A stretch of 54,668 nucleotides of DNA from a virus (lineage: Duplodnaviria; Caudoviricetes), in the IMG/VR virus record IMGVR_UViG_3300008450_000051, positions 1-54,668 of that record; one strand, 5' to 3'. This document shows positions 1 to 54,668 of the stretch, piece by piece. Within the stretch, counting starts at the first letter, position 1. Each line of letters begins with the position of its first letter. Position numbers and translations under genes: made by a program. The notes under the pieces were generated by a model. It was not told the DNA's origin. It was given only the letters and a program-made list of their open reading frames with translations, and made no database searches.

Positions 1-98
1 ACATTGAAGATCAGATCACTCCCCCTGTGATTAATCTTCCTCTTCCTTGGGCTCCTCCTACCCCTCCTCCAACACCTAACACACAGGAAAACAATTAA
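1..98 (+). CDS. 3' end of small tail-associated phage protein (partial)
   Basis: Frame from nt 3 reads IEDQITPPVINLPLPWAPPTPPPTPNTQENN*; truncated by the window edge. Confidence 0.6.
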   Translation, partial: IEDQITPPVINLPLPWAPPTPPPTPNTQENN

Positions 99-100
99 TT

Positions 101-373
101 ATGAAAACAATTCAACCTGTAAGTATCTGGTTTAACGGCGAGGTAAAGCAGGCCACTATCCTAGATGCCTATGTTGTTAACCTACAACTAGGGAGCTCTG
201 CAACTTTTTTGTATACGTTAGCAGCGGTAGGTATAGGGCCTATAGCTACTGGTAACATCGTTATGACTGGTACAGACTATCAGAATTGGGATCAGGACTC
301 CTTTGCTTGGGATTGGGTTGCCAATAAGTTAGGGCTCGTCATCACAGGTGATGTGCAAAACCAAGGGGCATAA
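101..373 (+). CDS. hypothetical protein, tail-fibre-associated
   Basis: 90-aa ORF with ATG 2 nt after the previous stop; position downstream of tail-fibre genes. Confidence 0.65.
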   Translation: MKTIQPVSIWFNGEVKQATILDAYVVNLQLGSSATFLYTLAAVGIGPIATGNIVMTGTDYQNWDQDSFAWDWVANKLGLVITGDVQNQGA

Positions 374-399
374 ATTTTCTTAAATAGGATTGTGTTACA

Positions 400-407
400 T
401 ATCTTTG
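400..407 (+). promoter_or_regulatory. Bacteroidota-type -7 promoter element TATCTTTG
   Basis: Matches TAnnTTTG, 16 nt upstream of ORF 424. Confidence 0.45.
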
Positions 408-423
408 TGTAAAATCAATATCT

Positions 424-702
424 ATGTTAGATTTCAACCAAGCATTGAAGGGGTTAGACGGAACAGAAGTAAAGGACATGGACGGATCGTCCATCACCCT
501 TGGTAAGCTTTTGTCTTCCCAGCTCGCTTCTGCAAACAAAGGAGATGCACTGAAAATGTTTACATGGGCACAGAAGTGCTACAGCGGAGAAGCTCTTGAC
601 CTCGATCCGAGTGATGAGTCTACCCTGAAGGACTTCATTAAAAGCAACGAGGCTTTGACCGTACTTGCTAAGGCTCAACTATTAAGTGTATTTAAGTCCT
701 AA
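424..702 (+). CDS. hypothetical protein
   Basis: 92-aa ORF in a tight + strand operon. Confidence 0.7.
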   Translation: MLDFNQALKGLDGTEVKDMDGSSITLGKLLSSQLASANKGDALKMFTWAQKCYSGEALDLDPSDESTLKDFIKSNEALTVLAKAQLLSVFKS

Positions 703-705
703 ACT

Positions 706-960
706 ATGGCGAACAGTCTGGAAAGGGTTAAGTCTTGGTTAAGCCCTATGATTATCTCCGGATTTGGATTTGTACTGTGGAGTCTTCTACAGGAAATTAG
801 ATCAGATGTAAAGTCGCTACTCCAAGCGGAGGCAGCCACCACAATCAAGATCGAGAATCTAGAACGAAGAGTTACGGCAACTGAAACTTTCCTAGCCCAG
901 AACAGACTGTTCGCTATTAAACCAGAAGAAATTGAACTACCTAACCCAACTAGCAAATAA
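706..960 (+). CDS. membrane protein with coiled coil (holin/antiholin-like)
   Basis: One N-terminal TM segment (LSPMIISGFGFVLWSLL) then heptad-like region; next to holin and spanin. Confidence 0.55.
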   Translation: MANSLERVKSWLSPMIISGFGFVLWSLLQEIRSDVKSLLQAEAATTIKIENLERRVTATETFLAQNRLFAIKPEEIELPNPTSK

Positions 961-1129
961 CGTAACTAAGGGGTGGAAATCATCCCTGATCGGTGTGGCG
1001 ATTATTATCGCTGCCCTCGTTAGTGTATTCGCTAAGGATGTGTCTTGGGTAGATGCGACAGTGGCTATCTCAGTTGGCATCGGGCTATTGTTTGCTCCTG
1101 ATGATGCCATCAAGAAAGCCAATAAATGA
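932..1129 (+). CDS. putative holin
   Basis: 65 aa, two hydrophobic segments (WKSSLIGVAIIIAALVSVF; ATVAISVGIGLLFA), basic C-terminus. Confidence 0.65.
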   Translation: MNYLTQLANNVTKGWKSSLIGVAIIIAALVSVFAKDVSWVDATVAISVGIGLLFAPDDAIKKANK

Positions 1130-1665
1130 AATACCTTGTACTGATAACTTGTCTTATAGTAGCCTGCAACCCAGTAAAAAGAGTCCTAAAAGACCCATTA
1201 AAACTGGACGAGGTTGCTCAGGAGGTTATCCGTCGGGGTTATTGTGTCAATGACACTACTGTAATTACAGAGACAAAGGATAGCGTTATCTACCGTGATT
1301 CTATTATAGAGAAGGTAGAGCGTATTCCATGTAAGGATTTTGATACAACCATTGGGCGTGCCCGAATTAAAGTTAGCTCGGGGGTACTAACATACAGCGC
1401 CAAGGATTCAATAGTATATAGAAATAAGGTTACTACTAATACGGTAAGGGATAGGGCATATGAGAGCATATTGCTATATGACGTCCGTATGCTCAAGGAT
1501 ACCCTAGCTAACGAGAGGGCTGCCATGACTACCCTGTCTGCTGAGTACAAAGCCTACAAGCTGGACTCAAGAATTGACCGGGCGAAATTGTGGCTATTGA
1601 TCGTAGCTATTGGGATATTTGCATTAAGAAAACAAATCTCTTCTGTATGGCGCTTTTTCATGTAA
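1126..1665 (+). CDS. putative unimolecular spanin (lipoprotein)
   Basis: N-terminal lipoprotein signal (MKYLVLITCLIVA-C), beta-rich middle, C-terminal TM (LWLLIVAIGIFAL); follows the holin. Confidence 0.6.
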   Translation: MKYLVLITCLIVACNPVKRVLKDPLKLDEVAQEVIRRGYCVNDTTVITETKDSVIYRDSIIEKVERIPCKDFDTTIGRARIKVSSGVLTYSAKDSIVYRNKVTTNTVRDRAYESILLYDVRMLKDTLANERAAMTTLSAEYKAYKLDSRIDRAKLWLLIVAIGIFALRKQISSVWRFFM

Positions 1666-1925
1666 TGGCTGCGAAGGATGGTAAGCACGCTTGGAAGGCT
1701 ACCGGCACCAACCCAAAGACTGGTCGTGAGATGACCTTGAAGGGTGGTGAGGCTAAGCACCGTGGCAAGTGGGGTACAAAGGGTGGTAAGAGCGAAGGTC
1801 AGGTTAAAAGTTTCTTTGCCCGCCACGCCAAGAATGATAGCCCAGTTGCATTTATCAATGCGCTTAATTGGAAGAGAGGAAGCCAGATTGGCAAGAAAGT
1901 TAATATCCCTAATAGTAAGTTCTGA
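1665..1925 (+). CDS. small basic hypothetical protein
   Basis: ATG at 1665 overlaps the spanin stop (TAATG); K/G-rich 86 aa, MAAKDGKH...SFFARH. Confidence 0.6.
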   Translation: MAAKDGKHAWKATGTNPKTGREMTLKGGEAKHRGKWGTKGGKSEGQVKSFFARHAKNDSPVAFINALNWKRGSQIGKKVNIPNSKF

Positions 1926-2617
1926 TGAATATCAATGATGTCCATAAAACAATTCTGTACTTTGTCAACAAGGAGCAGAATGCATTTATCACCCCAGCGG
2001 AGATAGATCTTGTATTGGACAAAGCTCAACTGGTGCTGTTCAATCAGTACCATACAAACCCAAAGTTGCCATCAAATGTGCAGGCTAAGAACTATGGGGA
2101 TTCTCAGCGTATTGATGACGCGCTAAGTGCGTTCAAATCTAAATACACATTCACTAGTTTAACTTCACCATCTGGTGTGGTTACTCTTCCTGCTGATTAT
2201 ATGCATTTGATTTCACTGTTCACTACGGTGTATAATGCGCAGCTCGGGAGAAATGTATACTCTTCTGTTCAGGTAATGAACGAGGAGGAGTTGATTGAGA
2301 GATTAGAGTCTCAGGTAATCCCTGTTACTGCTGATGATCCAATCGCAATTATGAATAGTCAGAATAGAATTCAGCTATTCCCAGAGGCGCCTGCTACTGG
2401 TGGTGTTTATTATTTTAAGAGACCTGCTGTTCCTGTTTTCGGATACACACAGTCTGGTCGTACGATCACATATAATCCTCTTACCTCTACTCAGCTTGAG
2501 TGGAGAGATGCTGACATTATGAATATCATTGTTATTGCACTCTCTTACTACGGGTTGAATATGTCTAGTGAGATGATTGCACAGTTTGCTAATGTTAAAG
2601 AAGTACAAGGTCAATGA
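1925..2617 (+). CDS. virion structural protein (tail ring/adaptor-like)
   Basis: 230 aa, TGATG coupling, 'VTLPADYMHL' motif typical of phage adaptor proteins; first gene of tail module. Confidence 0.6.
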   Translation: MNINDVHKTILYFVNKEQNAFITPAEIDLVLDKAQLVLFNQYHTNPKLPSNVQAKNYGDSQRIDDALSAFKSKYTFTSLTSPSGVVTLPADYMHLISLFTTVYNAQLGRNVYSSVQVMNEEELIERLESQVIPVTADDPIAIMNSQNRIQLFPEAPATGGVYYFKRPAVPVFGYTQSGRTITYNPLTSTQLEWRDADIMNIIVIALSYYGLNMSSEMIAQFANVKEVQGQ

Positions 2618-3234
2618 CAACTAAATATAAAATAGCGGAGCAGGTGCAGCGTTTGCTTAACGGCAATCCTGTTGTTAGTGGTCGTTTCAACCTACATGAA
2701 ATTAAACTTCTTGTAGCGCAGGTAGCGAATCAGTTGTTGAAGGCGGATCACTTCTCTGTTAACATGCCAGAGGGTGATACTATCCCCACTAACTGTATGG
2801 TATACACCTACGACAACGTGCCTGTTACTACATACAAAACTACATTCAGCAAGGCTACACTACCATCCATACCAATTGGTCTTCCAAGAAATATGGGTGT
2901 GCTACATGTATCTAAGATTGATGCAATCGAAGAACCTTTTATCCCGATCCCTACTAGCATGTATGGTATCATCAAGCCACAGGATTTGCTTGGCGAACTG
3001 TCTGGTCTTATTGGGTATGAGGTTGTTGGTAAGGATATCATCTTTACAAAGAATCTACCCGGCATGAGTGTTAACTCGGTATATATTAGATTGGTTGGTG
3101 TTGATCTTAGCACTGTATCTGATTATGAGACGCTGCCATTAACTGCTGATCTAGAGGGACAGATTGTTACGCAGGTATATAACATACTTGTTCAGACTCC
3201 ATCTGGAGAGAATAAATTAGATGAAAGAAAATGA
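2614..3234 (+). CDS. virion structural protein (tail ring-like)
   Basis: 206 aa, translationally coupled, similar layout to neighbours. Confidence 0.55.
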   Translation: MTTKYKIAEQVQRLLNGNPVVSGRFNLHEIKLLVAQVANQLLKADHFSVNMPEGDTIPTNCMVYTYDNVPVTTYKTTFSKATLPSIPIGLPRNMGVLHVSKIDAIEEPFIPIPTSMYGIIKPQDLLGELSGLIGYEVVGKDIIFTKNLPGMSVNSVYIRLVGVDLSTVSDYETLPLTADLEGQIVTQVYNILVQTPSGENKLDERK

Positions 3235-3992
3235 AAGTAAGTACACTAGATAAAATCGTAAGGGGCGCTCTCGCTGACAGGAATTACCCAATGCATTGGT
3301 ATTTACAGTTTATGACCTATGCGGTTTCTTGTCTGCGTGAGTTGAACTTTGATGTGCTTCAAAATATCAAGAGTGTTCGCTTACCAATCAATTCATATAA
3401 GGCTGCCACACTCCCTGTAGACTTCGTGGATTATATCAGGGTCGGTAATGAACTCGGCCAGTACATATATCCTTGGGGGGAGAAGAGAGATTCCTTTAAT
3501 CGTTTAAACAAGTTTGATTCACAAGGAAACAAAATCCCATATGGAGACATCGAAGCAGCCAATGGAATACTTCCTAATAACTGGGAAGGGTTCTGGTATA
3601 CGAATTATATTAACGACAAGGGTGAGCATCTGGGACGTATATTCAATAACATCCCGGGCTTTAGAGAATCCTTTGTTATCCTCAGAGAGCGTGGTGAGAT
3701 CCAACTAGATGTAAGCTACTCTGGGCAGTTTATCGTTATGGATTACATATCTGATGGTATGTTACTTAACGCTTCAAATTCGGTTCATCCTTATGCGATC
3801 GAGACGATCAAGGCATATATATTCTGGAAGATGAAAGAGCATGGTAGACAATTCAATCTTAGCGAAAGACAACTTGCTAAGGATGAGTTCTATAACCAGC
3901 TCCGCATCCTCAGAGCGAGAATGAATACTATTGACACACTGGATATCCGTCGTAGTCTACAAGCTTCGTACGGTCCTGTGATAAAGAATTAA
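3231..3992 (+). CDS. tail tubular/ring protein
   Basis: 253 aa with 'ATLPVDFVDYIRVG' motif; directly precedes the large nozzle-like gene. Confidence 0.6.
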   Translation: MKVSTLDKIVRGALADRNYPMHWYLQFMTYAVSCLRELNFDVLQNIKSVRLPINSYKAATLPVDFVDYIRVGNELGQYIYPWGEKRDSFNRLNKFDSQGNKIPYGDIEAANGILPNNWEGFWYTNYINDKGEHLGRIFNNIPGFRESFVILRERGEIQLDVSYSGQFIVMDYISDGMLLNASNSVHPYAIETIKAYIFWKMKEHGRQFNLSERQLAKDEFYNQLRILRARMNTIDTLDIRRSLQASYGPVIKN

Positions 3993-3994
3993 TA

Positions 3995-6900
3995 ATGCCT
4001 GTAGTTAAAAAAATATTTACCGGGGGAATCAATTCGGACGATGCCTCCTACTTGGTAGATCCTAAGGAATACCTTAACGCCGTCAACGCCAGATTTATTA
4101 CATCTGAAAGCGGAGAGGTGGGTAAGGTTATGCCTGTTGAGGGTACTACACTAAAGGCACAGACAATAAATTCTGTTGGTACTACTATACCATTTGTACT
4201 TCCAGCTGGTACTAATCAGGTGATTGGTGCTGTTGAGGATGCTACAAAAAGAAGAGTGGTATGGTTTGTTTGGAATAGCTTGGGTAGCCATGCTATCTAT
4301 TGCTATGATGCAGACACGGATCGTGTGTATAAGGTATTAGAAGATGTTGATGTAACTGGCGGGTTAAGCTTCCAGCAAACTAAGTTTATACACTCATGTT
4401 CTATTGCATATGGTGTGCTTTATTGGACAGATAATAACTCTCAGCCTAGAAAAATCAACATAGAGGCTGGGATTAAAACACATCATCCAACATTTGTAAC
4501 AATACAAGAACCTTATACAACTCCTTTAAAAGAAACAAATATAACTATAATTAGGCCACAGCCTACATACCCGATGAGCTTTGCTTATGTGGTAGACCTT
4601 AACGTGAATATAGTAACTGATGGGTTTCAGGCTGCATATAGATTTGGTTATAGGGATAAAGAGTATAGCACATTCTCTATGTTATCTAGGGCATCATTGC
4701 CAACTATCGGTCTTAGTGTATTTACTGGATATGTCACATTTACGATACCATTTGCGCAAAAGATAGATCAGGACGTTCAGGTTATAGAAGCAGCTGTAAA
4801 GTTCCCGGGAAGTAAAATGTTCATACAAAAAAAGTGGGATAAAAGTAACCCACTAGATGCAGCTGCTATATTATTACATAATGCTGGCACTACTGCCTTA
4901 TCGTTTAATTTTTATGGCGATTCGGTTGGTATTGCTGTAGATGATGCTACAGCATTTAAAGCATATGACGCAGTACCATTGCTTGCTGCCACAATGGAGG
5001 TAACAAAAGATAGATTATTTTTTGCTAATACAGTAACTGGCTACGATACACCATCGCCAGATTTAGCACCATGGGGATTTAGTGCACAGATAGGTTCGGC
5101 ATTACCAGTACCTATTGACGGTGCTAGGGTAATGAAGTCTGGCTCTACATATAAACTAGGTATAGTCTACTATGACGAATATGGTAGAAGTTCTGGAGTT
5201 GTGGCTGGTCCAACTTTAACTGTTCCTTTTCATGGGGATCAAGGTCCTTGGTATGGCAATTGTTCATGGGCTTTCTCAATAAACGTAGGTGCTGTTATCC
5301 CTTTATGGGCTAAGCAGTTTTCGATTGTTAGAACAAAATCTAAAAAGTGTACTACATTTTTACAATTTAGGCCTAGCGATTTTAAATATATAACAAAGGA
5401 TTCAAATGGAGCTTTTGTTTTTAATACCACTCCGCCTACCAATACAGCAGATGTTTATGGTATTGGATTAAAAGCGTCATCTCTATATAATACAGGGTAT
5501 GGGTATAGTTTTACGGAAGGTGATCTAGCGCAGGTTGCCGGCACTGGCGGCACATTCACACTTAATGTTCTTAATCAATATTCGGATTATATAATTGTAA
5601 AATACAATTCTAGCTTAGGTACTCCAATCCAAGCCGAAATATATACTCCGCTTCCATCAACATCTACTGAATATTATTATGAAGTTGGGCAAAAGTATGA
5701 TGTATTAAATCCGGGTACACCATCAAGAAGTTTTTCTGTTATTACGGGTCCTATATACGGCGATGTTTATTTAAAAAGTAGAACATACGTGTTTGGCGCT
5801 TCTGTTATTACTAAGTATTACGAGGTGATGAATATGTCAGATCAGGATTGGAAAAACTGGTATACTGATGCTGGTAGAGGTGTGACTGAATTGTTTGGCA
5901 AAGTTATAAGACAAAGTACAAACATTTGTTTTAGTGAGCCATATACTATTGGTGTTAACGGACTTAGTTCTTTTAATGCGCTAGATGCTAATATATTGCC
6001 TAATGAATTAGATTCTATACAAAAAATAATCTCTACCTCAAAGTCTGAATCGCAAGGCGGTGTGCTGCTTGTAATAGGAGAAAAAGAAACTGCGTCTCAG
6101 TATGTTGGTGAGACCCAATTATTTGATAATACTGGTTCATCATTCGTAGCCAAGAGTTCGGGGGTACTTGGGAATCTTAATGTGTTAAAGGGTTCGTACG
6201 GTACGCTACATCCAGAGAGTGTCTTTGGATTTGGTGAAGAGGTGGTATTCTTTGATGTTAATAAGGGTAGTGTTGTTAGATATAGCGTGAATGGATTAAC
6301 GCCAATCTCTGACAATAAGATGCGTAAGTACTGGAGAAAGGTAGGTCAGGATATTATGGGGTACTATAAAGACCCTACGGTGCACAACCAGATGAATCCT
6401 AATATGCCTATGAAGGTATTGGGTATGGTTGACCCATTCAATAATGAATACCTGATGTATACGCCTAATATGAGTACAACCTCTAAGGCTGGCTACATTC
6501 AGGATGTAAACAACATATGTACGTTGTATAATTATACCTTCCCAGTTGGCGCTACTAGTATGCTGTACACACTCCCTCTTGTACCCGGTACAATGTATTA
6601 CTTCGATACCCTTTGGAGAGAAACTACTGTAACATACAATGGGCAGGATCTTTTTACAAATCCATATTTCATCGCTGTACCCGGTGTTAATCAAATACTT
6701 ATATCATCGCCGACTCAGTTTAGTGGTGACTTTACCCTATGCGATGTAATGAAATCATATTACGATACCTATGATGGTAATGGCGGTATTGTAAGCTTTA
6801 GTGTTGACATAGACAAATGGGTAACCAAGTATAGCTATATACCAGAGTGGATGTGCAACATTGTAAACAGACTAGCTTCGTTTAAGAATGGTAATCTGTA

Positions 6901-7303
6901 CATACACAATGGCGCGTATAACTCGTTCTATGGTAGCGCTGCTGATACGATCATGGTTGGTATGCATAATGATAACGGCAACAGTATCAAGGTTTATGAT
7001 AGCGTGGCATTAGAGGGTGACTCTCCAAGAATGGTTCACTTCAGAACTGAAGATCCTAATGTGCAGAGTACCAATCTGTTATCTAGTGAACTAGTCGATA
7101 AGGAGGGTGTGAAATATTCGCCAATACTAAGAGACAGGCTTAGCCCTAATGTGACTGGCACTTACGATCAGAAGATGTGGAAGGGTGATAAGCTTCGTGG
7201 TGAGGTTTGTAAGTTCACGGTTATCTATAGTCCTGCTGGTAATGCCACAGAACTAGAGTTTGTGAACATAGGATTTAACAGTAGCAATGGACAAACTGTG
7301 TAA
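3995..7303 (+). CDS. tail stabilisation/nozzle protein (P22 gp10 / crAss muzzle-like)
   Basis: 1102 aa beta-rich; N-terminal 'FTGGINSD...YLNAVNAR', 'YKLGIVYYDEYGRSS', 'YGTLHPES', C-terminal 'GDKLRG' resemble Bacteroidota podophage stabilisation proteins. Confidence 0.7.
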   Translation: MPVVKKIFTGGINSDDASYLVDPKEYLNAVNARFITSESGEVGKVMPVEGTTLKAQTINSVGTTIPFVLPAGTNQVIGAVEDATKRRVVWFVWNSLGSHAIYCYDADTDRVYKVLEDVDVTGGLSFQQTKFIHSCSIAYGVLYWTDNNSQPRKINIEAGIKTHHPTFVTIQEPYTTPLKETNITIIRPQPTYPMSFAYVVDLNVNIVTDGFQAAYRFGYRDKEYSTFSMLSRASLPTIGLSVFTGYVTFTIPFAQKIDQDVQVIEAAVKFPGSKMFIQKKWDKSNPLDAAAILLHNAGTTALSFNFYGDSVGIAVDDATAFKAYDAVPLLAATMEVTKDRLFFANTVTGYDTPSPDLAPWGFSAQIGSALPVPIDGARVMKSGSTYKLGIVYYDEYGRSSGVVAGPTLTVPFHGDQGPWYGNCSWAFSINVGAVIPLWAKQFSIVRTKSKKCTTFLQFRPSDFKYITKDSNGAFVFNTTPPTNTADVYGIGLKASSLYNTGYGYSFTEGDLAQVAGTGGTFTLNVLNQYSDYIIVKYNSSLGTPIQAEIYTPLPSTSTEYYYEVGQKYDVLNPGTPSRSFSVITGPIYGDVYLKSRTYVFGASVITKYYEVMNMSDQDWKNWYTDAGRGVTELFGKVIRQSTNICFSEPYTIGVNGLSSFNALDANILPNELDSIQKIISTSKSESQGGVLLVIGEKETASQYVGETQLFDNTGSSFVAKSSGVLGNLNVLKGSYGTLHPESVFGFGEEVVFFDVNKGSVVRYSVNGLTPISDNKMRKYWRKVGQDIMGYYKDPTVHNQMNPNMPMKVLGMVDPFNNEYLMYTPNMSTTSKAGYIQDVNNICTLYNYTFPVGATSMLYTLPLVPGTMYYFDTLWRETTVTYNGQDLFTNPYFIAVPGVNQILISSPTQFSGDFTLCDVMKSYYDTYDGNGGIVSFSVDIDKWVTKYSYIPEWMCNIVNRLASFKNGNLYIHNGAYNSFYGSAADTIMVGMHNDNGNSIKVYDSVALEGDSPRMVHFRTEDPNVQSTNLLSSELVDKEGVKYSPILRDRLSPNVTGTYDQKMWKGDKLRGEVCKFTVIYSPAGNATELEFVNIGFNSSNGQTV

Positions 7304-7366
7304 AAATATATGCTGGTTTATCCATTAAAATACAATATATTAACGAAATTTGCAAATACTTAGATT

Positions 7367-8062
7367 ATGGGTTTAGAACAAATTTTAACTAAAGCGACTC
7401 CAGTAGGGCTTGGAGTTGGGTTAGCTTCAAATTTAGCTCAAGGGGTCTTTGGTATATTCCAAGGCGCCAAGATGTTAAAAGAGGCTAAGAAAATTAAACC
7501 CGTATGGGAGCAATATAAAACAAGCCCATACGCCTCCGCTGCTTTAGGATTAGCGCAGACAACTATGGGTGCTAGAAACCCAGCCAAAGCAGCACTTGAA
7601 AAACAAATGCTTGCAACTCAGGCTAACATTCTAGCCTCTGGTCAAAGAGCTGGTTTAACTCCAACTCAACAGGCACAGATGGCGCTTTCATCCCAAGGCC
7701 AGATGGAGCAGGGTATTGAGAAGCTCGGGGGGATGGATATGGCCTTTCAACAGCAGAACAGAGCTGACTTATATAGAGCATTGGATGCGATGACTGGTGA
7801 GGAAAGGATGAAGTTCCAGTCTATGGCCATGAAATTCGATAGAGATCAAGCACAGAGAAACGCTCTTAGAAGTGCTGGTCAGCAAAATATTACTGGGGCT
7901 ATAGGAAGAATTGGGGCTGCGGGATATGGAACAGCTAGATTAGGTAATCCAAATTTATTTGGTAGTGGTAATTCAGAAAAATCGAGTGGTTGGGGATTTT
8001 CTGATTTCATGAGTTCAGTGTTAGGAAGTGGCAGTCAAAGACCAAGCCCTTGGGGTGATTAA
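7367..8062 (+). CDS. putative internal virion/ejection protein
   Basis: 231 aa A/G/Q-rich, hydrophobic glycine-rich N-terminus; position after nozzle gene. Confidence 0.55.
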   Translation: MGLEQILTKATPVGLGVGLASNLAQGVFGIFQGAKMLKEAKKIKPVWEQYKTSPYASAALGLAQTTMGARNPAKAALEKQMLATQANILASGQRAGLTPTQQAQMALSSQGQMEQGIEKLGGMDMAFQQQNRADLYRALDAMTGEERMKFQSMAMKFDRDQAQRNALRSAGQQNITGAIGRIGAAGYGTARLGNPNLFGSGNSEKSSGWGFSDFMSSVLGSGSQRPSPWGD

Positions 8063-8071
8063 ATAAAAGAA

Positions 8072-9433
8072 ATGGCAGAGATAAGACCCATACAATTCGA
8101 AACAGAATCACTCCAAATGCTATCAGCTCTTGGTGACATCCAAGAGAAGAGAGAGATTCTTGAGCGTCAAAGAATGCAGGAAGAGATCAAGCAGAAGCGT
8201 GAGCTAATGGATATGATCGATCCAATGACGCTTAGTAAGGATTTAGAATCAGAGGTGGTTAACGCAAGAATGGGTCAGCTTAAAGATGGTATTGCCTCTT
8301 TCATAAAGAACAATCCTAACCATAGCAGTGATGAACTTAGATATGAGATACAGAAAAACTTATCTGATTTAGCTCAATGGAATGCAAAGGTTAAAACAAT
8401 CAAGGCAAATATTGATAAAGCATTTCAAGCAATGCCACAGGATAAGACTGTTAACAAGTCTGCTTGGAGGAGCGCTGCTATATCAAGAGCTTTGTACAAT
8501 CCTAATACTCGTTCATTAAAGAACATTGATGAGCTTGATGATCAGTATGATTTTGTTTCTGATGTATGGAATAATAGAGGTGATGTTTTAATCAATATGG
8601 ATGAGGTTGGCGCTGAACTAAAGAAGAGAATTAAAGACCAGCCACTGGTAAAGATGGATGTCACAGTTACTAAGCCAGTTGGAAAGGTTAAAAAGACTGT
8701 ACAAGAAAGAATCGAAATCCCATCGTTTGCTACTTGGGATTCTGTTAAGAATAAGATTGTATTAAGGACTGATAAGAATGGTGATTTAGATCAGGATGTA
8801 TATACTGATTTTATTGGTCAGCCCGGGTCTGCCAATGATAAATTCGTTAGTAGAAAGGCAAAGGACTTGATCCTGTCAGGGAACGCTGGTGTTAAACCAG
8901 AGGATGTATTCAACCCAGATGGATCTGTTAAGGATGAAGATGCATACCTTAAAGCTAAGAAGAAATGGGCTGGTAGTTATCTATATAATAACTCTCCTAT
9001 CACACGTATAGAAAAAGATATTACTCAGCCAGCAAGAGTAACTGTAGTTACACCGGGTCAGGAAGCTGCTAAGTCTGGTTTAGATTGGATGAATAGAATG
9101 GATAAAGCTATTCAATCAAAAGATACTAATGAAGTAAAAGGCTTAATCCAGTCATTCTATGGTGGAAGCGGCAAGTCTGTACAAACTTCAGATGTTATTG
9201 GGAACAAAGTTGTAGTATCATACCAAGGTCCAAGGGATACAAGAGATTTAATAAAAGTAGGGGATAAGATGGTATGGAATCCAAATTATGGCAAGTCTTC
9301 AACTGAGAAAATTGAGATTGATATAAATGACCCTAATGCCATACGTAAAATGGCTGGACTATACCAAACTGTTATGGGTGCAGATAAGTTGGTTGAAGGA
9401 TTTGTTGTAAACAGAAAGACTAAATTACCATAA
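8072..9433 (+). CDS. putative internal virion/ejection protein
   Basis: 453 aa, helical/charged, between ejection-like genes. Confidence 0.5.
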   Translation: MAEIRPIQFETESLQMLSALGDIQEKREILERQRMQEEIKQKRELMDMIDPMTLSKDLESEVVNARMGQLKDGIASFIKNNPNHSSDELRYEIQKNLSDLAQWNAKVKTIKANIDKAFQAMPQDKTVNKSAWRSAAISRALYNPNTRSLKNIDELDDQYDFVSDVWNNRGDVLINMDEVGAELKKRIKDQPLVKMDVTVTKPVGKVKKTVQERIEIPSFATWDSVKNKIVLRTDKNGDLDQDVYTDFIGQPGSANDKFVSRKAKDLILSGNAGVKPEDVFNPDGSVKDEDAYLKAKKKWAGSYLYNNSPITRIEKDITQPARVTVVTPGQEAAKSGLDWMNRMDKAIQSKDTNEVKGLIQSFYGGSGKSVQTSDVIGNKVVVSYQGPRDTRDLIKVGDKMVWNPNYGKSSTEKIEIDINDPNAIRKMAGLYQTVMGADKLVEGFVVNRKTKLP

Positions 9434-9443
9434 ATAGATATTA

Positions 9444-12400
9444 ATGGCTATCAAATATTTATACTCAGGTGAAATTTTCAGCCCAGAAGAAGTAGAAGCT
9501 GCTGCGTCGAAAAGAAACATGAGCACGCAAGATTACGCTAAGCAGTTTAATATTGAAGGATATGAGGATATTTATGAAAAAGATGGTAATGATGTAGCTT
9601 TAGAGCAGATTATTAGTGACGCTAATAAGTCTAATTTAAAGGTCAGTGATTTTATCGCAGCTAATAATTTTAAAAAAAAAGCCTTATCGATACCACAAGA
9701 CCAGTCTCTATTAACTGGTACACCAAATGTTGGAGAAAATTTAAAGGCTGGTTCCCAATCACAATTACAATCAGGATCGGTAGTTGAGCCGATAGACCCA
9801 AAGAAATTATCTAGGGATAGGGTAAAGCTTTTGTCTGATCTTCAAAAGGTAAAAGATAGCCCATCACCTGATAAGTCTACAATGGATGAGTTTGGCGCAC
9901 AAATTATATATACGCCAAGGACTGATGAGATCAACTCTATACAAAAACAAATAGACGAATTAGACAGCAAGCTTACTGGTGCTGGGTATAGAATCGAGGA
10001 TTACCAGACATTAGCGAGTATCCCAGACTGGGTTAGCGCTGAAGGTGGTTGGTCAAGCCCAAAGAATATAGCTAAATATTCATCAGAGAACCCTGCTTGG
10101 GGTAATAGATTTAAATCAAAGGTTAGCGCAATGGATGCATTCATATCAATGAATGACTACCAAGGTGCAAAGCAGCTACAGGATTTGCTAGTAGCTAAAT
10201 ATGGGCAGCAAAGTAGTGTTGCAAACTTAGATGGCTCTATTAAGATGTTAGAAAGTCTTATTGATAGTAGAATCCCAGATAAGAAGCAGGAAGTAAAAAG
10301 CTATATCAATCAATATCTAAAGCCAGAGTTTAACAGATTCCTCCCTGATTTGAATAAGCAGAACATGGAGGCTTATAAACTTGATGAGGATCAAGAAGCA
10401 GCACTGCAGGAAATGAAGTTGCTAGATCCAGCTAAGTATGAAGATACTGTAAAGATGTTGGCTGTTCCTTATAAGCCTGTTACTGGTGAACTAAATAAGC
10501 CACTCTTACAGTGGGACCTTGATAAGCAAAGAGGACTCGAAAAGGTTAGATATGATCTAAAGGTAGCCGGTAGGAATAACGCAATAAACTACTCTTACAG
10601 CAGGCTATATGACTGGAGAGTTAAATACGACAAAGCCACTACCGATGAAGAAAGGTCAAATGCTGCTATACAAATGGAGCAGTGGCAGAATAGAATAAAT
10701 ACAATATCGGAAGAAGCCAAGAACGATAGTAAGAATTACCCATTATACTACGAGGATCAGAACAAGAGGGCTGCTACAGAACTATTAGATGACCCAGACT
10801 TTAATCCCTTTACATATGCTTGGAAGGCAGCAACTAAAAAGCTAAAGAATACGGCTGAGGGGATTGGAGAAGTAGCAATGTCTCCTATAAATGCTGTAGC
10901 ATCTATGCTAATAGGGCCAGAGTATAAGGGAGCTAAAATGGCTACCAAGATTGGTGAGGCGCAAGCTGAAGCTACAGAGGAGTACTTACCAGCTAGTCTA
11001 CAGTACGTTGATCCCGGAACTATTATAAGCCCTAACAAAGAACTTAAAGCTTTTGCAGATAAGGTTAAAAGCTCAGATAAAAGTGATGATGAGAAAAGAA
11101 GTGAGATTGAGACTTATCTAAAAAATAATCCAAACTCGTTCGAGCATATAGAGAATCCAAATGCAGGAGAAAGAAAAGGTATATTCTCGATGGCATCACT
11201 ATATGCAAACGTAAAAACAGTTGCAGATATATCAGCACTAGCTGGCATAGGCGCAACTGCTAGGGCGTACAATGTATTAGGGCCAACCATGTCTGCTACA
11301 TTGCCATTCTATATGGATGTGCAACAAGAAGCATATAAGCAAAGGATTGCAGCTGGTGAGAATTCATCTACAGCATACCAGAACTCTGTAAAGGATGGTA
11401 TGGTTGTAGCTGCCGCTACATTGATATCTCCAATACATAAGATTGCATCTGCAGCTTTAGGTAAAGCAGAAAGCTCTGCAATAAAAAATACTATTGGCGG
11501 ATTGACAGAAGCTGAATGGAATGCTATCACATCTAAGTATAATAGATATGTTGTTGCTGGTTCGAACTCTTTAAAAGCGATGGCTAAAGAGGGAGCAAAG
11601 ATGGGGTTAGTATATGGGGCTGGTACTACTATTGGTCAGGAGTTATTAGAGATAACGCCAGATAAGAAAGATATAAAAGAAGTAGTTCAGAATGGAGTGT
11701 ATTCAGCATATGATATGTTGACTAACTCAGCAATGCTACTTGGTATTACTGGTATAAATAACTTCAAATCTGTAAGCCCACAAGCTAAATCTAGCATATA
11801 TGCTATGGCTAATGACCATCTTGGTGCCAAGGCTTACTTTGACTTCTTACAAAAGAATGGAACAATAAGTGAAGAGTCTGCTACACAAAAGAAGGCTGTA
11901 GTAGATAAGCTTGTTAGCGTGTTAAGTCAAGTTCCAACGAGAGATAAGAATGGTAAAATATTAACTGAAGAGCAAAGAGCTGGTTATTTATACAGAGCTT
12001 ACCAGAAAAATCAGGCTGCTGAATTATCTAAGTCTATGCCAGATGAAACTAGAGTAGAGATGGAGGCCAAGGCTAAAGAGATGGACGCAGATAATGCAAA
12101 GATTATAAATGGAACTTTAGAGACTGATATTGCAGAGGCGCCAAAGCCACAAGTACTAGAGGTAGACAAGCCAGCAATTACAAGCAATACTGCTCAAGAA
12201 GTTTCAAGAGTTAAATCATTAACTACAGAGGCAGAGGATGGAGCGACGTTTAATTTAGATGGTAAGAAGTATGAAGGCAAGGGGTTAATCATCCCAGTGC
12301 TTTCAGAGAATACTACCATAGAAGAACTAACTCCACAAAAGGTAGCTGACTTTGTAGAGGCTAATAAGGCTAAGCTCGGGGGATCAACTAAAGCTGGTAT

Positions 12401-15400
12401 ATATAAGTTCCCTAATTCAAACAAAGTATCTATCGATTTAAATATCGTAGTAGATCCTAAGTATAGAGATATCGGATTAGAGTTCGGTAGAAAGGCTGGT
12501 CAGGAATCATTATTTGATTTGGATACATTTGAGAATGTAAAGACTGGTGCTGACGGTAAGAACCCAATGAAGTTTAGTGATGAGCAGTTTAGCGAAATCA
12601 GTAAGGCATTATCTGAGGGTAAGATGCCTAATGTGTTTGGTGAGATGGCTGAAGGAGTTACCGCTGAGACTGCCAAGGCAATAGATACCACTGGGATGAA
12701 TGATGTACAGAAAGGTGTTGTTGCTGATGCACCTAATGTGCTATCCGCTATTACTCCGGTAATGGGTGAGGCTGGCAAGAAGCCGCAATTATTTACATAT
12801 AAAACAGATGCTGAATATGGTAAGGCCGTAGAAGGTGCTGGCGGTAGTAAAGAAGATTCTACCACAAAAGGCTTCTATATGGATTCCGATGGTAGCATCC
12901 ACATAAATTTAAATAGGGCTACTCCTGAAACAATGATGCACGAAGGATTCCATCCGGTGCTAAATTTGCTTGCAGAGAATAAGCCAGAGATTGTAAAAGA
13001 GTTGTTTCGCCAGTTAGATACTATCCCTGTTGCTAAAGCCATGATCGATAAGGCTAGGGCTAACTACATGGGGGATGTAACACAAATGAAAGAAGCTATT
13101 ACAGACTTCAATGCTCGTGTTGCTAAAGGTGAGATTAAGTTAGATGCTACTACATTTGAGCAGATAAAACAATTCTTTATTGACTTGATGAATAAGCTAG
13201 GCTTCTCAATCGAAGGGCAGAAGATAGCTAATATGAAAAATGCAGCTGAGTTAAAGAATGTTGCTGAGTTAATACAAAAAGCATTTACTACTGGTGAGGC
13301 TATTAAAGGAACAGAGATCAAGGATATACAGTCTGCTATTGAAAAGGCTAATCAGAAAAGAGTTGAAACTGGGGAGATGTCGGCTGGTGAGAAGGAAGGT
13401 GGTTTAATGTTTAGCCGTACTGATTATGGTACATCTGGTATTACTAAGAAGCCGGCATTAGATAAGGATGAATACAAAGCGGAGGTTGCTTCAGGTCGCA
13501 TATCTGTAGTAGACCCATATAAGTCATTGGAAAACAAGAAGTTCGCAATGACATTCCCTGATGATTTCTTTACTGGTACTATAGAAGTTAACGGTGAGCC
13601 TATCGGGTATGGTAATGGCGGTGTATTCTATACTGCTAAGCATGGTAAGCGTGGTGATGCATGGGCATCCGTAAGTGAGGGATCTGCTTCTAACTTCGTA
13701 ACACAGGCTAATAAATCACTTGAAGCAAATAATGGAGAAGGGATTGTAACGATCGTGAAAGGTGATGATATGAAGCATAAGACATCACTTGAGTCTAAGG
13801 TGTCTTTTGTAAATACAATTCTAAAGTATGCTGAGAAGACTGGCGATACTACTGGAGTAGTAAAGGCTATTAAGAGTGCGTACAATTTAGGTAATGTAAA
13901 AGACCCTGCTAAGATTATTGAGTACTTTAACAACTACCTTGCATCTGGGCGGGCTGAATCTGGTCAGAGAATGGTTGATGCTGGTGTATCATTTGATACA
14001 TTTATGGCTTCAATGATTAAGGAAGCAAGACCAGTTGTCACTAAGATGATGCAGGATATGGGTTACAAGGGCGAGAATTTCTTTGATGGTACACAACTGA
14101 AGAAAGGTATAGAGCTTGCTACTACTAAGGGTTTAAAGAATGTATACTCTGATCTATTAAGAGAAGATTTCTTGAAGGATGTAAAACCCGGTTCTGCGTA
14201 TGCGGCTATTAAATTCACGAGCCCGCTGAAATTTGAAAAGGACCCAACCCATCCTTCGTACCCATATGTTATAAGAACTGTGGATGGATCGCCAGTTAAA
14301 CTAGAAGTATTTGATAAGACATTTAATACTTATGGTAAAGATGTAGCGATTACTGGTCGTAAAGGAGATGAGACAAAAGCGTTTGGTGTAGCTACAACTG
14401 TAAGTCCTGAGTTTAGTATTAAGCCAGAGTCTAAGGGTAGTGCATCTGAAGTGTCGCTTAGCGAATCTCTTACAGGATATGAGGCATTTAAAAAGCCAGA
14501 GTTTTCTAGAACCGGCCCACAAGCTATGGCTAATAAAATAATAGTTGGAGACGAGGATATATCATTTGTATTAGACTATGTATCTACCCCTGCTAACTTA
14601 CTTCGGACATTGCAGGGTGCAAATACATCTAACAAATTTTTTGACTTTAATAGAGATGTTAGAAAGCCAATTGCAGACCAAATACAAAACGATTTAGAGT
14701 TCTGGAAAAAAGAACTTTCTAGTATTAGCCCAATAAATAAAGAAGGAGATCTAAGCCCTATAAAAGTAAACAGAATTAATAAGGCGCAAGATAGAGTTGA
14801 TGCACTGCAGAATGCTCTTGATTCATGGAATAATAATGCCTTCTCTATTACAGATATATCATTAAATAATTATAAATTACAAACCTCACAGCCAGAATTC
14901 TCTAGAGAAGATAAGACTGCTAAAGATATTATATCTGAGAATATACAGATAGGAAAGCCTGAAAGAAAAGGTGCAGTAGCTAGATTTATTGAAACAGTTG
15001 GCGATAAGAACTTTGATGTTAACTGGATGGATAGAGTAAAGCGTGAAATGCTTGACTCATTATCAATATTTAATAAAGCTGCTGATCGCGCGAAAGGTAT
15101 AAGAGGACTTGATGAAGTGCTGCCTGCTAATGATCCAATGACATTGGTTAGATTGCTTAATGGTTTTGATGCATCATTTAACTCTGCAATGAATGAGGGA
15201 ATGTTTAATGCTAAGCTTGAGCGTATAAAATCTCAGGATGGTAGCAACATGAATATTGACTGGTTAATGGACCCAATAAGCAAAATGAGCAAAGGCTCAA
15301 AAGAGGGGTATAATCAGGCAGTTAAAGATGTAACTTCTTACATGGTTGCAAAAAGAACTGTTGAGCTTAGTAAGAGATTTGACAGGGAAGAGATGATTAG

Positions 15401-17447
15401 TGGTATAGGCAAAGACAATGTTACTGATCTTGAAATAGCAAAGAAAGCTTTAGAAGATTTTAATAATGATCCTAATAAAGCTGAGATAGAAGATGCTGCT
15501 AAAAGATACCAAGAGATGGCTGATGCTGGTCTCCGTTACATGGTTGATAAGGGTAGACTTGCAGAAGAGATTAGAGATAAAGATGGCAATCTAATTGGTG
15601 GCTATAAGTTCATTAAAGAAAACAACCTTGAGTATGTGGCTATGCAGAGATTGAATGAGACAGAGGTTGGGGAGCCTATTGAATTTAATATTAAAAAAGG
15701 TGGTCAGGTTGGTAGTGTATCAGAGCCAATTAAAAAGATTAAAGGATCTGAGAAAAAAATACAAGACCCATACGTATCTTTATTAGACAACACAAATAGA
15801 ATGATGAAAGAGGCTAATAGGAATGAAGTGCTTCTTTCATTTAGGAATCTAATTGAGAATGAGCAAGATCCACAATTAAGAAAAGATCTTGAAAGCATAG
15901 GTAAAAAAGTTGGTAGTAAAGACAAAGAAACTATTACGGTATTTGTAGACGGTAAACCAGAGTACTGGAAATTCCAGCAAGATATTTATACTGCCTTAAA
16001 GGGATTAGACAGTGAGGCGTATAAGCTACCTACATTTTTAACAGTGTTGCCTCAAGTTCTTAGATGGACTGTTACTAGATTCCCTACGTTTGCAGCTAGA
16101 AATATTGTCCGTGACTTTCAGTCAAGACTCATACTATCTAATGCTAATCCTTGGGAGTCTGTTAAAAGAAGTATTACTACTGCTGATAAGTGGGATGAGG
16201 CTGCTCGTACTGGCGCCCTTAATGCTGGTATGTATACACAAGGGAAAGAGATGTACTACGAGCTTATGAGGGATGCATCTAATAAGATTGTTAAGGAAGG
16301 TAGCTTTGTTGTAACGCCAGATAAATTAAAGTCTCTATGGAACACATATGAGAAAGCTTTATATAAATCAGAGACTACAGGGCGTGTGTCAGAATATGAG
16401 GCTTCGTTCAATGAGGCTAAGAAGAAGGGCATGGATGATTACAATGCCATGCTTTATGCAGGTTCAAGGGCACGCGGATTAATTGATTTTGCTGTGGCTG
16501 GTAATACAATGAAAGTAATCAACCAGTTAATCCCATTCAGTAATGCTGCTGTACAGGGTCTTCGTTCTGCAGCGATGAGAGCGAAAGAAAATCCATCTGG
16601 ATTTGCCATGCGTATTGCACTGTTCTCACTTATACCAGAGATTGCCGTATATAGTTTGTCTAGAGGAGATAAGGATAAAGAGAAAATGTATGAGTCACTA
16701 CCTGATTGGCAAAGAGATATGTTCTATAATATATACATGGGCAACAATAAGTGGCTAGCAGTACCAAAACCATTTGAGCTTAGTTTATTTGGTAGTGCAT
16801 TGAATAGGGGGATGAGTTACGCTGAAGGTAATAAGAAAGCATTTGATGGATTTGCTGGTACGACTTACAAATCACTCATGCCTATAGAGGGCACGGATAT
16901 CGCAGGACCTTGGCAGAAAATGTATGAGGTGAGCGCCAACTATGACTTCTTTAGAAGAAAAGAGATCATTCCTAGATCGCAGTCAGCTTTGGATATGTCA
17001 CTTCGTGATACAGAAAGTGCTTCTAGGATTGGTAAAGTTATTGGTGATCTAATGAAGGCAGACCCAAGAATGGTTGACCATTACATTAAAGGGCAGTTCT
17101 CTTACTTTGGTAAGGCTGCCTTGGAATTATCAAATATGGGTAGACCTAAAGGTGAGGCAAGCGATGAGTTTAAATTATCTGAGAAGTCTGGATTTGTAAA
17201 AGATAACTCAGCATACGTATCTAAGCCTGTACAAGAGCTTAGAGATTTCACAGATAAGTGGGGGTTAAATAGCCATAGATGGATGAAGTACTTTAGAATG
17301 TATCAGAATAATTACTTCAACGAAAAAGATCCAAAGGTTAAAGAGCAATTGGGTAATGAAATGATGGACTTTGCTGAACAACTTTTGAACCTGTATAAAG
17401 AGGTTGGTATAGAAGAACTACAGAAGCAAAAAAAAGGTAAAGACTAA
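9444..17447 (+). CDS. large polyvalent virion protein (zincin-like HExxH domain; LPD38-like C-terminus)
   Basis: 2667 aa; 'GFY..DGSIHINL...ETMMHEGFH' metallopeptidase-like motif; recurring xFSR linkers; C-terminal 'YESLPDWQRDMFY...AVPKPFELSLFG' resembles LPD38. Confidence 0.75.
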   Translation: MAIKYLYSGEIFSPEEVEAAASKRNMSTQDYAKQFNIEGYEDIYEKDGNDVALEQIISDANKSNLKVSDFIAANNFKKKALSIPQDQSLLTGTPNVGENLKAGSQSQLQSGSVVEPIDPKKLSRDRVKLLSDLQKVKDSPSPDKSTMDEFGAQIIYTPRTDEINSIQKQIDELDSKLTGAGYRIEDYQTLASIPDWVSAEGGWSSPKNIAKYSSENPAWGNRFKSKVSAMDAFISMNDYQGAKQLQDLLVAKYGQQSSVANLDGSIKMLESLIDSRIPDKKQEVKSYINQYLKPEFNRFLPDLNKQNMEAYKLDEDQEAALQEMKLLDPAKYEDTVKMLAVPYKPVTGELNKPLLQWDLDKQRGLEKVRYDLKVAGRNNAINYSYSRLYDWRVKYDKATTDEERSNAAIQMEQWQNRINTISEEAKNDSKNYPLYYEDQNKRAATELLDDPDFNPFTYAWKAATKKLKNTAEGIGEVAMSPINAVASMLIGPEYKGAKMATKIGEAQAEATEEYLPASLQYVDPGTIISPNKELKAFADKVKSSDKSDDEKRSEIETYLKNNPNSFEHIENPNAGERKGIFSMASLYANVKTVADISALAGIGATARAYNVLGPTMSATLPFYMDVQQEAYKQRIAAGENSSTAYQNSVKDGMVVAAATLISPIHKIASAALGKAESSAIKNTIGGLTEAEWNAITSKYNRYVVAGSNSLKAMAKEGAKMGLVYGAGTTIGQELLEITPDKKDIKEVVQNGVYSAYDMLTNSAMLLGITGINNFKSVSPQAKSSIYAMANDHLGAKAYFDFLQKNGTISEESATQKKAVVDKLVSVLSQVPTRDKNGKILTEEQRAGYLYRAYQKNQAAELSKSMPDETRVEMEAKAKEMDADNAKIINGTLETDIAEAPKPQVLEVDKPAITSNTAQEVSRVKSLTTEAEDGATFNLDGKKYEGKGLIIPVLSENTTIEELTPQKVADFVEANKAKLGGSTKAGIYKFPNSNKVSIDLNIVVDPKYRDIGLEFGRKAGQESLFDLDTFENVKTGADGKNPMKFSDEQFSEISKALSEGKMPNVFGEMAEGVTAETAKAIDTTGMNDVQKGVVADAPNVLSAITPVMGEAGKKPQLFTYKTDAEYGKAVEGAGGSKEDSTTKGFYMDSDGSIHINLNRATPETMMHEGFHPVLNLLAENKPEIVKELFRQLDTIPVAKAMIDKARANYMGDVTQMKEAITDFNARVAKGEIKLDATTFEQIKQFFIDLMNKLGFSIEGQKIANMKNAAELKNVAELIQKAFTTGEAIKGTEIKDIQSAIEKANQKRVETGEMSAGEKEGGLMFSRTDYGTSGITKKPALDKDEYKAEVASGRISVVDPYKSLENKKFAMTFPDDFFTGTIEVNGEPIGYGNGGVFYTAKHGKRGDAWASVSEGSASNFVTQANKSLEANNGEGIVTIVKGDDMKHKTSLESKVSFVNTILKYAEKTGDTTGVVKAIKSAYNLGNVKDPAKIIEYFNNYLASGRAESGQRMVDAGVSFDTFMASMIKEARPVVTKMMQDMGYKGENFFDGTQLKKGIELATTKGLKNVYSDLLREDFLKDVKPGSAYAAIKFTSPLKFEKDPTHPSYPYVIRTVDGSPVKLEVFDKTFNTYGKDVAITGRKGDETKAFGVATTVSPEFSIKPESKGSASEVSLSESLTGYEAFKKPEFSRTGPQAMANKIIVGDEDISFVLDYVSTPANLLRTLQGANTSNKFFDFNRDVRKPIADQIQNDLEFWKKELSSISPINKEGDLSPIKVNRINKAQDRVDALQNALDSWNNNAFSITDISLNNYKLQTSQPEFSREDKTAKDIISENIQIGKPERKGAVARFIETVGDKNFDVNWMDRVKREMLDSLSIFNKAADRAKGIRGLDEVLPANDPMTLVRLLNGFDASFNSAMNEGMFNAKLERIKSQDGSNMNIDWLMDPISKMSKGSKEGYNQAVKDVTSYMVAKRTVELSKRFDREEMISGIGKDNVTDLEIAKKALEDFNNDPNKAEIEDAAKRYQEMADAGLRYMVDKGRLAEEIRDKDGNLIGGYKFIKENNLEYVAMQRLNETEVGEPIEFNIKKGGQVGSVSEPIKKIKGSEKKIQDPYVSLLDNTNRMMKEANRNEVLLSFRNLIENEQDPQLRKDLESIGKKVGSKDKETITVFVDGKPEYWKFQQDIYTALKGLDSEAYKLPTFLTVLPQVLRWTVTRFPTFAARNIVRDFQSRLILSNANPWESVKRSITTADKWDEAARTGALNAGMYTQGKEMYYELMRDASNKIVKEGSFVVTPDKLKSLWNTYEKALYKSETTGRVSEYEASFNEAKKKGMDDYNAMLYAGSRARGLIDFAVAGNTMKVINQLIPFSNAAVQGLRSAAMRAKENPSGFAMRIALFSLIPEIAVYSLSRGDKDKEKMYESLPDWQRDMFYNIYMGNNKWLAVPKPFELSLFGSALNRGMSYAEGNKKAFDGFAGTTYKSLMPIEGTDIAGPWQKMYEVSANYDFFRRKEIIPRSQSALDMSLRDTESASRIGKVIGDLMKADPRMVDHYIKGQFSYFGKAALELSNMGRPKGEASDEFKLSEKSGFVKDNSAYVSKPVQELRDFTDKWGLNSHRWMKYFRMYQNNYFNEKDPKVKEQLGNEMMDFAEQLLNLYKEVGIEELQKQKKGKD

Positions 17448-17911
17448 TGCAGATATCTAAACACTTATCACTGGCTGAGGTTAGCCGTAGTGAGACAGCA
17501 AAAAGAAAAGGGATTAATAACACCCCGAGCGGTGAGCATTTAGAAAACTTTAAGAAGCTGGCGGAGAATGTATTCGAGCCCATCCGTGAGCACTTCGGTG
17601 TACCTATCCATATTAGCTCTGGGTATAGAAGTAAGGAATTGAATGCAGCAATAGGTGGTTCAGCAACATCTCAGCACTGCAGTGGTGAGGCTATCGATAT
17701 TGATATGGATGGATCTGCTAGCGGGATTACTAATGCTCAGGTGTTTAATTTTATAAAAGATAATCTTAACTTTGATCAGCTTATCTGGGAGTTCGGGAGT
17801 AGCACTAACCCAGACTGGGTACATGTTAGTTACGAGACTACTGGTAAGCAGAGAAAACAAATATTAAAGGCTGTAAAGTCTGGATCAAAAACTACTTATG
17901 TCACTATTTGA
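17447..17911 (+). CDS. peptidase M15 family endolysin
   Basis: 'ISSGYRS..LN.AIGGS.TSQHCSGEAID' and 'WVHVSY' zinc-binding motifs of peptidase M15. Confidence 0.9.
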   Translation: MQISKHLSLAEVSRSETAKRKGINNTPSGEHLENFKKLAENVFEPIREHFGVPIHISSGYRSKELNAAIGGSATSQHCSGEAIDIDMDGSASGITNAQVFNFIKDNLNFDQLIWEFGSSTNPDWVHVSYETTGKQRKQILKAVKSGSKTTYVTI

Positions 17912-18749
17912 TGCCGTTAAACCCAACCCAGAGAAGGGGATGGTTAGAAAATATGCCACGAGCCCGCTGCCTAAGGGTAAGGGGAAGACGCTGACTGATC
18001 TATCAAAAGAGATTGGTAAGGAGCTTGGCATCAACCCTAACATGCTGGCTTCCAGTTCATTAGTAGAGGGCGCTAATATCCTATTCAACCCAAAGGCTGG
18101 TGGTGAATCCTCTGCCTATGAGATTGCTGCAGAGGGGGGCATGGTGGATCGTAGTAAATACCCAGTGGATGCATTCCTTCTTGCTGGTCTAGATAACTTT
18201 GGACCTATGGCTAACAAGCTAAAGAGCAAGGGGTATCTTCCAAAGGATGTAGACTTCCAAGTTTATCCTGCATGGAATGAGCAGACTGAGAAGAGCATCG
18301 CAAAGTTTGACAGATCGGGGAACATAACAGAATATATAATGCCTAAGGATCTAGTAGATAAGGCATACTTCGGCACTGGTAAGGAAAGACAAGCTGCCGT
18401 GCAGGGTATTAATAGCAGGCTAAAATCAAAAGGAATAGAGCCAGTCCAGACTGTAGCATTTGCTAACAGTGAGGATATGATCAAGGCAAAGGGCGCCTAT
18501 CTCAGAGAGCTGCAAGATGAAACACTAGCCTATGCAAAGAAGAAGGGACTGTCCCCGAAGGGTGAGGAGCTAGACTATCTTGTGATGTCTGCCTATAATG
18601 GTGGTGCCGGTGCAATGCAAGAGCTAGTGGATCAGATCAAGGCTGGCGAAAAAGAGATTACAAAGAAGGGTGGTAAGAGACAGCAAGTACACCAGAATGT
18701 AGCCAAGCGCTTAGGCTATATGGGTTACATGTCTGATCTATTCCAGTAA
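17898..18749 (+). CDS. lytic transglycosylase/lysozyme-like protein
   Basis: 'ELGINPNMLASSSLVEG' (candidate catalytic Glu) and 'SAYNGG' SLT-like motifs. Confidence 0.55.
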   Translation: MSLFDAVKPNPEKGMVRKYATSPLPKGKGKTLTDLSKEIGKELGINPNMLASSSLVEGANILFNPKAGGESSAYEIAAEGGMVDRSKYPVDAFLLAGLDNFGPMANKLKSKGYLPKDVDFQVYPAWNEQTEKSIAKFDRSGNITEYIMPKDLVDKAYFGTGKERQAAVQGINSRLKSKGIEPVQTVAFANSEDMIKAKGAYLRELQDETLAYAKKKGLSPKGEELDYLVMSAYNGGAGAMQELVDQIKAGEKEITKKGGKRQQVHQNVAKRLGYMGYMSDLFQ

Positions 18750-19244
18750 TTATTCTGCAAACCATACGGTAGATACACCCCTGTATATACTAACGCCCAT
18801 GCGTTTAAATGGCTTAGGCCATCCGTTCTCTAATATTACATTCTTATGTGGCTTTGAGTTCACCCATAGGTCTAGCAATTCGTCTGGCGTCATCGGGAGT
18901 TTCTTATCCCAGTTCATCGCTGCTATCTCATAGGCATACACGTCCATCCCCAGTAGTTCTTTGGGTTTGTTGTACATGATTCCCCACTTATCGTTCTTCC
19001 CCTCTGGTATGCATCCTCCCGTCCATCTTGGATTGTACGACCAAGTGTGTAGACTACAGGGGTCCTTGATATTGAAGTGAAGGAATAGGTCTATGCTGTG
19101 CGTCTCTGCCACATATGATAGGGAGTCTGAGTACTCTAGTGCGGTCTTCCCGTTTCTAGTTCTGTATTCATTGATCTTGTTAAATAGCTGTACCTCCTCC
19201 AGCTCTCTGGTGTGGAGGAGTAGTAGTATTAATGGTAGGATCAT
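18750..19244 (-). CDS. CAP/SCP-domain secreted protein
   Basis: Hydrophobic N-terminus; 'INEYRTRNGKTALEY...AETHS', 'WVNSKPHKNVIL', 'MGVSI' CAP motifs. Confidence 0.8.
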   Translation of the reverse strand: MILPLILLLLHTRELEEVQLFNKINEYRTRNGKTALEYSDSLSYVAETHSIDLFLHFNIKDPCSLHTWSYNPRWTGGCIPEGKNDKWGIMYNKPKELLGMDVYAYEIAAMNWDKKLPMTPDELLDLWVNSKPHKNVILENGWPKPFKRMGVSIYRGVSTVWFAE

Positions 19245-19369
19245 TGTTGGTTGATTAGTTCTTCTAACTGTTTTAATGTCTGTCCTAAGACGATACCGAT
19301 CTTTAGGTTGTCGCCTTCTTCTATAGCCTTGGCTAGTGCTATGTAGATTTGTTTAAGACTTTCTTTCAT
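19241..19369 (-). CDS. small hypothetical protein (42 aa, below ORF-track cutoff)
   Basis: MKESLKQIYIALAKAIEEGDNLKIGIVLGQTLKQLEELINQQ*; fills the gap and overlaps the next start. Confidence 0.5.
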   Translation of the reverse strand: MKESLKQIYIALAKAIEEGDNLKIGIVLGQTLKQLEELINQQ

Positions 19370-20012
19370 GTCTTTCTTCAATTTCGTTTATGTCATAATA
19401 ATAGCAGTCCCCATTTGCGCTCACCCATCTATCACTCTCAGACTCAACACATTCCAGTGTGGTGTCTACCTTGAACTCCTTAGGATCAACTGGGAACTGG
19501 TTGGTGATAAAGTTTGAATCCTTCCAGAATATTCTATTGTTTGGCTGGCACATTAGATAACCATCATCCGCCAGTAAGATATGCCCACACTTATAGTCGG
19601 TCGGCTCATCTGAGTATGAATTACTAAACCAGTCTACAGTAAATAGATAGGTCGCCCACACAGAAGTCTTATCCTTTAGTATAACCTTGCATCTCTTCTC
19701 GGCTAGATATAGATACTCAATGACACTAACATTCTCACTGAAGCAATCCCATAGCTGCTTGAAGTCGCTCTTTATATCCGTCACTGGTTCATGATAAAAC
19801 AATTCAGATATTGGGACACGGCTTCTGAGCATACCGTAGTCTGTCATAATATGGAATGTTAGAATCTTTCCCGCCACACTCTGTATTGCAAAGGCGTAAC
19901 AGCTGTCAAACGTGTTACTATCTGTATCCTTCTTTGTTAGCCAGCTTCTTCTAACCTTTAGCTTTAGGTTGGGGATGTTTGCGTTTAGTACATTCTGCTC
20001 TGAGGTTATCAT
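19353..20012 (-). CDS. hypothetical phage protein
   Basis: 219-aa ORF, coupled; motifs 'QLWDCFS', 'YLFTVDW', 'QPNNRI'; no function recognised. Confidence 0.7.
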   Translation of the reverse strand: MITSEQNVLNANIPNLKLKVRRSWLTKKDTDSNTFDSCYAFAIQSVAGKILTFHIMTDYGMLRSRVPISELFYHEPVTDIKSDFKQLWDCFSENVSVIEYLYLAEKRCKVILKDKTSVWATYLFTVDWFSNSYSDEPTDYKCGHILLADDGYLMCQPNNRIFWKDSNFITNQFPVDPKEFKVDTTLECVESESDRWVSANGDCYYYDINEIEERHERKS

Positions 20013-20203
20013 CTGTTTTTTGTTGGAGTCCTAATAGCGGTTACTGATCCTGTCTTTTCTATCTTAATGTTGTTGAATCCTAATTCCCCCGAGCATGCCG
20101 GACATTTGAACTTCTGCTTATGCACATCACTATCCCAGACATACTCTTTTAGAGTGGCGCCACACTTACACTTATATGTTCTCGGTACTAACTTGTTTGC
20201 CAT
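20009..20203 (-). CDS. small zinc-ribbon protein
   Basis: CKC...CPAC cysteine pairs. Confidence 0.6.
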   Translation of the reverse strand: MANKLVPRTYKCKCGATLKEYVWDSDVHKQKFKCPACSGELGFNNIKIEKTGSVTAIRTPTKNR

Positions 20204-20901
20204 ATCTTATTCATTAGTAGTTGAACTGTATGCTTTAAAGATTCGAGGTCAGAAACATTTGCAATCTTATAGTCAAAGTCCCAGTTATCTAATGCGGTCT
20301 CAGACGGATGATCATTTACTGGCCCAACACCCGGTCTGTCTATTCTAATAATCACACCACCCTTATCCTTGATAGCTTGCGCTTCATTGGGGAAACGGCA
20401 GTCTGTAAATATCCAGTGCGGTAATTCAGCAACTGGAGAACCGTTGCCATCATATCCATAGATGGATGGTTTATAATTAGCCATAGCAGCATTAACCCAT
20501 GCGTTAGGATGCAGTCCATTACGAATAGCATCTGTCCCTAGCTTTTGTAGTAACTCCCGAACCGACATCATCTTCATGAACTTTACATCATTTGATACTA
20601 AATCCGTTGGCGTCTCTACTTCTAAATACCATTCAGGACCAAGATGAGAATCCTTAAACTCCTGATCCTCAAACTTATCAACCGATATGCCAGTAAGAAT
20701 ACTTGCCACTTTCTTTAATGCGCCTGAGAATTTTTTAATCCTCCATAGTGATTCTATATCCAGCATAAGTTCAAACGAGCTATCGTTTACTGCCTCTTCA
20801 AGAGAGTAGTCTATATTGATATTACGCCTGTTTATGTACTGAATGATTTTAGCTACTGTGTCTTTGCCAGATCTTGCATAACCAGAAAGTCCGATGATCA
20901 T
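20188..20901 (-). CDS. deoxynucleoside monophosphate kinase
   Basis: 'IIGLSGYARSGKDT' P-loop, 'RELLQKLGTD', 'TDCRFPNE', 'HPSE' (T4 gp1-like). Confidence 0.9.
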   Translation of the reverse strand: MIIGLSGYARSGKDTVAKIIQYINRRNINIDYSLEEAVNDSSFELMLDIESLWRIKKFSGALKKVASILTGISVDKFEDQEFKDSHLGPEWYLEVETPTDLVSNDVKFMKMMSVRELLQKLGTDAIRNGLHPNAWVNAAMANYKPSIYGYDGNGSPVAELPHWIFTDCRFPNEAQAIKDKGGVIIRIDRPGVGPVNDHPSETALDNWDFDYKIANVSDLESLKHTVQLLMNKIWQTS

Positions 20902-21185
20902 ATTGCTTTGATTGTTTTTGTTTCTCTTAATTCGATCTTGTCTTCATGATGAAATATTAATAGCGACATTAGCTCCACGATCTCATGGTAGTCTAGCTTT
21001 ATTTTCTTACCACCTAATACAATCTTAACACCATTACCATCATCACTTAGAGTAGCAGCAAGAGCATTTGGGGTTGCCCATTCAGTTGTACTAGAGTAAC
21101 GAAGTTCAATGTCGTCATTAACAATGATATCATAGTCATAGCTATTTGCTTCGCCATGCCTATCTCTATTTGTCCATACTTGCAT
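20898..21185 (-). CDS. hypothetical protein
   Basis: 95-aa ORF coupled to the kinase. Confidence 0.6.
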   Translation of the reverse strand: MQVWTNRDRHGEANSYDYDIIVNDDIELRYSSTTEWATPNALAATLSDDGNGVKIVLGGKKIKLDYHEIVELMSLLIFHHEDKIELRETKTIKAI

Positions 21186-21279
21186 AAGAAAAAAATTAAG
21201 GGAGGCATACGGCTATCTAACGCGAGATAGTATTCCTCTACTCCTGTAGAGTTAGTCCGACTCTCCTCCCAGTGGTTAA

Positions 21280-21510
21280 TTAAAAGGGTAGCTTCTCTTC
21301 TGCCTGAGCAGGTGCAGGTGTATACACTTGCAGATACGGCTTGCCCTCCTTGCTTTTACGCAGGGTTACATTAACCCAACCCTTCTCGTTTAGGTTGTCT
21401 GTCAGCTTCTGGATGTCATCAGCTGTAAATCCAATACGAGTTTCTAATTCACCGAATTTGTTTGTCGCTTCGGTGGTGCGACCTACGTAGACCTTCTCTG
21501 TGTTTGCCAT
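21280..21510 (-). CDS. small ssDNA-binding-like protein
   Basis: 76 aa ending in SSB-like acidic tail 'EEKLPF'; replication module context. Confidence 0.5.
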   Translation of the reverse strand: MANTEKVYVGRTTEATNKFGELETRIGFTADDIQKLTDNLNEKGWVNVTLRKSKEGKPYLQVYTPAPAQAEEKLPF

Positions 21511-21511
21511 G

Positions 21512-21664
21512 TTACTTGGTTTTAAAAGTGGTTAAAATTGTTAGTGTGTATTTGTAAATTCCTAGTTCAATGTAAAGCTCCTTCTCTTGTATGTGCCAGA
21601 CTATTGCAAAGACTGGGAAGATAAAGAACTCATTGTGTTTCTCTGTGGTTGCGGTGATGGTCAT
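21512..21664 (-). CDS. small hypothetical protein (50 aa)
   Basis: MTITATTEKHNEFFIFPVFAIVWH...; ATGA overlap with the upstream gene. Confidence 0.45.
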   Translation of the reverse strand: MTITATTEKHNEFFIFPVFAIVWHIQEKELYIELGIYKYTLTILTTFKTK

Positions 21665-22005
21665 ATAATTTTATTTATTTTAAGCATGTCGATTAGTTCC
21701 TGAAAGTCATCCAGTGTCATCGCTACTATAGTCCCCTGTCTATTTTTTTTGTGGAATACCAAATTTATGTTAGAATCTTGTGGCATCTCTGTTAATACTC
21801 TATGAATACTCCCCAAGTTTTCCACAGCCTTACACTGGCAGGAGAATGGTGGTGTATTGGTGAGGTCTACCTTCTTGTCATCCAGCATTTTAGATTCGTA
21901 TCTGGATGTTTGGCATTTCTCCCACCCCCGATCCCTCCACCACTCAGCCATCTGTCTTTCAAACTGGTGCCCTTTTATGCGAGCACTCCGTCCTTTAGTC
22001 GCCAT
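21661..22005 (-). CDS. Holliday junction resolvase-like PD-(D/E)xK nuclease
   Basis: 'GRSARIKGHQFER', 'VDL....SCQCK' Hjc-like motifs. Confidence 0.75.
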   Translation of the reverse strand: MATKGRSARIKGHQFERQMAEWWRDRGWEKCQTSRYESKMLDDKKVDLTNTPPFSCQCKAVENLGSIHRVLTEMPQDSNINLVFHKKNRQGTIVAMTLDDFQELIDMLKINKII

Positions 22006-22268
22006 ATGCGTTTGTATTTAATTAGTGTTTGAATCGTATCCCATTCTACCAGTGGTGAGAAGTGGCATTCATAGAATACAGTGGGTCTCATCGCGTTGAT
22101 CATGTAGTAATTGGTATCTGGTTTTATGTCATCCTCCGTACATTGTACTAGTATCTCATGACCTTCAGCAAGTAAACTCCACTTACCATTAAGACACCTA
22201 TATACTTCCTGCGTTGATAAGCTTTTCGTACGGCTGCTTGACGAACTTTTCTTTGTCCGAGCCATCAT
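21975..22268 (-). CDS. hypothetical protein (true start probably further downstream)
   Basis: ORF filling the gap between helicase and resolvase. Confidence 0.4.
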   Translation of the reverse strand: MMARTKKSSSSSRTKSLSTQEVYRCLNGKWSLLAEGHEILVQCTEDDIKPDTNYYMINAMRPTVFYECHFSPLVEWDTIQTLIKYKRIWRLKDGVLA

Positions 22269-23919
22269 TTATTTTTTGAGTGGGTGAGTAAATAGAATTA
22301 GCTATATCAAACCTGAAGTAGTCGGTCTCTTCCTTACCACTGAAACGGAACCTTATCTTCCAGAAGTGAATCTCAGTCTGGTTGGTTTCTCTGTTACGAT
22401 ACACAGTGATGCCGTTATCGGGGGCATTATAATAGTGAGAGCTATCTCCTACATCATATCCAGTTGGTACTTCATAGGCACCCTGCTTAATCTTGGTTAA
22501 CTTCTTTGGGTGTGCTACTAGCCAGATATGAATGCCATGCTCCCGAGCAAACGCCCTTAGGTCTCGCATCATGTTACCGATCTGGTTATGGCGGTTGTCT
22601 GAGTTGCTCCCGAACTGACGCTCTACCGTACTCATGTTATCTATCACCAGACCTCTGATCCCCAGTCTCTTCACCATCTCCTCTGCCTTACTCATAATCG
22701 CTTCAACAGTGGACTCGTTCTCATTTAACTTGTAGTACTTGAAGTGATCGTTTAAGAACGGTGTACACTCTACAACCTCCTCTCTCGTAATACGTTGACA
22801 GTTTGGTGCATTGAAGAATGACTTACCAGTCTTGATAGATAATAGGTCTGTCATAGCAAAGGTTGCATTAGCTTCCTCAGCAGAGTAGAGTAGGTAGGAC
22901 CAGTCATGTCTATCCGCCAGTCTAACCAGTAGATTCTTTAGCCATGTGGTTTTACCGTGCCCGGGGATTCCGGTGATGAGGGTGACCATTCCGGGGTGCC
23001 AGACGAAGTGGTCGTCCATGTTCTCCCATCCTGTGTCAAATCCCTTTGGATATCCCTCTTCCCACAGTCCGAGTAGGTCATTGTCTGTGACGACATCGAT
23101 CCCGTCCACTGGGTATGGTTCTGCGTTCTGGTAGCACTCCACCAGCTTTTCTTTCCCGTGCTTGAGAAGAGTTTCATTGGCGTCCTTTTCTGGTAGATTA
23201 ATGATAAAGCAGTTAGTCTTACCCAATCTGCGAGCAAGCTCAGTGCGAAGACCAATGCCTGCATCATCATTGTCAGTAGCAAGATATATCTTCTTACCCT
23301 CGATGTATGGTAGCATCTCTTCAAGCCACTCCAATTTCTGATTACCCTTGCTTGCTCCGTTTGGTACACTGACTGCTGTTTTGATTCCGGCTTCATAGAA
23401 TGATAGTGTGTCGATCTCACCTTCGGTTATAATAATTTCAGTATCAGAGTTATCCATGGAAACATCAATGCCATAAAGACTAAGCATAGCGCCACTAACC
23501 AGTTTGAAATTCTTTTGGCTATCTCGATACTTGATATTAACAACTTCGCCATGTAGATAATAATTAAAGTTTATACATAATGATTCACTGCCAGTTTGTG
23601 GCATGTACTCAGAAGACTCGGTGACCTTGTATCTAAGAAGTGTTTGGTTGGTTATCCCCCGACCTGCGAACCAGTTGATTACCTTATCAGATAATACTCT
23701 GTGTTCACTAACAGGCTTTGTGTACTCCTTCTTTTGTTTTACAACACCACCTTTCCAGCCACAGTTATGGCAGTTCCACACACCATCTGTTACATTAACA
23801 GAAAGGCATGGATCACTCTTGTGCTTACGTGTGTCAGAACACTTTGGACATGTGGTCTTCACATCTCCTCGTGATCCGGCACGCACATTGATGCCATATC
23901 TTTTTAGCTGTTCTATCAT
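22198..23919 (-). CDS. T7 gp4/Twinkle-like primase-helicase
   Basis: Zn finger (CPKC...CHNC), TOPRIM 'ITEGEIDTLS' and 'ATDNDDAG', Walker A 'GIPGHGKTT', 'LVAHP' SF4 motif. Confidence 0.93.
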   Translation of the reverse strand: MIEQLKRYGINVRAGSRGDVKTTCPKCSDTRKHKSDPCLSVNVTDGVWNCHNCGWKGGVVKQKKEYTKPVSEHRVLSDKVINWFAGRGITNQTLLRYKVTESSEYMPQTGSESLCINFNYYLHGEVVNIKYRDSQKNFKLVSGAMLSLYGIDVSMDNSDTEIIITEGEIDTLSFYEAGIKTAVSVPNGASKGNQKLEWLEEMLPYIEGKKIYLATDNDDAGIGLRTELARRLGKTNCFIINLPEKDANETLLKHGKEKLVECYQNAEPYPVDGIDVVTDNDLLGLWEEGYPKGFDTGWENMDDHFVWHPGMVTLITGIPGHGKTTWLKNLLVRLADRHDWSYLLYSAEEANATFAMTDLLSIKTGKSFFNAPNCQRITREEVVECTPFLNDHFKYYKLNENESTVEAIMSKAEEMVKRLGIRGLVIDNMSTVERQFGSNSDNRHNQIGNMMRDLRAFAREHGIHIWLVAHPKKLTKIKQGAYEVPTGYDVGDSSHYYNAPDNGITVYRNRETNQTEIHFWKIRFRFSGKEETDYFRFDIANSIYSPTQKINDGSDKEKFVKQPYEKLINAGSI

Positions 23920-24110
23920 TTCTTTAATTCTTTAGCTACTACTCTAATCTTTTGTTCCAGTTCGTATATCTTTTTCTTTAGAGCATCTGCTCTGTCATAG
24001 CATCTAGTCAACTTGCTAACTAGTTCTTCTCGCTGATCTTCTAGCTGGTCATACTTGGTGTACAACTCTTTTCTTTTATCTGTCATATCTGTTTGTGTTT
24101 TTGAATCCAA
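23916..24110 (-). CDS. small coiled-coil protein
   Basis: Heptad-rich 64-aa ORF coupled to the helicase. Confidence 0.55.
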   Translation of the reverse strand: MDSKTQTDMTDKRKELYTKYDQLEDQREELVSKLTRCYDRADALKKKIYELEQKIRVVAKELKK

Positions 24111-24490
24111 TAATTAGTTGCGTCGTCTAGGTACTGAAGGAACTTGTTCTTAGAACCGAAGAGTGTGGCTGGGCGAATATAATCCTTCATCTTGATATCC
24201 TTACCCCACGTTTCTTTTTTGTGTAGAATTACTGACTGGAACTGGTCGAACCCGACCTTTGGTATCTGTCTAATAACAGAGCGTATCTTGTCAGCGTTTC
24301 TATAGTGGGTGTCGTTTATCTCGTTGAAGTAGTCCATTACCTTTTGCGCTAGGTCATCGTCTTGATGGCTGTCGATCTCTTGCCATATCGATTGATAGTT
24401 GCTATCATATCTGATCAGCATATCAAGAGCAACCAGTGCATCCTTCTTGGTGCTAAACTTCTTCAGGAAATTCTGTGCGTCCGTATTCAT
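24083..24490 (-). CDS. replication-associated protein with conserved phage C-terminal domain (Phg_2220_C-like)
   Basis: 'VMDYFNE', 'W.KD.KMKDYIRPATLFGSKNKFLQYL' motif. Confidence 0.75.
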   Translation of the reverse strand: MNTDAQNFLKKFSTKKDALVALDMLIRYDSNYQSIWQEIDSHQDDDLAQKVMDYFNEINDTHYRNADKIRSVIRQIPKVGFDQFQSVILHKKETWGKDIKMKDYIRPATLFGSKNKFLQYLDDATNYWIQKHKQI

Positions 24491-24719
24491 ACATGGTGTC
24501 TTTAATAGTTTGTTCCATCCATCCGCCTGCTACTAGTAGCGCAGCAAACTTTTCTACTATGTCTTCAATAGAAGTCTCATCTATTTTATTATCTCCCATG
24601 AATGCAACACCGTGCGTACCGTAGTCATTCTCCCAGACAATCTTGTTGCCATAATACTCGATTGTTATCTTCATATTATTCGTATTTAATTGTACTGAAA
24701 GATAGATAACTCCCGCCAT
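24453..24719 (-). CDS. hypothetical protein
   Basis: ORF in operon; likely starts at MKITIEYYG. Confidence 0.55.
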   Translation of the reverse strand: MAGVIYLSVQLNTNNMKITIEYYGNKIVWENDYGTHGVAFMGDNKIDETSIEDIVEKFAALLVAGGWMEQTIKDTMYEYGRTEFPEEV

Positions 24720-25062
24720 ACATATACTTGATGGCGTTTAAAGTTAGGTTAACTTTAAGATAAAACTTCTTGATGCTATCATCTACTTCATATATGTTAC
24801 CTTCATTCTCTCTACGTCTGCACTCCTTGATGTTCTCTCTGAATGTGGATAGCTTGTTGCGGTATGAATCGAATCGCATGTCAAGATAGTTCTGCACTTC
24901 CTCGCTCTTGAATCCGTGCATGTCTGCGATGCCTACGAATATCATACGTGCGATATCCTTTGCACCTTCTTGTGTTTCAAGTGTTTGAAGTGGTTTCGCT
25001 GGGTTCTTTTCCCATACGAATTGTGGGCGCATTGCCTTTTCTAGTTGTGTTAACTTGTTCAT
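24676..25062 (-). CDS. hypothetical protein, possible HTH DNA-binding
   Basis: 'ARMIFVGIA..HGFKSEEVQNYL' loosely resembles a DnaA domain IV-like HTH. Confidence 0.5.
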   Translation of the reverse strand: MNKLTQLEKAMRPQFVWEKNPAKPLQTLETQEGAKDIARMIFVGIADMHGFKSEEVQNYLDMRFDSYRNKLSTFRENIKECRRRENEGNIYEVDDSIKKFYLKVNLTLNAIKYMYGGSYLSFSTIKYE

Positions 25063-25170
25063 ATTGTTGTTTTAGGTGATTGAAATATTAAAGACCAGCC
25101 TGAGAACAAGCTGGTCTACTGCTGGAGTTTACCAAACCAAAACCCCTTTTGTTAATAATTAAACCAGCAA

Positions 25171-26166
25171 TTATGTTAAGCGCACATTGAATTGTTTGCG
25201 CCATGTTATCTTACCATTCGGTAGCTCCATGATCTGAGCGCCACCGTTCTGCTCCATGTACTGCTTGAGCTTGTTACCATAGAGTAGCTTCTCTGATTCC
25301 TTCTCCTTTAGTATCTCATTGATGCGTACGTATTCGTGCGCCCATAGGACCTGATCTTGACCACCCTGAATCGTGATATCATTCTCCCGATCCTTGTGCT
25401 TAACGGATATGAAGGCGCTGAAGTCTTCAGAATTATCAGCCGGTGGTTCGTACTTAGCAGCGATGCCATAGAACTCTTCCTTATCAAATGGATCTCTCTC
25501 TATTAGCTCAGCCCTTGCAGCCATCACTCTCTGCTGATGTTCTGTTGCCTTATCAAGAATAGCCTGCTGGATATCAGGATCAGCCTCAAATGTTTTTACC
25601 AGCATGTCCTGACCATCTACCTGCATGCATATCTCTGCATAGTTAAGCCCAGTTACTAGCATGTAGTGATTCATCTGAGCGATATAGTTCGGGGGTACGC
25701 CATCAATATAAGAATCAACAGTCATCTTACCCACGTTCTTAATCTCCAGTATCCCTTTCTTCTTACCATATACTGGATGCTGTGTTACCATACCATCTAG
25801 GTTGGCGAATAGCATAGGGTACTTAGGATTCTCGATGATTGCCTTGACCTTTTTGAACTTACGGACCTTGTTCTTGTAGATCACATTCTTAATGAAGTTC
25901 TCTTCCCCATCCCAGTACTGCCACATCTCTGCGATGGTATCCTCCAGCATCTTACCGAAGGCCATCTGCCTGTTCATCTTTGTGGGCAGTAGGTCCATAC
26001 CAATTGACTGGTAGAATAGATTGATTGGGGACTTCCATTTGTTCCATCCCAGTAGCGTACCGGCATCCGATCCGCCCACCATACCCCGAGATGAAAACGA
26101 CTGGCGTAATCTTTGCCAGTCGATCTCGGATAGGTTCTTCGTGCTTGTCTGTTTAAGCTTTGGCAT
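25171..26166 (-). CDS. YqaJ-like viral recombinase exonuclease
   Basis: 'VGGSDAGTLLG.NKWKSP', 'FANLDG', 'LEIK', 'YIAQMNHYMLVTG'. Confidence 0.9.
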   Translation of the reverse strand: MPKLKQTSTKNLSEIDWQRLRQSFSSRGMVGGSDAGTLLGWNKWKSPINLFYQSIGMDLLPTKMNRQMAFGKMLEDTIAEMWQYWDGEENFIKNVIYKNKVRKFKKVKAIIENPKYPMLFANLDGMVTQHPVYGKKKGILEIKNVGKMTVDSYIDGVPPNYIAQMNHYMLVTGLNYAEICMQVDGQDMLVKTFEADPDIQQAILDKATEHQQRVMAARAELIERDPFDKEEFYGIAAKYEPPADNSEDFSAFISVKHKDRENDITIQGGQDQVLWAHEYVRINEILKEKESEKLLYGNKLKQYMEQNGGAQIMELPNGKITWRKQFNVRLT

Positions 26167-26845
26167 CCTTGATTAGTTTGGTTAAGGTTGTCTTCTGTGC
26201 TAGGTTCAACTTGTACTTTGGTAGTGCTGCTTCAACGTCTGCAATCTTGCCTTCGCTGATAGCCTTTACCATTGCATCAAATTGCTTTGGTGACAATGCC
26301 GTTAGCTCGGGGGATTCAGGAACCTCAGGACTGGGATTCGGCTTGGGAGCCTCCTGAGGAACCTTAGCTTGCGTCTTCCCCTTCGTGTTTATATGTTTGG
26401 TTAAATCCCATATACGCTCTCCTCTGTCATCTACTGGGTTGCCATACTGGTCGCATTTTATTGTGACCATCTCTAGGTCGTAGAGGAATCTCCCGATCCC
26501 CCACTGAACAGCAGCACGCTTGAATGCATCGGAGGCAGCAGACTTACCAGCCTGCTCGTACATCTGGTCCTTCTCATCGTTCTCTACTCTAGCTCCGCAG
26601 TCCCATCTCCAGACCACAGAACCATCGTCTTTGGTTATACCAATACCAGCAAAAATGAAGCCATTGATATCCTTAAAGTCTGATTGCCAGCCATTTCGGC
26701 AGTGCTTGTCTAGAGTGTCCATCACTTGGCGTGCGTCAATGTATGCCGAACAGAACGCCTTTGTCTTGTCTTTGTTACGGCTTTGTACCCTCCATTGATA
26801 AGGGATCGGTTGCTTCAGTTGAGCAACTAAGTCAGTTATGTTCAT
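26153..26845 (-). CDS. Rad52/Rad22-like single-strand annealing protein (Sak)
   Basis: 'AYIDARQVMDTLD', 'KSAASDAFKRAAVQWGIGRFLY'. Confidence 0.9.
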   Translation of the reverse strand: MNITDLVAQLKQPIPYQWRVQSRNKDKTKAFCSAYIDARQVMDTLDKHCRNGWQSDFKDINGFIFAGIGITKDDGSVVWRWDCGARVENDEKDQMYEQAGKSAASDAFKRAAVQWGIGRFLYDLEMVTIKCDQYGNPVDDRGERIWDLTKHINTKGKTQAKVPQEAPKPNPSPEVPESPELTALSPKQFDAMVKAISEGKIADVEAALPKYKLNLAQKTTLTKLIKDAKA

Positions 26846-26854
26846 ATGATAATT

Positions 26855-27079
26855 TTAAAGTGAATTGAGATACGTCTGCAGGAATCCATACTCGCTGGCT
26901 AGGAAATAGATAGTCTGCCAGTCATAGTAGAACTTGGTCTCCTTGCCTATCTGTATCGCCTTGACAAAGTGACCAACGACCAGCGACTCATGGTTAGCCA
27001 TAAGCCACTTGCGGTAGGGCTTCAGATCGTAATCCTGCCCATCTAGAATCATAATGTCCTTGGAATAATCGTACTTCAT
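26855..27079 (-). CDS. hypothetical protein
   Basis: 74-aa ORF heading the recombination operon. Confidence 0.6.
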   Translation of the reverse strand: MKYDYSKDIMILDGQDYDLKPYRKWLMANHESLVVGHFVKAIQIGKETKFYYDWQTIYFLASEYGFLQTYLNSL

Positions 27080-27411
27080 TTAGACTAAGGTAGGAATAAT
27101 ACATACACATTGTTAAAAAGTTTTCCAAATGTTTTACACATAGCAAGGTCTATATCCCTGAGACTGGGATAGTCCGCTACTTTGTTTACGATTCGTAGCA
27201 TCATAGCCCAATCATGCATCCCCATATCCAAGGGGGAGTGGTCTTCTTACGAAGTCTCAGGTCACTGGTTGTCACCTTTAAAACATTGCCAGCTCTTTTA
27301 ACCACTCCTATCATCTCCCGACCGGCGACTAACTGGTCGGTTAAGCATGAAGGACAATTAACTTTCTTTGGGTAGCCATCGTACTACCATTGGAAGAAAC
27401 CTGTTAAAACC

Positions 27412-27440
27412 AAAAAGCCCCCGATCCGAAGACCGAGGGC
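27412..27440 (-). terminator. intrinsic terminator with UUCG loop
   Basis: Minus strand GCCCTCGGTC-TTCG-GATCGGGGGC-TTTTT. Confidence 0.75.
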
Positions 27441-27532
27441 TATAAAAAAACCCCAAGTGGTAAGAGCAAATGGGGAGCAGTTAAAATAGAATTAGTATGT
27501 CCCCGATTTCGCCTCTTACACGTCATCGGAAG
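27412..27532 (-). ncRNA. candidate small RNA/attenuator with complementary hairpin loops
   Basis: Promoter immediately upstream; hairpin loops GTAAGAG and CTCTTAC are complementary; two terminator-like hairpins. Confidence 0.5.
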
Positions 27533-27535
27533 CCC

Positions 27536-27566
27536 CAAATATATAAATACTTTTTAAATAAACAAG
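27536..27566 (-). promoter_or_regulatory. Bacteroidota sigma70-type promoter
   Basis: Minus strand TTG-N19-TATATTTG. Confidence 0.6.
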
Positions 27567-27579
27567 GAATTACTGGGGT

Positions 27580-27870
27580 AATCTTTTGCACAAGGTAGTG
27601 AATATCACTACTTATCGCTCATTATTACTCCAGTTATAGCTCATTTGTACAGTTTTTTGCACAATAAACTGGATATTACTTGTAACATTTTTATGTACGA
27701 AAAAGTGTACATTATAACACTTTTATGTACATAATGTGTGATAAAAGCGACATATTACCACCTTTTGTACCATTTTACTACACTTTATTGTGACAAAAAT
27801 TAAGCGCTGAGTTTAAATTATAGGCGCAAGTTGTACTAATAGTATAAAAATCTGCATTAAATTTTCCGGA
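27580..27870. repeat. AT-rich array of short palindromes/TGYAC repeats (candidate attP or protein-binding array)
   Basis: Eight TGYAC cores plus inverted repeats (GTAGTGA-ATA-TCACTAC; AAAGTGT..ACACTTT); non-coding, downstream of the integrase operon. Confidence 0.4.
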
Positions 27871-27874
27871 TTCT

Positions 27875-28090
27875 TCATGCATACTCAGATGATACGCCAT
27901 GCCCAGCCAGTGCTTGGTCTAGGTCTAACCTCCTGACATCGAACTCGTTAAGGTCAGGATTGCGCTCCAGTTTCCGGAAGTCTCGGGGGCTTAACACCTT
28001 GAGGCAGAACACCTCATAGCTAACCGATCCCAGTCTCTCCTCATCGTGGTAGATTATAACTGGATCTTGGAGTGCTATTCTTATCTTCAT
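27875..28090 (-). CDS. hypothetical protein
   Basis: 71-aa ORF, coupled. Confidence 0.55.
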   Translation of the reverse strand: MKIRIALQDPVIIYHDEERLGSVSYEVFCLKVLSPRDFRKLERNPDLNEFDVRRLDLDQALAGHGVSSEYA

Positions 28091-28320
28091 AGGATTTTAT
28101 TTATGTTGGCGTACTCTTCGTGTACTGGCCCCGATAGGCAGGAGCCTACCACCCTTTGGTTGAGTGTGAACTCCACCCACGTTTCATCTTTTAGTGTCGG
28201 TTCGGGGGAATCAATCGGAACCCAAGTAGTACGGCTAACTACTCTATTACCACCATAGGGTACGTCCTTATTAAATCTAACCCACCATCTGTTCTCTAGT
28301 CTGAATGTTTGTCCTTGCAT
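28087..28320 (-). CDS. hypothetical protein
   Basis: 77-aa ORF directly after the integrase. Confidence 0.55.
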   Translation of the reverse strand: MQGQTFRLENRWWVRFNKDVPYGGNRVVSRTTWVPIDSPEPTLKDETWVEFTLNQRVVGSCLSGPVHEEYANINKIL

Positions 28321-28322
28321 AG

Positions 28323-29330
28323 TTAAGCATTTAAGAATTCTTTATAGTAGTTGTTTATCTCACTCTTATGTACACTATCCACCCAGCCTTGATACCTCTT
28401 GATGGCATCCGACTTATGGCCGGAGGCAAACCTTACGTGGTCCAGTGACACACCACCAGCCAGCATCGTTGTGATGGCGGTCTTGCGTAGCATATGTGGG
28501 TGTACGATATCGCAGAACTTACTTGACTGGAGCGACTTATCACCAGTGTGGTCCGCCTTCTTGTACGTGGTCTCCTCGTGCATCTCAGGGTAGGTAGCAA
28601 AGAATGGCTTGAGATTCTTGTTGATGAAGGTATCCTTACATCCGAAGCGAATGGGTGTGTATACCGATCCGTAGTTCTCTAGATTATAGAGATATCTTTT
28701 GTATAAAGATTCCGGCAGTGGTAGTGTGGTCATCGCCCCAGTCTTCTGATTCTCCTTCATAAGATATACGGAGCCGTTCATTACGATATCAGACTTGCTC
28801 AGGTTGATAGCATCGCCAACACGAAGAGAGGTGACCAGCATCGTTGCGCTTAGTTCCCAAAGATACTTATGCTCGGGGGACATAGAGTCATAGCGGTTAG
28901 CGGTATCGTTTATAAAGTCCTTAACGAACTGAATGGGTAGTGTTACAATGGGTACGTCAACTCCAATGGCGCGTCTTACTTTGGGTAGTGTGAGGAAGTA
29001 CTGCTCGGCCCAGTAGTCTGTCACTATTTTTAGAATATTGGTGACATCACGTCTTGTGTTAGCGGAGAATTTCTGACGAGTCATCCAGTCAATGAAGAGG
29101 TCGATGTGTCTATTGAACTTGTCTGCAACGGCGCGCTTCTCCTCCAGTGATAGGCTCGTGAGGTTGAACTCTTCTAGGTTGATACCACTCTTGGCGTATC
29201 GTTGGTAGGTCTTGAAGGCAAAGTTGTATGACTTGATAGACATCGGTTTGTAGTTGGTGCCGGATCGTGTGCGTAGTTCCCCAGTCCTCATCATCGTTAC
29301 ATACTTCTCCAGTAATGGTGTTAGCTTCAT
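28323..29330 (-). CDS. int: tyrosine recombinase/integrase
   Basis: Catalytic R (SLRVGD), K (QKTG), HxxR (HMLRKT), H (SGH), Y (IKRYQ). Confidence 0.9.
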   Translation of the reverse strand: MKLTPLLEKYVTMMRTGELRTRSGTNYKPMSIKSYNFAFKTYQRYAKSGINLEEFNLTSLSLEEKRAVADKFNRHIDLFIDWMTRQKFSANTRRDVTNILKIVTDYWAEQYFLTLPKVRRAIGVDVPIVTLPIQFVKDFINDTANRYDSMSPEHKYLWELSATMLVTSLRVGDAINLSKSDIVMNGSVYLMKENQKTGAMTTLPLPESLYKRYLYNLENYGSVYTPIRFGCKDTFINKNLKPFFATYPEMHEETTYKKADHTGDKSLQSSKFCDIVHPHMLRKTAITTMLAGGVSLDHVRFASGHKSDAIKRYQGWVDSVHKSEINNYYKEFLNA

Positions 29331-29653
29331 GCGATTAATCTTATGTGTTCTAGTATAGCGTTTAATGATTCATCGGTAGGTGACTTGTATGCCTCCAGTT
29401 CATCGTGGACTTTTGCATACGCTTGGTCAGACCTATACCTTGAGGAGTGCAGAGAACGGCAGTAGACAATCACAGTGTGGTCAACACCCATCTGCTTACC
29501 AATCTCGGTTAGTGTGTATCCTAGATTCACGCTGAGGATTTTACCTATTGCGTGGCGGATTCTAACTGCACCCGCTTTTCGGGAGCGGTCTTTTCTGATA
29601 TCAATTCCGTACTTGTTCTTGGCAAATTCACAGAGGTCGTGGTACTCTTGCAT
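29327..29653 (-). CDS. DnaA domain IV-like HTH protein
   Basis: 'SRKAGAVRIRHAIGKIL...GYTLTEIGKQMGVDHTVIVY' resembles the DnaA C-terminal 'IG..F.RDHTTV' motif. Confidence 0.75.
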   Translation of the reverse strand: MQEYHDLCEFAKNKYGIDIRKDRSRKAGAVRIRHAIGKILSVNLGYTLTEIGKQMGVDHTVIVYCRSLHSSRYRSDQAYAKVHDELEAYKSPTDESLNAILEHIRLIA

Positions 29654-29934
29654 TGTTCGTATTTTTTAATTAGTTGAATAACTGCATCTGCTAACTCTTC
29701 GTTGATAGTGCGTAGCTTATGCACCACCAGTGCGTTTCTTTCTATCTTGTCTAGCTCTTGGTTGATAGCGAAGAACACCTTCTTTGCTGATTCTAATCGT
29801 CCCATATTGTTTGTTTAACTGGTTAAAAATGTTGGCAGATATCTCGTTGTAGGAAAGCCTCTCGCTAGGGTAGGTACTCTTAAACGTAGGCCGATAAATA
29901 ACTGGGGGCTTCTCATCAAAGAAGAAGCGTTTAA

Positions 29935-30141
29935 TCATCTGAAACATATGCGTTTGTTTAGTTTGTTTGATGAACAAATAGTTCTGTCTCTTACGTAGTC
30001 GGTAACTCTAGACGCTGGTAGTCCGGTGAATTGTCCGGCAGCCGACCTAGAAGGGAACACTCCCAGTAATTCTTTTTTGTCGACATCAAATACCTTTGTC
30101 TTGATACCCTCTACGTGCAGTCCGATTTTCTCTAACCTCAT
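29935..30141 (-). CDS. NUMOD1-like DNA-binding protein
   Basis: 'VFDVDKKELLGVFPSRSAAGQFTGL...VTDY'; start set at MRLEK. Confidence 0.6.
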   Translation of the reverse strand: MRLEKIGLHVEGIKTKVFDVDKKELLGVFPSRSAAGQFTGLPASRVTDYVRDRTICSSNKLNKRICFR

Positions 30142-30202
30142 AGGCTTAGTAAAGTAAGAATGGTTACGATTAACAATATGATTGGCAGTGTGAAGTCCTT
30201 TT

Positions 30203-30403
30203 TCATTCAATCTTTTTTGAGATGATGATACCATTGGGTGTACGCTCTACGATTAACCCATTCTTTTCCATCTCTGCCAGTTGCTCATCCAGTGGCATAA
30301 TCGGGCCGTCAGTTCGGGAGAATCCTACGTTGTCAGGAATCTTACCACTGGCGGTCTTCTTTACTTTGATTGTTGACTTCTTGTTGAATGCGTTGTCATT
30401 CAT
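30203..30403 (-). CDS. hypothetical protein
   Basis: 66-aa ORF in early operon. Confidence 0.5.
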   Translation of the reverse strand: MNDNAFNKKSTIKVKKTASGKIPDNVGFSRTDGPIMPLDEQLAEMEKNGLIVERTPNGIIISKKIE

Positions 30404-30571
30404 AGGGTTTTGTTTTTGTGTAAGTTAATAATGTTTTTCTTTAGCTCATCAAGGTAGATAATAATTTTATCCACATCGTGCTTGTTGACTTCATCTCGTA
30501 ACTGGCTTTCCGTTTGCAGTCCTCTGTCATACCACCTAGAATCATCACTCATTTGGTAGTAGAAATCGTGG

Positions 30572-30865
30572 TCAATAACTCTTTTCAGTAACTCTTTCAT
30601 TTGCAAATAGTTGTTTAAATCCTCTATAGATTCCCCTCTTGTACGCATCCGTCTCGTGGTTGAATGCACCGGCCAGTATCAGAGAGGTGACTGATACATA
30701 CTTCGTTTCAATGTAGTGGAGGAGGTTGGAGAATGTCTTACCCTCTCTCAGCCTATCCAGTAGTTCTTCGGGAGACGTAACTGGGGTGTCATCGAACTGA
30801 TTGATTCGCTTTGCGTTAATGTGCGCATCAGCGATTGCTTTGATTTCTGGGGTGATACGTTTCAT
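30572..30865 (-). CDS. hypothetical protein
   Basis: 97-aa ORF preceded by TAACCAAAC leader. Confidence 0.55.
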   Translation of the reverse strand: MKRITPEIKAIADAHINAKRINQFDDTPVTSPEELLDRLREGKTFSNLLHYIETKYVSVTSLILAGAFNHETDAYKRGIYRGFKQLFANERVTEKSY

Positions 30866-31281
30866 AGATTATTGTTTGGTTACTAATCCTAACTGGACAG
30901 CGGTCTCGGCATCGGCTTCGCTACCGAATTCAATCTCGGCGGGATACTCTCCTTCGGGGGAGGTGATTTCAAAGTCGAGGTCTTCATCCATTAGATACAT
31001 AATGTCGGATCGGGAGTGTGCTAGGTACTTCATATATTTATAGTTTTTGATAACGCTTCCAACCTACTTGCTTCTCATCCTCAGAGGCGAGTCTTCTATA
31101 CTCCTCGCGTAACTGGGACTTTAGCTTTCGGTCTTTTGTTTTGTGATACTCTTCCCACACCTTGTCAATCTCTGACTGGTGTGTCGGCTGATAGATTTTC
31201 GATTTCATTGGCTAATTGGATTAGTTCTTGAATTGCTTCTTCTATTTCTTTCATTTATAATTTGTTTTTTTCATTATCTTT

Positions 31282-31572
31282 TTACCAACTTGTCATAGCT
31301 CGTTGATAATTAGGATTACTTTTTAATGCTTCATCACAAGCAGTTTCAATATCCTTATCTATAATTGTTCTAAATCCTTTGTATTGACCATATGCGCCCC
31401 CGTATGTTTGCAACTGCAATATCTCTTTATTTTCATCTAAGTATTCTTTTACTTCTTTGGTGTCATTTTTAAATACTTCATATAAAGTAAGAGTCCCAAC
31501 TTGACCATAGCGGTCTACTCCACATTCAGAATAAAATGCTACTAATTTTTCTTTAATAAATTCTTTTTTCAT
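31282..31572 (-). CDS. hypothetical protein (AT-rich)
   Basis: 96-aa ORF, visibly lower GC than its neighbours. Confidence 0.6.
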   Translation of the reverse strand: MKKEFIKEKLVAFYSECGVDRYGQVGTLTLYEVFKNDTKEVKEYLDENKEILQLQTYGGAYGQYKGFRTIIDKDIETACDEALKSNPNYQRAMTSW

Positions 31573-31631
31573 AATTTTTTAAATTAGATTTTACCAACTT
31601 GTTTGATAATAAAATTGTTGTATCTCTTCCA

Positions 31632-31898
31632 TTACCATTGATTTTCGGTGAAGAATTTGTATGAATTTTGTAGGCTACCAGTTGTGCCTTTCTTTACCTC
31701 ATCGCGACTGGGGATGCGGTTGCCGTAGTAGTCTCGGTGGGACTCTTTGGGTAGGAAACAAGCGCCTGCTCTTAGTAAGTCCATTGCAGAGCGACCGATT
31801 GCTCCTTCCATTTTCCACGCCAGTCCAGTTTCAATTAGGTGTTGCATCTCTTCGTAGCCTTGCTCACGCTGATGCTTGCGGATAGTTTGAATGTGCAT
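31632..31898 (-). CDS. hypothetical early protein
   Basis: MHIQTIRK...'LIETGLAWKMEGAIGRSAMDLL.AG.C...RDYYGN'; start after TAACCAAACCC leader. Confidence 0.6.
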   Translation of the reverse strand: MHIQTIRKHQREQGYEEMQHLIETGLAWKMEGAIGRSAMDLLRAGACFLPKESHRDYYGNRIPSRDEVKKGTTGSLQNSYKFFTENQW

Positions 31899-32064
31899 AA
31901 CATAGGGTTTGGTTAATAATTTCAACGATAGTATCTTGGACTTCAAACTCATCATAAAGGTCTGTGTTTGTGCAGTCCTTTACATATCCTAGTTCAACTA
32001 GCTTGTCAGTAATTCGAATAGCGATGTCTCTTACATCATCTTCCGATAAGAATTTGCTTGTCAT
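31864..32064 (-). CDS. hypothetical early protein
   Basis: 66 aa, preceded by conserved leader. Confidence 0.55.
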   Translation of the reverse strand: MTSKFLSEDDVRDIAIRITDKLVELGYVKDCTNTDLYDEFEVQDTIVEIINQTLCYAHSNYPQASA

Positions 32065-32079
32065 AAAATTAGGGTTTGG

Positions 32080-32343
32080 TTAGGAACTGGGAGTGGAGTC
32101 GGAATGGTTAAACTCCGTTAAAATACATAAGCCTCTATCTGCACAATCTTTTACTATCTTTTTATCATTATGCTTTAGGAAGGCTACTATGCATTCATAT
32201 TCGGGCTTGTATCGGTCATTAAATGATGATAACTGGTAATCATAGAATAATTTTTTAATGTCTTCGTATAGTAGGTCGTACTCGTATTGAATGCCTATGA
32301 TTTCGTTATACAACTGGGTGAATAAAAAGAAAGAATAGTTCAT
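32080..32343 (-). CDS. hypothetical early protein
   Basis: 87-aa ORF. Confidence 0.55.
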   Translation of the reverse strand: MNYSFFLFTQLYNEIIGIQYEYDLLYEDIKKLFYDYQLSSFNDRYKPEYECIVAFLKHNDKKIVKDCADRGLCILTEFNHSDSTPSS

Positions 32344-32360
32344 AAATTTATTTTTTTTAG

Positions 32361-32621
32361 TTAATCAATCTCAATAAGTTTTCCGTCAACCAATTCGTAC
32401 TGATAGTCATCCTCCTCCCAATCCGTCCAGTAAGAATCGGTATCGGGAATCAGTTCGCCTTCACTATCAGTAGCGCCACTATACACCATATCGTGCCATT
32501 CAGCATCGGTGTATACTTGGTTAAGGCATTTATCGGAGCAGTAGTATGCCTCTCCTCCTCCAACTACATAGCCTTCGTTCATTCCGCACTCACATTGAGT
32601 GCATTGTCTTGCGTATTTCAT
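32361..32621 (-). CDS. small Cys-containing acidic protein
   Basis: CTQC...YCSDKC zinc-binding pattern, acidic C-terminus. Confidence 0.65.
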   Translation of the reverse strand: MKYARQCTQCECGMNEGYVVGGGEAYYCSDKCLNQVYTDAEWHDMVYSGATDSEGELIPDTDSYWTDWEEDDYQYELVDGKLIEID

Positions 32622-32637
32622 ATGAGTGGTGGTTTGG

Positions 32638-32841
32638 TTAAAAATTTAGCATTTCTATTTGTGATTTCAAGTACTCTTCAGCTTGATACCTTTTTTCTTC
32701 ATCACTTATTGTAATATTCTTGCCGTTGGCAAATTCAATATGTACTTTGCCATTATTTTGATGTGGTTTAAATCCACATTCCTTACCGATTAGTTCAAGT
32801 TGAAGCATCGCGTAACGAGTAGTTAAACTTATTGTGTTCAT
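32638..32841 (-). CDS. hypothetical early protein
   Basis: MNTISLTTRY..., after TAACCAAACCCC leader. Confidence 0.55.
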   Translation of the reverse strand: MNTISLTTRYAMLQLELIGKECGFKPHQNNGKVHIEFANGKNITISDEEKRYQAEEYLKSQIEMLNF

Positions 32842-32857
32842 ATGACTGGGGGTTTGG

Positions 32858-33010
32858 TTAATCATTTAAAGAATTAAGATGCTCTATCTCTGATTCATCA
32901 AGGTAGATGCGTAGACCATTATCTAACTTTATGTAGTTCACTCCTACATCAATAATCTTTTTGCCTACAATCCATTCCTTTGCTTCTTGCGTGAGGGTTA
33001 AGGTTGTCAT
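32858..33010 (-). CDS. small early protein (50 aa, below cutoff)
   Basis: MTTLTLTQEAKEWIVGKKIIDVGVNYIKLDNGLRIYLDESEIEHLNSLND*. Confidence 0.55.
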   Translation of the reverse strand: MTTLTLTQEAKEWIVGKKIIDVGVNYIKLDNGLRIYLDESEIEHLNSLND

Positions 33011-33032
33011 ATTTTATGGGGTTTTGATGAGG

Positions 33033-33076
33033 AACTGGGGGTGGTATCGCTCCACCTTCGCACTCTGCTCCCAGTT
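33033..33076 (-). ncRNA. tRNA-like three-way-junction element, copy 6
   Basis: AACTGGG-A-GCA(GAG)TGC-GAA-GGTGG(AGCGATA)CCACC-CCCAGTT. Confidence 0.7.
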
Positions 33077-33084
33077 GTTGGTGA

Positions 33085-33315
33085 TTAGCACCACGCTTGC
33101 GAACTGCTGATAGCCACCATAAACAATTGCTCAAACTCTCCCTTTGTTATCGTGGTGAAATCATCCCATCCGCAGTAAGCATCAAGAAGGTCAAGCGGTG
33201 ATGACTTGCCATACTCCCATTTATATACACCGAATGGTATTTCTTTTAGTCCATTTACTCCTTCCCTTTGGTAGGTAATTATTGCTTGGAAACCGAATAA
33301 AAAATATTGATTCAT
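33085..33315 (-). CDS. hypothetical early protein
   Basis: MNQYFLFGF..., start 20 nt after RNA element. Confidence 0.6.
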   Translation of the reverse strand: MNQYFLFGFQAIITYQREGVNGLKEIPFGVYKWEYGKSSPLDLLDAYCGWDDFTTITKGEFEQLFMVAISSSQAWC

Positions 33316-33334
33316 TGTATTGGGTTTTGGTGAG

Positions 33335-33381
33335 GAACTGGTCGGATAGCGAGTCCGATTGATGCCGAGCATCGCCAGTTC
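33335..33381 (-). ncRNA. tRNA-like three-way-junction element, copy 5
   Basis: GAACTGG-C-GATGC(TCG)GCATC-AA-TCGGA(CTCGCTA)TCCGA-CCAGTTC. Confidence 0.7.
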
Positions 33382-33387
33382 GTGTGT

Positions 33388-33567
33388 TTACTCGTTGTCG
33401 TATTCGTTTTTATACCAATGTGAGATGTGAATTAACCTATCAATTAACTGAGAATCTGACTCTTTGGCGAGGTCAATAAAATCTTTGTGAGTAAATAAAT
33501 CTAATTCGCTTCCAGTCAGTTCAACAATGGCATCGACTAGTTTTTGTCTAATTGTGTTTGGAGTCAT
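33388..33567 (-). CDS. small early protein (59 aa, below cutoff)
   Basis: MTPNTIRQKLVDAIVELTG...YKNEYDNE*, flanked by RNA elements. Confidence 0.6.
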   Translation of the reverse strand: MTPNTIRQKLVDAIVELTGSELDLFTHKDFIDLAKESDSQLIDRLIHISHWYKNEYDNE

Positions 33568-33588
33568 AGTATTGGAGGTTTGGTTAGC

Positions 33589-33630
33589 AACCGAGGGCAG
33601 TATCGCTCTGCCTTAACCACTCTCTCGGTT
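33589..33630 (-). ncRNA. tRNA-like element, copy 4
   Basis: AACCGAG-AGAGTGGTTAA-GGCAG(AGCGATA)CTGCC-CTCGGTT; linker resembles a D-loop. Confidence 0.7.
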
Positions 33631-33638
33631 TGGGTACG

Positions 33639-33899
33639 TCAGCTATTTACTCGTTCTGCAAATTCCTTTAACGTATGGTAGCTATATGAATCCGACTCGT
33701 ATAAATCATAGAGAAATTCTTTTGCGCAGTAGAATCTTTCTACCTCTTCGCCGAAATACACTTGCTTGATAAGGTCGTTAATGGTTGGGAAAATGACCGC
33801 CGTAGTTCTTGTAATTACAATGTGAACTGCATTGCCATTGCCATCGTGACGGCATTCGTAAGTTTCATCCGCTTTGCGGAGATGTTCGCTATGCAACAT
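33639..33899 (-). CDS. hypothetical early protein
   Basis: 86-aa ORF flanked by RNA elements. Confidence 0.6.
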   Translation of the reverse strand: MLHSEHLRKADETYECRHDGNGNAVHIVITRTTAVIFPTINDLIKQVYFGEEVERFYCAKEFLYDLYESDSYSYHTLKEFAERVNS

Positions 33900-33919
33900 A
33901 TTACTGGAGTTTTGGTTAG

Positions 33920-33966
33920 GAACTGCTCCGGTATCGCTCCGGTATGACCGCTGAGGTCGGCAGTTC
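33920..33966 (-). ncRNA. tRNA-like three-way-junction element, copy 3
   Basis: GAACTGC-C-GACC(TCAGC)GGTC-ATA-CCGG(AGCGATA)CCGG-A-GCAGTTC. Confidence 0.7.
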
Positions 33967-33972
33967 GGGGGA

Positions 33973-34317
33973 TTATTTACCTATCAAATCAAGAAAATCC
34001 ATACAAGTGTATTTACCTTCTAATGGCTCCCATACTGAAACCCCTTCTATATTATCTATATATTCATTTTTGTCTTCACTATTTTCTATTCTCCTTACTT
34101 GCTCCTCTATCTCTTCTCCGTCCCAATTACTTAAATAATATGATGCATTTGTTACATAATCTTCTGGAATGGCATTCAGAATACTCTCAGATTCCGCTTT
34201 TAAATGAAGGATAAGACCTTCGGTTACTACGCAATTGATATCGTTATTGGTAGTTGGGTTGTAATTTTCAACTGCTTGAGTTATAGCTTCTATTGCTTTT
34301 CTTACTTGAGTTTTCAT
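33973..34317 (-). CDS. hypothetical early protein
   Basis: MKTQVRKAIE..., acidic, 114 aa. Confidence 0.6.
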   Translation of the reverse strand: MKTQVRKAIEAITQAVENYNPTTNNDINCVVTEGLILHLKAESESILNAIPEDYVTNASYYLSNWDGEEIEEQVRRIENSEDKNEYIDNIEGVSVWEPLEGKYTCMDFLDLIGK

Positions 34318-34333
34318 AATGTTTTGAGTTTGG

Positions 34334-34492
34334 TTAATGCTTAAAAAATACACTTAAAGATTTTGTATGCTTATTTGCTTGGTAGTATAATGGCTTTTCG
34401 TTTTTGCCTGCCATTGATAGCCATAAATTCAAATGTTGAGTAGATTTGAATGTTCGGCAATAAGTTTTTGACTGATGTTGAATCTTATTCAT
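34334..34492 (-). CDS. small early protein (52 aa, below cutoff)
   Basis: MNKIQHQSKTYCRTFKST...; start 20 nt after RNA element. Confidence 0.5.
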   Translation of the reverse strand: MNKIQHQSKTYCRTFKSTQHLNLWLSMAGKNEKPLYYQANKHTKSLSVFFKH

Positions 34493-34511
34493 TTTATAGG
34501 GTTTTGATGAG

Positions 34512-34557
34512 GAACTGCGGTCGGTTTCGCTCCGACTTCGGTCTTACCTCGCAGTTC
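34512..34557 (-). ncRNA. tRNA-like three-way-junction element, copy 2
   Basis: GAACTGCG-A-GGT(AAG)ACC-GAA-GTCGG(AGCGAAA)CCGAC-CGCAGTTC. Confidence 0.7.
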
Positions 34558-34562
34558 GGCCG

Positions 34563-34772
34563 CTACTTGAAATACTCTTCCACTAATTCAGTATAATCAT
34601 CATTTTTACCATACCCTCTAAATACTTGTAAATATTTAGAATCATACCCATTCATTAGCTTATCTATATCACTTAATGAAGGGATTTTACTTCTTGTTTC
34701 ACTACCTTGTATAGATGGGTATGGGGAATTGAAATCCCTTTCTGATGTGTGAAATAATAATTGGTAATCCAT
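34563..34772 (-). CDS. hypothetical early protein
   Basis: MDYQLLFHTSER..., flanked by RNA elements. Confidence 0.6.
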   Translation of the reverse strand: MDYQLLFHTSERDFNSPYPSIQGSETRSKIPSLSDIDKLMNGYDSKYLQVFRGYGKNDDYTELVEEYFK

Positions 34773-34791
34773 TTTATTTAGTTTTGATGAG

Positions 34792-34834
34792 GAACTGCAC
34801 ACCATTGAAGGTCACGGCCAAACCGATGCAGTTC
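34792..34834 (-). ncRNA. tRNA-like three-way-junction element, copy 1
   Basis: GAACTGCA-T-CGGT(TTG)GCCG-TG-ACC(TTCAAT)GGT-G-TGCAGTTC. Confidence 0.65.
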
Positions 34835-34921
34835 GGGGGACTTATCTACAAATTTGGTCTTGCAGTAAACCTACTACATACCCTACTACCAGTAGGACAA
34901 GTAATAACTGAATAACTTGCT

Positions 34922-35116
34922 TCATAGAGGTGACAATTTAGTTTGACGGCATACACGCTCCCATTTTAAGTCGCGTAGGATTTGCTTAGAATCCCCACCT
35001 AACTCGGCAAGGATTTGCTTTACCCGATTGTGGGTAGAGATAACGGCTTCCGCTCTGCGGATAACTTGCCCATTGGCTTTTGCCGTGAATAGGGGGGACT
35101 TAATTCTTTTGCGCAT
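34922..35116 (-). CDS. small basic early protein
   Basis: 64 aa, start after CCCAGTT leader. Confidence 0.55.
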   Translation of the reverse strand: MRKRIKSPLFTAKANGQVIRRAEAVISTHNRVKQILAELGGDSKQILRDLKWERVCRQTKLSPL

Positions 35117-35230
35117 AACTGGGAGATTGAAGGGTTATAAAATCGGTTTGGAAGGTCACAATCTGCCAACCCTCATAGAGGAATTTACTGGCTATTTGCT
35201 GACCTCTTAGGGTGGTGATGTTAATGGTTA

Positions 35231-35410
35231 TCATAGTTTTTCAATTGCTTTATTTGAAAGTCCTAGTGTTAATACGGTAACTCCCATTATTGAAGTAATT
35301 GCGCCAAACATCATAAAGCCTTTATCTAGGTAAGGAAGTCCCGCTAGAAAGAAAGGGTTTAAAATGATTGCTGGGATTACTAATTTTAATAAGAATACTA
35401 GTTTTTTCAT
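35231..35410 (-). CDS. small membrane protein, first gene of early operon
   Basis: MKKLVFLLKLVIPAIILNPFFLAGL...; two hydrophobic stretches; start 13 nt after the hammerhead. Confidence 0.6.
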   Translation of the reverse strand: MKKLVFLLKLVIPAIILNPFFLAGLPYLDKGFMMFGAITSIMGVTVLTLGLSNKAIEKL

Positions 35411-35423
35411 AACTGGGGTTTTT

Positions 35424-35472
35424 GGTTTCGCCTTGCTTAGGCTCATCAGTACGGATAGCGTATCCGTAGACC
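35424..35472 (-). ncRNA. hammerhead ribozyme (type III topology)
   Basis: Minus strand GGTC^TACGGATA(CGC)TATCCGTA-CTGATGA-GCCT(AAGCA)AGGC-GAAA-CC: complete core, GUC cleavage triplet, 8-bp stem I, 4-bp stem II, short 3-bp stem III. Confidence 0.85.
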
Positions 35473-35886
35473 TTATCCAATCTGTCGGAGGATGAACTGC
35501 CGATGCGACACCGCATCCGTTTACACCCTCATTCCGACTCCGAAAGAGCGCTACGATAATCACGGTCACACCGCTTGGGGTTTTCTCTCCCCGACTATCC
35601 CTCATCAATGCACCGACAAGGTAGTGGTTTCCTAAAAGTTAGCCATTAGGTATGGGCTGACTGGTTTGGGGCTGATAGCCTTAGGTCGGAGGTCATCCGA
35701 GCATCATAACTGGTACTAACGGAGGAGAGGGCGGTAGGTGACTACTGATGCCTTCGCTCGTTTCCCGATGCCGTAAGAGGTTTGGTGTTCCGTCCATCAT
35801 ACTCACCTATACGGGTGGATGGGTGGGAGTGCGTTACCCTAACTCAAAACCTTAAAAGAACTTCGGACTCACTAACGAATCCGAGG

Positions 35887-35919
35887 CAAACATACATCGG
35901 CAGGGTAACTACTTCCAAA
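35887..35919 (-). promoter_or_regulatory. Bacteroidota sigma70-type early promoter
   Basis: Minus strand TTTG-N21-TATGTTTG, perfect -33/-7 consensus, A-tract upstream. Confidence 0.8.
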
Positions 35920-35939
35920 TTTATTTTTTTAAATTGCAG

Positions 35940-36001
35940 TTATCCACATAAAAAATAGCTTGTAAGTTATTGAAAATCACAGCGTAGAAAAGTTATCCAC
36001 A
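35940..36001 (+). promoter_or_regulatory. two perfect DnaA boxes (TTATCCACA)
   Basis: TTATCCACA at 35940-35948 and 35993-36001, same orientation, AT-rich context. Confidence 0.6.
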
Positions 36002-36057
36002 TTTCAAAAAAAGTTTTGACTGGATGGGTAACTGGGGGTAAAAAAGGGGGTATCGGC

Positions 36058-36133
36058 TACTAATATTTTTAGTATGCGATGCTAAAGAATTTAGTCGATC
36101 CTCTATGAAACGAAATTGCTAAAGAGATTAGCA
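36058..36133. promoter_or_regulatory. three 17-bp operator-like inverted repeats
   Basis: TACTAATATTTTTAGTA (36058), TGCTAAAGAATTTAGTC (36080), TGCTAAAGAGATTAGCA (36117). Confidence 0.6.
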
Positions 36134-36156
36134 AAAGGGGGGAGTTCGGGGGTATA

Positions 36157-36489
36157 CTAAAGCCGTTTGTTAAGTAAGTAGTTACGTATATAGGATAGAT
36201 ATTCTCTCCCTAAAGGAGTAATAGAGTAACGCTTGTGCGTCTCCCTAATGGCAAGGCCAAGAAGACAAAGAGAATTCAAGTAGTTCCAAGAGGAGCGATT
36301 GTCAGCCCTCTTAACGTGTGGACGATGCAAGAAGACAAAGTCAGCCAAGGCCGTTTGACTGGTAGCACCAAGACGCTTGAGGCCATACAAGAATCGTAAC
36401 TGGGTGTAGTTTAACTGGGGAATCCCAGTACGCTGAGAGGCTCGGTAAATAGCCGTATCAACACACAAAAAAAACTTCTCTATCTTCAC
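36157..36489 (-). CDS. winged-helix (MarR-like) DNA-binding protein
   Basis: 'LNYTQLRFLYGL....ATSQTALAD', 'L..LGLA', 'YSITPLGREYL' wHTH signature. Confidence 0.7.
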   Translation of the reverse strand: MKIEKFFLCVDTAIYRASQRTGIPQLNYTQLRFLYGLKRLGATSQTALADFVFLHRPHVKRADNRSSWNYLNSLCLLGLAIRETHKRYSITPLGREYLSYIRNYLLNKRL

Positions 36490-36923
36490 GGGTGCAAGGT
36501 TTTTTGTAAAGGAGGGAGGGGGGCTATTGTATCTTCAAACACACACGCATAATCGCCACATTCCCAATAAGTTACAAGCTTTTTCTCCAGTTCCGTTTCC
36601 CCCTTCATTTCATCCTTATTGGATTCGCGACCAGTACATTTATAACCTAAGCGTATGTGTGTCAGCCAGTTAGGTATTCTATGGGGGTTATATGGTATTA
36701 CCCGTTCGAGCCTAAAATCGATTTTGGAATGCCAAAAAATACCCCCACCCAGTGCGCGATTTCGGGTTCGCAACTGGTCGCGTACCCACCCAAATATATG
36801 TATTACCCCCACTCTTTTCCCACACACATCTGATCTATAAACCCTTGGCATAAACTCTCGATTTTTTGTAGTTCAAAAATAGGGTATATTTTGTTGTTAT
36901 ATACGGCTGTGAATAATTTGTAT

Positions 36924-36955
36924 TTTGGCGGTTCGGGGTTCTCTTTGTATGTTTG
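36924..36955 (+). promoter_or_regulatory. Bacteroidota sigma70-type promoter heading the rightward region
   Basis: TTTG-N20-TATGTTTG. Confidence 0.75.
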
Positions 36956-37219
36956 TCTGGCTACGTTATCCGGGTGCATGGAGATAGTATCAAGGGGGCC
37001 CCGTAGCTGTGTGAAGGGCGAGACTTCGGCGAGGATTTGATAGGACAGGTCAACACGCGTAAACTGGCGGAAGACCCTCCAAAGGCGATGCCACCAAATA
37101 GGATGGACGGCCTTAACAACCCATAGGGGGGAAGGGGGGTGTGCTCAGGACTTTCTTGGCTTAGATTTAATATCTTCTTTATCTCTTGTTTCTCAGTATC
37201 CTAATTTAATTTGCACTGT

Positions 37220-37381
37220 ATGGAAATGCTATTACGCAAAGATGGTTCTTACTCACGTCGTGGTTTATGGGATAACATCCGTGCCAAGGCTGGTAGTGGT
37301 AAGAAGCCAACCAAGCAAATGTTAAAACAAGAAGCTAAAATTAAAAAAGATGCCTCTAAAAAAAGCAAAGGGAAAAAGTGA
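37220..37381 (+). CDS. small basic protein (53 aa, below cutoff)
   Basis: MEMLLRKDGSYSRRGLWDNIRAKAGSGKKPTKQMLKQEAKIKK... Confidence 0.6.
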   Translation: MEMLLRKDGSYSRRGLWDNIRAKAGSGKKPTKQMLKQEAKIKKDASKKSKGKK

Positions 37382-37523
37382 GCTCCAGTCAGCCATCTCG
37401 GCTAATATCCGTGAATTGATGGCGGATAACAAGAAGAAGGGTAAGGAGAAGGGGGCTGGTGGTAAAGCCAGATCCAAGAAGCAGATCCTTGCTATTGCTA
37501 TATCAGCTGCCAAAGGTAAATGA
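37350..37523 (+). CDS. small basic protein (57 aa, below cutoff)
   Basis: MPLKKAKGKSELQSAISANIREL...KQILAIAISAAKGK*; ATGA overlap with the HNH gene. Confidence 0.6.
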   Translation: MPLKKAKGKSELQSAISANIRELMADNKKKGKEKGAGGKARSKKQILAIAISAAKGK

Positions 37524-37789
37524 GGAAGCACACTAAGGTATACTTAGACTTCTTTGGTTACGGGATGGATAGCTGGATGCCCTGCGAGATGTGCGGATCT
37601 ACGGCTGTGGATGTGCATCATATCGAGGCTCGGGGTATGGGTGGGTCTAAGACAAAGGACGAGATAGATAATCTGATGGGTCTTTGCCGTACATGCCATG
37701 TTGAGTATGGCGACAAGAGGAAGTACATGGACATGCTCCGTGAGGCGCACATGCGTTTTATGGATAAGTATAGTAATTCACATTTGTAG
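37520..37789 (+). CDS. HNH endonuclease
   Basis: CEMC...DVHHI...GMGG...NLMGLCRTCH. Confidence 0.85.
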   Translation: MRKHTKVYLDFFGYGMDSWMPCEMCGSTAVDVHHIEARGMGGSKTKDEIDNLMGLCRTCHVEYGDKRKYMDMLREAHMRFMDKYSNSHL

Positions 37790-37836
37790 ATAAGTAATAT
37801 GGCTGAGATATCCACAAGTTATTGTAATTTAGTCAT

Positions 37837-38406
37837 ATGCAGCCGATCTATAAAATCTTCGTCAAGATTGATAAACGGTTTCAAAACGAAATAGAAACCG
37901 AGTCTGGCTTAAAGCTATACAAGGATACTTCGTTTAGACCTGAGGAGAACTCCACTATCGTTGGTGATGTCGTTGCTGTGCCTGATAAGTATGACAGGGC
38001 TATGGGCTCTGATCAGTTTAAGGCCAATGTCATTGCTGGCGATAAACTATATTTTAATTTCTTGGTGACGGTAGATGAGGAGAATAGAATTGAGGTAGAT
38101 GGTGAGGAGTACTGGATGGTAGATTATTTTAATGCGATCGCGCTGGTGCGTGATGGTGAGCTAATACCAGTTGGAGATTATATTCTTATTGAGCCAATAG
38201 ATGAGAAGATAGAGAGCACGCTAATTATCCCAGAAACTGTAGATAGGGAGGGCAACCGTGGCCGTGTGGTGGCAAGCAACGATGAATCTATTCCAAACGG
38301 ATCGCTGGTGGAGTATGAGGAGGTGGGTAAGTTTTGGAACATCATTGAAGGCAAGAGGGTTTACTGTATGTATAACCAGAACATTTTATTTTTATATAAT
38401 GACTAA
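37837..38406 (+). CDS. GroES-like co-chaperonin (tandem domains)
   Basis: 'ETESGLKL..VGDVVAVP' and 'IPVGDYILIEP...LIIPET...GRVVA' repeats of the GroES fold. Confidence 0.7.
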   Translation: MQPIYKIFVKIDKRFQNEIETESGLKLYKDTSFRPEENSTIVGDVVAVPDKYDRAMGSDQFKANVIAGDKLYFNFLVTVDEENRIEVDGEEYWMVDYFNAIALVRDGELIPVGDYILIEPIDEKIESTLIIPETVDREGNRGRVVASNDESIPNGSLVEYEEVGKFWNIIEGKRVYCMYNQNILFLYND

Positions 38407-38722
38407 GCAACAGATGAAACAGATACGGGAGATCGCCAACCGGTTGCCGGTGGTTTATGAGCAGTGTGCCTCTGGAGGTGAGGTGATTGATAATGGGTTT
38501 ATGCCACATGTTTATAATCACCCTGTCAATCATGTCCGTAGGATGAGGAAGGCGTATGAACAGCTTGGGATGGATGGTATTAGAAAGTATTTAGAAAGTA
38601 TTCACCAACTTCAATTAAAGAGAAATGAAACTCTCAAAGAAGACATCGCAAGTGGTAAGTTCGCACCCCAAGGGGATAGTGTACCAGAAGGTGTGGAGTC
38701 TGTTCCTGAAGATAGGAAGTAG
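38399..38722 (+). CDS. hypothetical protein
   Basis: Likely start MTKQQMKQIRE at 38399, overlapping the GroES stop. Confidence 0.55.
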   Translation: MTKQQMKQIREIANRLPVVYEQCASGGEVIDNGFMPHVYNHPVNHVRRMRKAYEQLGMDGIRKYLESIHQLQLKRNETLKEDIASGKFAPQGDSVPEGVESVPEDRK

Positions 38723-38806
38723 GACCTACTCTTTCCACTTTAGTTATCCCGGGTTAGTAAAGACGTGGGAGGAATGGCAGCATGAGATAGATCTAAACTT
38801 CTACGA

Positions 38807-39304
38807 ATGCTAGACTGCCAGACAGAGCTGGGTGAGTTCTTTATGCAGGAGCAGTACCGGGTACAGGGTGTGCTCGAGACTAGGGGATATACGGTTATTA
38901 ACACCAGTGGTCTGGAGAATAATAGTGATGTGATACTGGCAAAACCAGTTGATGGTAGGTTGACGATTGTTGGTCTTGCTGAGATCAAGTGTAGGAAGAG
39001 TGCAGGTGGTGTGCCACTGACTAGGGAATACTTGAGTAACAATGGCGGTTATCTTATAACCAACCAGAAGCTGAAGTATGGCGGGTTTGCTAGCTCTTTA
39101 TATAGAGTGCCGTTCTTTGTTATTGTATCACTGATGGAAGAAAGTGTGATACTGGTTTGGCAGATAACGGATAGTAAGGGCAACTTCGTGGAGAAGTATG
39201 AGATTAAGAAAACGGTTACTAGGAAGACGGTGAACGGTGGTGAGATTGCTAGAGAGAATGCCTTCCTTCCTATTAACTCAAAATATTTGACAACCATTGA
39301 GTAA
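38807..39304 (+). CDS. PD-(D/E)xK nuclease-like protein
   Basis: 'SDVIL....LAEIKCR' motif. Confidence 0.6.
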   Translation: MLDCQTELGEFFMQEQYRVQGVLETRGYTVINTSGLENNSDVILAKPVDGRLTIVGLAEIKCRKSAGGVPLTREYLSNNGGYLITNQKLKYGGFASSLYRVPFFVIVSLMEESVILVWQITDSKGNFVEKYEIKKTVTRKTVNGGEIARENAFLPINSKYLTTIE

Positions 39305-39662
39305 GGGAGTAGCCGCCGAGGTTTTGTTTGATTACCATATTATTGAACGTGGTATGATGACAGCTCGCCCAATATATGATTCTGGTTATGATCGCATTGT
39401 TGATCATAAAGGGAATCTAACACGGGTGCAGATCAAGATGACGACCTATAAACAAAGTGGTTCCTTCTGGGTATCTACTAGTGGTGTAAAGAGGAGAAGG
39501 TATGTTAATGAGTTTGATGTACTGGCTGTTTATATAAAGCCAGAGTGCGCTTGGTTATTAATGCCATTCTCTGAAATAACTGGTAGCGCAATGCGGGTAA
39601 GGGTTGATCGTAGGTTTGAAAAGTATGTAAACAATTGGGGAATATTCTATGCGAAGAACTAA
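39297..39662 (+). CDS. PD-(D/E)xK endonuclease (I-Ssp6803I-like family)
   Basis: 'KGVAAE', 'YDRIVD..GNLTRVQIK', 'Y..EFDVLAVY'. Confidence 0.7.
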   Translation: MSKGVAAEVLFDYHIIERGMMTARPIYDSGYDRIVDHKGNLTRVQIKMTTYKQSGSFWVSTSGVKRRRYVNEFDVLAVYIKPECAWLLMPFSEITGSAMRVRVDRRFEKYVNNWGIFYAKN

Positions 39663-40095
39663 AAATATAAAGATAAACATGTACCAGTGTGCGGTGCATT
39701 TTATCCTTACCGATGATCTCGCTAAGGAATATAACCGCATTTATCGTAAGCATAAGGAGCTACCCGTGTATCCAGCTGAGGATGGGGAGGCATGGACGCT
39801 TACCTTTGATATATCTGATTATTATATACTAGTATCGGAGAAACACAAGTTTGTTAATACAATAGCGCACGAGGTCTATCATGTCGTCTATAGCATACTA
39901 AATGATAGAGATATCGATGATGAGGAAAATGGTGCTTGGCTATGTGGTATGCTTATTGATGAGGCATTTAAATTTTATTTTAAAACTAAGGATAATGGCA
40001 TTCATAGACCGGTTCGTAAGACTGAAGGTGATGTTGGAGGGGCCGTCGGGGTCAGCTCTGATAACACACGTCTACATAAATCCAATGACAATTGA
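39649..40095 (+). CDS. HExxH metallopeptidase-like protein
   Basis: 'TIAHEVYH...DEENGAWL'. Confidence 0.6.
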   Translation: MRRTKNIKINMYQCAVHFILTDDLAKEYNRIYRKHKELPVYPAEDGEAWTLTFDISDYYILVSEKHKFVNTIAHEVYHVVYSILNDRDIDDEENGAWLCGMLIDEAFKFYFKTKDNGIHRPVRKTEGDVGGAVGVSSDNTRLHKSNDN

Positions 40096-40243
40096 CGCCT
40101 TCACGGAGGAGCTTGTAACCTATGACCTAGAGTATGAGAAGGGAGTAGAGCAAGACGCAGTTCGTGTTTGGACAAAGCATGATATACATCTTGTACTCAT
40201 GCATATAGATGATTTTATGGAGATGCTAAATAAAAAATATTGA
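39995..40243 (+). CDS. hypothetical protein
   Basis: Likely start MAFIDRFVRL; coupled to the glycosyltransferase. Confidence 0.45.
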   Translation: MAFIDRFVRLKVMLEGPSGSALITHVYINPMTIDAFTEELVTYDLEYEKGVEQDAVRVWTKHDIHLVLMHIDDFMEMLNKKY

Positions 40244-41226
40244 AGGTACTATCTTGGATAAAAGCGTTAGATGGTTGTTCATACCATAGAGTGTTTATGC
40301 CTAACAATAGTATAGACGCTGAGGTGAGGACTGTATCTAATCTAAAAGAAGAGGATCTTAAATGGTGTGATATACTGCACTATTCTAGGCATGTAATGAT
40401 ATCGCCTGTGTTCTTATCTCAGCAGGCTAAGAAATATAATGTTAAGGTGGTGGTGGATACGGATGACTGGTGGGAGGTTGGCAAGGATCATCCAAAGTAT
40501 CACATGTGGAAGAAGAGCGATGTTGGATTACAGATCAGACAACATATAATGTATGCAAGTGCTGTTACTACTATTCACGATAGACTGGCGGTTATTATAC
40601 CAAATGACAAAGTATTCGTACTACCGAATGCGCTTAATTATGGCGTCGGTCAGTTTAGAGAACACGAGCTGCCGAAATCTGAGAAGGTAAGATTGCTGTA
40701 CGCTAGCTCTGCTATGAACTACGCTAATACCTTTTTAATTGCAGAGGCTATGAAATCTCTCACGCACCTACCTATTGAGTGGGTGATAGCTGGATATGTA
40801 GAGGGAGATGTGTACGATGTGATTATAAAAAATCTTACGGCAGATGGTAAGATCCCATACTCTACTGTTGAGTGGACGGACACGGAGAATTATATGAGCA
40901 GCTATAAGGGTGACATCCTTGTTGTTCCCAGTAAGGATAGTTTATTTAATTCTTACAAGAGTAATATTAAAGTGCTAGAAGCAGCTGCTCTAAATATCCC
41001 GGTGCTTGTTAGTAGGGCTGAACCATACTTATGGATGAAGGCTAATTACTTCTCTGGTGATAAGGAGTTCGTATCTGAATTAACCAGACTAGTAAACTCC
41101 GAGGAATACAGAAAAACATCTGCACAGCGTAACCGTGAGTTCTGTTTAGAGAATTATAGTTTAGATAATTGGGCGGATAAAAGATTAAAGATATACGAAC
41201 AAATACTGAATGATACCAGAAGTTGA
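40240..41226 (+). CDS. GT-B fold glycosyltransferase
   Basis: 'GCSYHRVFMP', 'VDTDD', 'VLPNA', 'FNSYKSNIKVLEAAALNIPVLVS...PY'. Confidence 0.85.
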   Translation: MKVLSWIKALDGCSYHRVFMPNNSIDAEVRTVSNLKEEDLKWCDILHYSRHVMISPVFLSQQAKKYNVKVVVDTDDWWEVGKDHPKYHMWKKSDVGLQIRQHIMYASAVTTIHDRLAVIIPNDKVFVLPNALNYGVGQFREHELPKSEKVRLLYASSAMNYANTFLIAEAMKSLTHLPIEWVIAGYVEGDVYDVIIKNLTADGKIPYSTVEWTDTENYMSSYKGDILVVPSKDSLFNSYKSNIKVLEAAALNIPVLVSRAEPYLWMKANYFSGDKEFVSELTRLVNSEEYRKTSAQRNREFCLENYSLDNWADKRLKIYEQILNDTRS

Positions 41227-41815
41227 TTATAAAAAGATGGAGTTTAACCCCACGGTTAAAAAACCTTTGTTTTCGTCGTACCCTAAATTAGTCCAAATTT
41301 TAGGCAAAGCAGACGACAAGCTAACGCGTTATGTATTACTCATGTATGATATGAATTCGCCCCTTCGTGAGTACTATCCAGAAATATCGAAGCGTAAGCA
41401 ATTCGCTGCTTCTATCGCTGGATTTGATTTAGATACAGAAGATGTTACTGGGTTGTTTGACTTTAAAGTAAAGGTGGATGATGAAGAGGTGCCATATGAG
41501 GAGCTTCTTAATTTGATCGTTAAATACTTGAAGTATCAGAATAACTATGTATGGTCTATGATCGTAAGTAACGAACAGGCATTCTATGAGTTTAACAAAA
41601 GAGTGATGCTGCCAGTTGATGGCAATAGGGATAAAGATATCCTACAGGCCATTACTATTAAGACGCAGATCATGACGGCTCAGGATGAGATTGTTCAGAG
41701 ACTACAAAGATATCTACGTCAGTTAACTGGTGAGGATGATCAGTTAGAAGAGGCAATGACTAAACGTAAACGAATTCGACCAGAAGATATCGCCAATGTT
41801 CAAAGCAATAAGTAA
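41210..41815 (+). CDS. putative terminase small subunit
   Basis: 201 aa helical protein directly upstream of and overlapping the large subunit; positional inference. Confidence 0.5.
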   Translation: MIPEVDYKKMEFNPTVKKPLFSSYPKLVQILGKADDKLTRYVLLMYDMNSPLREYYPEISKRKQFAASIAGFDLDTEDVTGLFDFKVKVDDEEVPYEELLNLIVKYLKYQNNYVWSMIVSNEQAFYEFNKRVMLPVDGNRDKDILQAITIKTQIMTAQDEIVQRLQRYLRQLTGEDDQLEEAMTKRKRIRPEDIANVQSNK

Positions 41816-43799
41816 CGGTTCTAAAGAAAATATACAGGGGTTGGTGTGCCACATACCCCCACCCGGTTTTGTATTTAATATACTAAATGGGGAATTAGAG
41901 GAGCGATCTGTATACGCTAGGTCCCCAAAGAAAGCAGAACAGTACTTTGAGAATACGCCACTGCCAAAGGATTATGCAAAGCTTAGAGCAAAGGAGCAGC
42001 AAAGACAGAATGAGGACCCAGAGTATTTTGATCCTAAGCTAGAGCAGTTCCGTCAGCAGGAATGGGATCGTAGGCTTAATGGTTACTGGTTTTATAATAA
42101 CGGCGCTCCTACCTACATTACAGGTCTGCACTACTTCTATTTAAATTACTGGAATCTAGATACCGGTCTGCCAAAGTATAGGGATACTGATAGAAAGTAT
42201 TTCTACTTCATGCAGTACTGCATTGAAGACCCAGAGTGTATGGGCATGGTTGAGATTACGAAGCGTCGTCAGGGTAAGACATTCCGTGGAGGTGTGTTCT
42301 TGTATGAGTATCCTTCTAGAACTAATAATGCAAAGTCTGGTATCCAGTCTAAGACTGGTGCCGATGCTAAGGAAGTATTTCGTAAGGCTGTGATCCAGCC
42401 ATTTAAAAAGCTTCCCGACTTCTTCGTACCCATCTTTGATACCTCTAAGGGTTTAACCCCGACCTCGGAACTTCGATTCTATCAAACCACTGTTAAGGGT
42501 AGAAGGGCTAATACGATTAAGGATGAGCATGAGCTGGAGTCGGCAATCGACTGGAAGACGTCTGAGGCAATATCTTATGACGGTCAGAAGCTGCACAGGT
42601 ATTTAGGTGATGAGGTTGGTAAGACGATGGAGGTGGATGTGTGGAATAGGTGGCTGGTTACAAAGTACTGTCATCTAGATGATGAAGGTAGGATTATTGG
42701 TAAGGCTTTATTAACCACTACGGTTGAGGATATGGATCAGGGTGGTGCTCCTTTTAAGAAGATATGGGAGAACTCCGATCAGAATAATAAACAGGGAAAG
42801 AGAACTGCATCTGGGCTTTATCGTTACTTCTGTAGTGCAGCAGAGACTAGGTATTATAATCAGTATGGTATAGCGGATAGGATTAGGGCTGAGCAGGAGA
42901 TTAGGGATGAGAGGAAGCTGTTAGCGCATGACCCCCGAGCCCTCAGCTCGATTATCCGAAAGGAACCAATTGAGTGGGAGGAAGCCTTCAGGATCGACGG
43001 AAGTAAGTGCCTATATAACCCTGAGCTGCTGAATGAAAGAATGGATAGGCTAAGTTGGAAGGATAATTTGACAACAAGAGGTAACTTTGTCTGGCTGAAT
43101 GGTGACCGCGATTCTCGGGTTGTTTTTGAACCATCAAAGACAGGCCGGTGGGAGGTCACGAAGCTATTTGAAAAGGAAGAGGAGAGCAACAATGTTAGAA
43201 AGAATGGCGGTTTATTCTACCCGTCTAACGGTCTGAACTTTGTTATTGGTGTGGACCCTGTGGACCACAACGTAACCGAGGATGGACGGAGATCTAATGG
43301 GGCTGGCATGGTACTACAGAAGTATAGCGCGGCTCGGGAGAACGACATCTATAACTATGCATTCGTTGCTAAGTACGCCTACCGTCCAGAATCAGTCCAG
43401 ATATTCTATGAGGATATGATTAAGATGGCAGTGTACTATGGTGCCCCAGTTTTGTTTGAGAACCAGAAAATCGGTCTCATGCACTACTTCGACGATAGGG
43501 GGTATGCGCCATTCCTGATGTGGTTGCCGGAGAGGAACCAGCCGGGTATTGCAGCCAGTGCTAAGACGCACCAGCAGATAGCCGAGCTGACGGAGGATTA
43601 TATCAACAAGATGCATGATCGGGTTTATTTTAAGGACCTGATCCAAGACTGGCTAGAGTTTGATATATCCAAGACAACCAAGTTTGACTTGGCCATGGCA
43701 GCGGGGTACGCCCTAATTGCAGACCAAGTTAAAGTGAATGTGAAAGGAACTGGTCAGATACGAGACGTGTCTGATTATTTTAGGAAGAATAAAATATAA
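41796..43799 (+). CDS. terL: terminase large subunit
   Basis: Walker A 'KRRQGKT', Walker B 'YLGDEVGK', RNase H-like 'IGVDPVD', 'FENQK', C-terminal 'FDLAMA'. Confidence 0.92.
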   Translation: MFKAISNGSKENIQGLVCHIPPPGFVFNILNGELEERSVYARSPKKAEQYFENTPLPKDYAKLRAKEQQRQNEDPEYFDPKLEQFRQQEWDRRLNGYWFYNNGAPTYITGLHYFYLNYWNLDTGLPKYRDTDRKYFYFMQYCIEDPECMGMVEITKRRQGKTFRGGVFLYEYPSRTNNAKSGIQSKTGADAKEVFRKAVIQPFKKLPDFFVPIFDTSKGLTPTSELRFYQTTVKGRRANTIKDEHELESAIDWKTSEAISYDGQKLHRYLGDEVGKTMEVDVWNRWLVTKYCHLDDEGRIIGKALLTTTVEDMDQGGAPFKKIWENSDQNNKQGKRTASGLYRYFCSAAETRYYNQYGIADRIRAEQEIRDERKLLAHDPRALSSIIRKEPIEWEEAFRIDGSKCLYNPELLNERMDRLSWKDNLTTRGNFVWLNGDRDSRVVFEPSKTGRWEVTKLFEKEEESNNVRKNGGLFYPSNGLNFVIGVDPVDHNVTEDGRRSNGAGMVLQKYSAARENDIYNYAFVAKYAYRPESVQIFYEDMIKMAVYYGAPVLFENQKIGLMHYFDDRGYAPFLMWLPERNQPGIAASAKTHQQIAELTEDYINKMHDRVYFKDLIQDWLEFDISKTTKFDLAMAAGYALIADQVKVNVKGTGQIRDVSDYFRKNKI

Positions 43800-43801
43800 A
43801 A

Positions 43802-46306
43802 ATGGACAAACTCCAGAAGACTGATTTTCCAAGTCACCTCATCGATCCAAGAGAAAAGGGTCGCGACTGGGTTCTTCAGTATTGTAAAGCAGCGTGGAGC
43901 TCTTTCGAGAACGATCTACCGCGCGAGATCTTTTACCATGCCCGCTACCGTTATGAGGTAATCATGCAGTATGCTGTTGGTAATCAATCAATTAACAAGT
44001 ATAAGCCGTTGATGCAAGTTGATGATGCATCTAACGAAGATTGGCTAAACATCGACTGGTCAGTCCTACCAATCGTTCCAAAGTTTAGAAGAATAGCTTT
44101 AGGTAAATTAAACAAAGTTGGATATAATATTGTCGCTACTCCGGTTGACTCCTTGGCTAATGAAGAGATTCAGGATTACTTTGCTAATCTTAAAGCTAAG
44201 ATTCAGCTTCGTGAAGAGGCGGCTAAGCTTGACCCTTCCTTGGTGGATTCGCCAGCGCTTCAGCTGTTGCCTAACGAGGCAAAGGATATGGAGGAGCTAG
44301 AGATGCAGATGAACTACACGTTCAAGCATCAGATGGCTATCGAGGCCGAGCAGGGTATCAAACTTGTTCTTGAGCAGAACCAAATCGAGAAGCTTCGTGA
44401 AGGTGTGCGTCAGGATTTGTTTGACTACGGAGTTGCTGGTTATAAAGAATATATTGATAGCAATGGCGCTATTAAAGTAAGAAAGGTTAACCCTAGAAAT
44501 ATTCTTATCAATAACTGTAAGAATAAAGATTTCTCTGATGCCTCTTATATCGGTGAGATTACCGAGATGACAATCTCTGATTTAAAGCAGATGGCTGGTA
44601 ATCAGTTTACCGAAGAGGAGTATGAGCAGATCGCCAAGAAACATATCGGCTATTTAGGTAATCCATCTGAATGGCCTTCTTCATTATCTATATATAATAA
44701 AGGCTATGATAGATTTAGGATTCGTATTCTTGACTTGGAGTTCTTTTCTGTTAATGAAATGGTCTTTGAAAGCCGTGTTGACAGGAGGGGTAACAAAGTT
44801 TATGCTCGTGGTAAATATGATGATAAGAATAAAAGAAAAGATAAGTTTGAACGCGTAGCATACAAGGTGGTATATAAAGGTAAATGGATTATTGGTACAG
44901 ACTATCTATTTGATTTTGGTTTGTGTACTAATATGAAGCGTGCCAAATCATCTCTGATGGATACTCAGCTCAGCTATCATTTGATTGCTCCTGAGTTCTG
45001 GGATATGAAGGCGTATGGTATTATGCAGCACTTAATCCCAATGGCTGATGCTATTCAGATTGCCTTCTATCGTTTACAAAATGCAATCAATCAAGCTAGA
45101 CCTAAGGGTATCATGATTGAGATGGGGGCGCTAGAGGATATCCCACTTGGTGCTGGAGGAAAGAGATTGACTCCAATGAAGGTGTTGGATCTATATAATA
45201 AAACTGGTACGCTTGTATATCGTAAGAGCGACCAGCAGGGACGTATGACCAACTATAAGCCAATTGAAGAATTGGAGAATGGTATCGGTCGTGATGTTAT
45301 GAATTACTGGCAGATCATTCAAAATAATATCCAGCTCATCCGTGATGTAACTGGTATGAATGAAATGACTGATGGTTCTACCCCCGATCCTCGCACACTT
45401 ACTACAGTTGCTAAGTTAGCATATGAAGGAACTAATAACGCATTAACTAGTATTGTACATGGTGAAAAGCAATTACTAGAATCACTTGCAAACTCTGTTA
45501 TCCTTAGACTACAGGATGTGTCTTCTAGTGGAGAAGTTAAGGGTTATGTTCGTGCGCTTGGTTCTAATACTATGAAGTTCTTTAAGACTTCTCCGCACTT
45601 AGCTCTTTACGAGTTTGGTATCTTCTTAGAAGATAAGCCAACTGATGATGAGCGTGCTATGTTGCAACAACAAGTAATGGCTGGGCAGGCTAATGGACTA
45701 CTTGATATAGAAGATGCTATTATTATTCAGAACACTGATAACCTAAAGGTTGCTCAGCAGTTACTGGCATATAAGATTAAGAAGCGTCGTCAAGAAGAGG
45801 AAGATAAGGCTATGCGCCAGCAGCAGATGAATGCTCAAGTACAACAGCAGTCAGCTATGGTTGCCGAGCAGGCTAAGCAGCAGACTATTCAAACTGAAGG
45901 TCAGGTTAAGAGTCAGCTTATCCAATTAGAGAAGGAGTATGATGCTAAGATCCTAGAGATGAAATATCAATATGAAATGAAGCTCGAGGAGATGCGCATG
46001 AAGGGTAAGGTTGAAACAAAGAAGGTTGAGAACAAGGGTAAGAAGAGTGTGACAAAGATTAAGATGGGTCAACCAGATACGGATACTGAAGAGCCTGTAG
46101 AGGCAATGGCTGTTGAAGAGGAGATGTTAATGGTACCTGAACAGGCAATGCCACAAGAACAGATGCCACAACAGATGACGCAACAGGCGATGCCAGAGGA
46201 GGAAGAAGAAGCTGGAGAGGAAGAAGAGAACGAGGTAGAAAATGAAGAGGGAGGAGAAGAGAATGAGATGGAAGGTGGAGAAGAAATGGAAGGGGAAGAA
46301 AAATAA
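43802..46306 (+). CDS. portal protein
   Basis: 834 aa after terL; 'IDWSVLPIVPKF', 'IRDVTGMNE', Q-rich coiled barrel and acidic tail as in P22/crAss-type portals. Confidence 0.85.
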   Translation: MDKLQKTDFPSHLIDPREKGRDWVLQYCKAAWSSFENDLPREIFYHARYRYEVIMQYAVGNQSINKYKPLMQVDDASNEDWLNIDWSVLPIVPKFRRIALGKLNKVGYNIVATPVDSLANEEIQDYFANLKAKIQLREEAAKLDPSLVDSPALQLLPNEAKDMEELEMQMNYTFKHQMAIEAEQGIKLVLEQNQIEKLREGVRQDLFDYGVAGYKEYIDSNGAIKVRKVNPRNILINNCKNKDFSDASYIGEITEMTISDLKQMAGNQFTEEEYEQIAKKHIGYLGNPSEWPSSLSIYNKGYDRFRIRILDLEFFSVNEMVFESRVDRRGNKVYARGKYDDKNKRKDKFERVAYKVVYKGKWIIGTDYLFDFGLCTNMKRAKSSLMDTQLSYHLIAPEFWDMKAYGIMQHLIPMADAIQIAFYRLQNAINQARPKGIMIEMGALEDIPLGAGGKRLTPMKVLDLYNKTGTLVYRKSDQQGRMTNYKPIEELENGIGRDVMNYWQIIQNNIQLIRDVTGMNEMTDGSTPDPRTLTTVAKLAYEGTNNALTSIVHGEKQLLESLANSVILRLQDVSSSGEVKGYVRALGSNTMKFFKTSPHLALYEFGIFLEDKPTDDERAMLQQQVMAGQANGLLDIEDAIIIQNTDNLKVAQQLLAYKIKKRRQEEEDKAMRQQQMNAQVQQQSAMVAEQAKQQTIQTEGQVKSQLIQLEKEYDAKILEMKYQYEMKLEEMRMKGKVETKKVENKGKKSVTKIKMGQPDTDTEEPVEAMAVEEEMLMVPEQAMPQEQMPQQMTQQAMPEEEEEAGEEEENEVENEEGGEENEMEGGEEMEGEEK

Positions 46307-46374
46307 TTCTACCCCCATAATCCATTGTTATTCAAAACCTTTGGTAAAACTTTGCATAACCAAATAATATAAAT

Positions 46375-47373
46375 ATGAGTGATGAACTGAATTTCAACGA
46401 GTTGTCATTAAATGATATTACCGTTGGAGGAAAACCTATAGTAGAAGCTGCGCCAGAACAGGCACCAGAAGAAACTAAAACAGAACCTACCCAAGAACAA
46501 CAGGCTCCCGTAGAGACTGAGCAGAAGGTAGAAGCCCCTGCCGAAGAAGAGGTTGTCGGCAAGGCAAGACAAGTGGCCCCCAGTTATGAATTCAAAGATG
46601 ACTTCATTAAGGGTGCCGTTGAGTATTATGAGAAGACAGGTGATTTGACACCATATCTTCAAGCTAAAACTGTAGATTTTTCTACTATGGATGATGCGGC
46701 GATTATGAGACGTAATCTCCGCGAACAGTATCCAGATGTTTCTGAAAAGGCGTTTGATCGTCTTTTCCAGCAGCAGGTAGTTGATAAGTTTAAGCTTGAC
46801 CCAGAGCAGTGGGGAGAAGATGACGTAGAGCTTGGGAAAGAACTCCTAAGATCTGAAGCTCATAAACTCCGCACACAGTACATGGACTGGCAGAAAAAAT
46901 TTGTGGCTCCGGAACCACAAGCTGATCCAGAAGCTGAAGCTCAAGAATCTGCAATGCAGGAAGCGCTAGCTCAATTTGAGAAAGCGGTAACTGAGAATTC
47001 TCTAACCAAGTCTATACTAGAAGCTAAGAGACTTAGCATAAAGACTGGCGATGATGAGTTCAATTATGAGTTGCAGAGTCCTCAAGATATGGTTGAGATG
47101 ACACTGGATAATAACAAGTTCTTTCAACAGTTCGCGTCTGGTGAAGGCCAATTAGATTATAGTAAATGGTATAAGACCGTCGCCTATAGTCAGAATCCTG
47201 AGCAATTTGAACGTGCCTTGATTAATTTTGGTAAGACACTTGGTAGGTCTGAAGTGACGAAAGAAATTAAGAACCCATCTACTACCCCTGTAGGTGATGT
47301 TCCAACAGAAAGTTCGGGAGACTTTACAACAGGTCTTCTTCAAGCTTTCGCAAGTAGGGGGATTTCAAAATAA
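46375..47373 (+). CDS. putative scaffolding protein
   Basis: Acidic, E/P-rich N-terminus, between portal and capsid. Confidence 0.65.
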   Translation: MSDELNFNELSLNDITVGGKPIVEAAPEQAPEETKTEPTQEQQAPVETEQKVEAPAEEEVVGKARQVAPSYEFKDDFIKGAVEYYEKTGDLTPYLQAKTVDFSTMDDAAIMRRNLREQYPDVSEKAFDRLFQQQVVDKFKLDPEQWGEDDVELGKELLRSEAHKLRTQYMDWQKKFVAPEPQADPEAEAQESAMQEALAQFEKAVTENSLTKSILEAKRLSIKTGDDEFNYELQSPQDMVEMTLDNNKFFQQFASGEGQLDYSKWYKTVAYSQNPEQFERALINFGKTLGRSEVTKEIKNPSTTPVGDVPTESSGDFTTGLLQAFASRGISK

Positions 47374-47398
47374 TTTATAACAAAAAAAATAATTAATC

Positions 47399-48727
47399 AT
47401 GGCGGGTGTTTTAGGAAACATTAACAAAAGTTATGTTTCATCAATCAACTTCCTCGATCAGCGTGAGATCCTGAACAAAGTTCTGGACGTAACTAACGAG
47501 GAAATCTCTTTCTTGGATATCATGGAATTGACGAATCGTTCTACTCCGACTTCAGTTCCTGTTTACAATCACTTCGTAAACGAAGAGCTTTATGTTCTCG
47601 GTACTGTTAGTGCTGTAACTGGTTCTGGTGTAACTGGTACAACTTCTGCTCCTCCTTCTGTAACTGCTACAATCGACGCTACTGCTTTTGCTTATGTAAA
47701 CGTAGGTGAGTTGGTTATGTTCCCTGATGGGAAAGTAGGTTACATTACTGGTAAGGCTGCTACTACTAACATCGTTATCAAGTCTGTAGATGGTGCTACA
47801 TTGACTTTGGCTAGCGGTGACAAGATCTCTTTCTTCTCTAATGCTGCTGGTGAAGGTTCTCTTTCTCCTGATGCTAAGAAGTGGGGAGTAACTAAGTACG
47901 ACAACCAAGTGCAAATCTTCAAAGGAAAGTTCAGCATCACTGACATCCAGAAGGCTTCTAAGGTTGAAGTTGAGTTCCAAGGTAAACCTTTCTATATGTA
48001 CAAAGGTCAGCACGAGAGCTTAATGAAGTTCCGTGGTGATATCTCTACTGCTTTGATGTTCGGACGTAAGAGCTCTACTCTGTTCGCAGATTCTGCTCCT
48101 GCTCTAACTGATGCTGATGGTAAGCCTGTACAAACTACAGGTGGTATGGATCAGATCGTTACATCTCGTGGTATCAACCAATCTTTGTTGACTGCAGGTA
48201 CTGCAACTCTTGCTGACATTCAAGCTCTTACTCAGACTTTGAACAAAGCTCGTTGCCCTCAAGAGTACTTCTTGTTTGTAGGTACAACTATGAACATTGC
48301 TCTTGACAACTTGTTCAACAACTTAGGTAACAGTGCATTGCTTTCTCAAGGTGCTCGTTTCCAGATCGCTGGTAAAACTTTGGATCTTGGAATTGACACT
48401 GTTAAGATCTACGGACGTACTTACCACAAGAAGTATTTACCTCTGTTAGACCACCAGAACATCGTAAACTACACTGGTTCTCCAAACTTTAAGAACAGTG
48501 CTTACGGTGCTCCTGCTGGAAAGATTAAGACTAACGACGGTCAAATGTTGGATCGCTTTGGCGTTCGCTACATGGCTGGTGACGGAACTGACCTGAAGTA
48601 TCGTGAGATCCTTTTAGGTGGTTTGGCTCCTGTTCCAACTAACGAGCGTTCTGTATTGGAGATCCACTACGAGAGCGTACAAGGTCTGGAGATCCTCGGT
48701 GCAAACCAGTTCTTCAAGCTTTCCTAA
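47399..48727 (+). CDS. major capsid protein
   Basis: 442 aa, strongly biased codon usage, 'TTGGMDQ' motif, position after scaffold, followed by a hairpin. Confidence 0.8.
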   Translation: MAGVLGNINKSYVSSINFLDQREILNKVLDVTNEEISFLDIMELTNRSTPTSVPVYNHFVNEELYVLGTVSAVTGSGVTGTTSAPPSVTATIDATAFAYVNVGELVMFPDGKVGYITGKAATTNIVIKSVDGATLTLASGDKISFFSNAAGEGSLSPDAKKWGVTKYDNQVQIFKGKFSITDIQKASKVEVEFQGKPFYMYKGQHESLMKFRGDISTALMFGRKSSTLFADSAPALTDADGKPVQTTGGMDQIVTSRGINQSLLTAGTATLADIQALTQTLNKARCPQEYFLFVGTTMNIALDNLFNNLGNSALLSQGARFQIAGKTLDLGIDTVKIYGRTYHKKYLPLLDHQNIVNYTGSPNFKNSAYGAPAGKIKTNDGQMLDRFGVRYMAGDGTDLKYREILLGGLAPVPTNERSVLEIHYESVQGLEILGANQFFKLS

Positions 48728-48758
48728 GCTGATTATCAATCAATTAGCTATAGCATAC

Positions 48759-48791
48759 GGTAAGGGGATAAAACCCCTTACCTTTGCTTTT
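48759..48791 (+). terminator. hairpin/terminator after capsid gene
   Basis: GGTAAGGGG-ATAAAA-CCCCTTACC followed by TTTGCTTTT. Confidence 0.65.
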
Positions 48792-48815
48792 TATCAATAA
48801 CCAAAAACACACCAG

Positions 48816-49646
48816 ATGAAAAAAACAGAAATGTACAATCAGCTATCTGATAAGCTGATTAAATCAACCATGTTGAAGCCCGGTCAATCTGTAACCTATC
48901 GGCTACACAACATTCAGAAAGATCCATTCGATCCAAACAGATTAGCTATCCCAGCTGTAAAGGGAGTCCCAGTTATCGATACAATTTATGATGAGGAGAA
49001 GGGTGAGTATGTAGATATTGCTGCTGTTCGTTCTGTCGATGGTCAGGGTAATCACATCTTCCACGAAATTAATTTTTACTCAAATATGGCTGGCCACATG
49101 ATATTGTCTGGTGGCCGTGCACTTGATCAGGAGATCCATAGTTACTTGGCGCTCTGTGATTATAATGCATCAAAACCTAATAGAGATACAACCAAAGAGG
49201 CTATCTTTGAACTTCTTGATGAGAATGCTTCTGCGGAAAAGGATAGTAGAACAAGAAACCAGCGCCGTGAGGCATTGAATGCTGCAGCTGATCTAAGCCA
49301 AGAAGAGGTTAAGAATCTTGCTGCTGCTTTAGGTAAGGATGACTCGAAGTCTGTAACAGTTCTTCGTAATGAATTAGAGGAGCTTGCCGATAATGATCCC
49401 AAGGCTTTCTTAGATCTAATCAGCAATAAGCAGGTTATTGTTACCGCCACTGTTAACCGTGCCATTAAAAAGGGCGTGATTATCTTTAACCAAGAGCAGT
49501 CACGATTCGAGTGGCCAAATGCTGAGGTTATCTTAGTGGTGGCTAGAACCGGTAGCGATGCTGTTGATGAGTTCGTAAGCTTCTGCACCAGCTCGGCTAA
49601 GGGCGAGAAGGTGTTTCAAACCATTCAGAGTAAGGCCAAAAAGTGA
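48816..49646 (+). CDS. conserved capsid-adjacent protein
   Basis: 276 aa directly after the capsid gene; function not recognised. Confidence 0.7.
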   Translation: MKKTEMYNQLSDKLIKSTMLKPGQSVTYRLHNIQKDPFDPNRLAIPAVKGVPVIDTIYDEEKGEYVDIAAVRSVDGQGNHIFHEINFYSNMAGHMILSGGRALDQEIHSYLALCDYNASKPNRDTTKEAIFELLDENASAEKDSRTRNQRREALNAAADLSQEEVKNLAAALGKDDSKSVTVLRNELEELADNDPKAFLDLISNKQVIVTATVNRAIKKGVIIFNQEQSRFEWPNAEVILVVARTGSDAVDEFVSFCTSSAKGEKVFQTIQSKAKK

Positions 49647-49697
49647 TCCTTAGTTCACAACTGAGCTGAGGTTCATCTCGTGTTTGGTTGTTTGGTG

Positions 49698-49727
49698 AAA
49701 GCCTCCTGTTTCTACAGGGGGCTTTTT
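49698..49727 (+). terminator. intrinsic terminator
   Basis: AAAGCCTCCTGT-TTCT-ACAGGGGGC-TTTTT. Confidence 0.8.
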
Positions 49728-49775
49728 GTGTTGTTTTTGCATGATTAATAGCGATCTTTGGCTTAATTTTGTGGC

Positions 49776-50948
49776 ATGCCTGTAATCCCTAATATATCCT
49801 TCAATGTAAGGTTTGACCTTACTGGGGTGCCTACGCTCGTCTTAACGGATACTTCTACGATCCCAGTTGGCGGTGTTGGTATCTTTAATGTTACAACGCC
49901 TGACGGGTACACTAGGACTGGTAACTTTGCTACCCCCGATATTACGGCTTCTGGCCAATCATTCTCGCTGGCTCTTTTCTTGAGTTCAGCTGGTAGTATA
50001 CAGAATGGGCAGTACAATATTGAGTATAAGATTAAGACAACAGATAACGTCATAAGTACATTTACAAGAAACTGGCAGATGGCTTATGAGGTTCCTGTTA
50101 TTAACTTGCGTAACGACTTTGATGTATTTACGCCTAGACTAAGATACTACGATGATACTAACTATCAGGTATCTAACTTTAACAATGGAGCTGTAACTCG
50201 TACATGGGCATGGAGCAGTGTTCCTTCTGGGAACCAGAGTGGATCGGGGGCGTATATCCAACTGCAGTATAACAATGCTTACTACGATGCCTACTATACA
50301 ATTACACTTACAGCATCTACTCTATACACACATCAGGTCTACACATGGTTGACCGTGAACGAGACTGTTGCTAAAACAGTTAACACGTATGCAGCTACGC
50401 CTCCAACCCCACTCCAATTTGTTACATTAATTAGTGCTCTAAAAACAGAGCTTGATAGAAGAGTTGACGAGGTATTAGATCTTCAGAATACAAAGAATGA
50501 CTTTGAATATGCTGAGGGTTTATTCATGCATATCATAGACAAGCTTCGTGTACAAGATCTAGCTAGCGTATACCGTGATTTGAATGATCTGATTGCTGTA
50601 CTTCACAACTATCAGATACCAACATATGTACCAACAAACTTACCTATACAACCATATAACCTAAGCGCATACAATACTGTGGCTTGGGGTAGTATAACTG
50701 GTAATATACAAAACCAAACCGATCTATGGACTATTCTTCAGACGCTAACAATACAGACTAATTATGTACACGATCAGCAAGTAGCAAGTGCTGCTTGGGT
50801 TGTAGTACATAATATGGGGAAGAAGCCAAGTGTGAGTATAGTTGACACGGCGGATGATGAAGTAATCGGTAGTGTAACATATAATTCTAATAATCAATTA
50901 ACAATTTCATTCTCTTCTCCAACTAGCGGGAAGGCGTATCTAAACTAA
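49776..50948 (+). CDS. virion structural protein
   Basis: 390 aa T/Y/N-rich; 'WGSITGNIQNQTDL' and C-terminal 'HNMGKKPSVSIVD...GKAYLN' fibre-associated modules. Confidence 0.7.
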   Translation: MPVIPNISFNVRFDLTGVPTLVLTDTSTIPVGGVGIFNVTTPDGYTRTGNFATPDITASGQSFSLALFLSSAGSIQNGQYNIEYKIKTTDNVISTFTRNWQMAYEVPVINLRNDFDVFTPRLRYYDDTNYQVSNFNNGAVTRTWAWSSVPSGNQSGSGAYIQLQYNNAYYDAYYTITLTASTLYTHQVYTWLTVNETVAKTVNTYAATPPTPLQFVTLISALKTELDRRVDEVLDLQNTKNDFEYAEGLFMHIIDKLRVQDLASVYRDLNDLIAVLHNYQIPTYVPTNLPIQPYNLSAYNTVAWGSITGNIQNQTDLWTILQTLTIQTNYVHDQQVASAAWVVVHNMGKKPSVSIVDTADDEVIGSVTYNSNNQLTISFSSPTSGKAYLN

Positions 50949-50953
50949 TTACT

Positions 50954-52048
50954 ATGGCAAAAAAGATGCTGGTCAATCTTGACCTAACCAAAAACCAGAT
51001 ACTCAACGTAGCGTTGCAGAATCTTTCGGGCCCTCCCGGTTCACCTGTTGCTGGTCAGGTGTATTACAATACCTCAGATGGTAATGTATACTATTGGGAC
51101 GGCACAACTTGGAGAAGCGTATCAGGTGATATCACCGAGGTAATCGCTGGTTCTGGTCTTACTGGTGGCGGTTCTAGTGGAGCTGTTACATTAGACTTAA
51201 ACCCTGATAATACAACGATCGAGGTAAATGCCGATATCGTTCGTATTAAAGACTTAGGAGTAAGTACTGGTAAGCTTGCAGATGGTGCTGTAACTACAAT
51301 CAAGGTTACAGATTCTAACATCACATTCTCTAAGATCCAGAACATTGCTACGATGACCGTGATGGGTCGTGTGGCTGCTGGAACTGGTGTAGCTAGTGAG
51401 ATTACAATCTTGGATAGCAACACAATGACTGGAGCCTCTTCTTCTAACTTGGCTACTGCTGGTTCAATCAAGGCATATGTAGATAATACAGTTGCTGGAC
51501 TGGGTAACCTAGAAGGTGGTTTCGCTGCAGGTTCTGCTGTAAACTTCCCTACTGCTTCTGGTGGAACTAAGAAGGGTGACTACTGGTATGTGACTAGCGC
51601 TGGTACTGTACAGGGTGTTATTCTAAATATTGGAGATGTATTGATTGCTAACATCGATAATGCTTCTCCTACATCAAGCTCAGATTGGACTTTCTTAGAG
51701 TCTAACCGTGATCAGGCTACTGAATCTGTTCTTGGTGTTGTAAGACTTGCTACTCAAGCAGAAGCTAATACGGGTACAAACGATACCGCTGTAATCACTC
51801 CATTAAAACTAAAAACAGTTCTTGATAACCGTGTTGGTGGATATGCTGCTAACGTCGGTAACGGAGCTGCTACATCTTATGCTGTTACTCACTCACTAAA
51901 TACTGTTGACGTTATCGTGATGATTAAAGACAACACAACACTTGAAGAAGTGTTCGCTGATGTTGTTATCACAGATGTTAATACAGTAACCGTGAGTTTT
52001 GCTACTGCTCCTGCGAGCAATGCATACCGAGTAATAATTAAGAAGTAA
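50954..52048 (+). CDS. fibre/decoration structural protein
   Basis: 364 aa G/T/S/A-rich; 'GVVRLATQAE' fibre repeat. Confidence 0.7.
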   Translation: MAKKMLVNLDLTKNQILNVALQNLSGPPGSPVAGQVYYNTSDGNVYYWDGTTWRSVSGDITEVIAGSGLTGGGSSGAVTLDLNPDNTTIEVNADIVRIKDLGVSTGKLADGAVTTIKVTDSNITFSKIQNIATMTVMGRVAAGTGVASEITILDSNTMTGASSSNLATAGSIKAYVDNTVAGLGNLEGGFAAGSAVNFPTASGGTKKGDYWYVTSAGTVQGVILNIGDVLIANIDNASPTSSSDWTFLESNRDQATESVLGVVRLATQAEANTGTNDTAVITPLKLKTVLDNRVGGYAANVGNGAATSYAVTHSLNTVDVIVMIKDNTTLEEVFADVVITDVNTVTVSFATAPASNAYRVIIKK

Positions 52049-54668
52049 TGAGATTCTTACATAACATATTAGCTAAGGCTGGCCTTATCGTAGATGGCGT
52101 TACGCAGTTAAATACAATTGCAAACGCCACTATTGATACGGACAAGTTCTTAGTATCTGATGGTGGTGTTATTAAATATAGAACTGGGGCGCAACTTGGT
52201 TCTGATATAGGCGCAGCTAATCTAGCGGCATCTACTTTAAAGCATCAAGTAAAGCTTGGTGAAGCTATAAATAAGGGACAAGCCGTGTATGTGTCATCTG
52301 CCGATGGTACAAACATGATTGTCTCCAAGGCTTCAAATGCTTCAGAGCCTACATCATCTAAGACGTTAGGATTAATAGAAACTTCTGGTGTTTTAAATGA
52401 TCAGGTAAATGTTGTAACAGAAGGATTGCTTGCTGGCTTGGATACCTCAACCGCAGCTGCTGGAGATCCAGTTTGGCTAGGTACTGGTGGAAACTTAATA
52501 TTTGGTTTAGCTAATAAACCATACGCTCCAGCACACTTAGTGTTCATTGGTATTGTAACTAGAGTACAACAAAACAATGGCGAGATATTTGTAAAAGTGC
52601 AGAATGGGTTTGAATTAAAAGAGATCCATGATGTACAGATAACTACAACTCCATCTGATAATACAGTGCTTGCATATGAAAGTGCAACCAGTCTGTATAA
52701 GATGAAGTCTATCGCCACACTTCTTGGTTATACACCAGCTAATGCAGCTAGACAATTAACTATCAATGGAACAACCTATGACTTAACCGCAGACAGAACA
52801 TGGTCTGTAGGTACTGTTACAAGCATAGCTACAACTGGGCCTATCACTGGTGGTACCATTACTGGATCTGGAACAATAGGTATTACACAGGCCACTACTT
52901 CAAGTAATGGTTATCTTTCCAGTACAGATTGGAATACATTTAATAATAAGCAAAACGCTTTAACTCTTACAACTACTGGGAGCTCGGGGGCATCTACATT
53001 AGTCGGCGCTACATTAAATATACCTACTTATTCATTAAGTGGGTTAGGTGGTGTCCCGTCCAGTCGTCAATTAACAATTAATGGTACTGCATATGATTTA
53101 TCTGCTGATAGATCTTGGAGTGTAGGTACTGTTACATCTGTTGGGGTGTCTGTTCCAACTGGACTTTCTGTATCGAATACTCCAGTTACAGGATCGGGTA
53201 CTATTGCAATCAGCTTTACTGCTGGTTATTCAATACCAACAACAGCATCTCAGACAAACTGGGATACTGCTTATAATAATCGAATTACATCTCTGACTAC
53301 TACTGGTACTAGTGGTGCTGCTACTTTAACTAGTAACACGCTTAACATCCCACAGTATCAAGCTCAGGGTAGCTATATAACTTCACTTACGGGGGAAGCT
53401 ACTGCTTCTGGCCCCGGAGCCGCCAGCGTAACACTTACTAACTCTGCCGTAATAGGTAAAGTTCTTACAGGGTTAAACGTGACCGGTGGTAGTATATCTG
53501 CCACAGATTCTATTCTTACTGCGTTTGGTAAGCTTCAGAATCAGGTTAACGGTCTTGCTGGTGGTGTAACTTATCAAGGTACTTGGAACGCCTCTACTAA
53601 CTCTCCATCTCTAACAAGTTCAGTTGGAACTAAGGGGTATTACTATGTGGTATCTGTTGCTGGTTCTACAAACTTGAACGGGATCACAGATTGGAAACTT
53701 GGTGACTGGGCGATCTTTAATGGTACATCATGGGAAAAGGTAGATAACACAGATGCCGTTGTGTCCGTTAATGGGTTCACTGGTGCTGTAAGTTTAACTA
53801 CATCAAATATATCTGAAGGCACTAATCTTTACTATACTGATGCTCGTGCTCGTGCTGCTATCAGTTTAACTACAACGGGTTCATCTGGTGCAGCTACTTA
53901 TACAGGTGGGGTATTAAATATTCCTCAGTATAGTTTGTCCGGGCTCGGAGGAGTTCCTACATCTAGACAATTAACAATAAACGGAACAGCATACGACCTA
54001 TCTGCAGATAGAACATGGACAATTACAAACATATCGGGTAACTCTGCTACTACATCTCAGACAAACTTCTCAAGTTTAACAGTTAATAGTAACACTGTAT
54101 TACATGCTGGAAACTATAACAGCTATGCTCCTACATTAACTGGAACTGGTGCGAGTGGAACTTGGGGTATCAATATAACAGGATCTGCTACTACATGGAA
54201 TGGTCTTAATTTTAATGGTGTTTCTTCAAGATTTACAGGTGATTTAAATACTCTTGGTCTATCAGGCACATCTGGAATTTATAATATTGGTACTGGATAT
54301 ACTAATGGCCCATCTTCGGGTTTATACGGTACATTATTTGGAATATGGAATGCCGATATATCGGTTCAGTTTTGGGCCTCATATAATGGTAATTTTTACT
54401 GGAGAAAATCAGTTGGCAATACTTACACAGGCTCCACTTGGCTTACACTATTAGATAGCAGTAATTATAATTCATACAGCCCAACTCTAACTGGCGGAGG
54501 AGCAAGCGGTACTTGGGGAATAAGTATTACAGGTAACGCTGCTACTGCTACAAGTGCAACAAATTTATATGGTGCAGGTGGTTCATACATTCAAAGCACT
54601 TCTTCAGGAACTTCATATACTGCTAATTATCAAGTAAGAGAAAATTCTGGAGGTGGTAGTAATACGAA
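52048..54668 (+). CDS. long tail fibre protein (partial, runs off window; absent from ORF track)
   Basis: ATG at 52048 overlaps the previous stop; MRFLHNILAKAGLIVDG...; T/G/S-rich with in-frame internal repeats at 52750, 53065, 53965, 54121, 54472. Confidence 0.85.
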   Translation, partial: MRFLHNILAKAGLIVDGVTQLNTIANATIDTDKFLVSDGGVIKYRTGAQLGSDIGAANLAASTLKHQVKLGEAINKGQAVYVSSADGTNMIVSKASNASEPTSSKTLGLIETSGVLNDQVNVVTEGLLAGLDTSTAAAGDPVWLGTGGNLIFGLANKPYAPAHLVFIGIVTRVQQNNGEIFVKVQNGFELKEIHDVQITTTPSDNTVLAYESATSLYKMKSIATLLGYTPANAARQLTINGTTYDLTADRTWSVGTVTSIATTGPITGGTITGSGTIGITQATTSSNGYLSSTDWNTFNNKQNALTLTTTGSSGASTLVGATLNIPTYSLSGLGGVPSSRQLTINGTAYDLSADRSWSVGTVTSVGVSVPTGLSVSNTPVTGSGTIAISFTAGYSIPTTASQTNWDTAYNNRITSLTTTGTSGAATLTSNTLNIPQYQAQGSYITSLTGEATASGPGAASVTLTNSAVIGKVLTGLNVTGGSISATDSILTAFGKLQNQVNGLAGGVTYQGTWNASTNSPSLTSSVGTKGYYYVVSVAGSTNLNGITDWKLGDWAIFNGTSWEKVDNTDAVVSVNGFTGAVSLTTSNISEGTNLYYTDARARAAISLTTTGSSGAATYTGGVLNIPQYSLSGLGGVPTSRQLTINGTAYDLSADRTWTITNISGNSATTSQTNFSSLTVNSNTVLHAGNYNSYAPTLTGTGASGTWGINITGSATTWNGLNFNGVSSRFTGDLNTLGLSGTSGIYNIGTGYTNGPSSGLYGTLFGIWNADISVQFWASYNGNFYWRKSVGNTYTGSTWLTLLDSSNYNSYSPTLTGGGASGTWGISITGNAATATSATNLYGAGGSYIQSTSSGTSYTANYQVRENSGGGSNT

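What the first reader, a model, noticed from the sequence alone, without database searches (positions are those of the whole stretch)
32071..34834. Early operon punctuated by six covarying mini tRNA-like RNA elements, each just upstream of a small gene
Seen: six 42-47-nt minus-strand elements (34792-34834, 34512-34557, 33920-33966, 33589-33630, 33335-33381, 33033-33076) plus a degenerate remnant at ~32071-32110. Each lies a few nt after a stop codon and ~20 nt before the next ATG. They share a 7-8-bp closing stem (usually GAACTGN/NCAGTTC), a short variable arm, and an adjacent short stem (5 bp in four copies) with a 7-nt loop in five copies (AGCGATA x3, AGCGAAA, CTCGCTA; TTCAAT in copy 1). A tail resembling CTCATCAAAAC/CTAACCAAA follows. 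Stem sequences differ between copies but pairing is kept (GGTGG/CCACC, GTCGG/CCGAC, GGCAG/CTGCC, TCGGA/TCCGA; closing stem AACCGAG/CTCGGTT in copy 4), so structure rather than sequence is conserved. Known: acceptor stem plus T-arm is the geometry RNase P and RNase Z recognise, and P1 C4 and P4 CI RNAs are RNase P-processed phage RNAs. Inference: the elements are tRNA-mimic punctuation marks that cut the early polycistron into separate mRNAs (like T7 RNase III sites or mitochondrial tRNA punctuation). They might also release small RNAs that decoy host tRNA-targeting defences, or act as cassette-shuffling joints.
Basis: partly seen in the sequence, partly recalled or inferred. Interest (0 to 1): 0.9.

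Follow-up and report, generated by a model that had tools for sequence, protein, structure and literature searches.

The report
Mini-tRNA punctuation in a phage operon
Six small tRNA-shaped RNA elements sit between the small genes of an uncultured freshwater phage, in the slots where related phages carry self-cutting ribozymes or real tRNAs, so they probably mark where a long transcript is cut into single-gene messages and where gene cassettes are swapped.

Summary
All six minus-strand elements are at the stated coordinates, and a covariance model built from them finds only those six in the 54.7-kb phage record. The same model finds 66 distinct copies in 18 sources, with 5-8 copies per whole phage record, always on one strand in one 2-4 kb cluster. 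Both stems covary: 98.5% of cells are paired against 76.6% after shuffling. Twenty of the 66 relatives carry the tRNA T-arm consensus GGTTCRANYCC. The canonical T-loop (23 copies) always comes with a D-loop-like ATGGT linker. C73 is invariant. The window's own copies are diverged, and none has the consensus. Placement is rigid: 5-8 nt after a stop codon and 18-21 nt before the ATG. In relatives the equivalent slots hold hammerhead ribozymes (types I and III), a twister-like ribozyme or true tRNA genes. The window operon itself opens with a type III hammerhead. Type I hammerhead cleavage sites lie 19 nt before the ATG in 2 of 4 cases, which is the modal spacing for the elements. The best reading is tRNA-mimic cleavage signals, presumably for RNase P and RNase Z, that also act as recombination joints for gene cassettes. 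Cleavage itself is not shown. No Rfam family or paper matched. I rate it a new variant of tRNA-like punctuation.

The parts
34792..34834 (-). tRNA-like element c1 (type IV). It has an 8-bp closing stem GAACTGCA/TGCAGTTC, a small hairpin, and a short T-like arm ACC/GGT with loop TTCAAT. The tail and leader at 34775-34791 run to the ATG at 34772-34774.
   Evidence: (48.3 bits)
34512..34557 (-). tRNA-like element c2 (type II). It has an 8-bp closing stem, hairpin A, and T-like arm GTCGG/CCGAC with loop AGCGAAA. It is identical to L008:998-1055. The ATG lies 19 nt downstream.
   Evidence: (70.5 bits)
33920..33966 (-). tRNA-like element c3 (type III). It has a 7-bp closing stem, a longer hairpin A, and T-like arm CCGG/CCGG with loop AGCGATA. 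The ATG lies 20 nt downstream.
   Evidence: (60.7 bits)
33588..33631 (-). tRNA-like element c4. Its closing stem is the variant AACCGAG/CTCGGTT, and its T-like arm is GGCAG/CTGCC with loop AGCGATA. The ATG lies 20 nt downstream.
   Evidence: (58.5 bits); the minimum-energy fold was a different structure
33335..33381 (-). tRNA-like element c5 (type III). It has a 7-bp closing stem, a 5-bp hairpin A, and T-like arm TCGGA/TCCGA with loop CTCGCTA. The ATG lies 19 nt downstream.
   Evidence: z -3.55; 58.3 bits
33033..33076 (-). tRNA-like element c6 (type II). Its closing stem is AACTGGG/CCCAGTT and its T-like arm is GGTGG/CCACC with loop AGCGATA. The ATG lies 21 nt downstream.
   Evidence: (65.6 bits)
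32065..32091 (-). 3'-half remnant, consisting of CCCAGTTC plus the tail CTAACCAAAC and a leader before the ATG at 32062-32064. The upstream ORF 32080-32343 reads through it and stops at the TAA inside the tail. There is no 5' strand and no T-arm.
   Evidence: no fold; no hit
36141..36152 (-). Possible 5'-half remnant CCCCCGAACTCC, 4 nt after the TAG stop of ORF 36157-36489.
35420..35476 (-). Type III hammerhead ribozyme candidate at the head of the array. It has a GUC cleavage site, an 8-bp stem I, the core CUGAUGAG...CGAAAC and a 4-bp stem II, but stem III is only about 3 bp. A 13-nt leader follows, then the ATG at 35408-35410.
   Evidence: (33.4 bits, below the gathering score of 48.5; E 7.6e-5 to 1.6e-4). 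Homologous position in L008, L030 and L098.
35916..35923 (-). TAAATTTG, which matches the Bacteroidota -7 promoter motif TAnnTTTG (motif recalled from memory). It is the putative start of the transcript that carries the array.
   Evidence: function is inferred
35477..35910 (-). Long G+C-rich non-coding leader between the putative promoter and the hammerhead. Its 3' part, 35477-35789, is replaced by other sequence in relatives and in metagenome variants.
34328..34336 (-). Bare TAACCAAAC leader, with the stop codon inside it, at a gene junction that has no element. The same motif occurs at 32852-32860, 32632-32640 and 31907-31915.

Best explanation
The six elements belong to a multi-copy family of tRNA-like minihelices, called TLEs here. 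They are transcribed as part of one leftward polycistronic RNA in a phage that probably infects Bacteroidota. Each TLE is an acceptor-like stem stacked on a T-arm, usually 13 bp in total. It is preceded by a C-run and followed by C73-U-C-A and a C/A-rich leader that has no Shine-Dalgarno sequence. I infer that host tRNA-processing enzymes cut the TLE out: RNase P at the 5' side of G1, and RNase Z or an equivalent just after the stem or C73. The upstream message would then end just before the TLE. The downstream gene would become its own mRNA with a standard leader of about 18-19 nt. Hammerhead ribozymes, twister-like ribozymes and true tRNAs do the same job in equivalent slots of related phages. 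Because the module ends are nearly invariant (CCCCCGAACTG and CAGTTCCTCATCAAAAC), they also serve as short homologies at which cassettes of small genes are gained, lost and exchanged. The following are shown here: the family, the structure, the tRNA features, the placement, the interchange with ribozymes and tRNAs, and the joints at elements. Transcription, the cleaving enzymes, the cut sites and the benefit are all inferred.
For: Family and structure:
- Model R2 finds 76 matches (66 distinct) in the window plus 19 loci.
- 98.5% of 725 cells are paired, against 76.6% after shuffling and at most 45% when partners are slid. 146 cells have changes on both sides, and 10 of 12 pairs covary.
- MAFFT plus RNAalifold, run blind on 52 of the 66, predicts the same 12 pairs, 9 of them with compensatory changes.

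The sense strand is what folds:
- Non-Watson-Crick cells are 13 G-U against 1 A-C.
- All copies lie on the coding strand.

tRNA features:
- GGTTCRANYCC occurs in 20 of 66 copies.
- The pair closing the loop is G-C in 50 of 57.
- The TTCGAnT loop co-occurs with an ATGGT linker in 23 of 23 cases, against 1 of 43 for other loops.
- C73 is present in 66 of 66, U74 in 53 of 66 and A76 in 62 of 66.
- One T-arm is matched by the Rfam tmRNA model's T-arm.

Placement:
- The stop codon lies 5-8 nt upstream in 52 of 67 contexts. The ATG lies 18-21 nt downstream in 57 of 67, and exactly 19 nt in 31.

Interchange with other cleavage modules:
- Arrays read HH-III then TLE x6 in the window; tRNA, HH-III, HH-I, TLE x5, tRNA in L030; twister-like, HH-I, TLE, tRNA in L007; and HH-III, TLE x3, tRNA in L098. 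All modules share one strand.
- Four type I hammerheads fold as exact three-way junctions with covarying stems II and III.
- Their cleavage site lies 19, 19, 22 and 37 nt before the ATG.
- The twister-like 3' end lies 19 nt before the ATG.
- True tRNAs in the arrays mostly lack an encoded CCA and have U-A-A trailers like the TLE tails.

One orthologous junction:
- The DUF7417-like gene is preceded by TLEs of three different types in L008, L021, L030, L031 and L038, but by a bare leader in the window.

Precedent:
- Plant mitochondrial t-elements direct RNase P and RNase Z cleavage at mRNA ends (PMC1920247, passages read).
Against: - No transcript end, cleavage product or enzyme test exists for this family.
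- The window's six copies lack the canonical T-loop: 0 of 6 have GGTTCRANYCC.
- Position -1 is C in 57 of 66, and the stack is 13 bp rather than 12. Both depart from typical pre-tRNAs.
- Positions 1-6 of the closing stem are almost invariant. Structure-reading enzymes would not require that, so a sequence-specific reader or recombination-driven homogenisation may be involved.
- Only 6 of about 20 junctions in the window's operon have a TLE, so cleavage is not needed for every gene.
- Rfam did not report the type I hammerheads at E<=1. The type III and twister-like hits are below their gathering scores.
- The host is unknown, so its RNase P and RNase Z complement could not be checked.
Confidence: 0.55

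Rival explanations
1. The elements are mainly DNA-level recombination joints, comparable to the PeSL motifs of T4-type phages. Conserved ends let the phage's own RecE-like and Rad52-like proteins swap cassettes. The tRNA-like fold would be a relic of a tRNA-derived ancestor with no RNA function.
For: - Ten of 15 contig joints in three DNA runs have an end in a TLE or hammerhead module, although modules cover about 12% of the stretch. Examples are 33071>34829 and 33381>34497, each seen in 3 runs, and 33037>33959/60, where a different TLE interior is inserted.
- L031:10646-10703 is a chimera of two elements with its crossover in the T-loop.
- Half remnants occur at 32065-32091 and 36141-36152.
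- Cassette content between conserved flanks differs completely between the window and its close relative L008.
- A RecE-like exonuclease and a Rad52-family protein are encoded downstream.
Against: - A relic would decay. Instead the T-stem varies freely in sequence while pairing is kept: 97.9% of cells are paired and all 5 pairs covary.
- The unpaired motifs TTCGAnT and ATGGT, and C73, are conserved across very different stems.
- The G-U to A-C ratio of 13:1 points to a folded sense strand.
- The fixed 19-nt spacing to the ATG, and replacement by ribozymes in equivalent slots, are not explained.
- This reading is compatible with being a second role rather than the only one.
Confidence: 0.15
2. 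The elements are uncleaved structural insulators or translation aids. A compact fold at about -19 would keep the leader, which has no Shine-Dalgarno sequence, single-stranded, or would offer a ribosome standby or docking site. The terminating ribosome, 5-8 nt upstream, might melt the closing stem and so couple translation of neighbouring genes.
For: - Spacing is very tight on both sides: stop to element 5-8 nt, and element to ATG 18-21 nt.
- Type III hammerhead and twister-like modules stay attached upstream of a 12-19 nt leader.
- Shine-Dalgarno-like 4-mers occur upstream of only 2 of 43 ORFs of at least 100 aa, and the leaders are A/C-rich.
Against: - It does not explain why the fold must mimic a tRNA elbow, C73 and a pre-tRNA-like trailer.
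- It does not explain why catalytically complete ribozyme cores occupy equivalent slots.
- Type I hammerheads sequester part of the leader until they cleave.
- Bare TAACCAAAC leaders suffice at other junctions.
Confidence: 0.12
3. The released RNAs of about 45-50 nt are the point. Mini-tRNAs with an intact elbow and acceptor end would act as decoys or sponges for host tRNA-binding factors, such as tRNA-targeting defence nucleases, modification enzymes or the CCA-adding enzyme.
For: - Elbow motifs and C73 are under selection.
- There are 5-8 copies per genome, in a region of small host-takeover-type genes.
- The nearly invariant acceptor-like sequence suggests a specific binding partner.
Against: - Nothing here tests it.
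- There is no anticodon arm, which is the usual target of anticodon nucleases.
- The strict spacing to the ATG, and substitution by ribozymes that release no tRNA-like RNA, argue that the cut matters more than the product.
Confidence: 0.08
4. The elements are single-stranded-DNA structures. They could be integron-attC-like sites for the phage tyrosine recombinase at 28323-29330, or N4-type hairpin promoters for a virion RNA polymerase.
For: - The layout resembles an integron: an array of small promoterless ORFs, each with a structured repeat whose structure is better conserved than its sequence.
- A tyrosine recombinase is conserved 2-5 kb downstream of arrays in L031, L098, L007, L018/L025 and L038.
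- A 2667-aa virion-block protein of unknown core function is present.
Against: - The recombinase matches only generic Xer-type models, far below their cut-offs, and matches no integron-integrase model.
- The attC core sites (RYYYAAC/GTTRRRY, recalled from memory) are absent from the sequence.
- The chimeric element has its crossover inside the loop, not at a core site.
- The giant protein shows only an LPD38 domain and no polymerase family.
- A host-type -7 box precedes the operon.
- tRNA elbow motifs and co-located ribozymes make sense only as RNA.
Confidence: 0.05

Closest known systems
Plant mitochondrial t-elements, and tRNA punctuation of organelle transcripts (Forner et al. 2007, PMC1920247; passages read)
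   Same: Both are tRNA-like folds embedded in mRNA precursors, with an acceptor-like stem and a T-arm that may match GGTTCRANYCC. In plant mitochondria the borders coincide with mRNA ends made by RNase P (mRNA 3' ends) and RNase Z (mRNA 5' ends). True tRNAs do the same job at other junctions.
   Different: t-elements are single, scattered, cloverleaf-like relics in organelle genomes. The elements here are 43-47-nt minihelices with no anticodon arm and a near-invariant closing stem. They come in arrays of 5-8 per phage genome, at fixed distances from the stop codon and the ATG, and they interchange with self-cleaving ribozymes. Cleavage is not yet shown for them.
PeSL promoter/stem-loop cassettes of T4-type phages (PMC2839356, PMC4122927; search listing and start of abstracts only)
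   Same: Both are conserved short intergenic motifs that flank small variable ORFs in hyperplastic regions. In both, insertions, deletions and replacements between related phages occur at the motifs.
   Different: PeSLs are promoter plus terminator-like stem-loops, as stated in the papers' titles and abstracts. The elements here contain no host promoter motif, have a three-way tRNA-like fold with covariation, and co-occur with ribozymes.
Self-cleaving ribozymes near phage genes (review PMC6765202; passages read)
   Same: The review says hammerhead and twister ribozymes have been suggested to process polycistronic transcripts, but that their purpose remains undefined. Here hammerhead and twister-like motifs sit in the same arrays and the same slots as the TLEs.
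   Different: The TLEs have no ribozyme core. No Rfam ribozyme model hits them at E<=10. They would depend on host enzymes acting in trans.
Integron attC sites
   Same: Both form arrays of small ORF cassettes, each with a structured imperfect inverted repeat whose fold is better conserved than its sequence. A tyrosine recombinase gene lies nearby in both.
   Different: The attC core sites and an integron-type integrase are absent (the core motif is recalled from memory). The folded strand is the sense strand and carries tRNA motifs. The observed crossovers look like homologous recombination.
tRNA-like domains of tmRNA and bacterial Y RNA (YrlA) (PMC4201824 in search listing only), and mascRNA of MALAT1 (recalled from memory)
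   Same: All have an acceptor stem and a T-arm with a D-loop surrogate but no decoding anticodon arm. mascRNA is cut out of a longer transcript by RNase P and RNase Z (recalled).
   Different: Those are single-copy domains of dedicated non-coding RNAs. Only one TLE T-arm gives a weak partial tmRNA hit (14 bits). There is no G3-U70 pair, no resume codon and no Ro-binding module.
P1 C4 and P4 CI RNAs and the Rfam Flavo-1 family
   Same: These are phage or Bacteroidota small structured RNAs.
   Different: Neither Rfam family matches anything in 31500-35500 at E<=10.

Membership tests
tRNA (Rfam RF00005 / ARAGORN) | Full cloverleaf with an anticodon arm, detectable by tRNA models | tested here: not met
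   ARAGORN finds 0 tRNAs in the window. RF00005 does not hit any element at E<=10 in the window or at E<=1 in 11 related loci, although it finds the true tRNAs there. The interior is only 8-24 nt.
tRNA (Rfam RF00005 / ARAGORN) | 7-bp acceptor stem stacked on a 5-bp T-stem with a 7-nt T-loop of consensus GGTTCRANYCC | tested here: inconclusive
   The closing stem is 7-9 bp and the T-stem 4-7 bp, and the stack is 13 bp in 36 of 66 copies rather than 12. The consensus is present in 20 of 66 family members but in 0 of 6 window copies. The loop-closing G-C pair is present in 50 of 57.
tRNA-like processing signals (t-elements / tRNA punctuation) | An acceptor-like stem plus T-arm-like hairpin embedded in an mRNA precursor between coding regions | tested here: met
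   The elements are on the coding strand, 5-8 nt after a stop codon and 18-21 nt before an ATG.
tRNA-like processing signals (t-elements / tRNA punctuation) | Transcript ends at the element borders, made by RNase P and RNase Z | not testable with these tools
   Only one RNA run holds any part of the stretch. It is stored as contigs, which cannot show ends.
Integron attC | R''/R' core sites and a cognate integron integrase | tested here: not met
   The closing strands are GAACTG/CAGTTC, not the attC cores (recalled from memory). The recombinase hits only generic Xer models at 16-28 bits, against cut-offs of 220 or more.
PeSL-type promoter/stem-loop cassettes | A host early promoter inside the repeated motif | tested here: not met
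   On the minus strand the only two TAnnTTTG hits inside 32071-36000 are at 35923 and 35894, both upstream of the array. The tails read CTCATCAAAAC. The -7 motif is recalled from memory.
PeSL-type promoter/stem-loop cassettes | Insertions, deletions and replacements between related phages bounded by the motif | tested here: met
   and the chimera seen.
Known Rfam RNA families (4227 models, including Flavo-1, C4 and all ribozyme classes) | A score at or near a family's gathering threshold over the element | tested here: not met
   There are 0 gathering-level hits in the window. No hit of any kind overlaps an element at E<=10.
Hammerhead ribozyme (neighbouring module 35420-35476, not the TLEs) | Core CUGAUGA...GAAA, an NUH cleavage site and three stems | tested here: inconclusive
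   The core, the GUC site and stems I and II are perfect. Stem III is about 3 bp. The score is 33.4 bits against a gathering score of 48.5. The homologue in L030 scores 44.4 bits.

The most novel reading that the evidence does not exclude
A group of freshwater phages builds its host-takeover region from portable 'cistron-start modules'. Three chemically different devices would be interchangeable at the same slot: mini-tRNA mimics cut by host RNase P and RNase Z, hammerhead ribozymes, and twister-like ribozymes. All three would yield the same C/A-rich leader of about 19 nt, suited to a host that does not use Shine-Dalgarno sequences. The invariant module ends would double as recombination handles. 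The result would work like an integron, but run on RNA-processing signals and homologous recombination. If true, it would give phage-borne self-cleaving ribozymes a concrete, testable job.
Probability: 0.35. Interest if true: 0.9.

Novelty: new variant of a known kind. Interest (0 to 1): 0.8.

Why it matters
tRNA-like punctuation is textbook for organelles but, as far as my searches show, is not described as a repeated design element of a tailed phage (also no Rfam family, and no match covering at least 80% of an element in 50,697 deposited phage records).

The purpose of bacterial and phage hammerhead and twister ribozymes is still called undefined in the 2019 review I read in part. Here the ribozymes, true tRNAs and tRNA mimics occupy the same slot, with the same spacing to the start codon. 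That turns the open question into a simple comparative experiment.

The finding also suggests how polycistronic messages are handled in hosts that do not use Shine-Dalgarno sequences. It offers compact natural insulator and processing parts of 43-47 nt. And it shows a mechanism by which small phage genes are shuffled in natural populations.

Tried and rejected
- **Model R1** was built with the closing stem one column out of register, which was my error. I used it only to collect candidates and not for any pair count.
- **Second viral-contig scan** used the two closing strands with a gap. R1 found elements in only L115 among L106-L181. L098 came from that scan too, and L068 is doubtful. The rest look like chance matches, as do about 45 of the 61 hits of the first scan.
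- **Genome scan of 185,579 species** gave 2 hits. One is chance (L182). The other is a 5.3-kb contig binned into a MAG (L183). This gave no prophage and no host.
- **BLAST of two elements against 50,697 phage records** gave 0 records covering at least 80% of the query. The partial hits are T-arms of real tRNAs.
- **BLAST of the 4.5-kb region against phages** gave no match.
- **RNA evidence.** The single RNA run (X20) contributed one 291-nt contig, at 35505-35795. It left the elements uncovered, which says nothing either way.
- **Pfam on 10 small ORFs of the region** gave only weak MarR and DUF7417 hits, both below their cut-offs. Nothing was RNA-related.
- **The 2667-aa protein** shows only LPD38 and an unnamed PHROG family, so the virion-polymerase idea has no support.
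- **Rfam E-value scan of L065, L048, L031, L060 and L038** found no ribozymes. A hammerhead-like motif with CUGACGA and a U-C mismatch at 10.1-11.1 in L065 and L048 was seen by eye only.
- **Other CCCCCGAAC sites** at 28200, 25687 and 6156 lie in or opposite coding sequence and do not fold as elements.
- **Supplementary files** of the papers were not consulted.

Full report
**What the window is.** The window is a complete IMG/VR virus record of 54,668 bp, classed as linear and estimated 82% complete. Its terminase and primase-helicase find their best cultured matches, at about 30% identity, in phages of Flavobacterium, Cellulophaga and Tenacibaculum. Shine-Dalgarno-like 4-mers precede only 2 of 43 ORFs of at least 100 aa, and the upstream regions are A-rich. 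A Bacteroidota host is therefore likely but not shown. The finding lies in a leftward block of about 21 small ORFs, roughly 35410 to 30400. This block sits upstream of a tyrosine recombinase, a Rad52-family protein, a RecE-like exonuclease and a primase-helicase. 'Early' is inferred from that layout.

The 17-mer spanning the 3' strand and tail occurs 6 times against 0.12 expected; one of these is the remnant, and c4 is too diverged to be hit. Five of the six copies fold on their own into a three-way junction: a closing stem, a small hairpin, and a hairpin of 3-5 bp, with a 7-nt loop in four copies and 6 nt in c1, abutting the 3' strand. The single-sequence z-scores are modest (-1.6 to -3.6), and c4's minimum-energy fold is a different one. 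The 'remnant' near 32071-32110 is only a 3' half, and the upstream ORF reads through it. Rfam at gathering level finds nothing in the window and ARAGORN finds no tRNA. At E<=10 no Rfam family touches an element, including Flavo-1 and C4.

**The family.**
- A scan of viral contigs with the tail 17-mer gave 61 loci, of which about 16 hold real elements.
- My first model, R1, had a mis-registered stem and was used only to collect candidates.
- Model R2, built from the six window copies with the correct structure, finds exactly those six in the window. Across the window and 19 loci it finds 76 matches, 66 of them distinct.
- As a specificity control, 76 unrelated loci totalling 651,601 bases gave hits in one locus only.
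- In five whole phage records there are 5-8 copies each. All lie on one strand, within a single 2-4 kb cluster per record.
- No copy was found in 50,697 deposited phage records.
- A scan of 185,579 prokaryote species found no prophage copy; the one true element there lies on a 5.3-kb phage-like contig binned into a MAG.

**Structure is under selection.**
- On the model-fitted alignment, 98.5% of 725 cells pair, against 76.6% after shuffling (0 of 500 shuffles reach the observed value) and at most 45% when partners are slid.
- Ten of 12 pairs change on both sides, in 146 cells.
- A structure-blind MAFFT alignment of 52 of the 66 distinct copies gives the same 12 pairs by RNAalifold, 9 of them with compensatory changes. 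I left out 14 rows: the chimera, the doubtful L068, and twelve copies from the lower-scoring part of the R2 hit list whose T-arm or 3' strand the model had aligned irregularly.
- Positions 1-6 of the closing stem hardly vary. Position 7 and all five T-stem pairs vary freely.
- Non-Watson-Crick cells are G-U 13 times and A-C once, so it is the sense strand that folds.

**The elements are tRNA-like.**
- Twenty of 66 copies, from 13 of 18 sources, carry the T-arm consensus GGTTCRANYCC. This is the motif used to find plant mitochondrial t-elements.
- The pair closing the loop is G-C in 50 of 57 copies.
- Every copy with a TTCGAnT loop (23 of 23) has an ATGGT linker resembling the D-loops of the true tRNAs in these phages. 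Only 1 of 43 other copies has it.
- The base after the stem is C in 66 of 66, followed by U (53 of 66), C (46 of 66) and A (62 of 66). A run of five C residues precedes the stem.
- The closing stem and T-stem together make 13 bp in 36 of 66 copies. They are split 7+6, 8+5 or 9+4. Eight more copies score 14 only because my parser paired the first and last loop bases.
- The window's copies belong to diverged types, with loops AGCGAWA, CTCGCTA and TTCAAT. They share arrays, flanks and intermediate forms with the canonical type.

**Placement is rigid.** Among 67 distinct contexts, the stop codon lies 5-8 nt before the element in 52. An ATG opening an ORF of at least 30 codons lies 18-21 nt after it in 57, and at exactly 19 nt in 31.

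**Ribozymes and tRNAs occupy the same slots.**
- The window's operon opens with a type III hammerhead candidate at 35420-35476. Its core is perfect but stem III is short, and it scores 33.4 bits against a gathering score of 48.5. A 13-nt leader and an ATG follow.
- Homologous type III hammerheads head the arrays in L008, L030 (44.4 bits) and L098.
- L007, L017, L030 and L183 carry type I hammerheads. Rfam does not report these at E<=1, but all four fold as exact three-way junctions with covarying stems II and III.
- Their cleavage site lies 19, 22, 19 and 37 nt before the next ATG, in that order.
- L007 has a twister-P1-like motif (47.5 bits against a gathering score of 67.2) whose 3' end lies 19 nt before an ATG.
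- True tRNA genes lie in the same arrays on the same strand. Most have no encoded CCA and have U-A-A trailers like the element tails.
- At one orthologous junction, before a DUF7417-like gene, five relatives have elements of three different types while the window has a bare TAACCAAAC leader.

**Recombination at the elements.**
- The small ORFs are mosaic. The close relative L008 has entirely different cassettes between the same conserved flanks.
- L031:10646-10703 is a chimera of two elements joined in the T-loop, with both stems broken.
- The phage is held by 19 DNA runs of 16 studies, labelled freshwater or 'fungus' metagenomes.
- In three of these runs, 10 of 15 contig joints have an end in an element or in the hammerhead. 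Two joints carry a different element interior between the conserved strands, and those interiors match the ones in L031:8584 and L065:13439.
- These contigs may come from related strains rather than from variants of a single genome.

**Mechanism.** I conclude, at about 0.55, that the elements are tRNA-mimic cleavage signals in a polycistronic RNA. RNase P and RNase Z are the presumed enzymes, by analogy with t-elements. Cassette exchange at the conserved ends is a second, demonstrated consequence. Several points count against this. No RNA ends have been seen. C at position -1 and a 13-bp stack are atypical for pre-tRNAs. The near-invariant closing-stem sequence is unexplained. Only 6 of about 20 junctions carry an element. 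The rivals are: a pure recombination joint, an uncleaved insulator or translation aid, a released decoy RNA, and a single-stranded-DNA site. Each is weighed in its own section of this report.

**Literature.** Five full-text searches found no description of such phage elements. The PeSL papers were seen only as listings and abstract starts.

Noticed in passing
window 35420-35476 (-): A type III hammerhead ribozyme candidate with a perfect catalytic core and a GUC site but a stem III of only about 3 bp (33.4 bits, below the Rfam threshold). It sits 13 nt before the first small ORF of the operon. Homologues occupy the same position in L008, L030 and L098.
   Followed up: yes
window 35477-35910 (-): A non-coding, G+C-rich, strongly folding leader of about 430 nt between a TAAATTTG box and the hammerhead, with no Rfam match at E<=10. 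Its 3' part, 35477-35789, is replaced by an unrelated structured sequence in L008, L065 and L048 and in metagenome variants. The only RNA-library contig on the whole 4.4-kb stretch covers 35505-35795, which is a weak hint at best because DNA can be present in such libraries.
   Followed up: partly
L007 7657-7721 (-): A twister-P1-like ribozyme candidate (47.5 bits, gathering score 67.2, E 1.7e-7) in the same array as a type I hammerhead, a tRNA-like element and a tRNA-Trp gene. Its 3' end lies 19 nt before an ATG.
   Followed up: partly
L007 7392-7443 (-), L030 4209-4261 (-), L017 10491-10565 (-), L183 4781-4835 (+): Type I hammerheads with a conserved stem I, GGTTAA/TTAACC. The 3' strand of stem I is the start of the TTAACCAAAC-type leader that also occurs on its own at several window junctions. 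Rfam does not report them at E<=1.
   Followed up: yes
L115 4133-4211 (+): A tRNA with anticodon CTA, which would read the amber stop codon (ARAGORN labels it tRNA-Pyl). It lies in the same array as three tRNA-like elements. This may hint at stop-codon suppression or recoding in that phage.
   Followed up: no
L030 6498-6590 (-): A tRNA-Gly(CCC) call of 93 nt, unusually long, with extra sequence between the anticodon arm and the T-arm. It scores 31.8 bits, just above the tRNA gathering score.
   Followed up: no
window 35940-35948 and 35993-36001 (-): Two copies of TGTGGATAA, which resembles a DnaA box (resemblance recalled from memory), just upstream of the putative promoter. A third copy lies at 30467-30475. 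In all there are 3 matches against 0.68 expected, and 4 of 100 shuffles reach 3.
   Followed up: no
window 36157-36489 (-): A 110-aa protein with a weak MarR-type winged-helix match (18.1 bits, below its cut-off). It is conserved directly upstream of the arrays in nine related loci and could be the regulator of the array operon.
   Followed up: no
window 9444-17447 (+): A 2667-aa ORF in the virion-gene block. Its only named domain is LPD38 (large polyvalent protein associated domain), and the rest matches an unnamed PHROG family.
   Followed up: partly
L031 10646-10703 (-): A chimeric tRNA-like element. Its 5' half comes from a c2-type copy and its 3' half from a GGTGG/CCACC-type copy, joined within the shared loop, so neither stem can pair.
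   Followed up: yes
window 28200-28208, 25687-25695 and 6156-6164 (-): CCCCCGAAC occurs 6 times on the minus strand against 0.09 expected. Three of these lie outside any element, in or opposite coding sequence, and do not fold as elements. The excess is unexplained.
   Followed up: partly

Follow-up and report, generated by a model that had tools for sequence, protein, structure and literature searches.

What a self-cleaving RNA might be doing directly ahead of the early genes of a phage is the question raised by a 54,668-base IMG/VR virus record (IMGVR_UViG_3300008450_000051, completeness estimate 82%), the whole of which was analysed here and is referred to as the window. Hundreds of bacterial hammerheads near prophage genes, and clusters of them flanking genes, are described in Perreault et al. 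2011 (PMC3088659), while the account given in a 2019 review (PMC6765202) presents most genomic ribozymes as functional orphans, their function still being undefined. A first-pass annotation of the window had placed a hammerhead core at 35424-35472 on the minus strand, with a cut between 35469 and 35468 that lies 58 nt before the ATG at 35410, and these coordinates are all confirmed by the present analysis. The features of the locus are collected in Table 1.

Table 1. Coordinates of the ribozyme, its leader and the neighbouring elements in the window.
Feature	Position	Strand	Remarks
Type III hammerhead ribozyme	35424..35472	-	Supported by core, descriptor, RF00008, synteny and covariation
Stem III	35472-35470 with 35426-35424	-	3 bp, open, includes the A15.1-U16.1 pair
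C17	35469	-	Predicted cut between 35469 and 35468
Stem I hairpin	35468-35450	-	8 bp, 3-nt loop
Core CUGAUGA (C3-U4-G5-A6-N7-G8-A9)	35449-35443	-	
Stem II hairpin	35442-35430	-	4 bp, G10.1-C11.1 closing pair
GAA (G12-A13-A14)	35429-35427	-	
First ORF, 59 aa, hydrophobic, no family	35231..35410	-	ATG 13 nt past the last pair of the ribozyme
ORF-free structured leader RNA, ~415 nt	35469..35883	-	Putative 5' end, placed by the promoter motif
Leader 5' hairpin	35883-35864	-	Followed by AGUUCUUU at 35862-35855
Promoter-like bipartite motif	35887..35919	-	TTTG 35919-35916, 21 nt, TATGTTTG 35894-35887
Two perfect TTATCCACA 9-mers	35940-35948, 35993-36001	+	Between the MarR-like gene and the leader promoter
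MarR-like winged-helix protein, 110 aa	36157..36489	-	Upstream gene, same strand as the ribozyme; weak family match

Read on the minus strand, positions 35472..35424 give GGUC^UACGGAUA-CGC-UAUCCGUA-CUGAUGA-GCCU-AAGCA-AGGC-GAA-ACC, in which the cleavage triplet has the N-U-H form (GUC, 35471-35469), U35470 is paired with A35426 and C17 is unpaired. A type III descriptor (CUGANGA, GAA, H17 and stems of at least 4, 3 and 3 bp), with which both strands were scanned, matches the window once, at the ribozyme site, and 1500 dinucleotide-preserving shuffles of the window yielded 61 lenient matches, none with stems of at least 8, 4 and 3 bp and 5 with at least 15 pairs in total. The comparison with Rfam hammerhead models that had been proposed for this element (cmscan) gave a divided outcome, as RF00008 (Hammerhead_3) does match 35420-35476 on the minus strand over its full length (1-54 of 54) with 33.4 bits and E-values of 4.7e-05 in a 1.2-kb search and 4.1e-04 in a 10.6-kb search, but this score is below the gathering score of 48.5 and nothing is reported at gathering thresholds. 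The latter value is a curation threshold and not a structural feature of the ribozyme, and all scored members of the family described below fall under it (31.4-44.3 versus 48.5 bits); the family shares with RF00008 the full-length match, the type III topology and the canonical core, whereas its stem I is longer and its stem III shorter than in the model. In the ViennaRNA centroid of the isolated element a neighbouring UGG is paired instead of the catalytic register, and the single-sequence folding energy is unexceptional (z = -1.46 for the ribozyme and -1.52 for a 561-nt region).

It could be argued that such a motif is a look-alike, due to chance or decay, which undergoes no cleavage and is conserved for a different reason, such as a site acting at the DNA level close to a replication origin. 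This would agree with the Rfam score, with the five shuffles that reach 15 total pairs, a rate that is non-negligible over a scan of very many windows, and with the DnaA-box-like 9-mers and the turn in GC skew found nearby. Perfect matches to TTATCCACA, which we take to be the DnaA-box consensus, number three in the window against 0.61 expected, the third being located at 30467-30475; the two listed in Table 1 are 53 nt apart and close to the cumulative GC-skew minimum (~34-35 kb). According to the alignment these boxes are also present in the relatives L003, L057 and L060, and the promoter spacer contains a GTTAYCC-like stretch; the pair could be a replication origin or belong to a DnaA-regulated early promoter. 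Taken by itself, the sequence of the window does not fully exclude a chance match, and it is the conservation of the element in relatives that excludes chance.

Relatives were collected with a GroES-like protein, encoded 2.4 kb away (37837-38406, plus strand), as the marker. This fetched 6 IMG/VR and 24 metagenome loci, 14 of which extend at least 2.7 kb upstream of the marker, including 2 duplicates (L059, identical to L004, and L067, identical to L005). A syntenic hammerhead on the same strand is present in all ten distinct contigs with a marker identity of at least 66% (L002-L007, L057, L060, L065 and L070), making 11 loci with the window, and is absent from 2 distant loci with a marker identity of 39-48%. 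RF00008 assigns 31.4-44.3 bits to four of the first six relatives. The other two, L004 (3054-2997, minus strand) and L007 (3615-3558, minus strand), were found by direct sequence reading to carry a variant hammerhead with CUGACGA, an extra U between A9 and stem II, and wholly different stems I and II; this variant is missed by Rfam at E<=10 and receives 31.7 bits from our family-specific model R1, from whose training set it was left out. The 13 core positions are retained in 11 of 11 loci save for a permissible change at N7, with C7 (a free position) and the one extra U after A9 occurring only in L004 and L007. Stem III has 3 bp in five of the 11 loci, the window among them, and 4-5 bp in the remaining six, and stem II is found as GCCU/AGGC, GGCC/GGCC or GUCC/GGAC. 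A Watson-Crick match of 3-4 bp between loops I and II (GCU/AGC and similar) can be drawn in the window, L002, L003, L057, L060, L065 and L070, and no consistent match of this kind can be drawn, reading the sequences by eye, for L004, L005, L006 and L035; across the loci as a whole no consistent loop-loop pseudoknot could be drawn. Where a hammerhead has such a tertiary contact of loops I and II, this gives it fast cleavage at physiological Mg2+.

Covariation was assessed by aligning nine members of the family with three further phage hammerheads of type III (12 sequences); L004 and L032 were excluded because MAFFT misaligned them. In this alignment, which like those used for the leader (6 and 4 sequences) is small and made up of related sequences, 88% of the cells pair, compared with 24-38% when partners are slid, 6 of the 16 ribozyme pairs have changes on both sides (a number reached by 6 of 500 shuffles), and neither the 17 cells with both-side changes nor the covariation score of 0.237, against 0.071 in shuffles, is reached in any of 500 shuffles. 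Compensatory changes occur in all three stems, the A15.1-U16.1 pair is invariant in all 12 sequences and G10.1-C11.1 is likewise retained in 12 of 12. A chance or decayed motif accords poorly with these data: the core is kept in 11 of 11 loci, N7 aside, while the stems change by compensatory substitution, stems I and II of L004 and L007 are completely changed with the fold kept, and a constraint acting on DNA would not yield compensatory pairs. Because of these substitutions a non-functional reading is very unlikely, and it is the syntenic conservation together with the compensatory changes in relatives that leads us to accept the motif as real. Judged by comparative sequence analysis, the element is a genuine, conserved type III hammerhead RNA structure with predicted catalysis, and its carriers are a small family of uncultured freshwater phages. 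Similar DNA was not found among deposited phages, the bacterial genomes searched yielded neither a relative of the GroES-like protein, which would have pointed to a host, nor a prophage relative, and the hammerhead pattern gave only 4 unrelated MAG loci there.

The gene context places this RNA at a particular point of the genome. In the PHROGs annotation the structural genes lie on the plus strand (terminase at 41796, portal at 43802, head protein at 47399), and the genes found 3' of the ribozyme on the minus strand comprise small ORFs, an integrase-like gene, a RecE-like exonuclease and a primase/helicase; by this gene order the ribozyme stands at the head of a minus-strand early/replication operon. 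The structural module also contains a 2667-aa ORF (9444-17447, plus strand), whose sole match is PHROG 9854 (unknown function), over residues 1956-2561. The position that had been proposed for the ribozyme, directly ahead of the first ORF of the minus-strand early operon, is borne out by annotation and synteny. To call that ORF the first early gene is correct in so far as it is the first of the operon, with the caveat that the MarR-like gene (36489..36157) lies upstream on the same strand, beyond a gap that contains the promoter-like motif. The MarR-like protein scores 18.1 bits against PF01047, under the cut-off of 24.6, and is 95% identical in the contig of L002; the alignment shows the 3' end of its gene to be conserved in relatives. 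Between this gene and the ATG at 35410 lie 746 bases (35411-36156) in which each of the six frames is broken by all three stop codons, which rules out a hidden ORF under another genetic code. The integrase-like gene (28323-29330, minus strand; phrog_1, E 9e-16) is part of the early operon, and its presence, together with that of a MarR-like gene by the early promoter, suggests a temperate phage with a repressor-type regulator.

While the position of the ribozyme is fixed, what follows it is not. In 11 of 11 loci the ATG of the first ORF comes 3-16 nt past the final pair of stem III. The ORFs themselves are non-homologous between loci: the window has a hydrophobic one of 59 aa and L002 one of more than 228 aa, and elsewhere they are small and unrelated, from which it follows that the ribozyme travels with leader and promoter and with no gene in particular. 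The first ORF behind the ribozyme of L006 is homologous to the third of the small ORFs that follow it in the window (34922-35116, minus strand); insertion or loss of small genes has therefore taken place immediately after the ribozyme. The spacer from ribozyme to ATG in the window (AAAAACCCCAGUU) is without a Shine-Dalgarno-like sequence. A wider set of hammerheads is defined by a stem I of the UACGG...CCGUA type, present in 45 IMG/VR stretches that are mostly type II hammerheads; in 34 of 37 distinct stretches, a count for which there is no shuffled control, an ATG-initiated ORF of at least 30 aa starts no more than 110 nt past the CUGAUGA box and in most cases 21-38 nt past it, and a position just before a start codon is thus typical of this class. 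The same stem I recurs in further type III hammerheads of phages, namely those of L031 (1519-1470, minus strand), L035 (5739-5785, plus strand) and L032 (8239-8191, minus strand), which end ORF-free stretches that start with sigma-70-like promoters. The leaders of L031 and L035 have a CACGGAGG...ACGAGCC...GAGAAAGU motif in common that corresponds to no Rfam family, and L031 has two Twister-P5 ribozymes downstream (383-437 and 113-176, both minus strand), at 49.0 and 46.4 bits and above the cut-off.

On its upstream side, the ribozyme terminates a long stretch devoid of ORFs for which a transcription start can be proposed. The bipartite motif TTTG-N21-TATGTTTG fits what we take to be the Bacteroidota-type -33/-7 promoter consensus; this presumptive label draws on that consensus and on the missing Shine-Dalgarno sequence. 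With both strands counted, the window contains 3 motifs of the TTTG-N21-TAnnTTTG type. Nine of the 11 loci have this promoter motif at a distance of 370-557 nt ahead of the cleavage site, and loci that differ in their 5' module are among them. From the position of this motif the start of the transcript would be near 35883, at the foot of the 5' hairpin, and the ~410-nt leader that the first-pass annotation had envisaged fits with a promoter-like motif ~415 nt upstream. A second TAnnTTTG at 35923-35916 makes an alternative start near 35911 possible, which would extend the leader to ~443 nt.

The alignments indicate a modular layout of this leader, with a 5' hairpin, a 5' module in most loci and one of two 3' modules, so that in the window AGUUCUUU is followed by the 5' module common to most relatives and then by the variant A module (~35770-35480). 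Variant A is carried by the window, L005, L060 and L070, and variant B by L002, L003, L004, L006, L007, L057 and L065. For the 3' domain of variant B, 50 pairs were predicted, of which 16 are backed by compensatory changes, a number that none of 500 shuffles attains, and 96% of cells pair versus 31-44% when slid; for variant A, such changes are seen at 10 of 83 predicted pairs in 4 sequences. As the sequences are related and the folds were predicted on the very alignments used to test them, these numbers support a structured leader more firmly than any particular fold. A and B may be two unrelated modules, and variant A goes undetected at E<=10 by model R2, which was built on the 3' domain of variant B. 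In L007, L065 and L070, whose leaders are longer, two copies of the AGUUCUUU 8-mer flank an inserted module of ~130 nt, and in two MAG contigs (L080, L082) the 8-mer comes directly after stem III of unrelated hammerheads of type III; its role could be that of a terminator-like U tract, a processing site or a site of protein binding.

Searches for known relatives of the leader or for further RNA elements nearby gave the following results. Against 4227 Rfam families, no match other than the hammerhead was obtained at E<=10 for 35000-36200 or at E<=1 for six relatives, and the leader matches no covariance model of GOLLD, ROOL, HEARO, RAGATH, riboswitches, group I/II introns, RNase P or tmRNA (Rfam, ARAGORN). 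Three motif scans of IMG/VR for further leader homologues returned only contigs already in the set, as did the MarR-like protein used as a query, which recovered a single contig. Within the phage, only 12-nt matches, at chance level, were found for an antisense target of the leader. Two expectations of the first-pass annotation find no support here. For tRNA-like elements downstream of the ribozyme, ARAGORN gives 0 tRNA/tmRNA in the window and Rfam nothing tRNA-like in 27000-37600 at E<=5. For an RNA-based processing programme, which would involve more than one site, model R1 detects a single hammerhead in the 54.7-kb window, and the Rfam search of 27000-37600 at E<=5 gave no family besides the hammerhead. 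A second ribozyme was likewise not detected in the window by Rfam at gathering thresholds, by the descriptor or by model R1 over the whole 54.7 kb.

The leader sequence is also encountered in RNA libraries. Contigs of four such libraries from three freshwater or aquatic studies fall inside the leader, between 35505 and 35866, namely a contig at 35505-35795 with no differences from the window (X1), one at 35534-35736 (X2), several between 35580 and 35866 together with one that has variant-B-like flanks (X3), and one at 35622-35773 (X4). These contigs, which carry no strand, end or abundance information, end short of the cleavage site and come from libraries that DNA may contaminate, show only that leader sequence is present in RNA libraries. 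Neither the ribozyme nor the ORFs downstream of it nor the region upstream of 35866 is covered by them, and such gaps in contig cover say nothing about cleavage or about relative abundance.

Taking these lines of evidence together, we consider it probable that a genuine type III self-cleaving hammerhead marks, at a fixed place, the 3' end of a structured non-coding leader of ~370-560 nt transcribed from the early-operon promoter, and that its predicted cut both insulates the mRNA and matures the leader. Directly observed are the motif with its conservation and synteny, the covariation in ribozyme and leader, the lack of ORFs and the occurrence of leader sequence in RNA libraries; the transcription start, the cleavage, the end chemistry and the functional consequences are inferred. 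As RNA polymerase completes the GAAACC strand, stems I, II and III would assemble and the RNA would cut itself after C35469, so that one primary transcript would give two molecules, a leader RNA and a polycistronic early mRNA. By established hammerhead chemistry, the leader would be a discrete RNA of ~415 nt with the 5' hairpin at its start and a 2',3'-cyclic phosphate at its end, and the early mRNA would start with a 5'-OH and the hairpins of stems I and II, with 13 unstructured nucleotides between these and the AUG. The hairpin-bearing 5'-OH end of the mRNA that had been anticipated for this locus would thus follow from the anatomy of the ribozyme and that same chemistry. The main effect would be one of insulation and maturation, in that the start of a variable first gene would be uncoupled from a large folded leader and receive a constant 5' end, and the leader would be freed as a separate, probably stable RNA.

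The open stem III bears on whether such a cut would be constitutive, and conditional activity due to its 3 bp, as raised by the first-pass annotation, is possible. In a regulated ribozyme, the adjacent domain, or a protein or ligand bound to it, would decide whether stem III forms, and the leader would be a sensor that sets how much early mRNA is separated. Such regulation of cleavage is raised for phage hammerheads in the account of Perreault et al. (PMC3088659), and at this locus it would be in line with a weak stem III of 3 bp in five of the 11 loci, lying 12-20 nt from a structured domain that is conserved and covarying, and with folds that show alternative pairings of the GGUC strand. These alternatives, however, amount to 3-5 bp and are not conserved across loci, stem III has 4-5 bp in the other six loci, no riboswitch or aptamer family of Rfam is matched, and the two leader variants differ in the very domain that adjoins the same ribozyme, so that a leader acting as a sensor is an unlikely reading of the locus. 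Long-range pairing between the GGUC strand and a GAC(C/U) further upstream was also considered; being 4-5 bp long and not conserved, it was rejected.

The predicted 5'-OH end admits of a different interpretation. In Bacillus, cleavage by the glmS ribozyme exposes a 5'-OH that marks the mRNA for decay through RNase J, and a cut of this kind in the phage would destabilise the early mRNA and limit early expression, the leader being then a mere long 5' UTR. Hammerhead chemistry does yield such an end, and altered transcript stability is among the roles put forward in the review PMC6765202. Against this, the 3' product would keep two stable 5'-terminal hairpins and a conserved short spacer to the AUG in 11 of 11 loci, and thus looks built for expression, and a decay signal gives no reason for a conserved and covarying leader of ~400 nt; a cut that serves to shorten the life of the mRNA is therefore decidedly improbable.

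Several known systems resemble the insulating and maturing arrangement that we favour. In the early leaders of phage T7, at the R0.3 site ahead of gene 0.3, and of phage lambda, between nutL and the start of N, cleavage is performed by host RNase III, which gives the mRNA a defined 5' end bearing a terminal hairpin and makes translation independent of how the leader is folded. There, as would be the case in the window, an early-promoter leader is removed just upstream of the first early gene; the difference is that T7 and lambda make use of a host enzyme and obtain a 5'-phosphate, whereas a self-cut yielding a 5'-OH and a 2',3'-cyclic phosphate is predicted in the window. In insulators of the RiboJ type, a type III hammerhead engineered between promoter-derived 5' sequence and the translation start makes expression independent of the upstream RNA; the placement before the translation start is the same, but RiboJ is engineered and the window element is natural and would in addition release a conserved upstream RNA. 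With GOLLD, ROOL, HEARO and RAGATH the leader shares the character of a large structured phage-associated RNA, RAGATH being defined by proximity to hammerhead or twister ribozymes, and it differs from them in its lack of a match to any of the 4227 Rfam families.

The closest parallel in the literature is that of haloviruses HF1/HF2, for which Perreault et al. (PMC3088659) describe a hammerhead (HHphage) located 13 nt before the first early gene and a transcript 5' end mapped within 3 nt of the cleavage site. HHphage likewise occurs singly in a tailed dsDNA virus, at a distance of 13 nt from the first start codon of an early polycistronic transcript, and the cut sets the 5' end of the mRNA; as described there, HHphage is a variant in core and structure that needs high Mg2+ and belongs to a virus of an archaeal host, whereas the core in the window is canonical, and that description includes no long conserved structured leader, whereas the window ribozyme ends a covarying one of ~400 nt. 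Prophage clusters of hammerhead or twister ribozymes, as presented in PMC3088659 and PMC6765202, share the phage context, the intergenic position just before ORFs, the variable neighbours and a proposed function in processing polycistrons, but these are multiple ribozymes within an operon, as exemplified by L031 with its one hammerhead and two Twister-P5, whereas the window has a single one, at the junction of leader and operon and not between genes. In conclusion, hammerheads before phage early genes have been known since 2011, the ribozyme of the window is one more of this kind, and what is new is the fixed union of this ribozyme with a conserved, modular and covarying leader RNA.

A bolder view, which we regard as possible though on balance doubtful, is that the leader represents a new class of large modular phage ncRNA (~370-560 nt, with at least two interchangeable 3' modules) whose 3' end is made by the hammerhead and which, being made first upon infection, has a function in trans such as host takeover, anti-defence or control of the lysis-lysogeny or replication switch located beside the DnaA boxes. 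The true job of the ribozyme would then be maturation of an ncRNA, and the same layout with unrelated leaders would recur in other uncultured phages. If this is true, the combination of promoter, long structured leader, hammerhead and first early gene would be a general phage strategy.

For the role of bacterial and phage hammerheads this locus offers an unusually clean test case, as one canonical ribozyme has a fixed place between a conserved, covarying leader and a variable first gene, a promoter motif is recognisable, and environmental RNA libraries contain sequence of the leader. Once cleavage is confirmed, the two proposed roles, to insulate the mRNA and to mature an ncRNA, would be directly separable here, and the leader would add to the few large structured RNAs of phages that have no known function.
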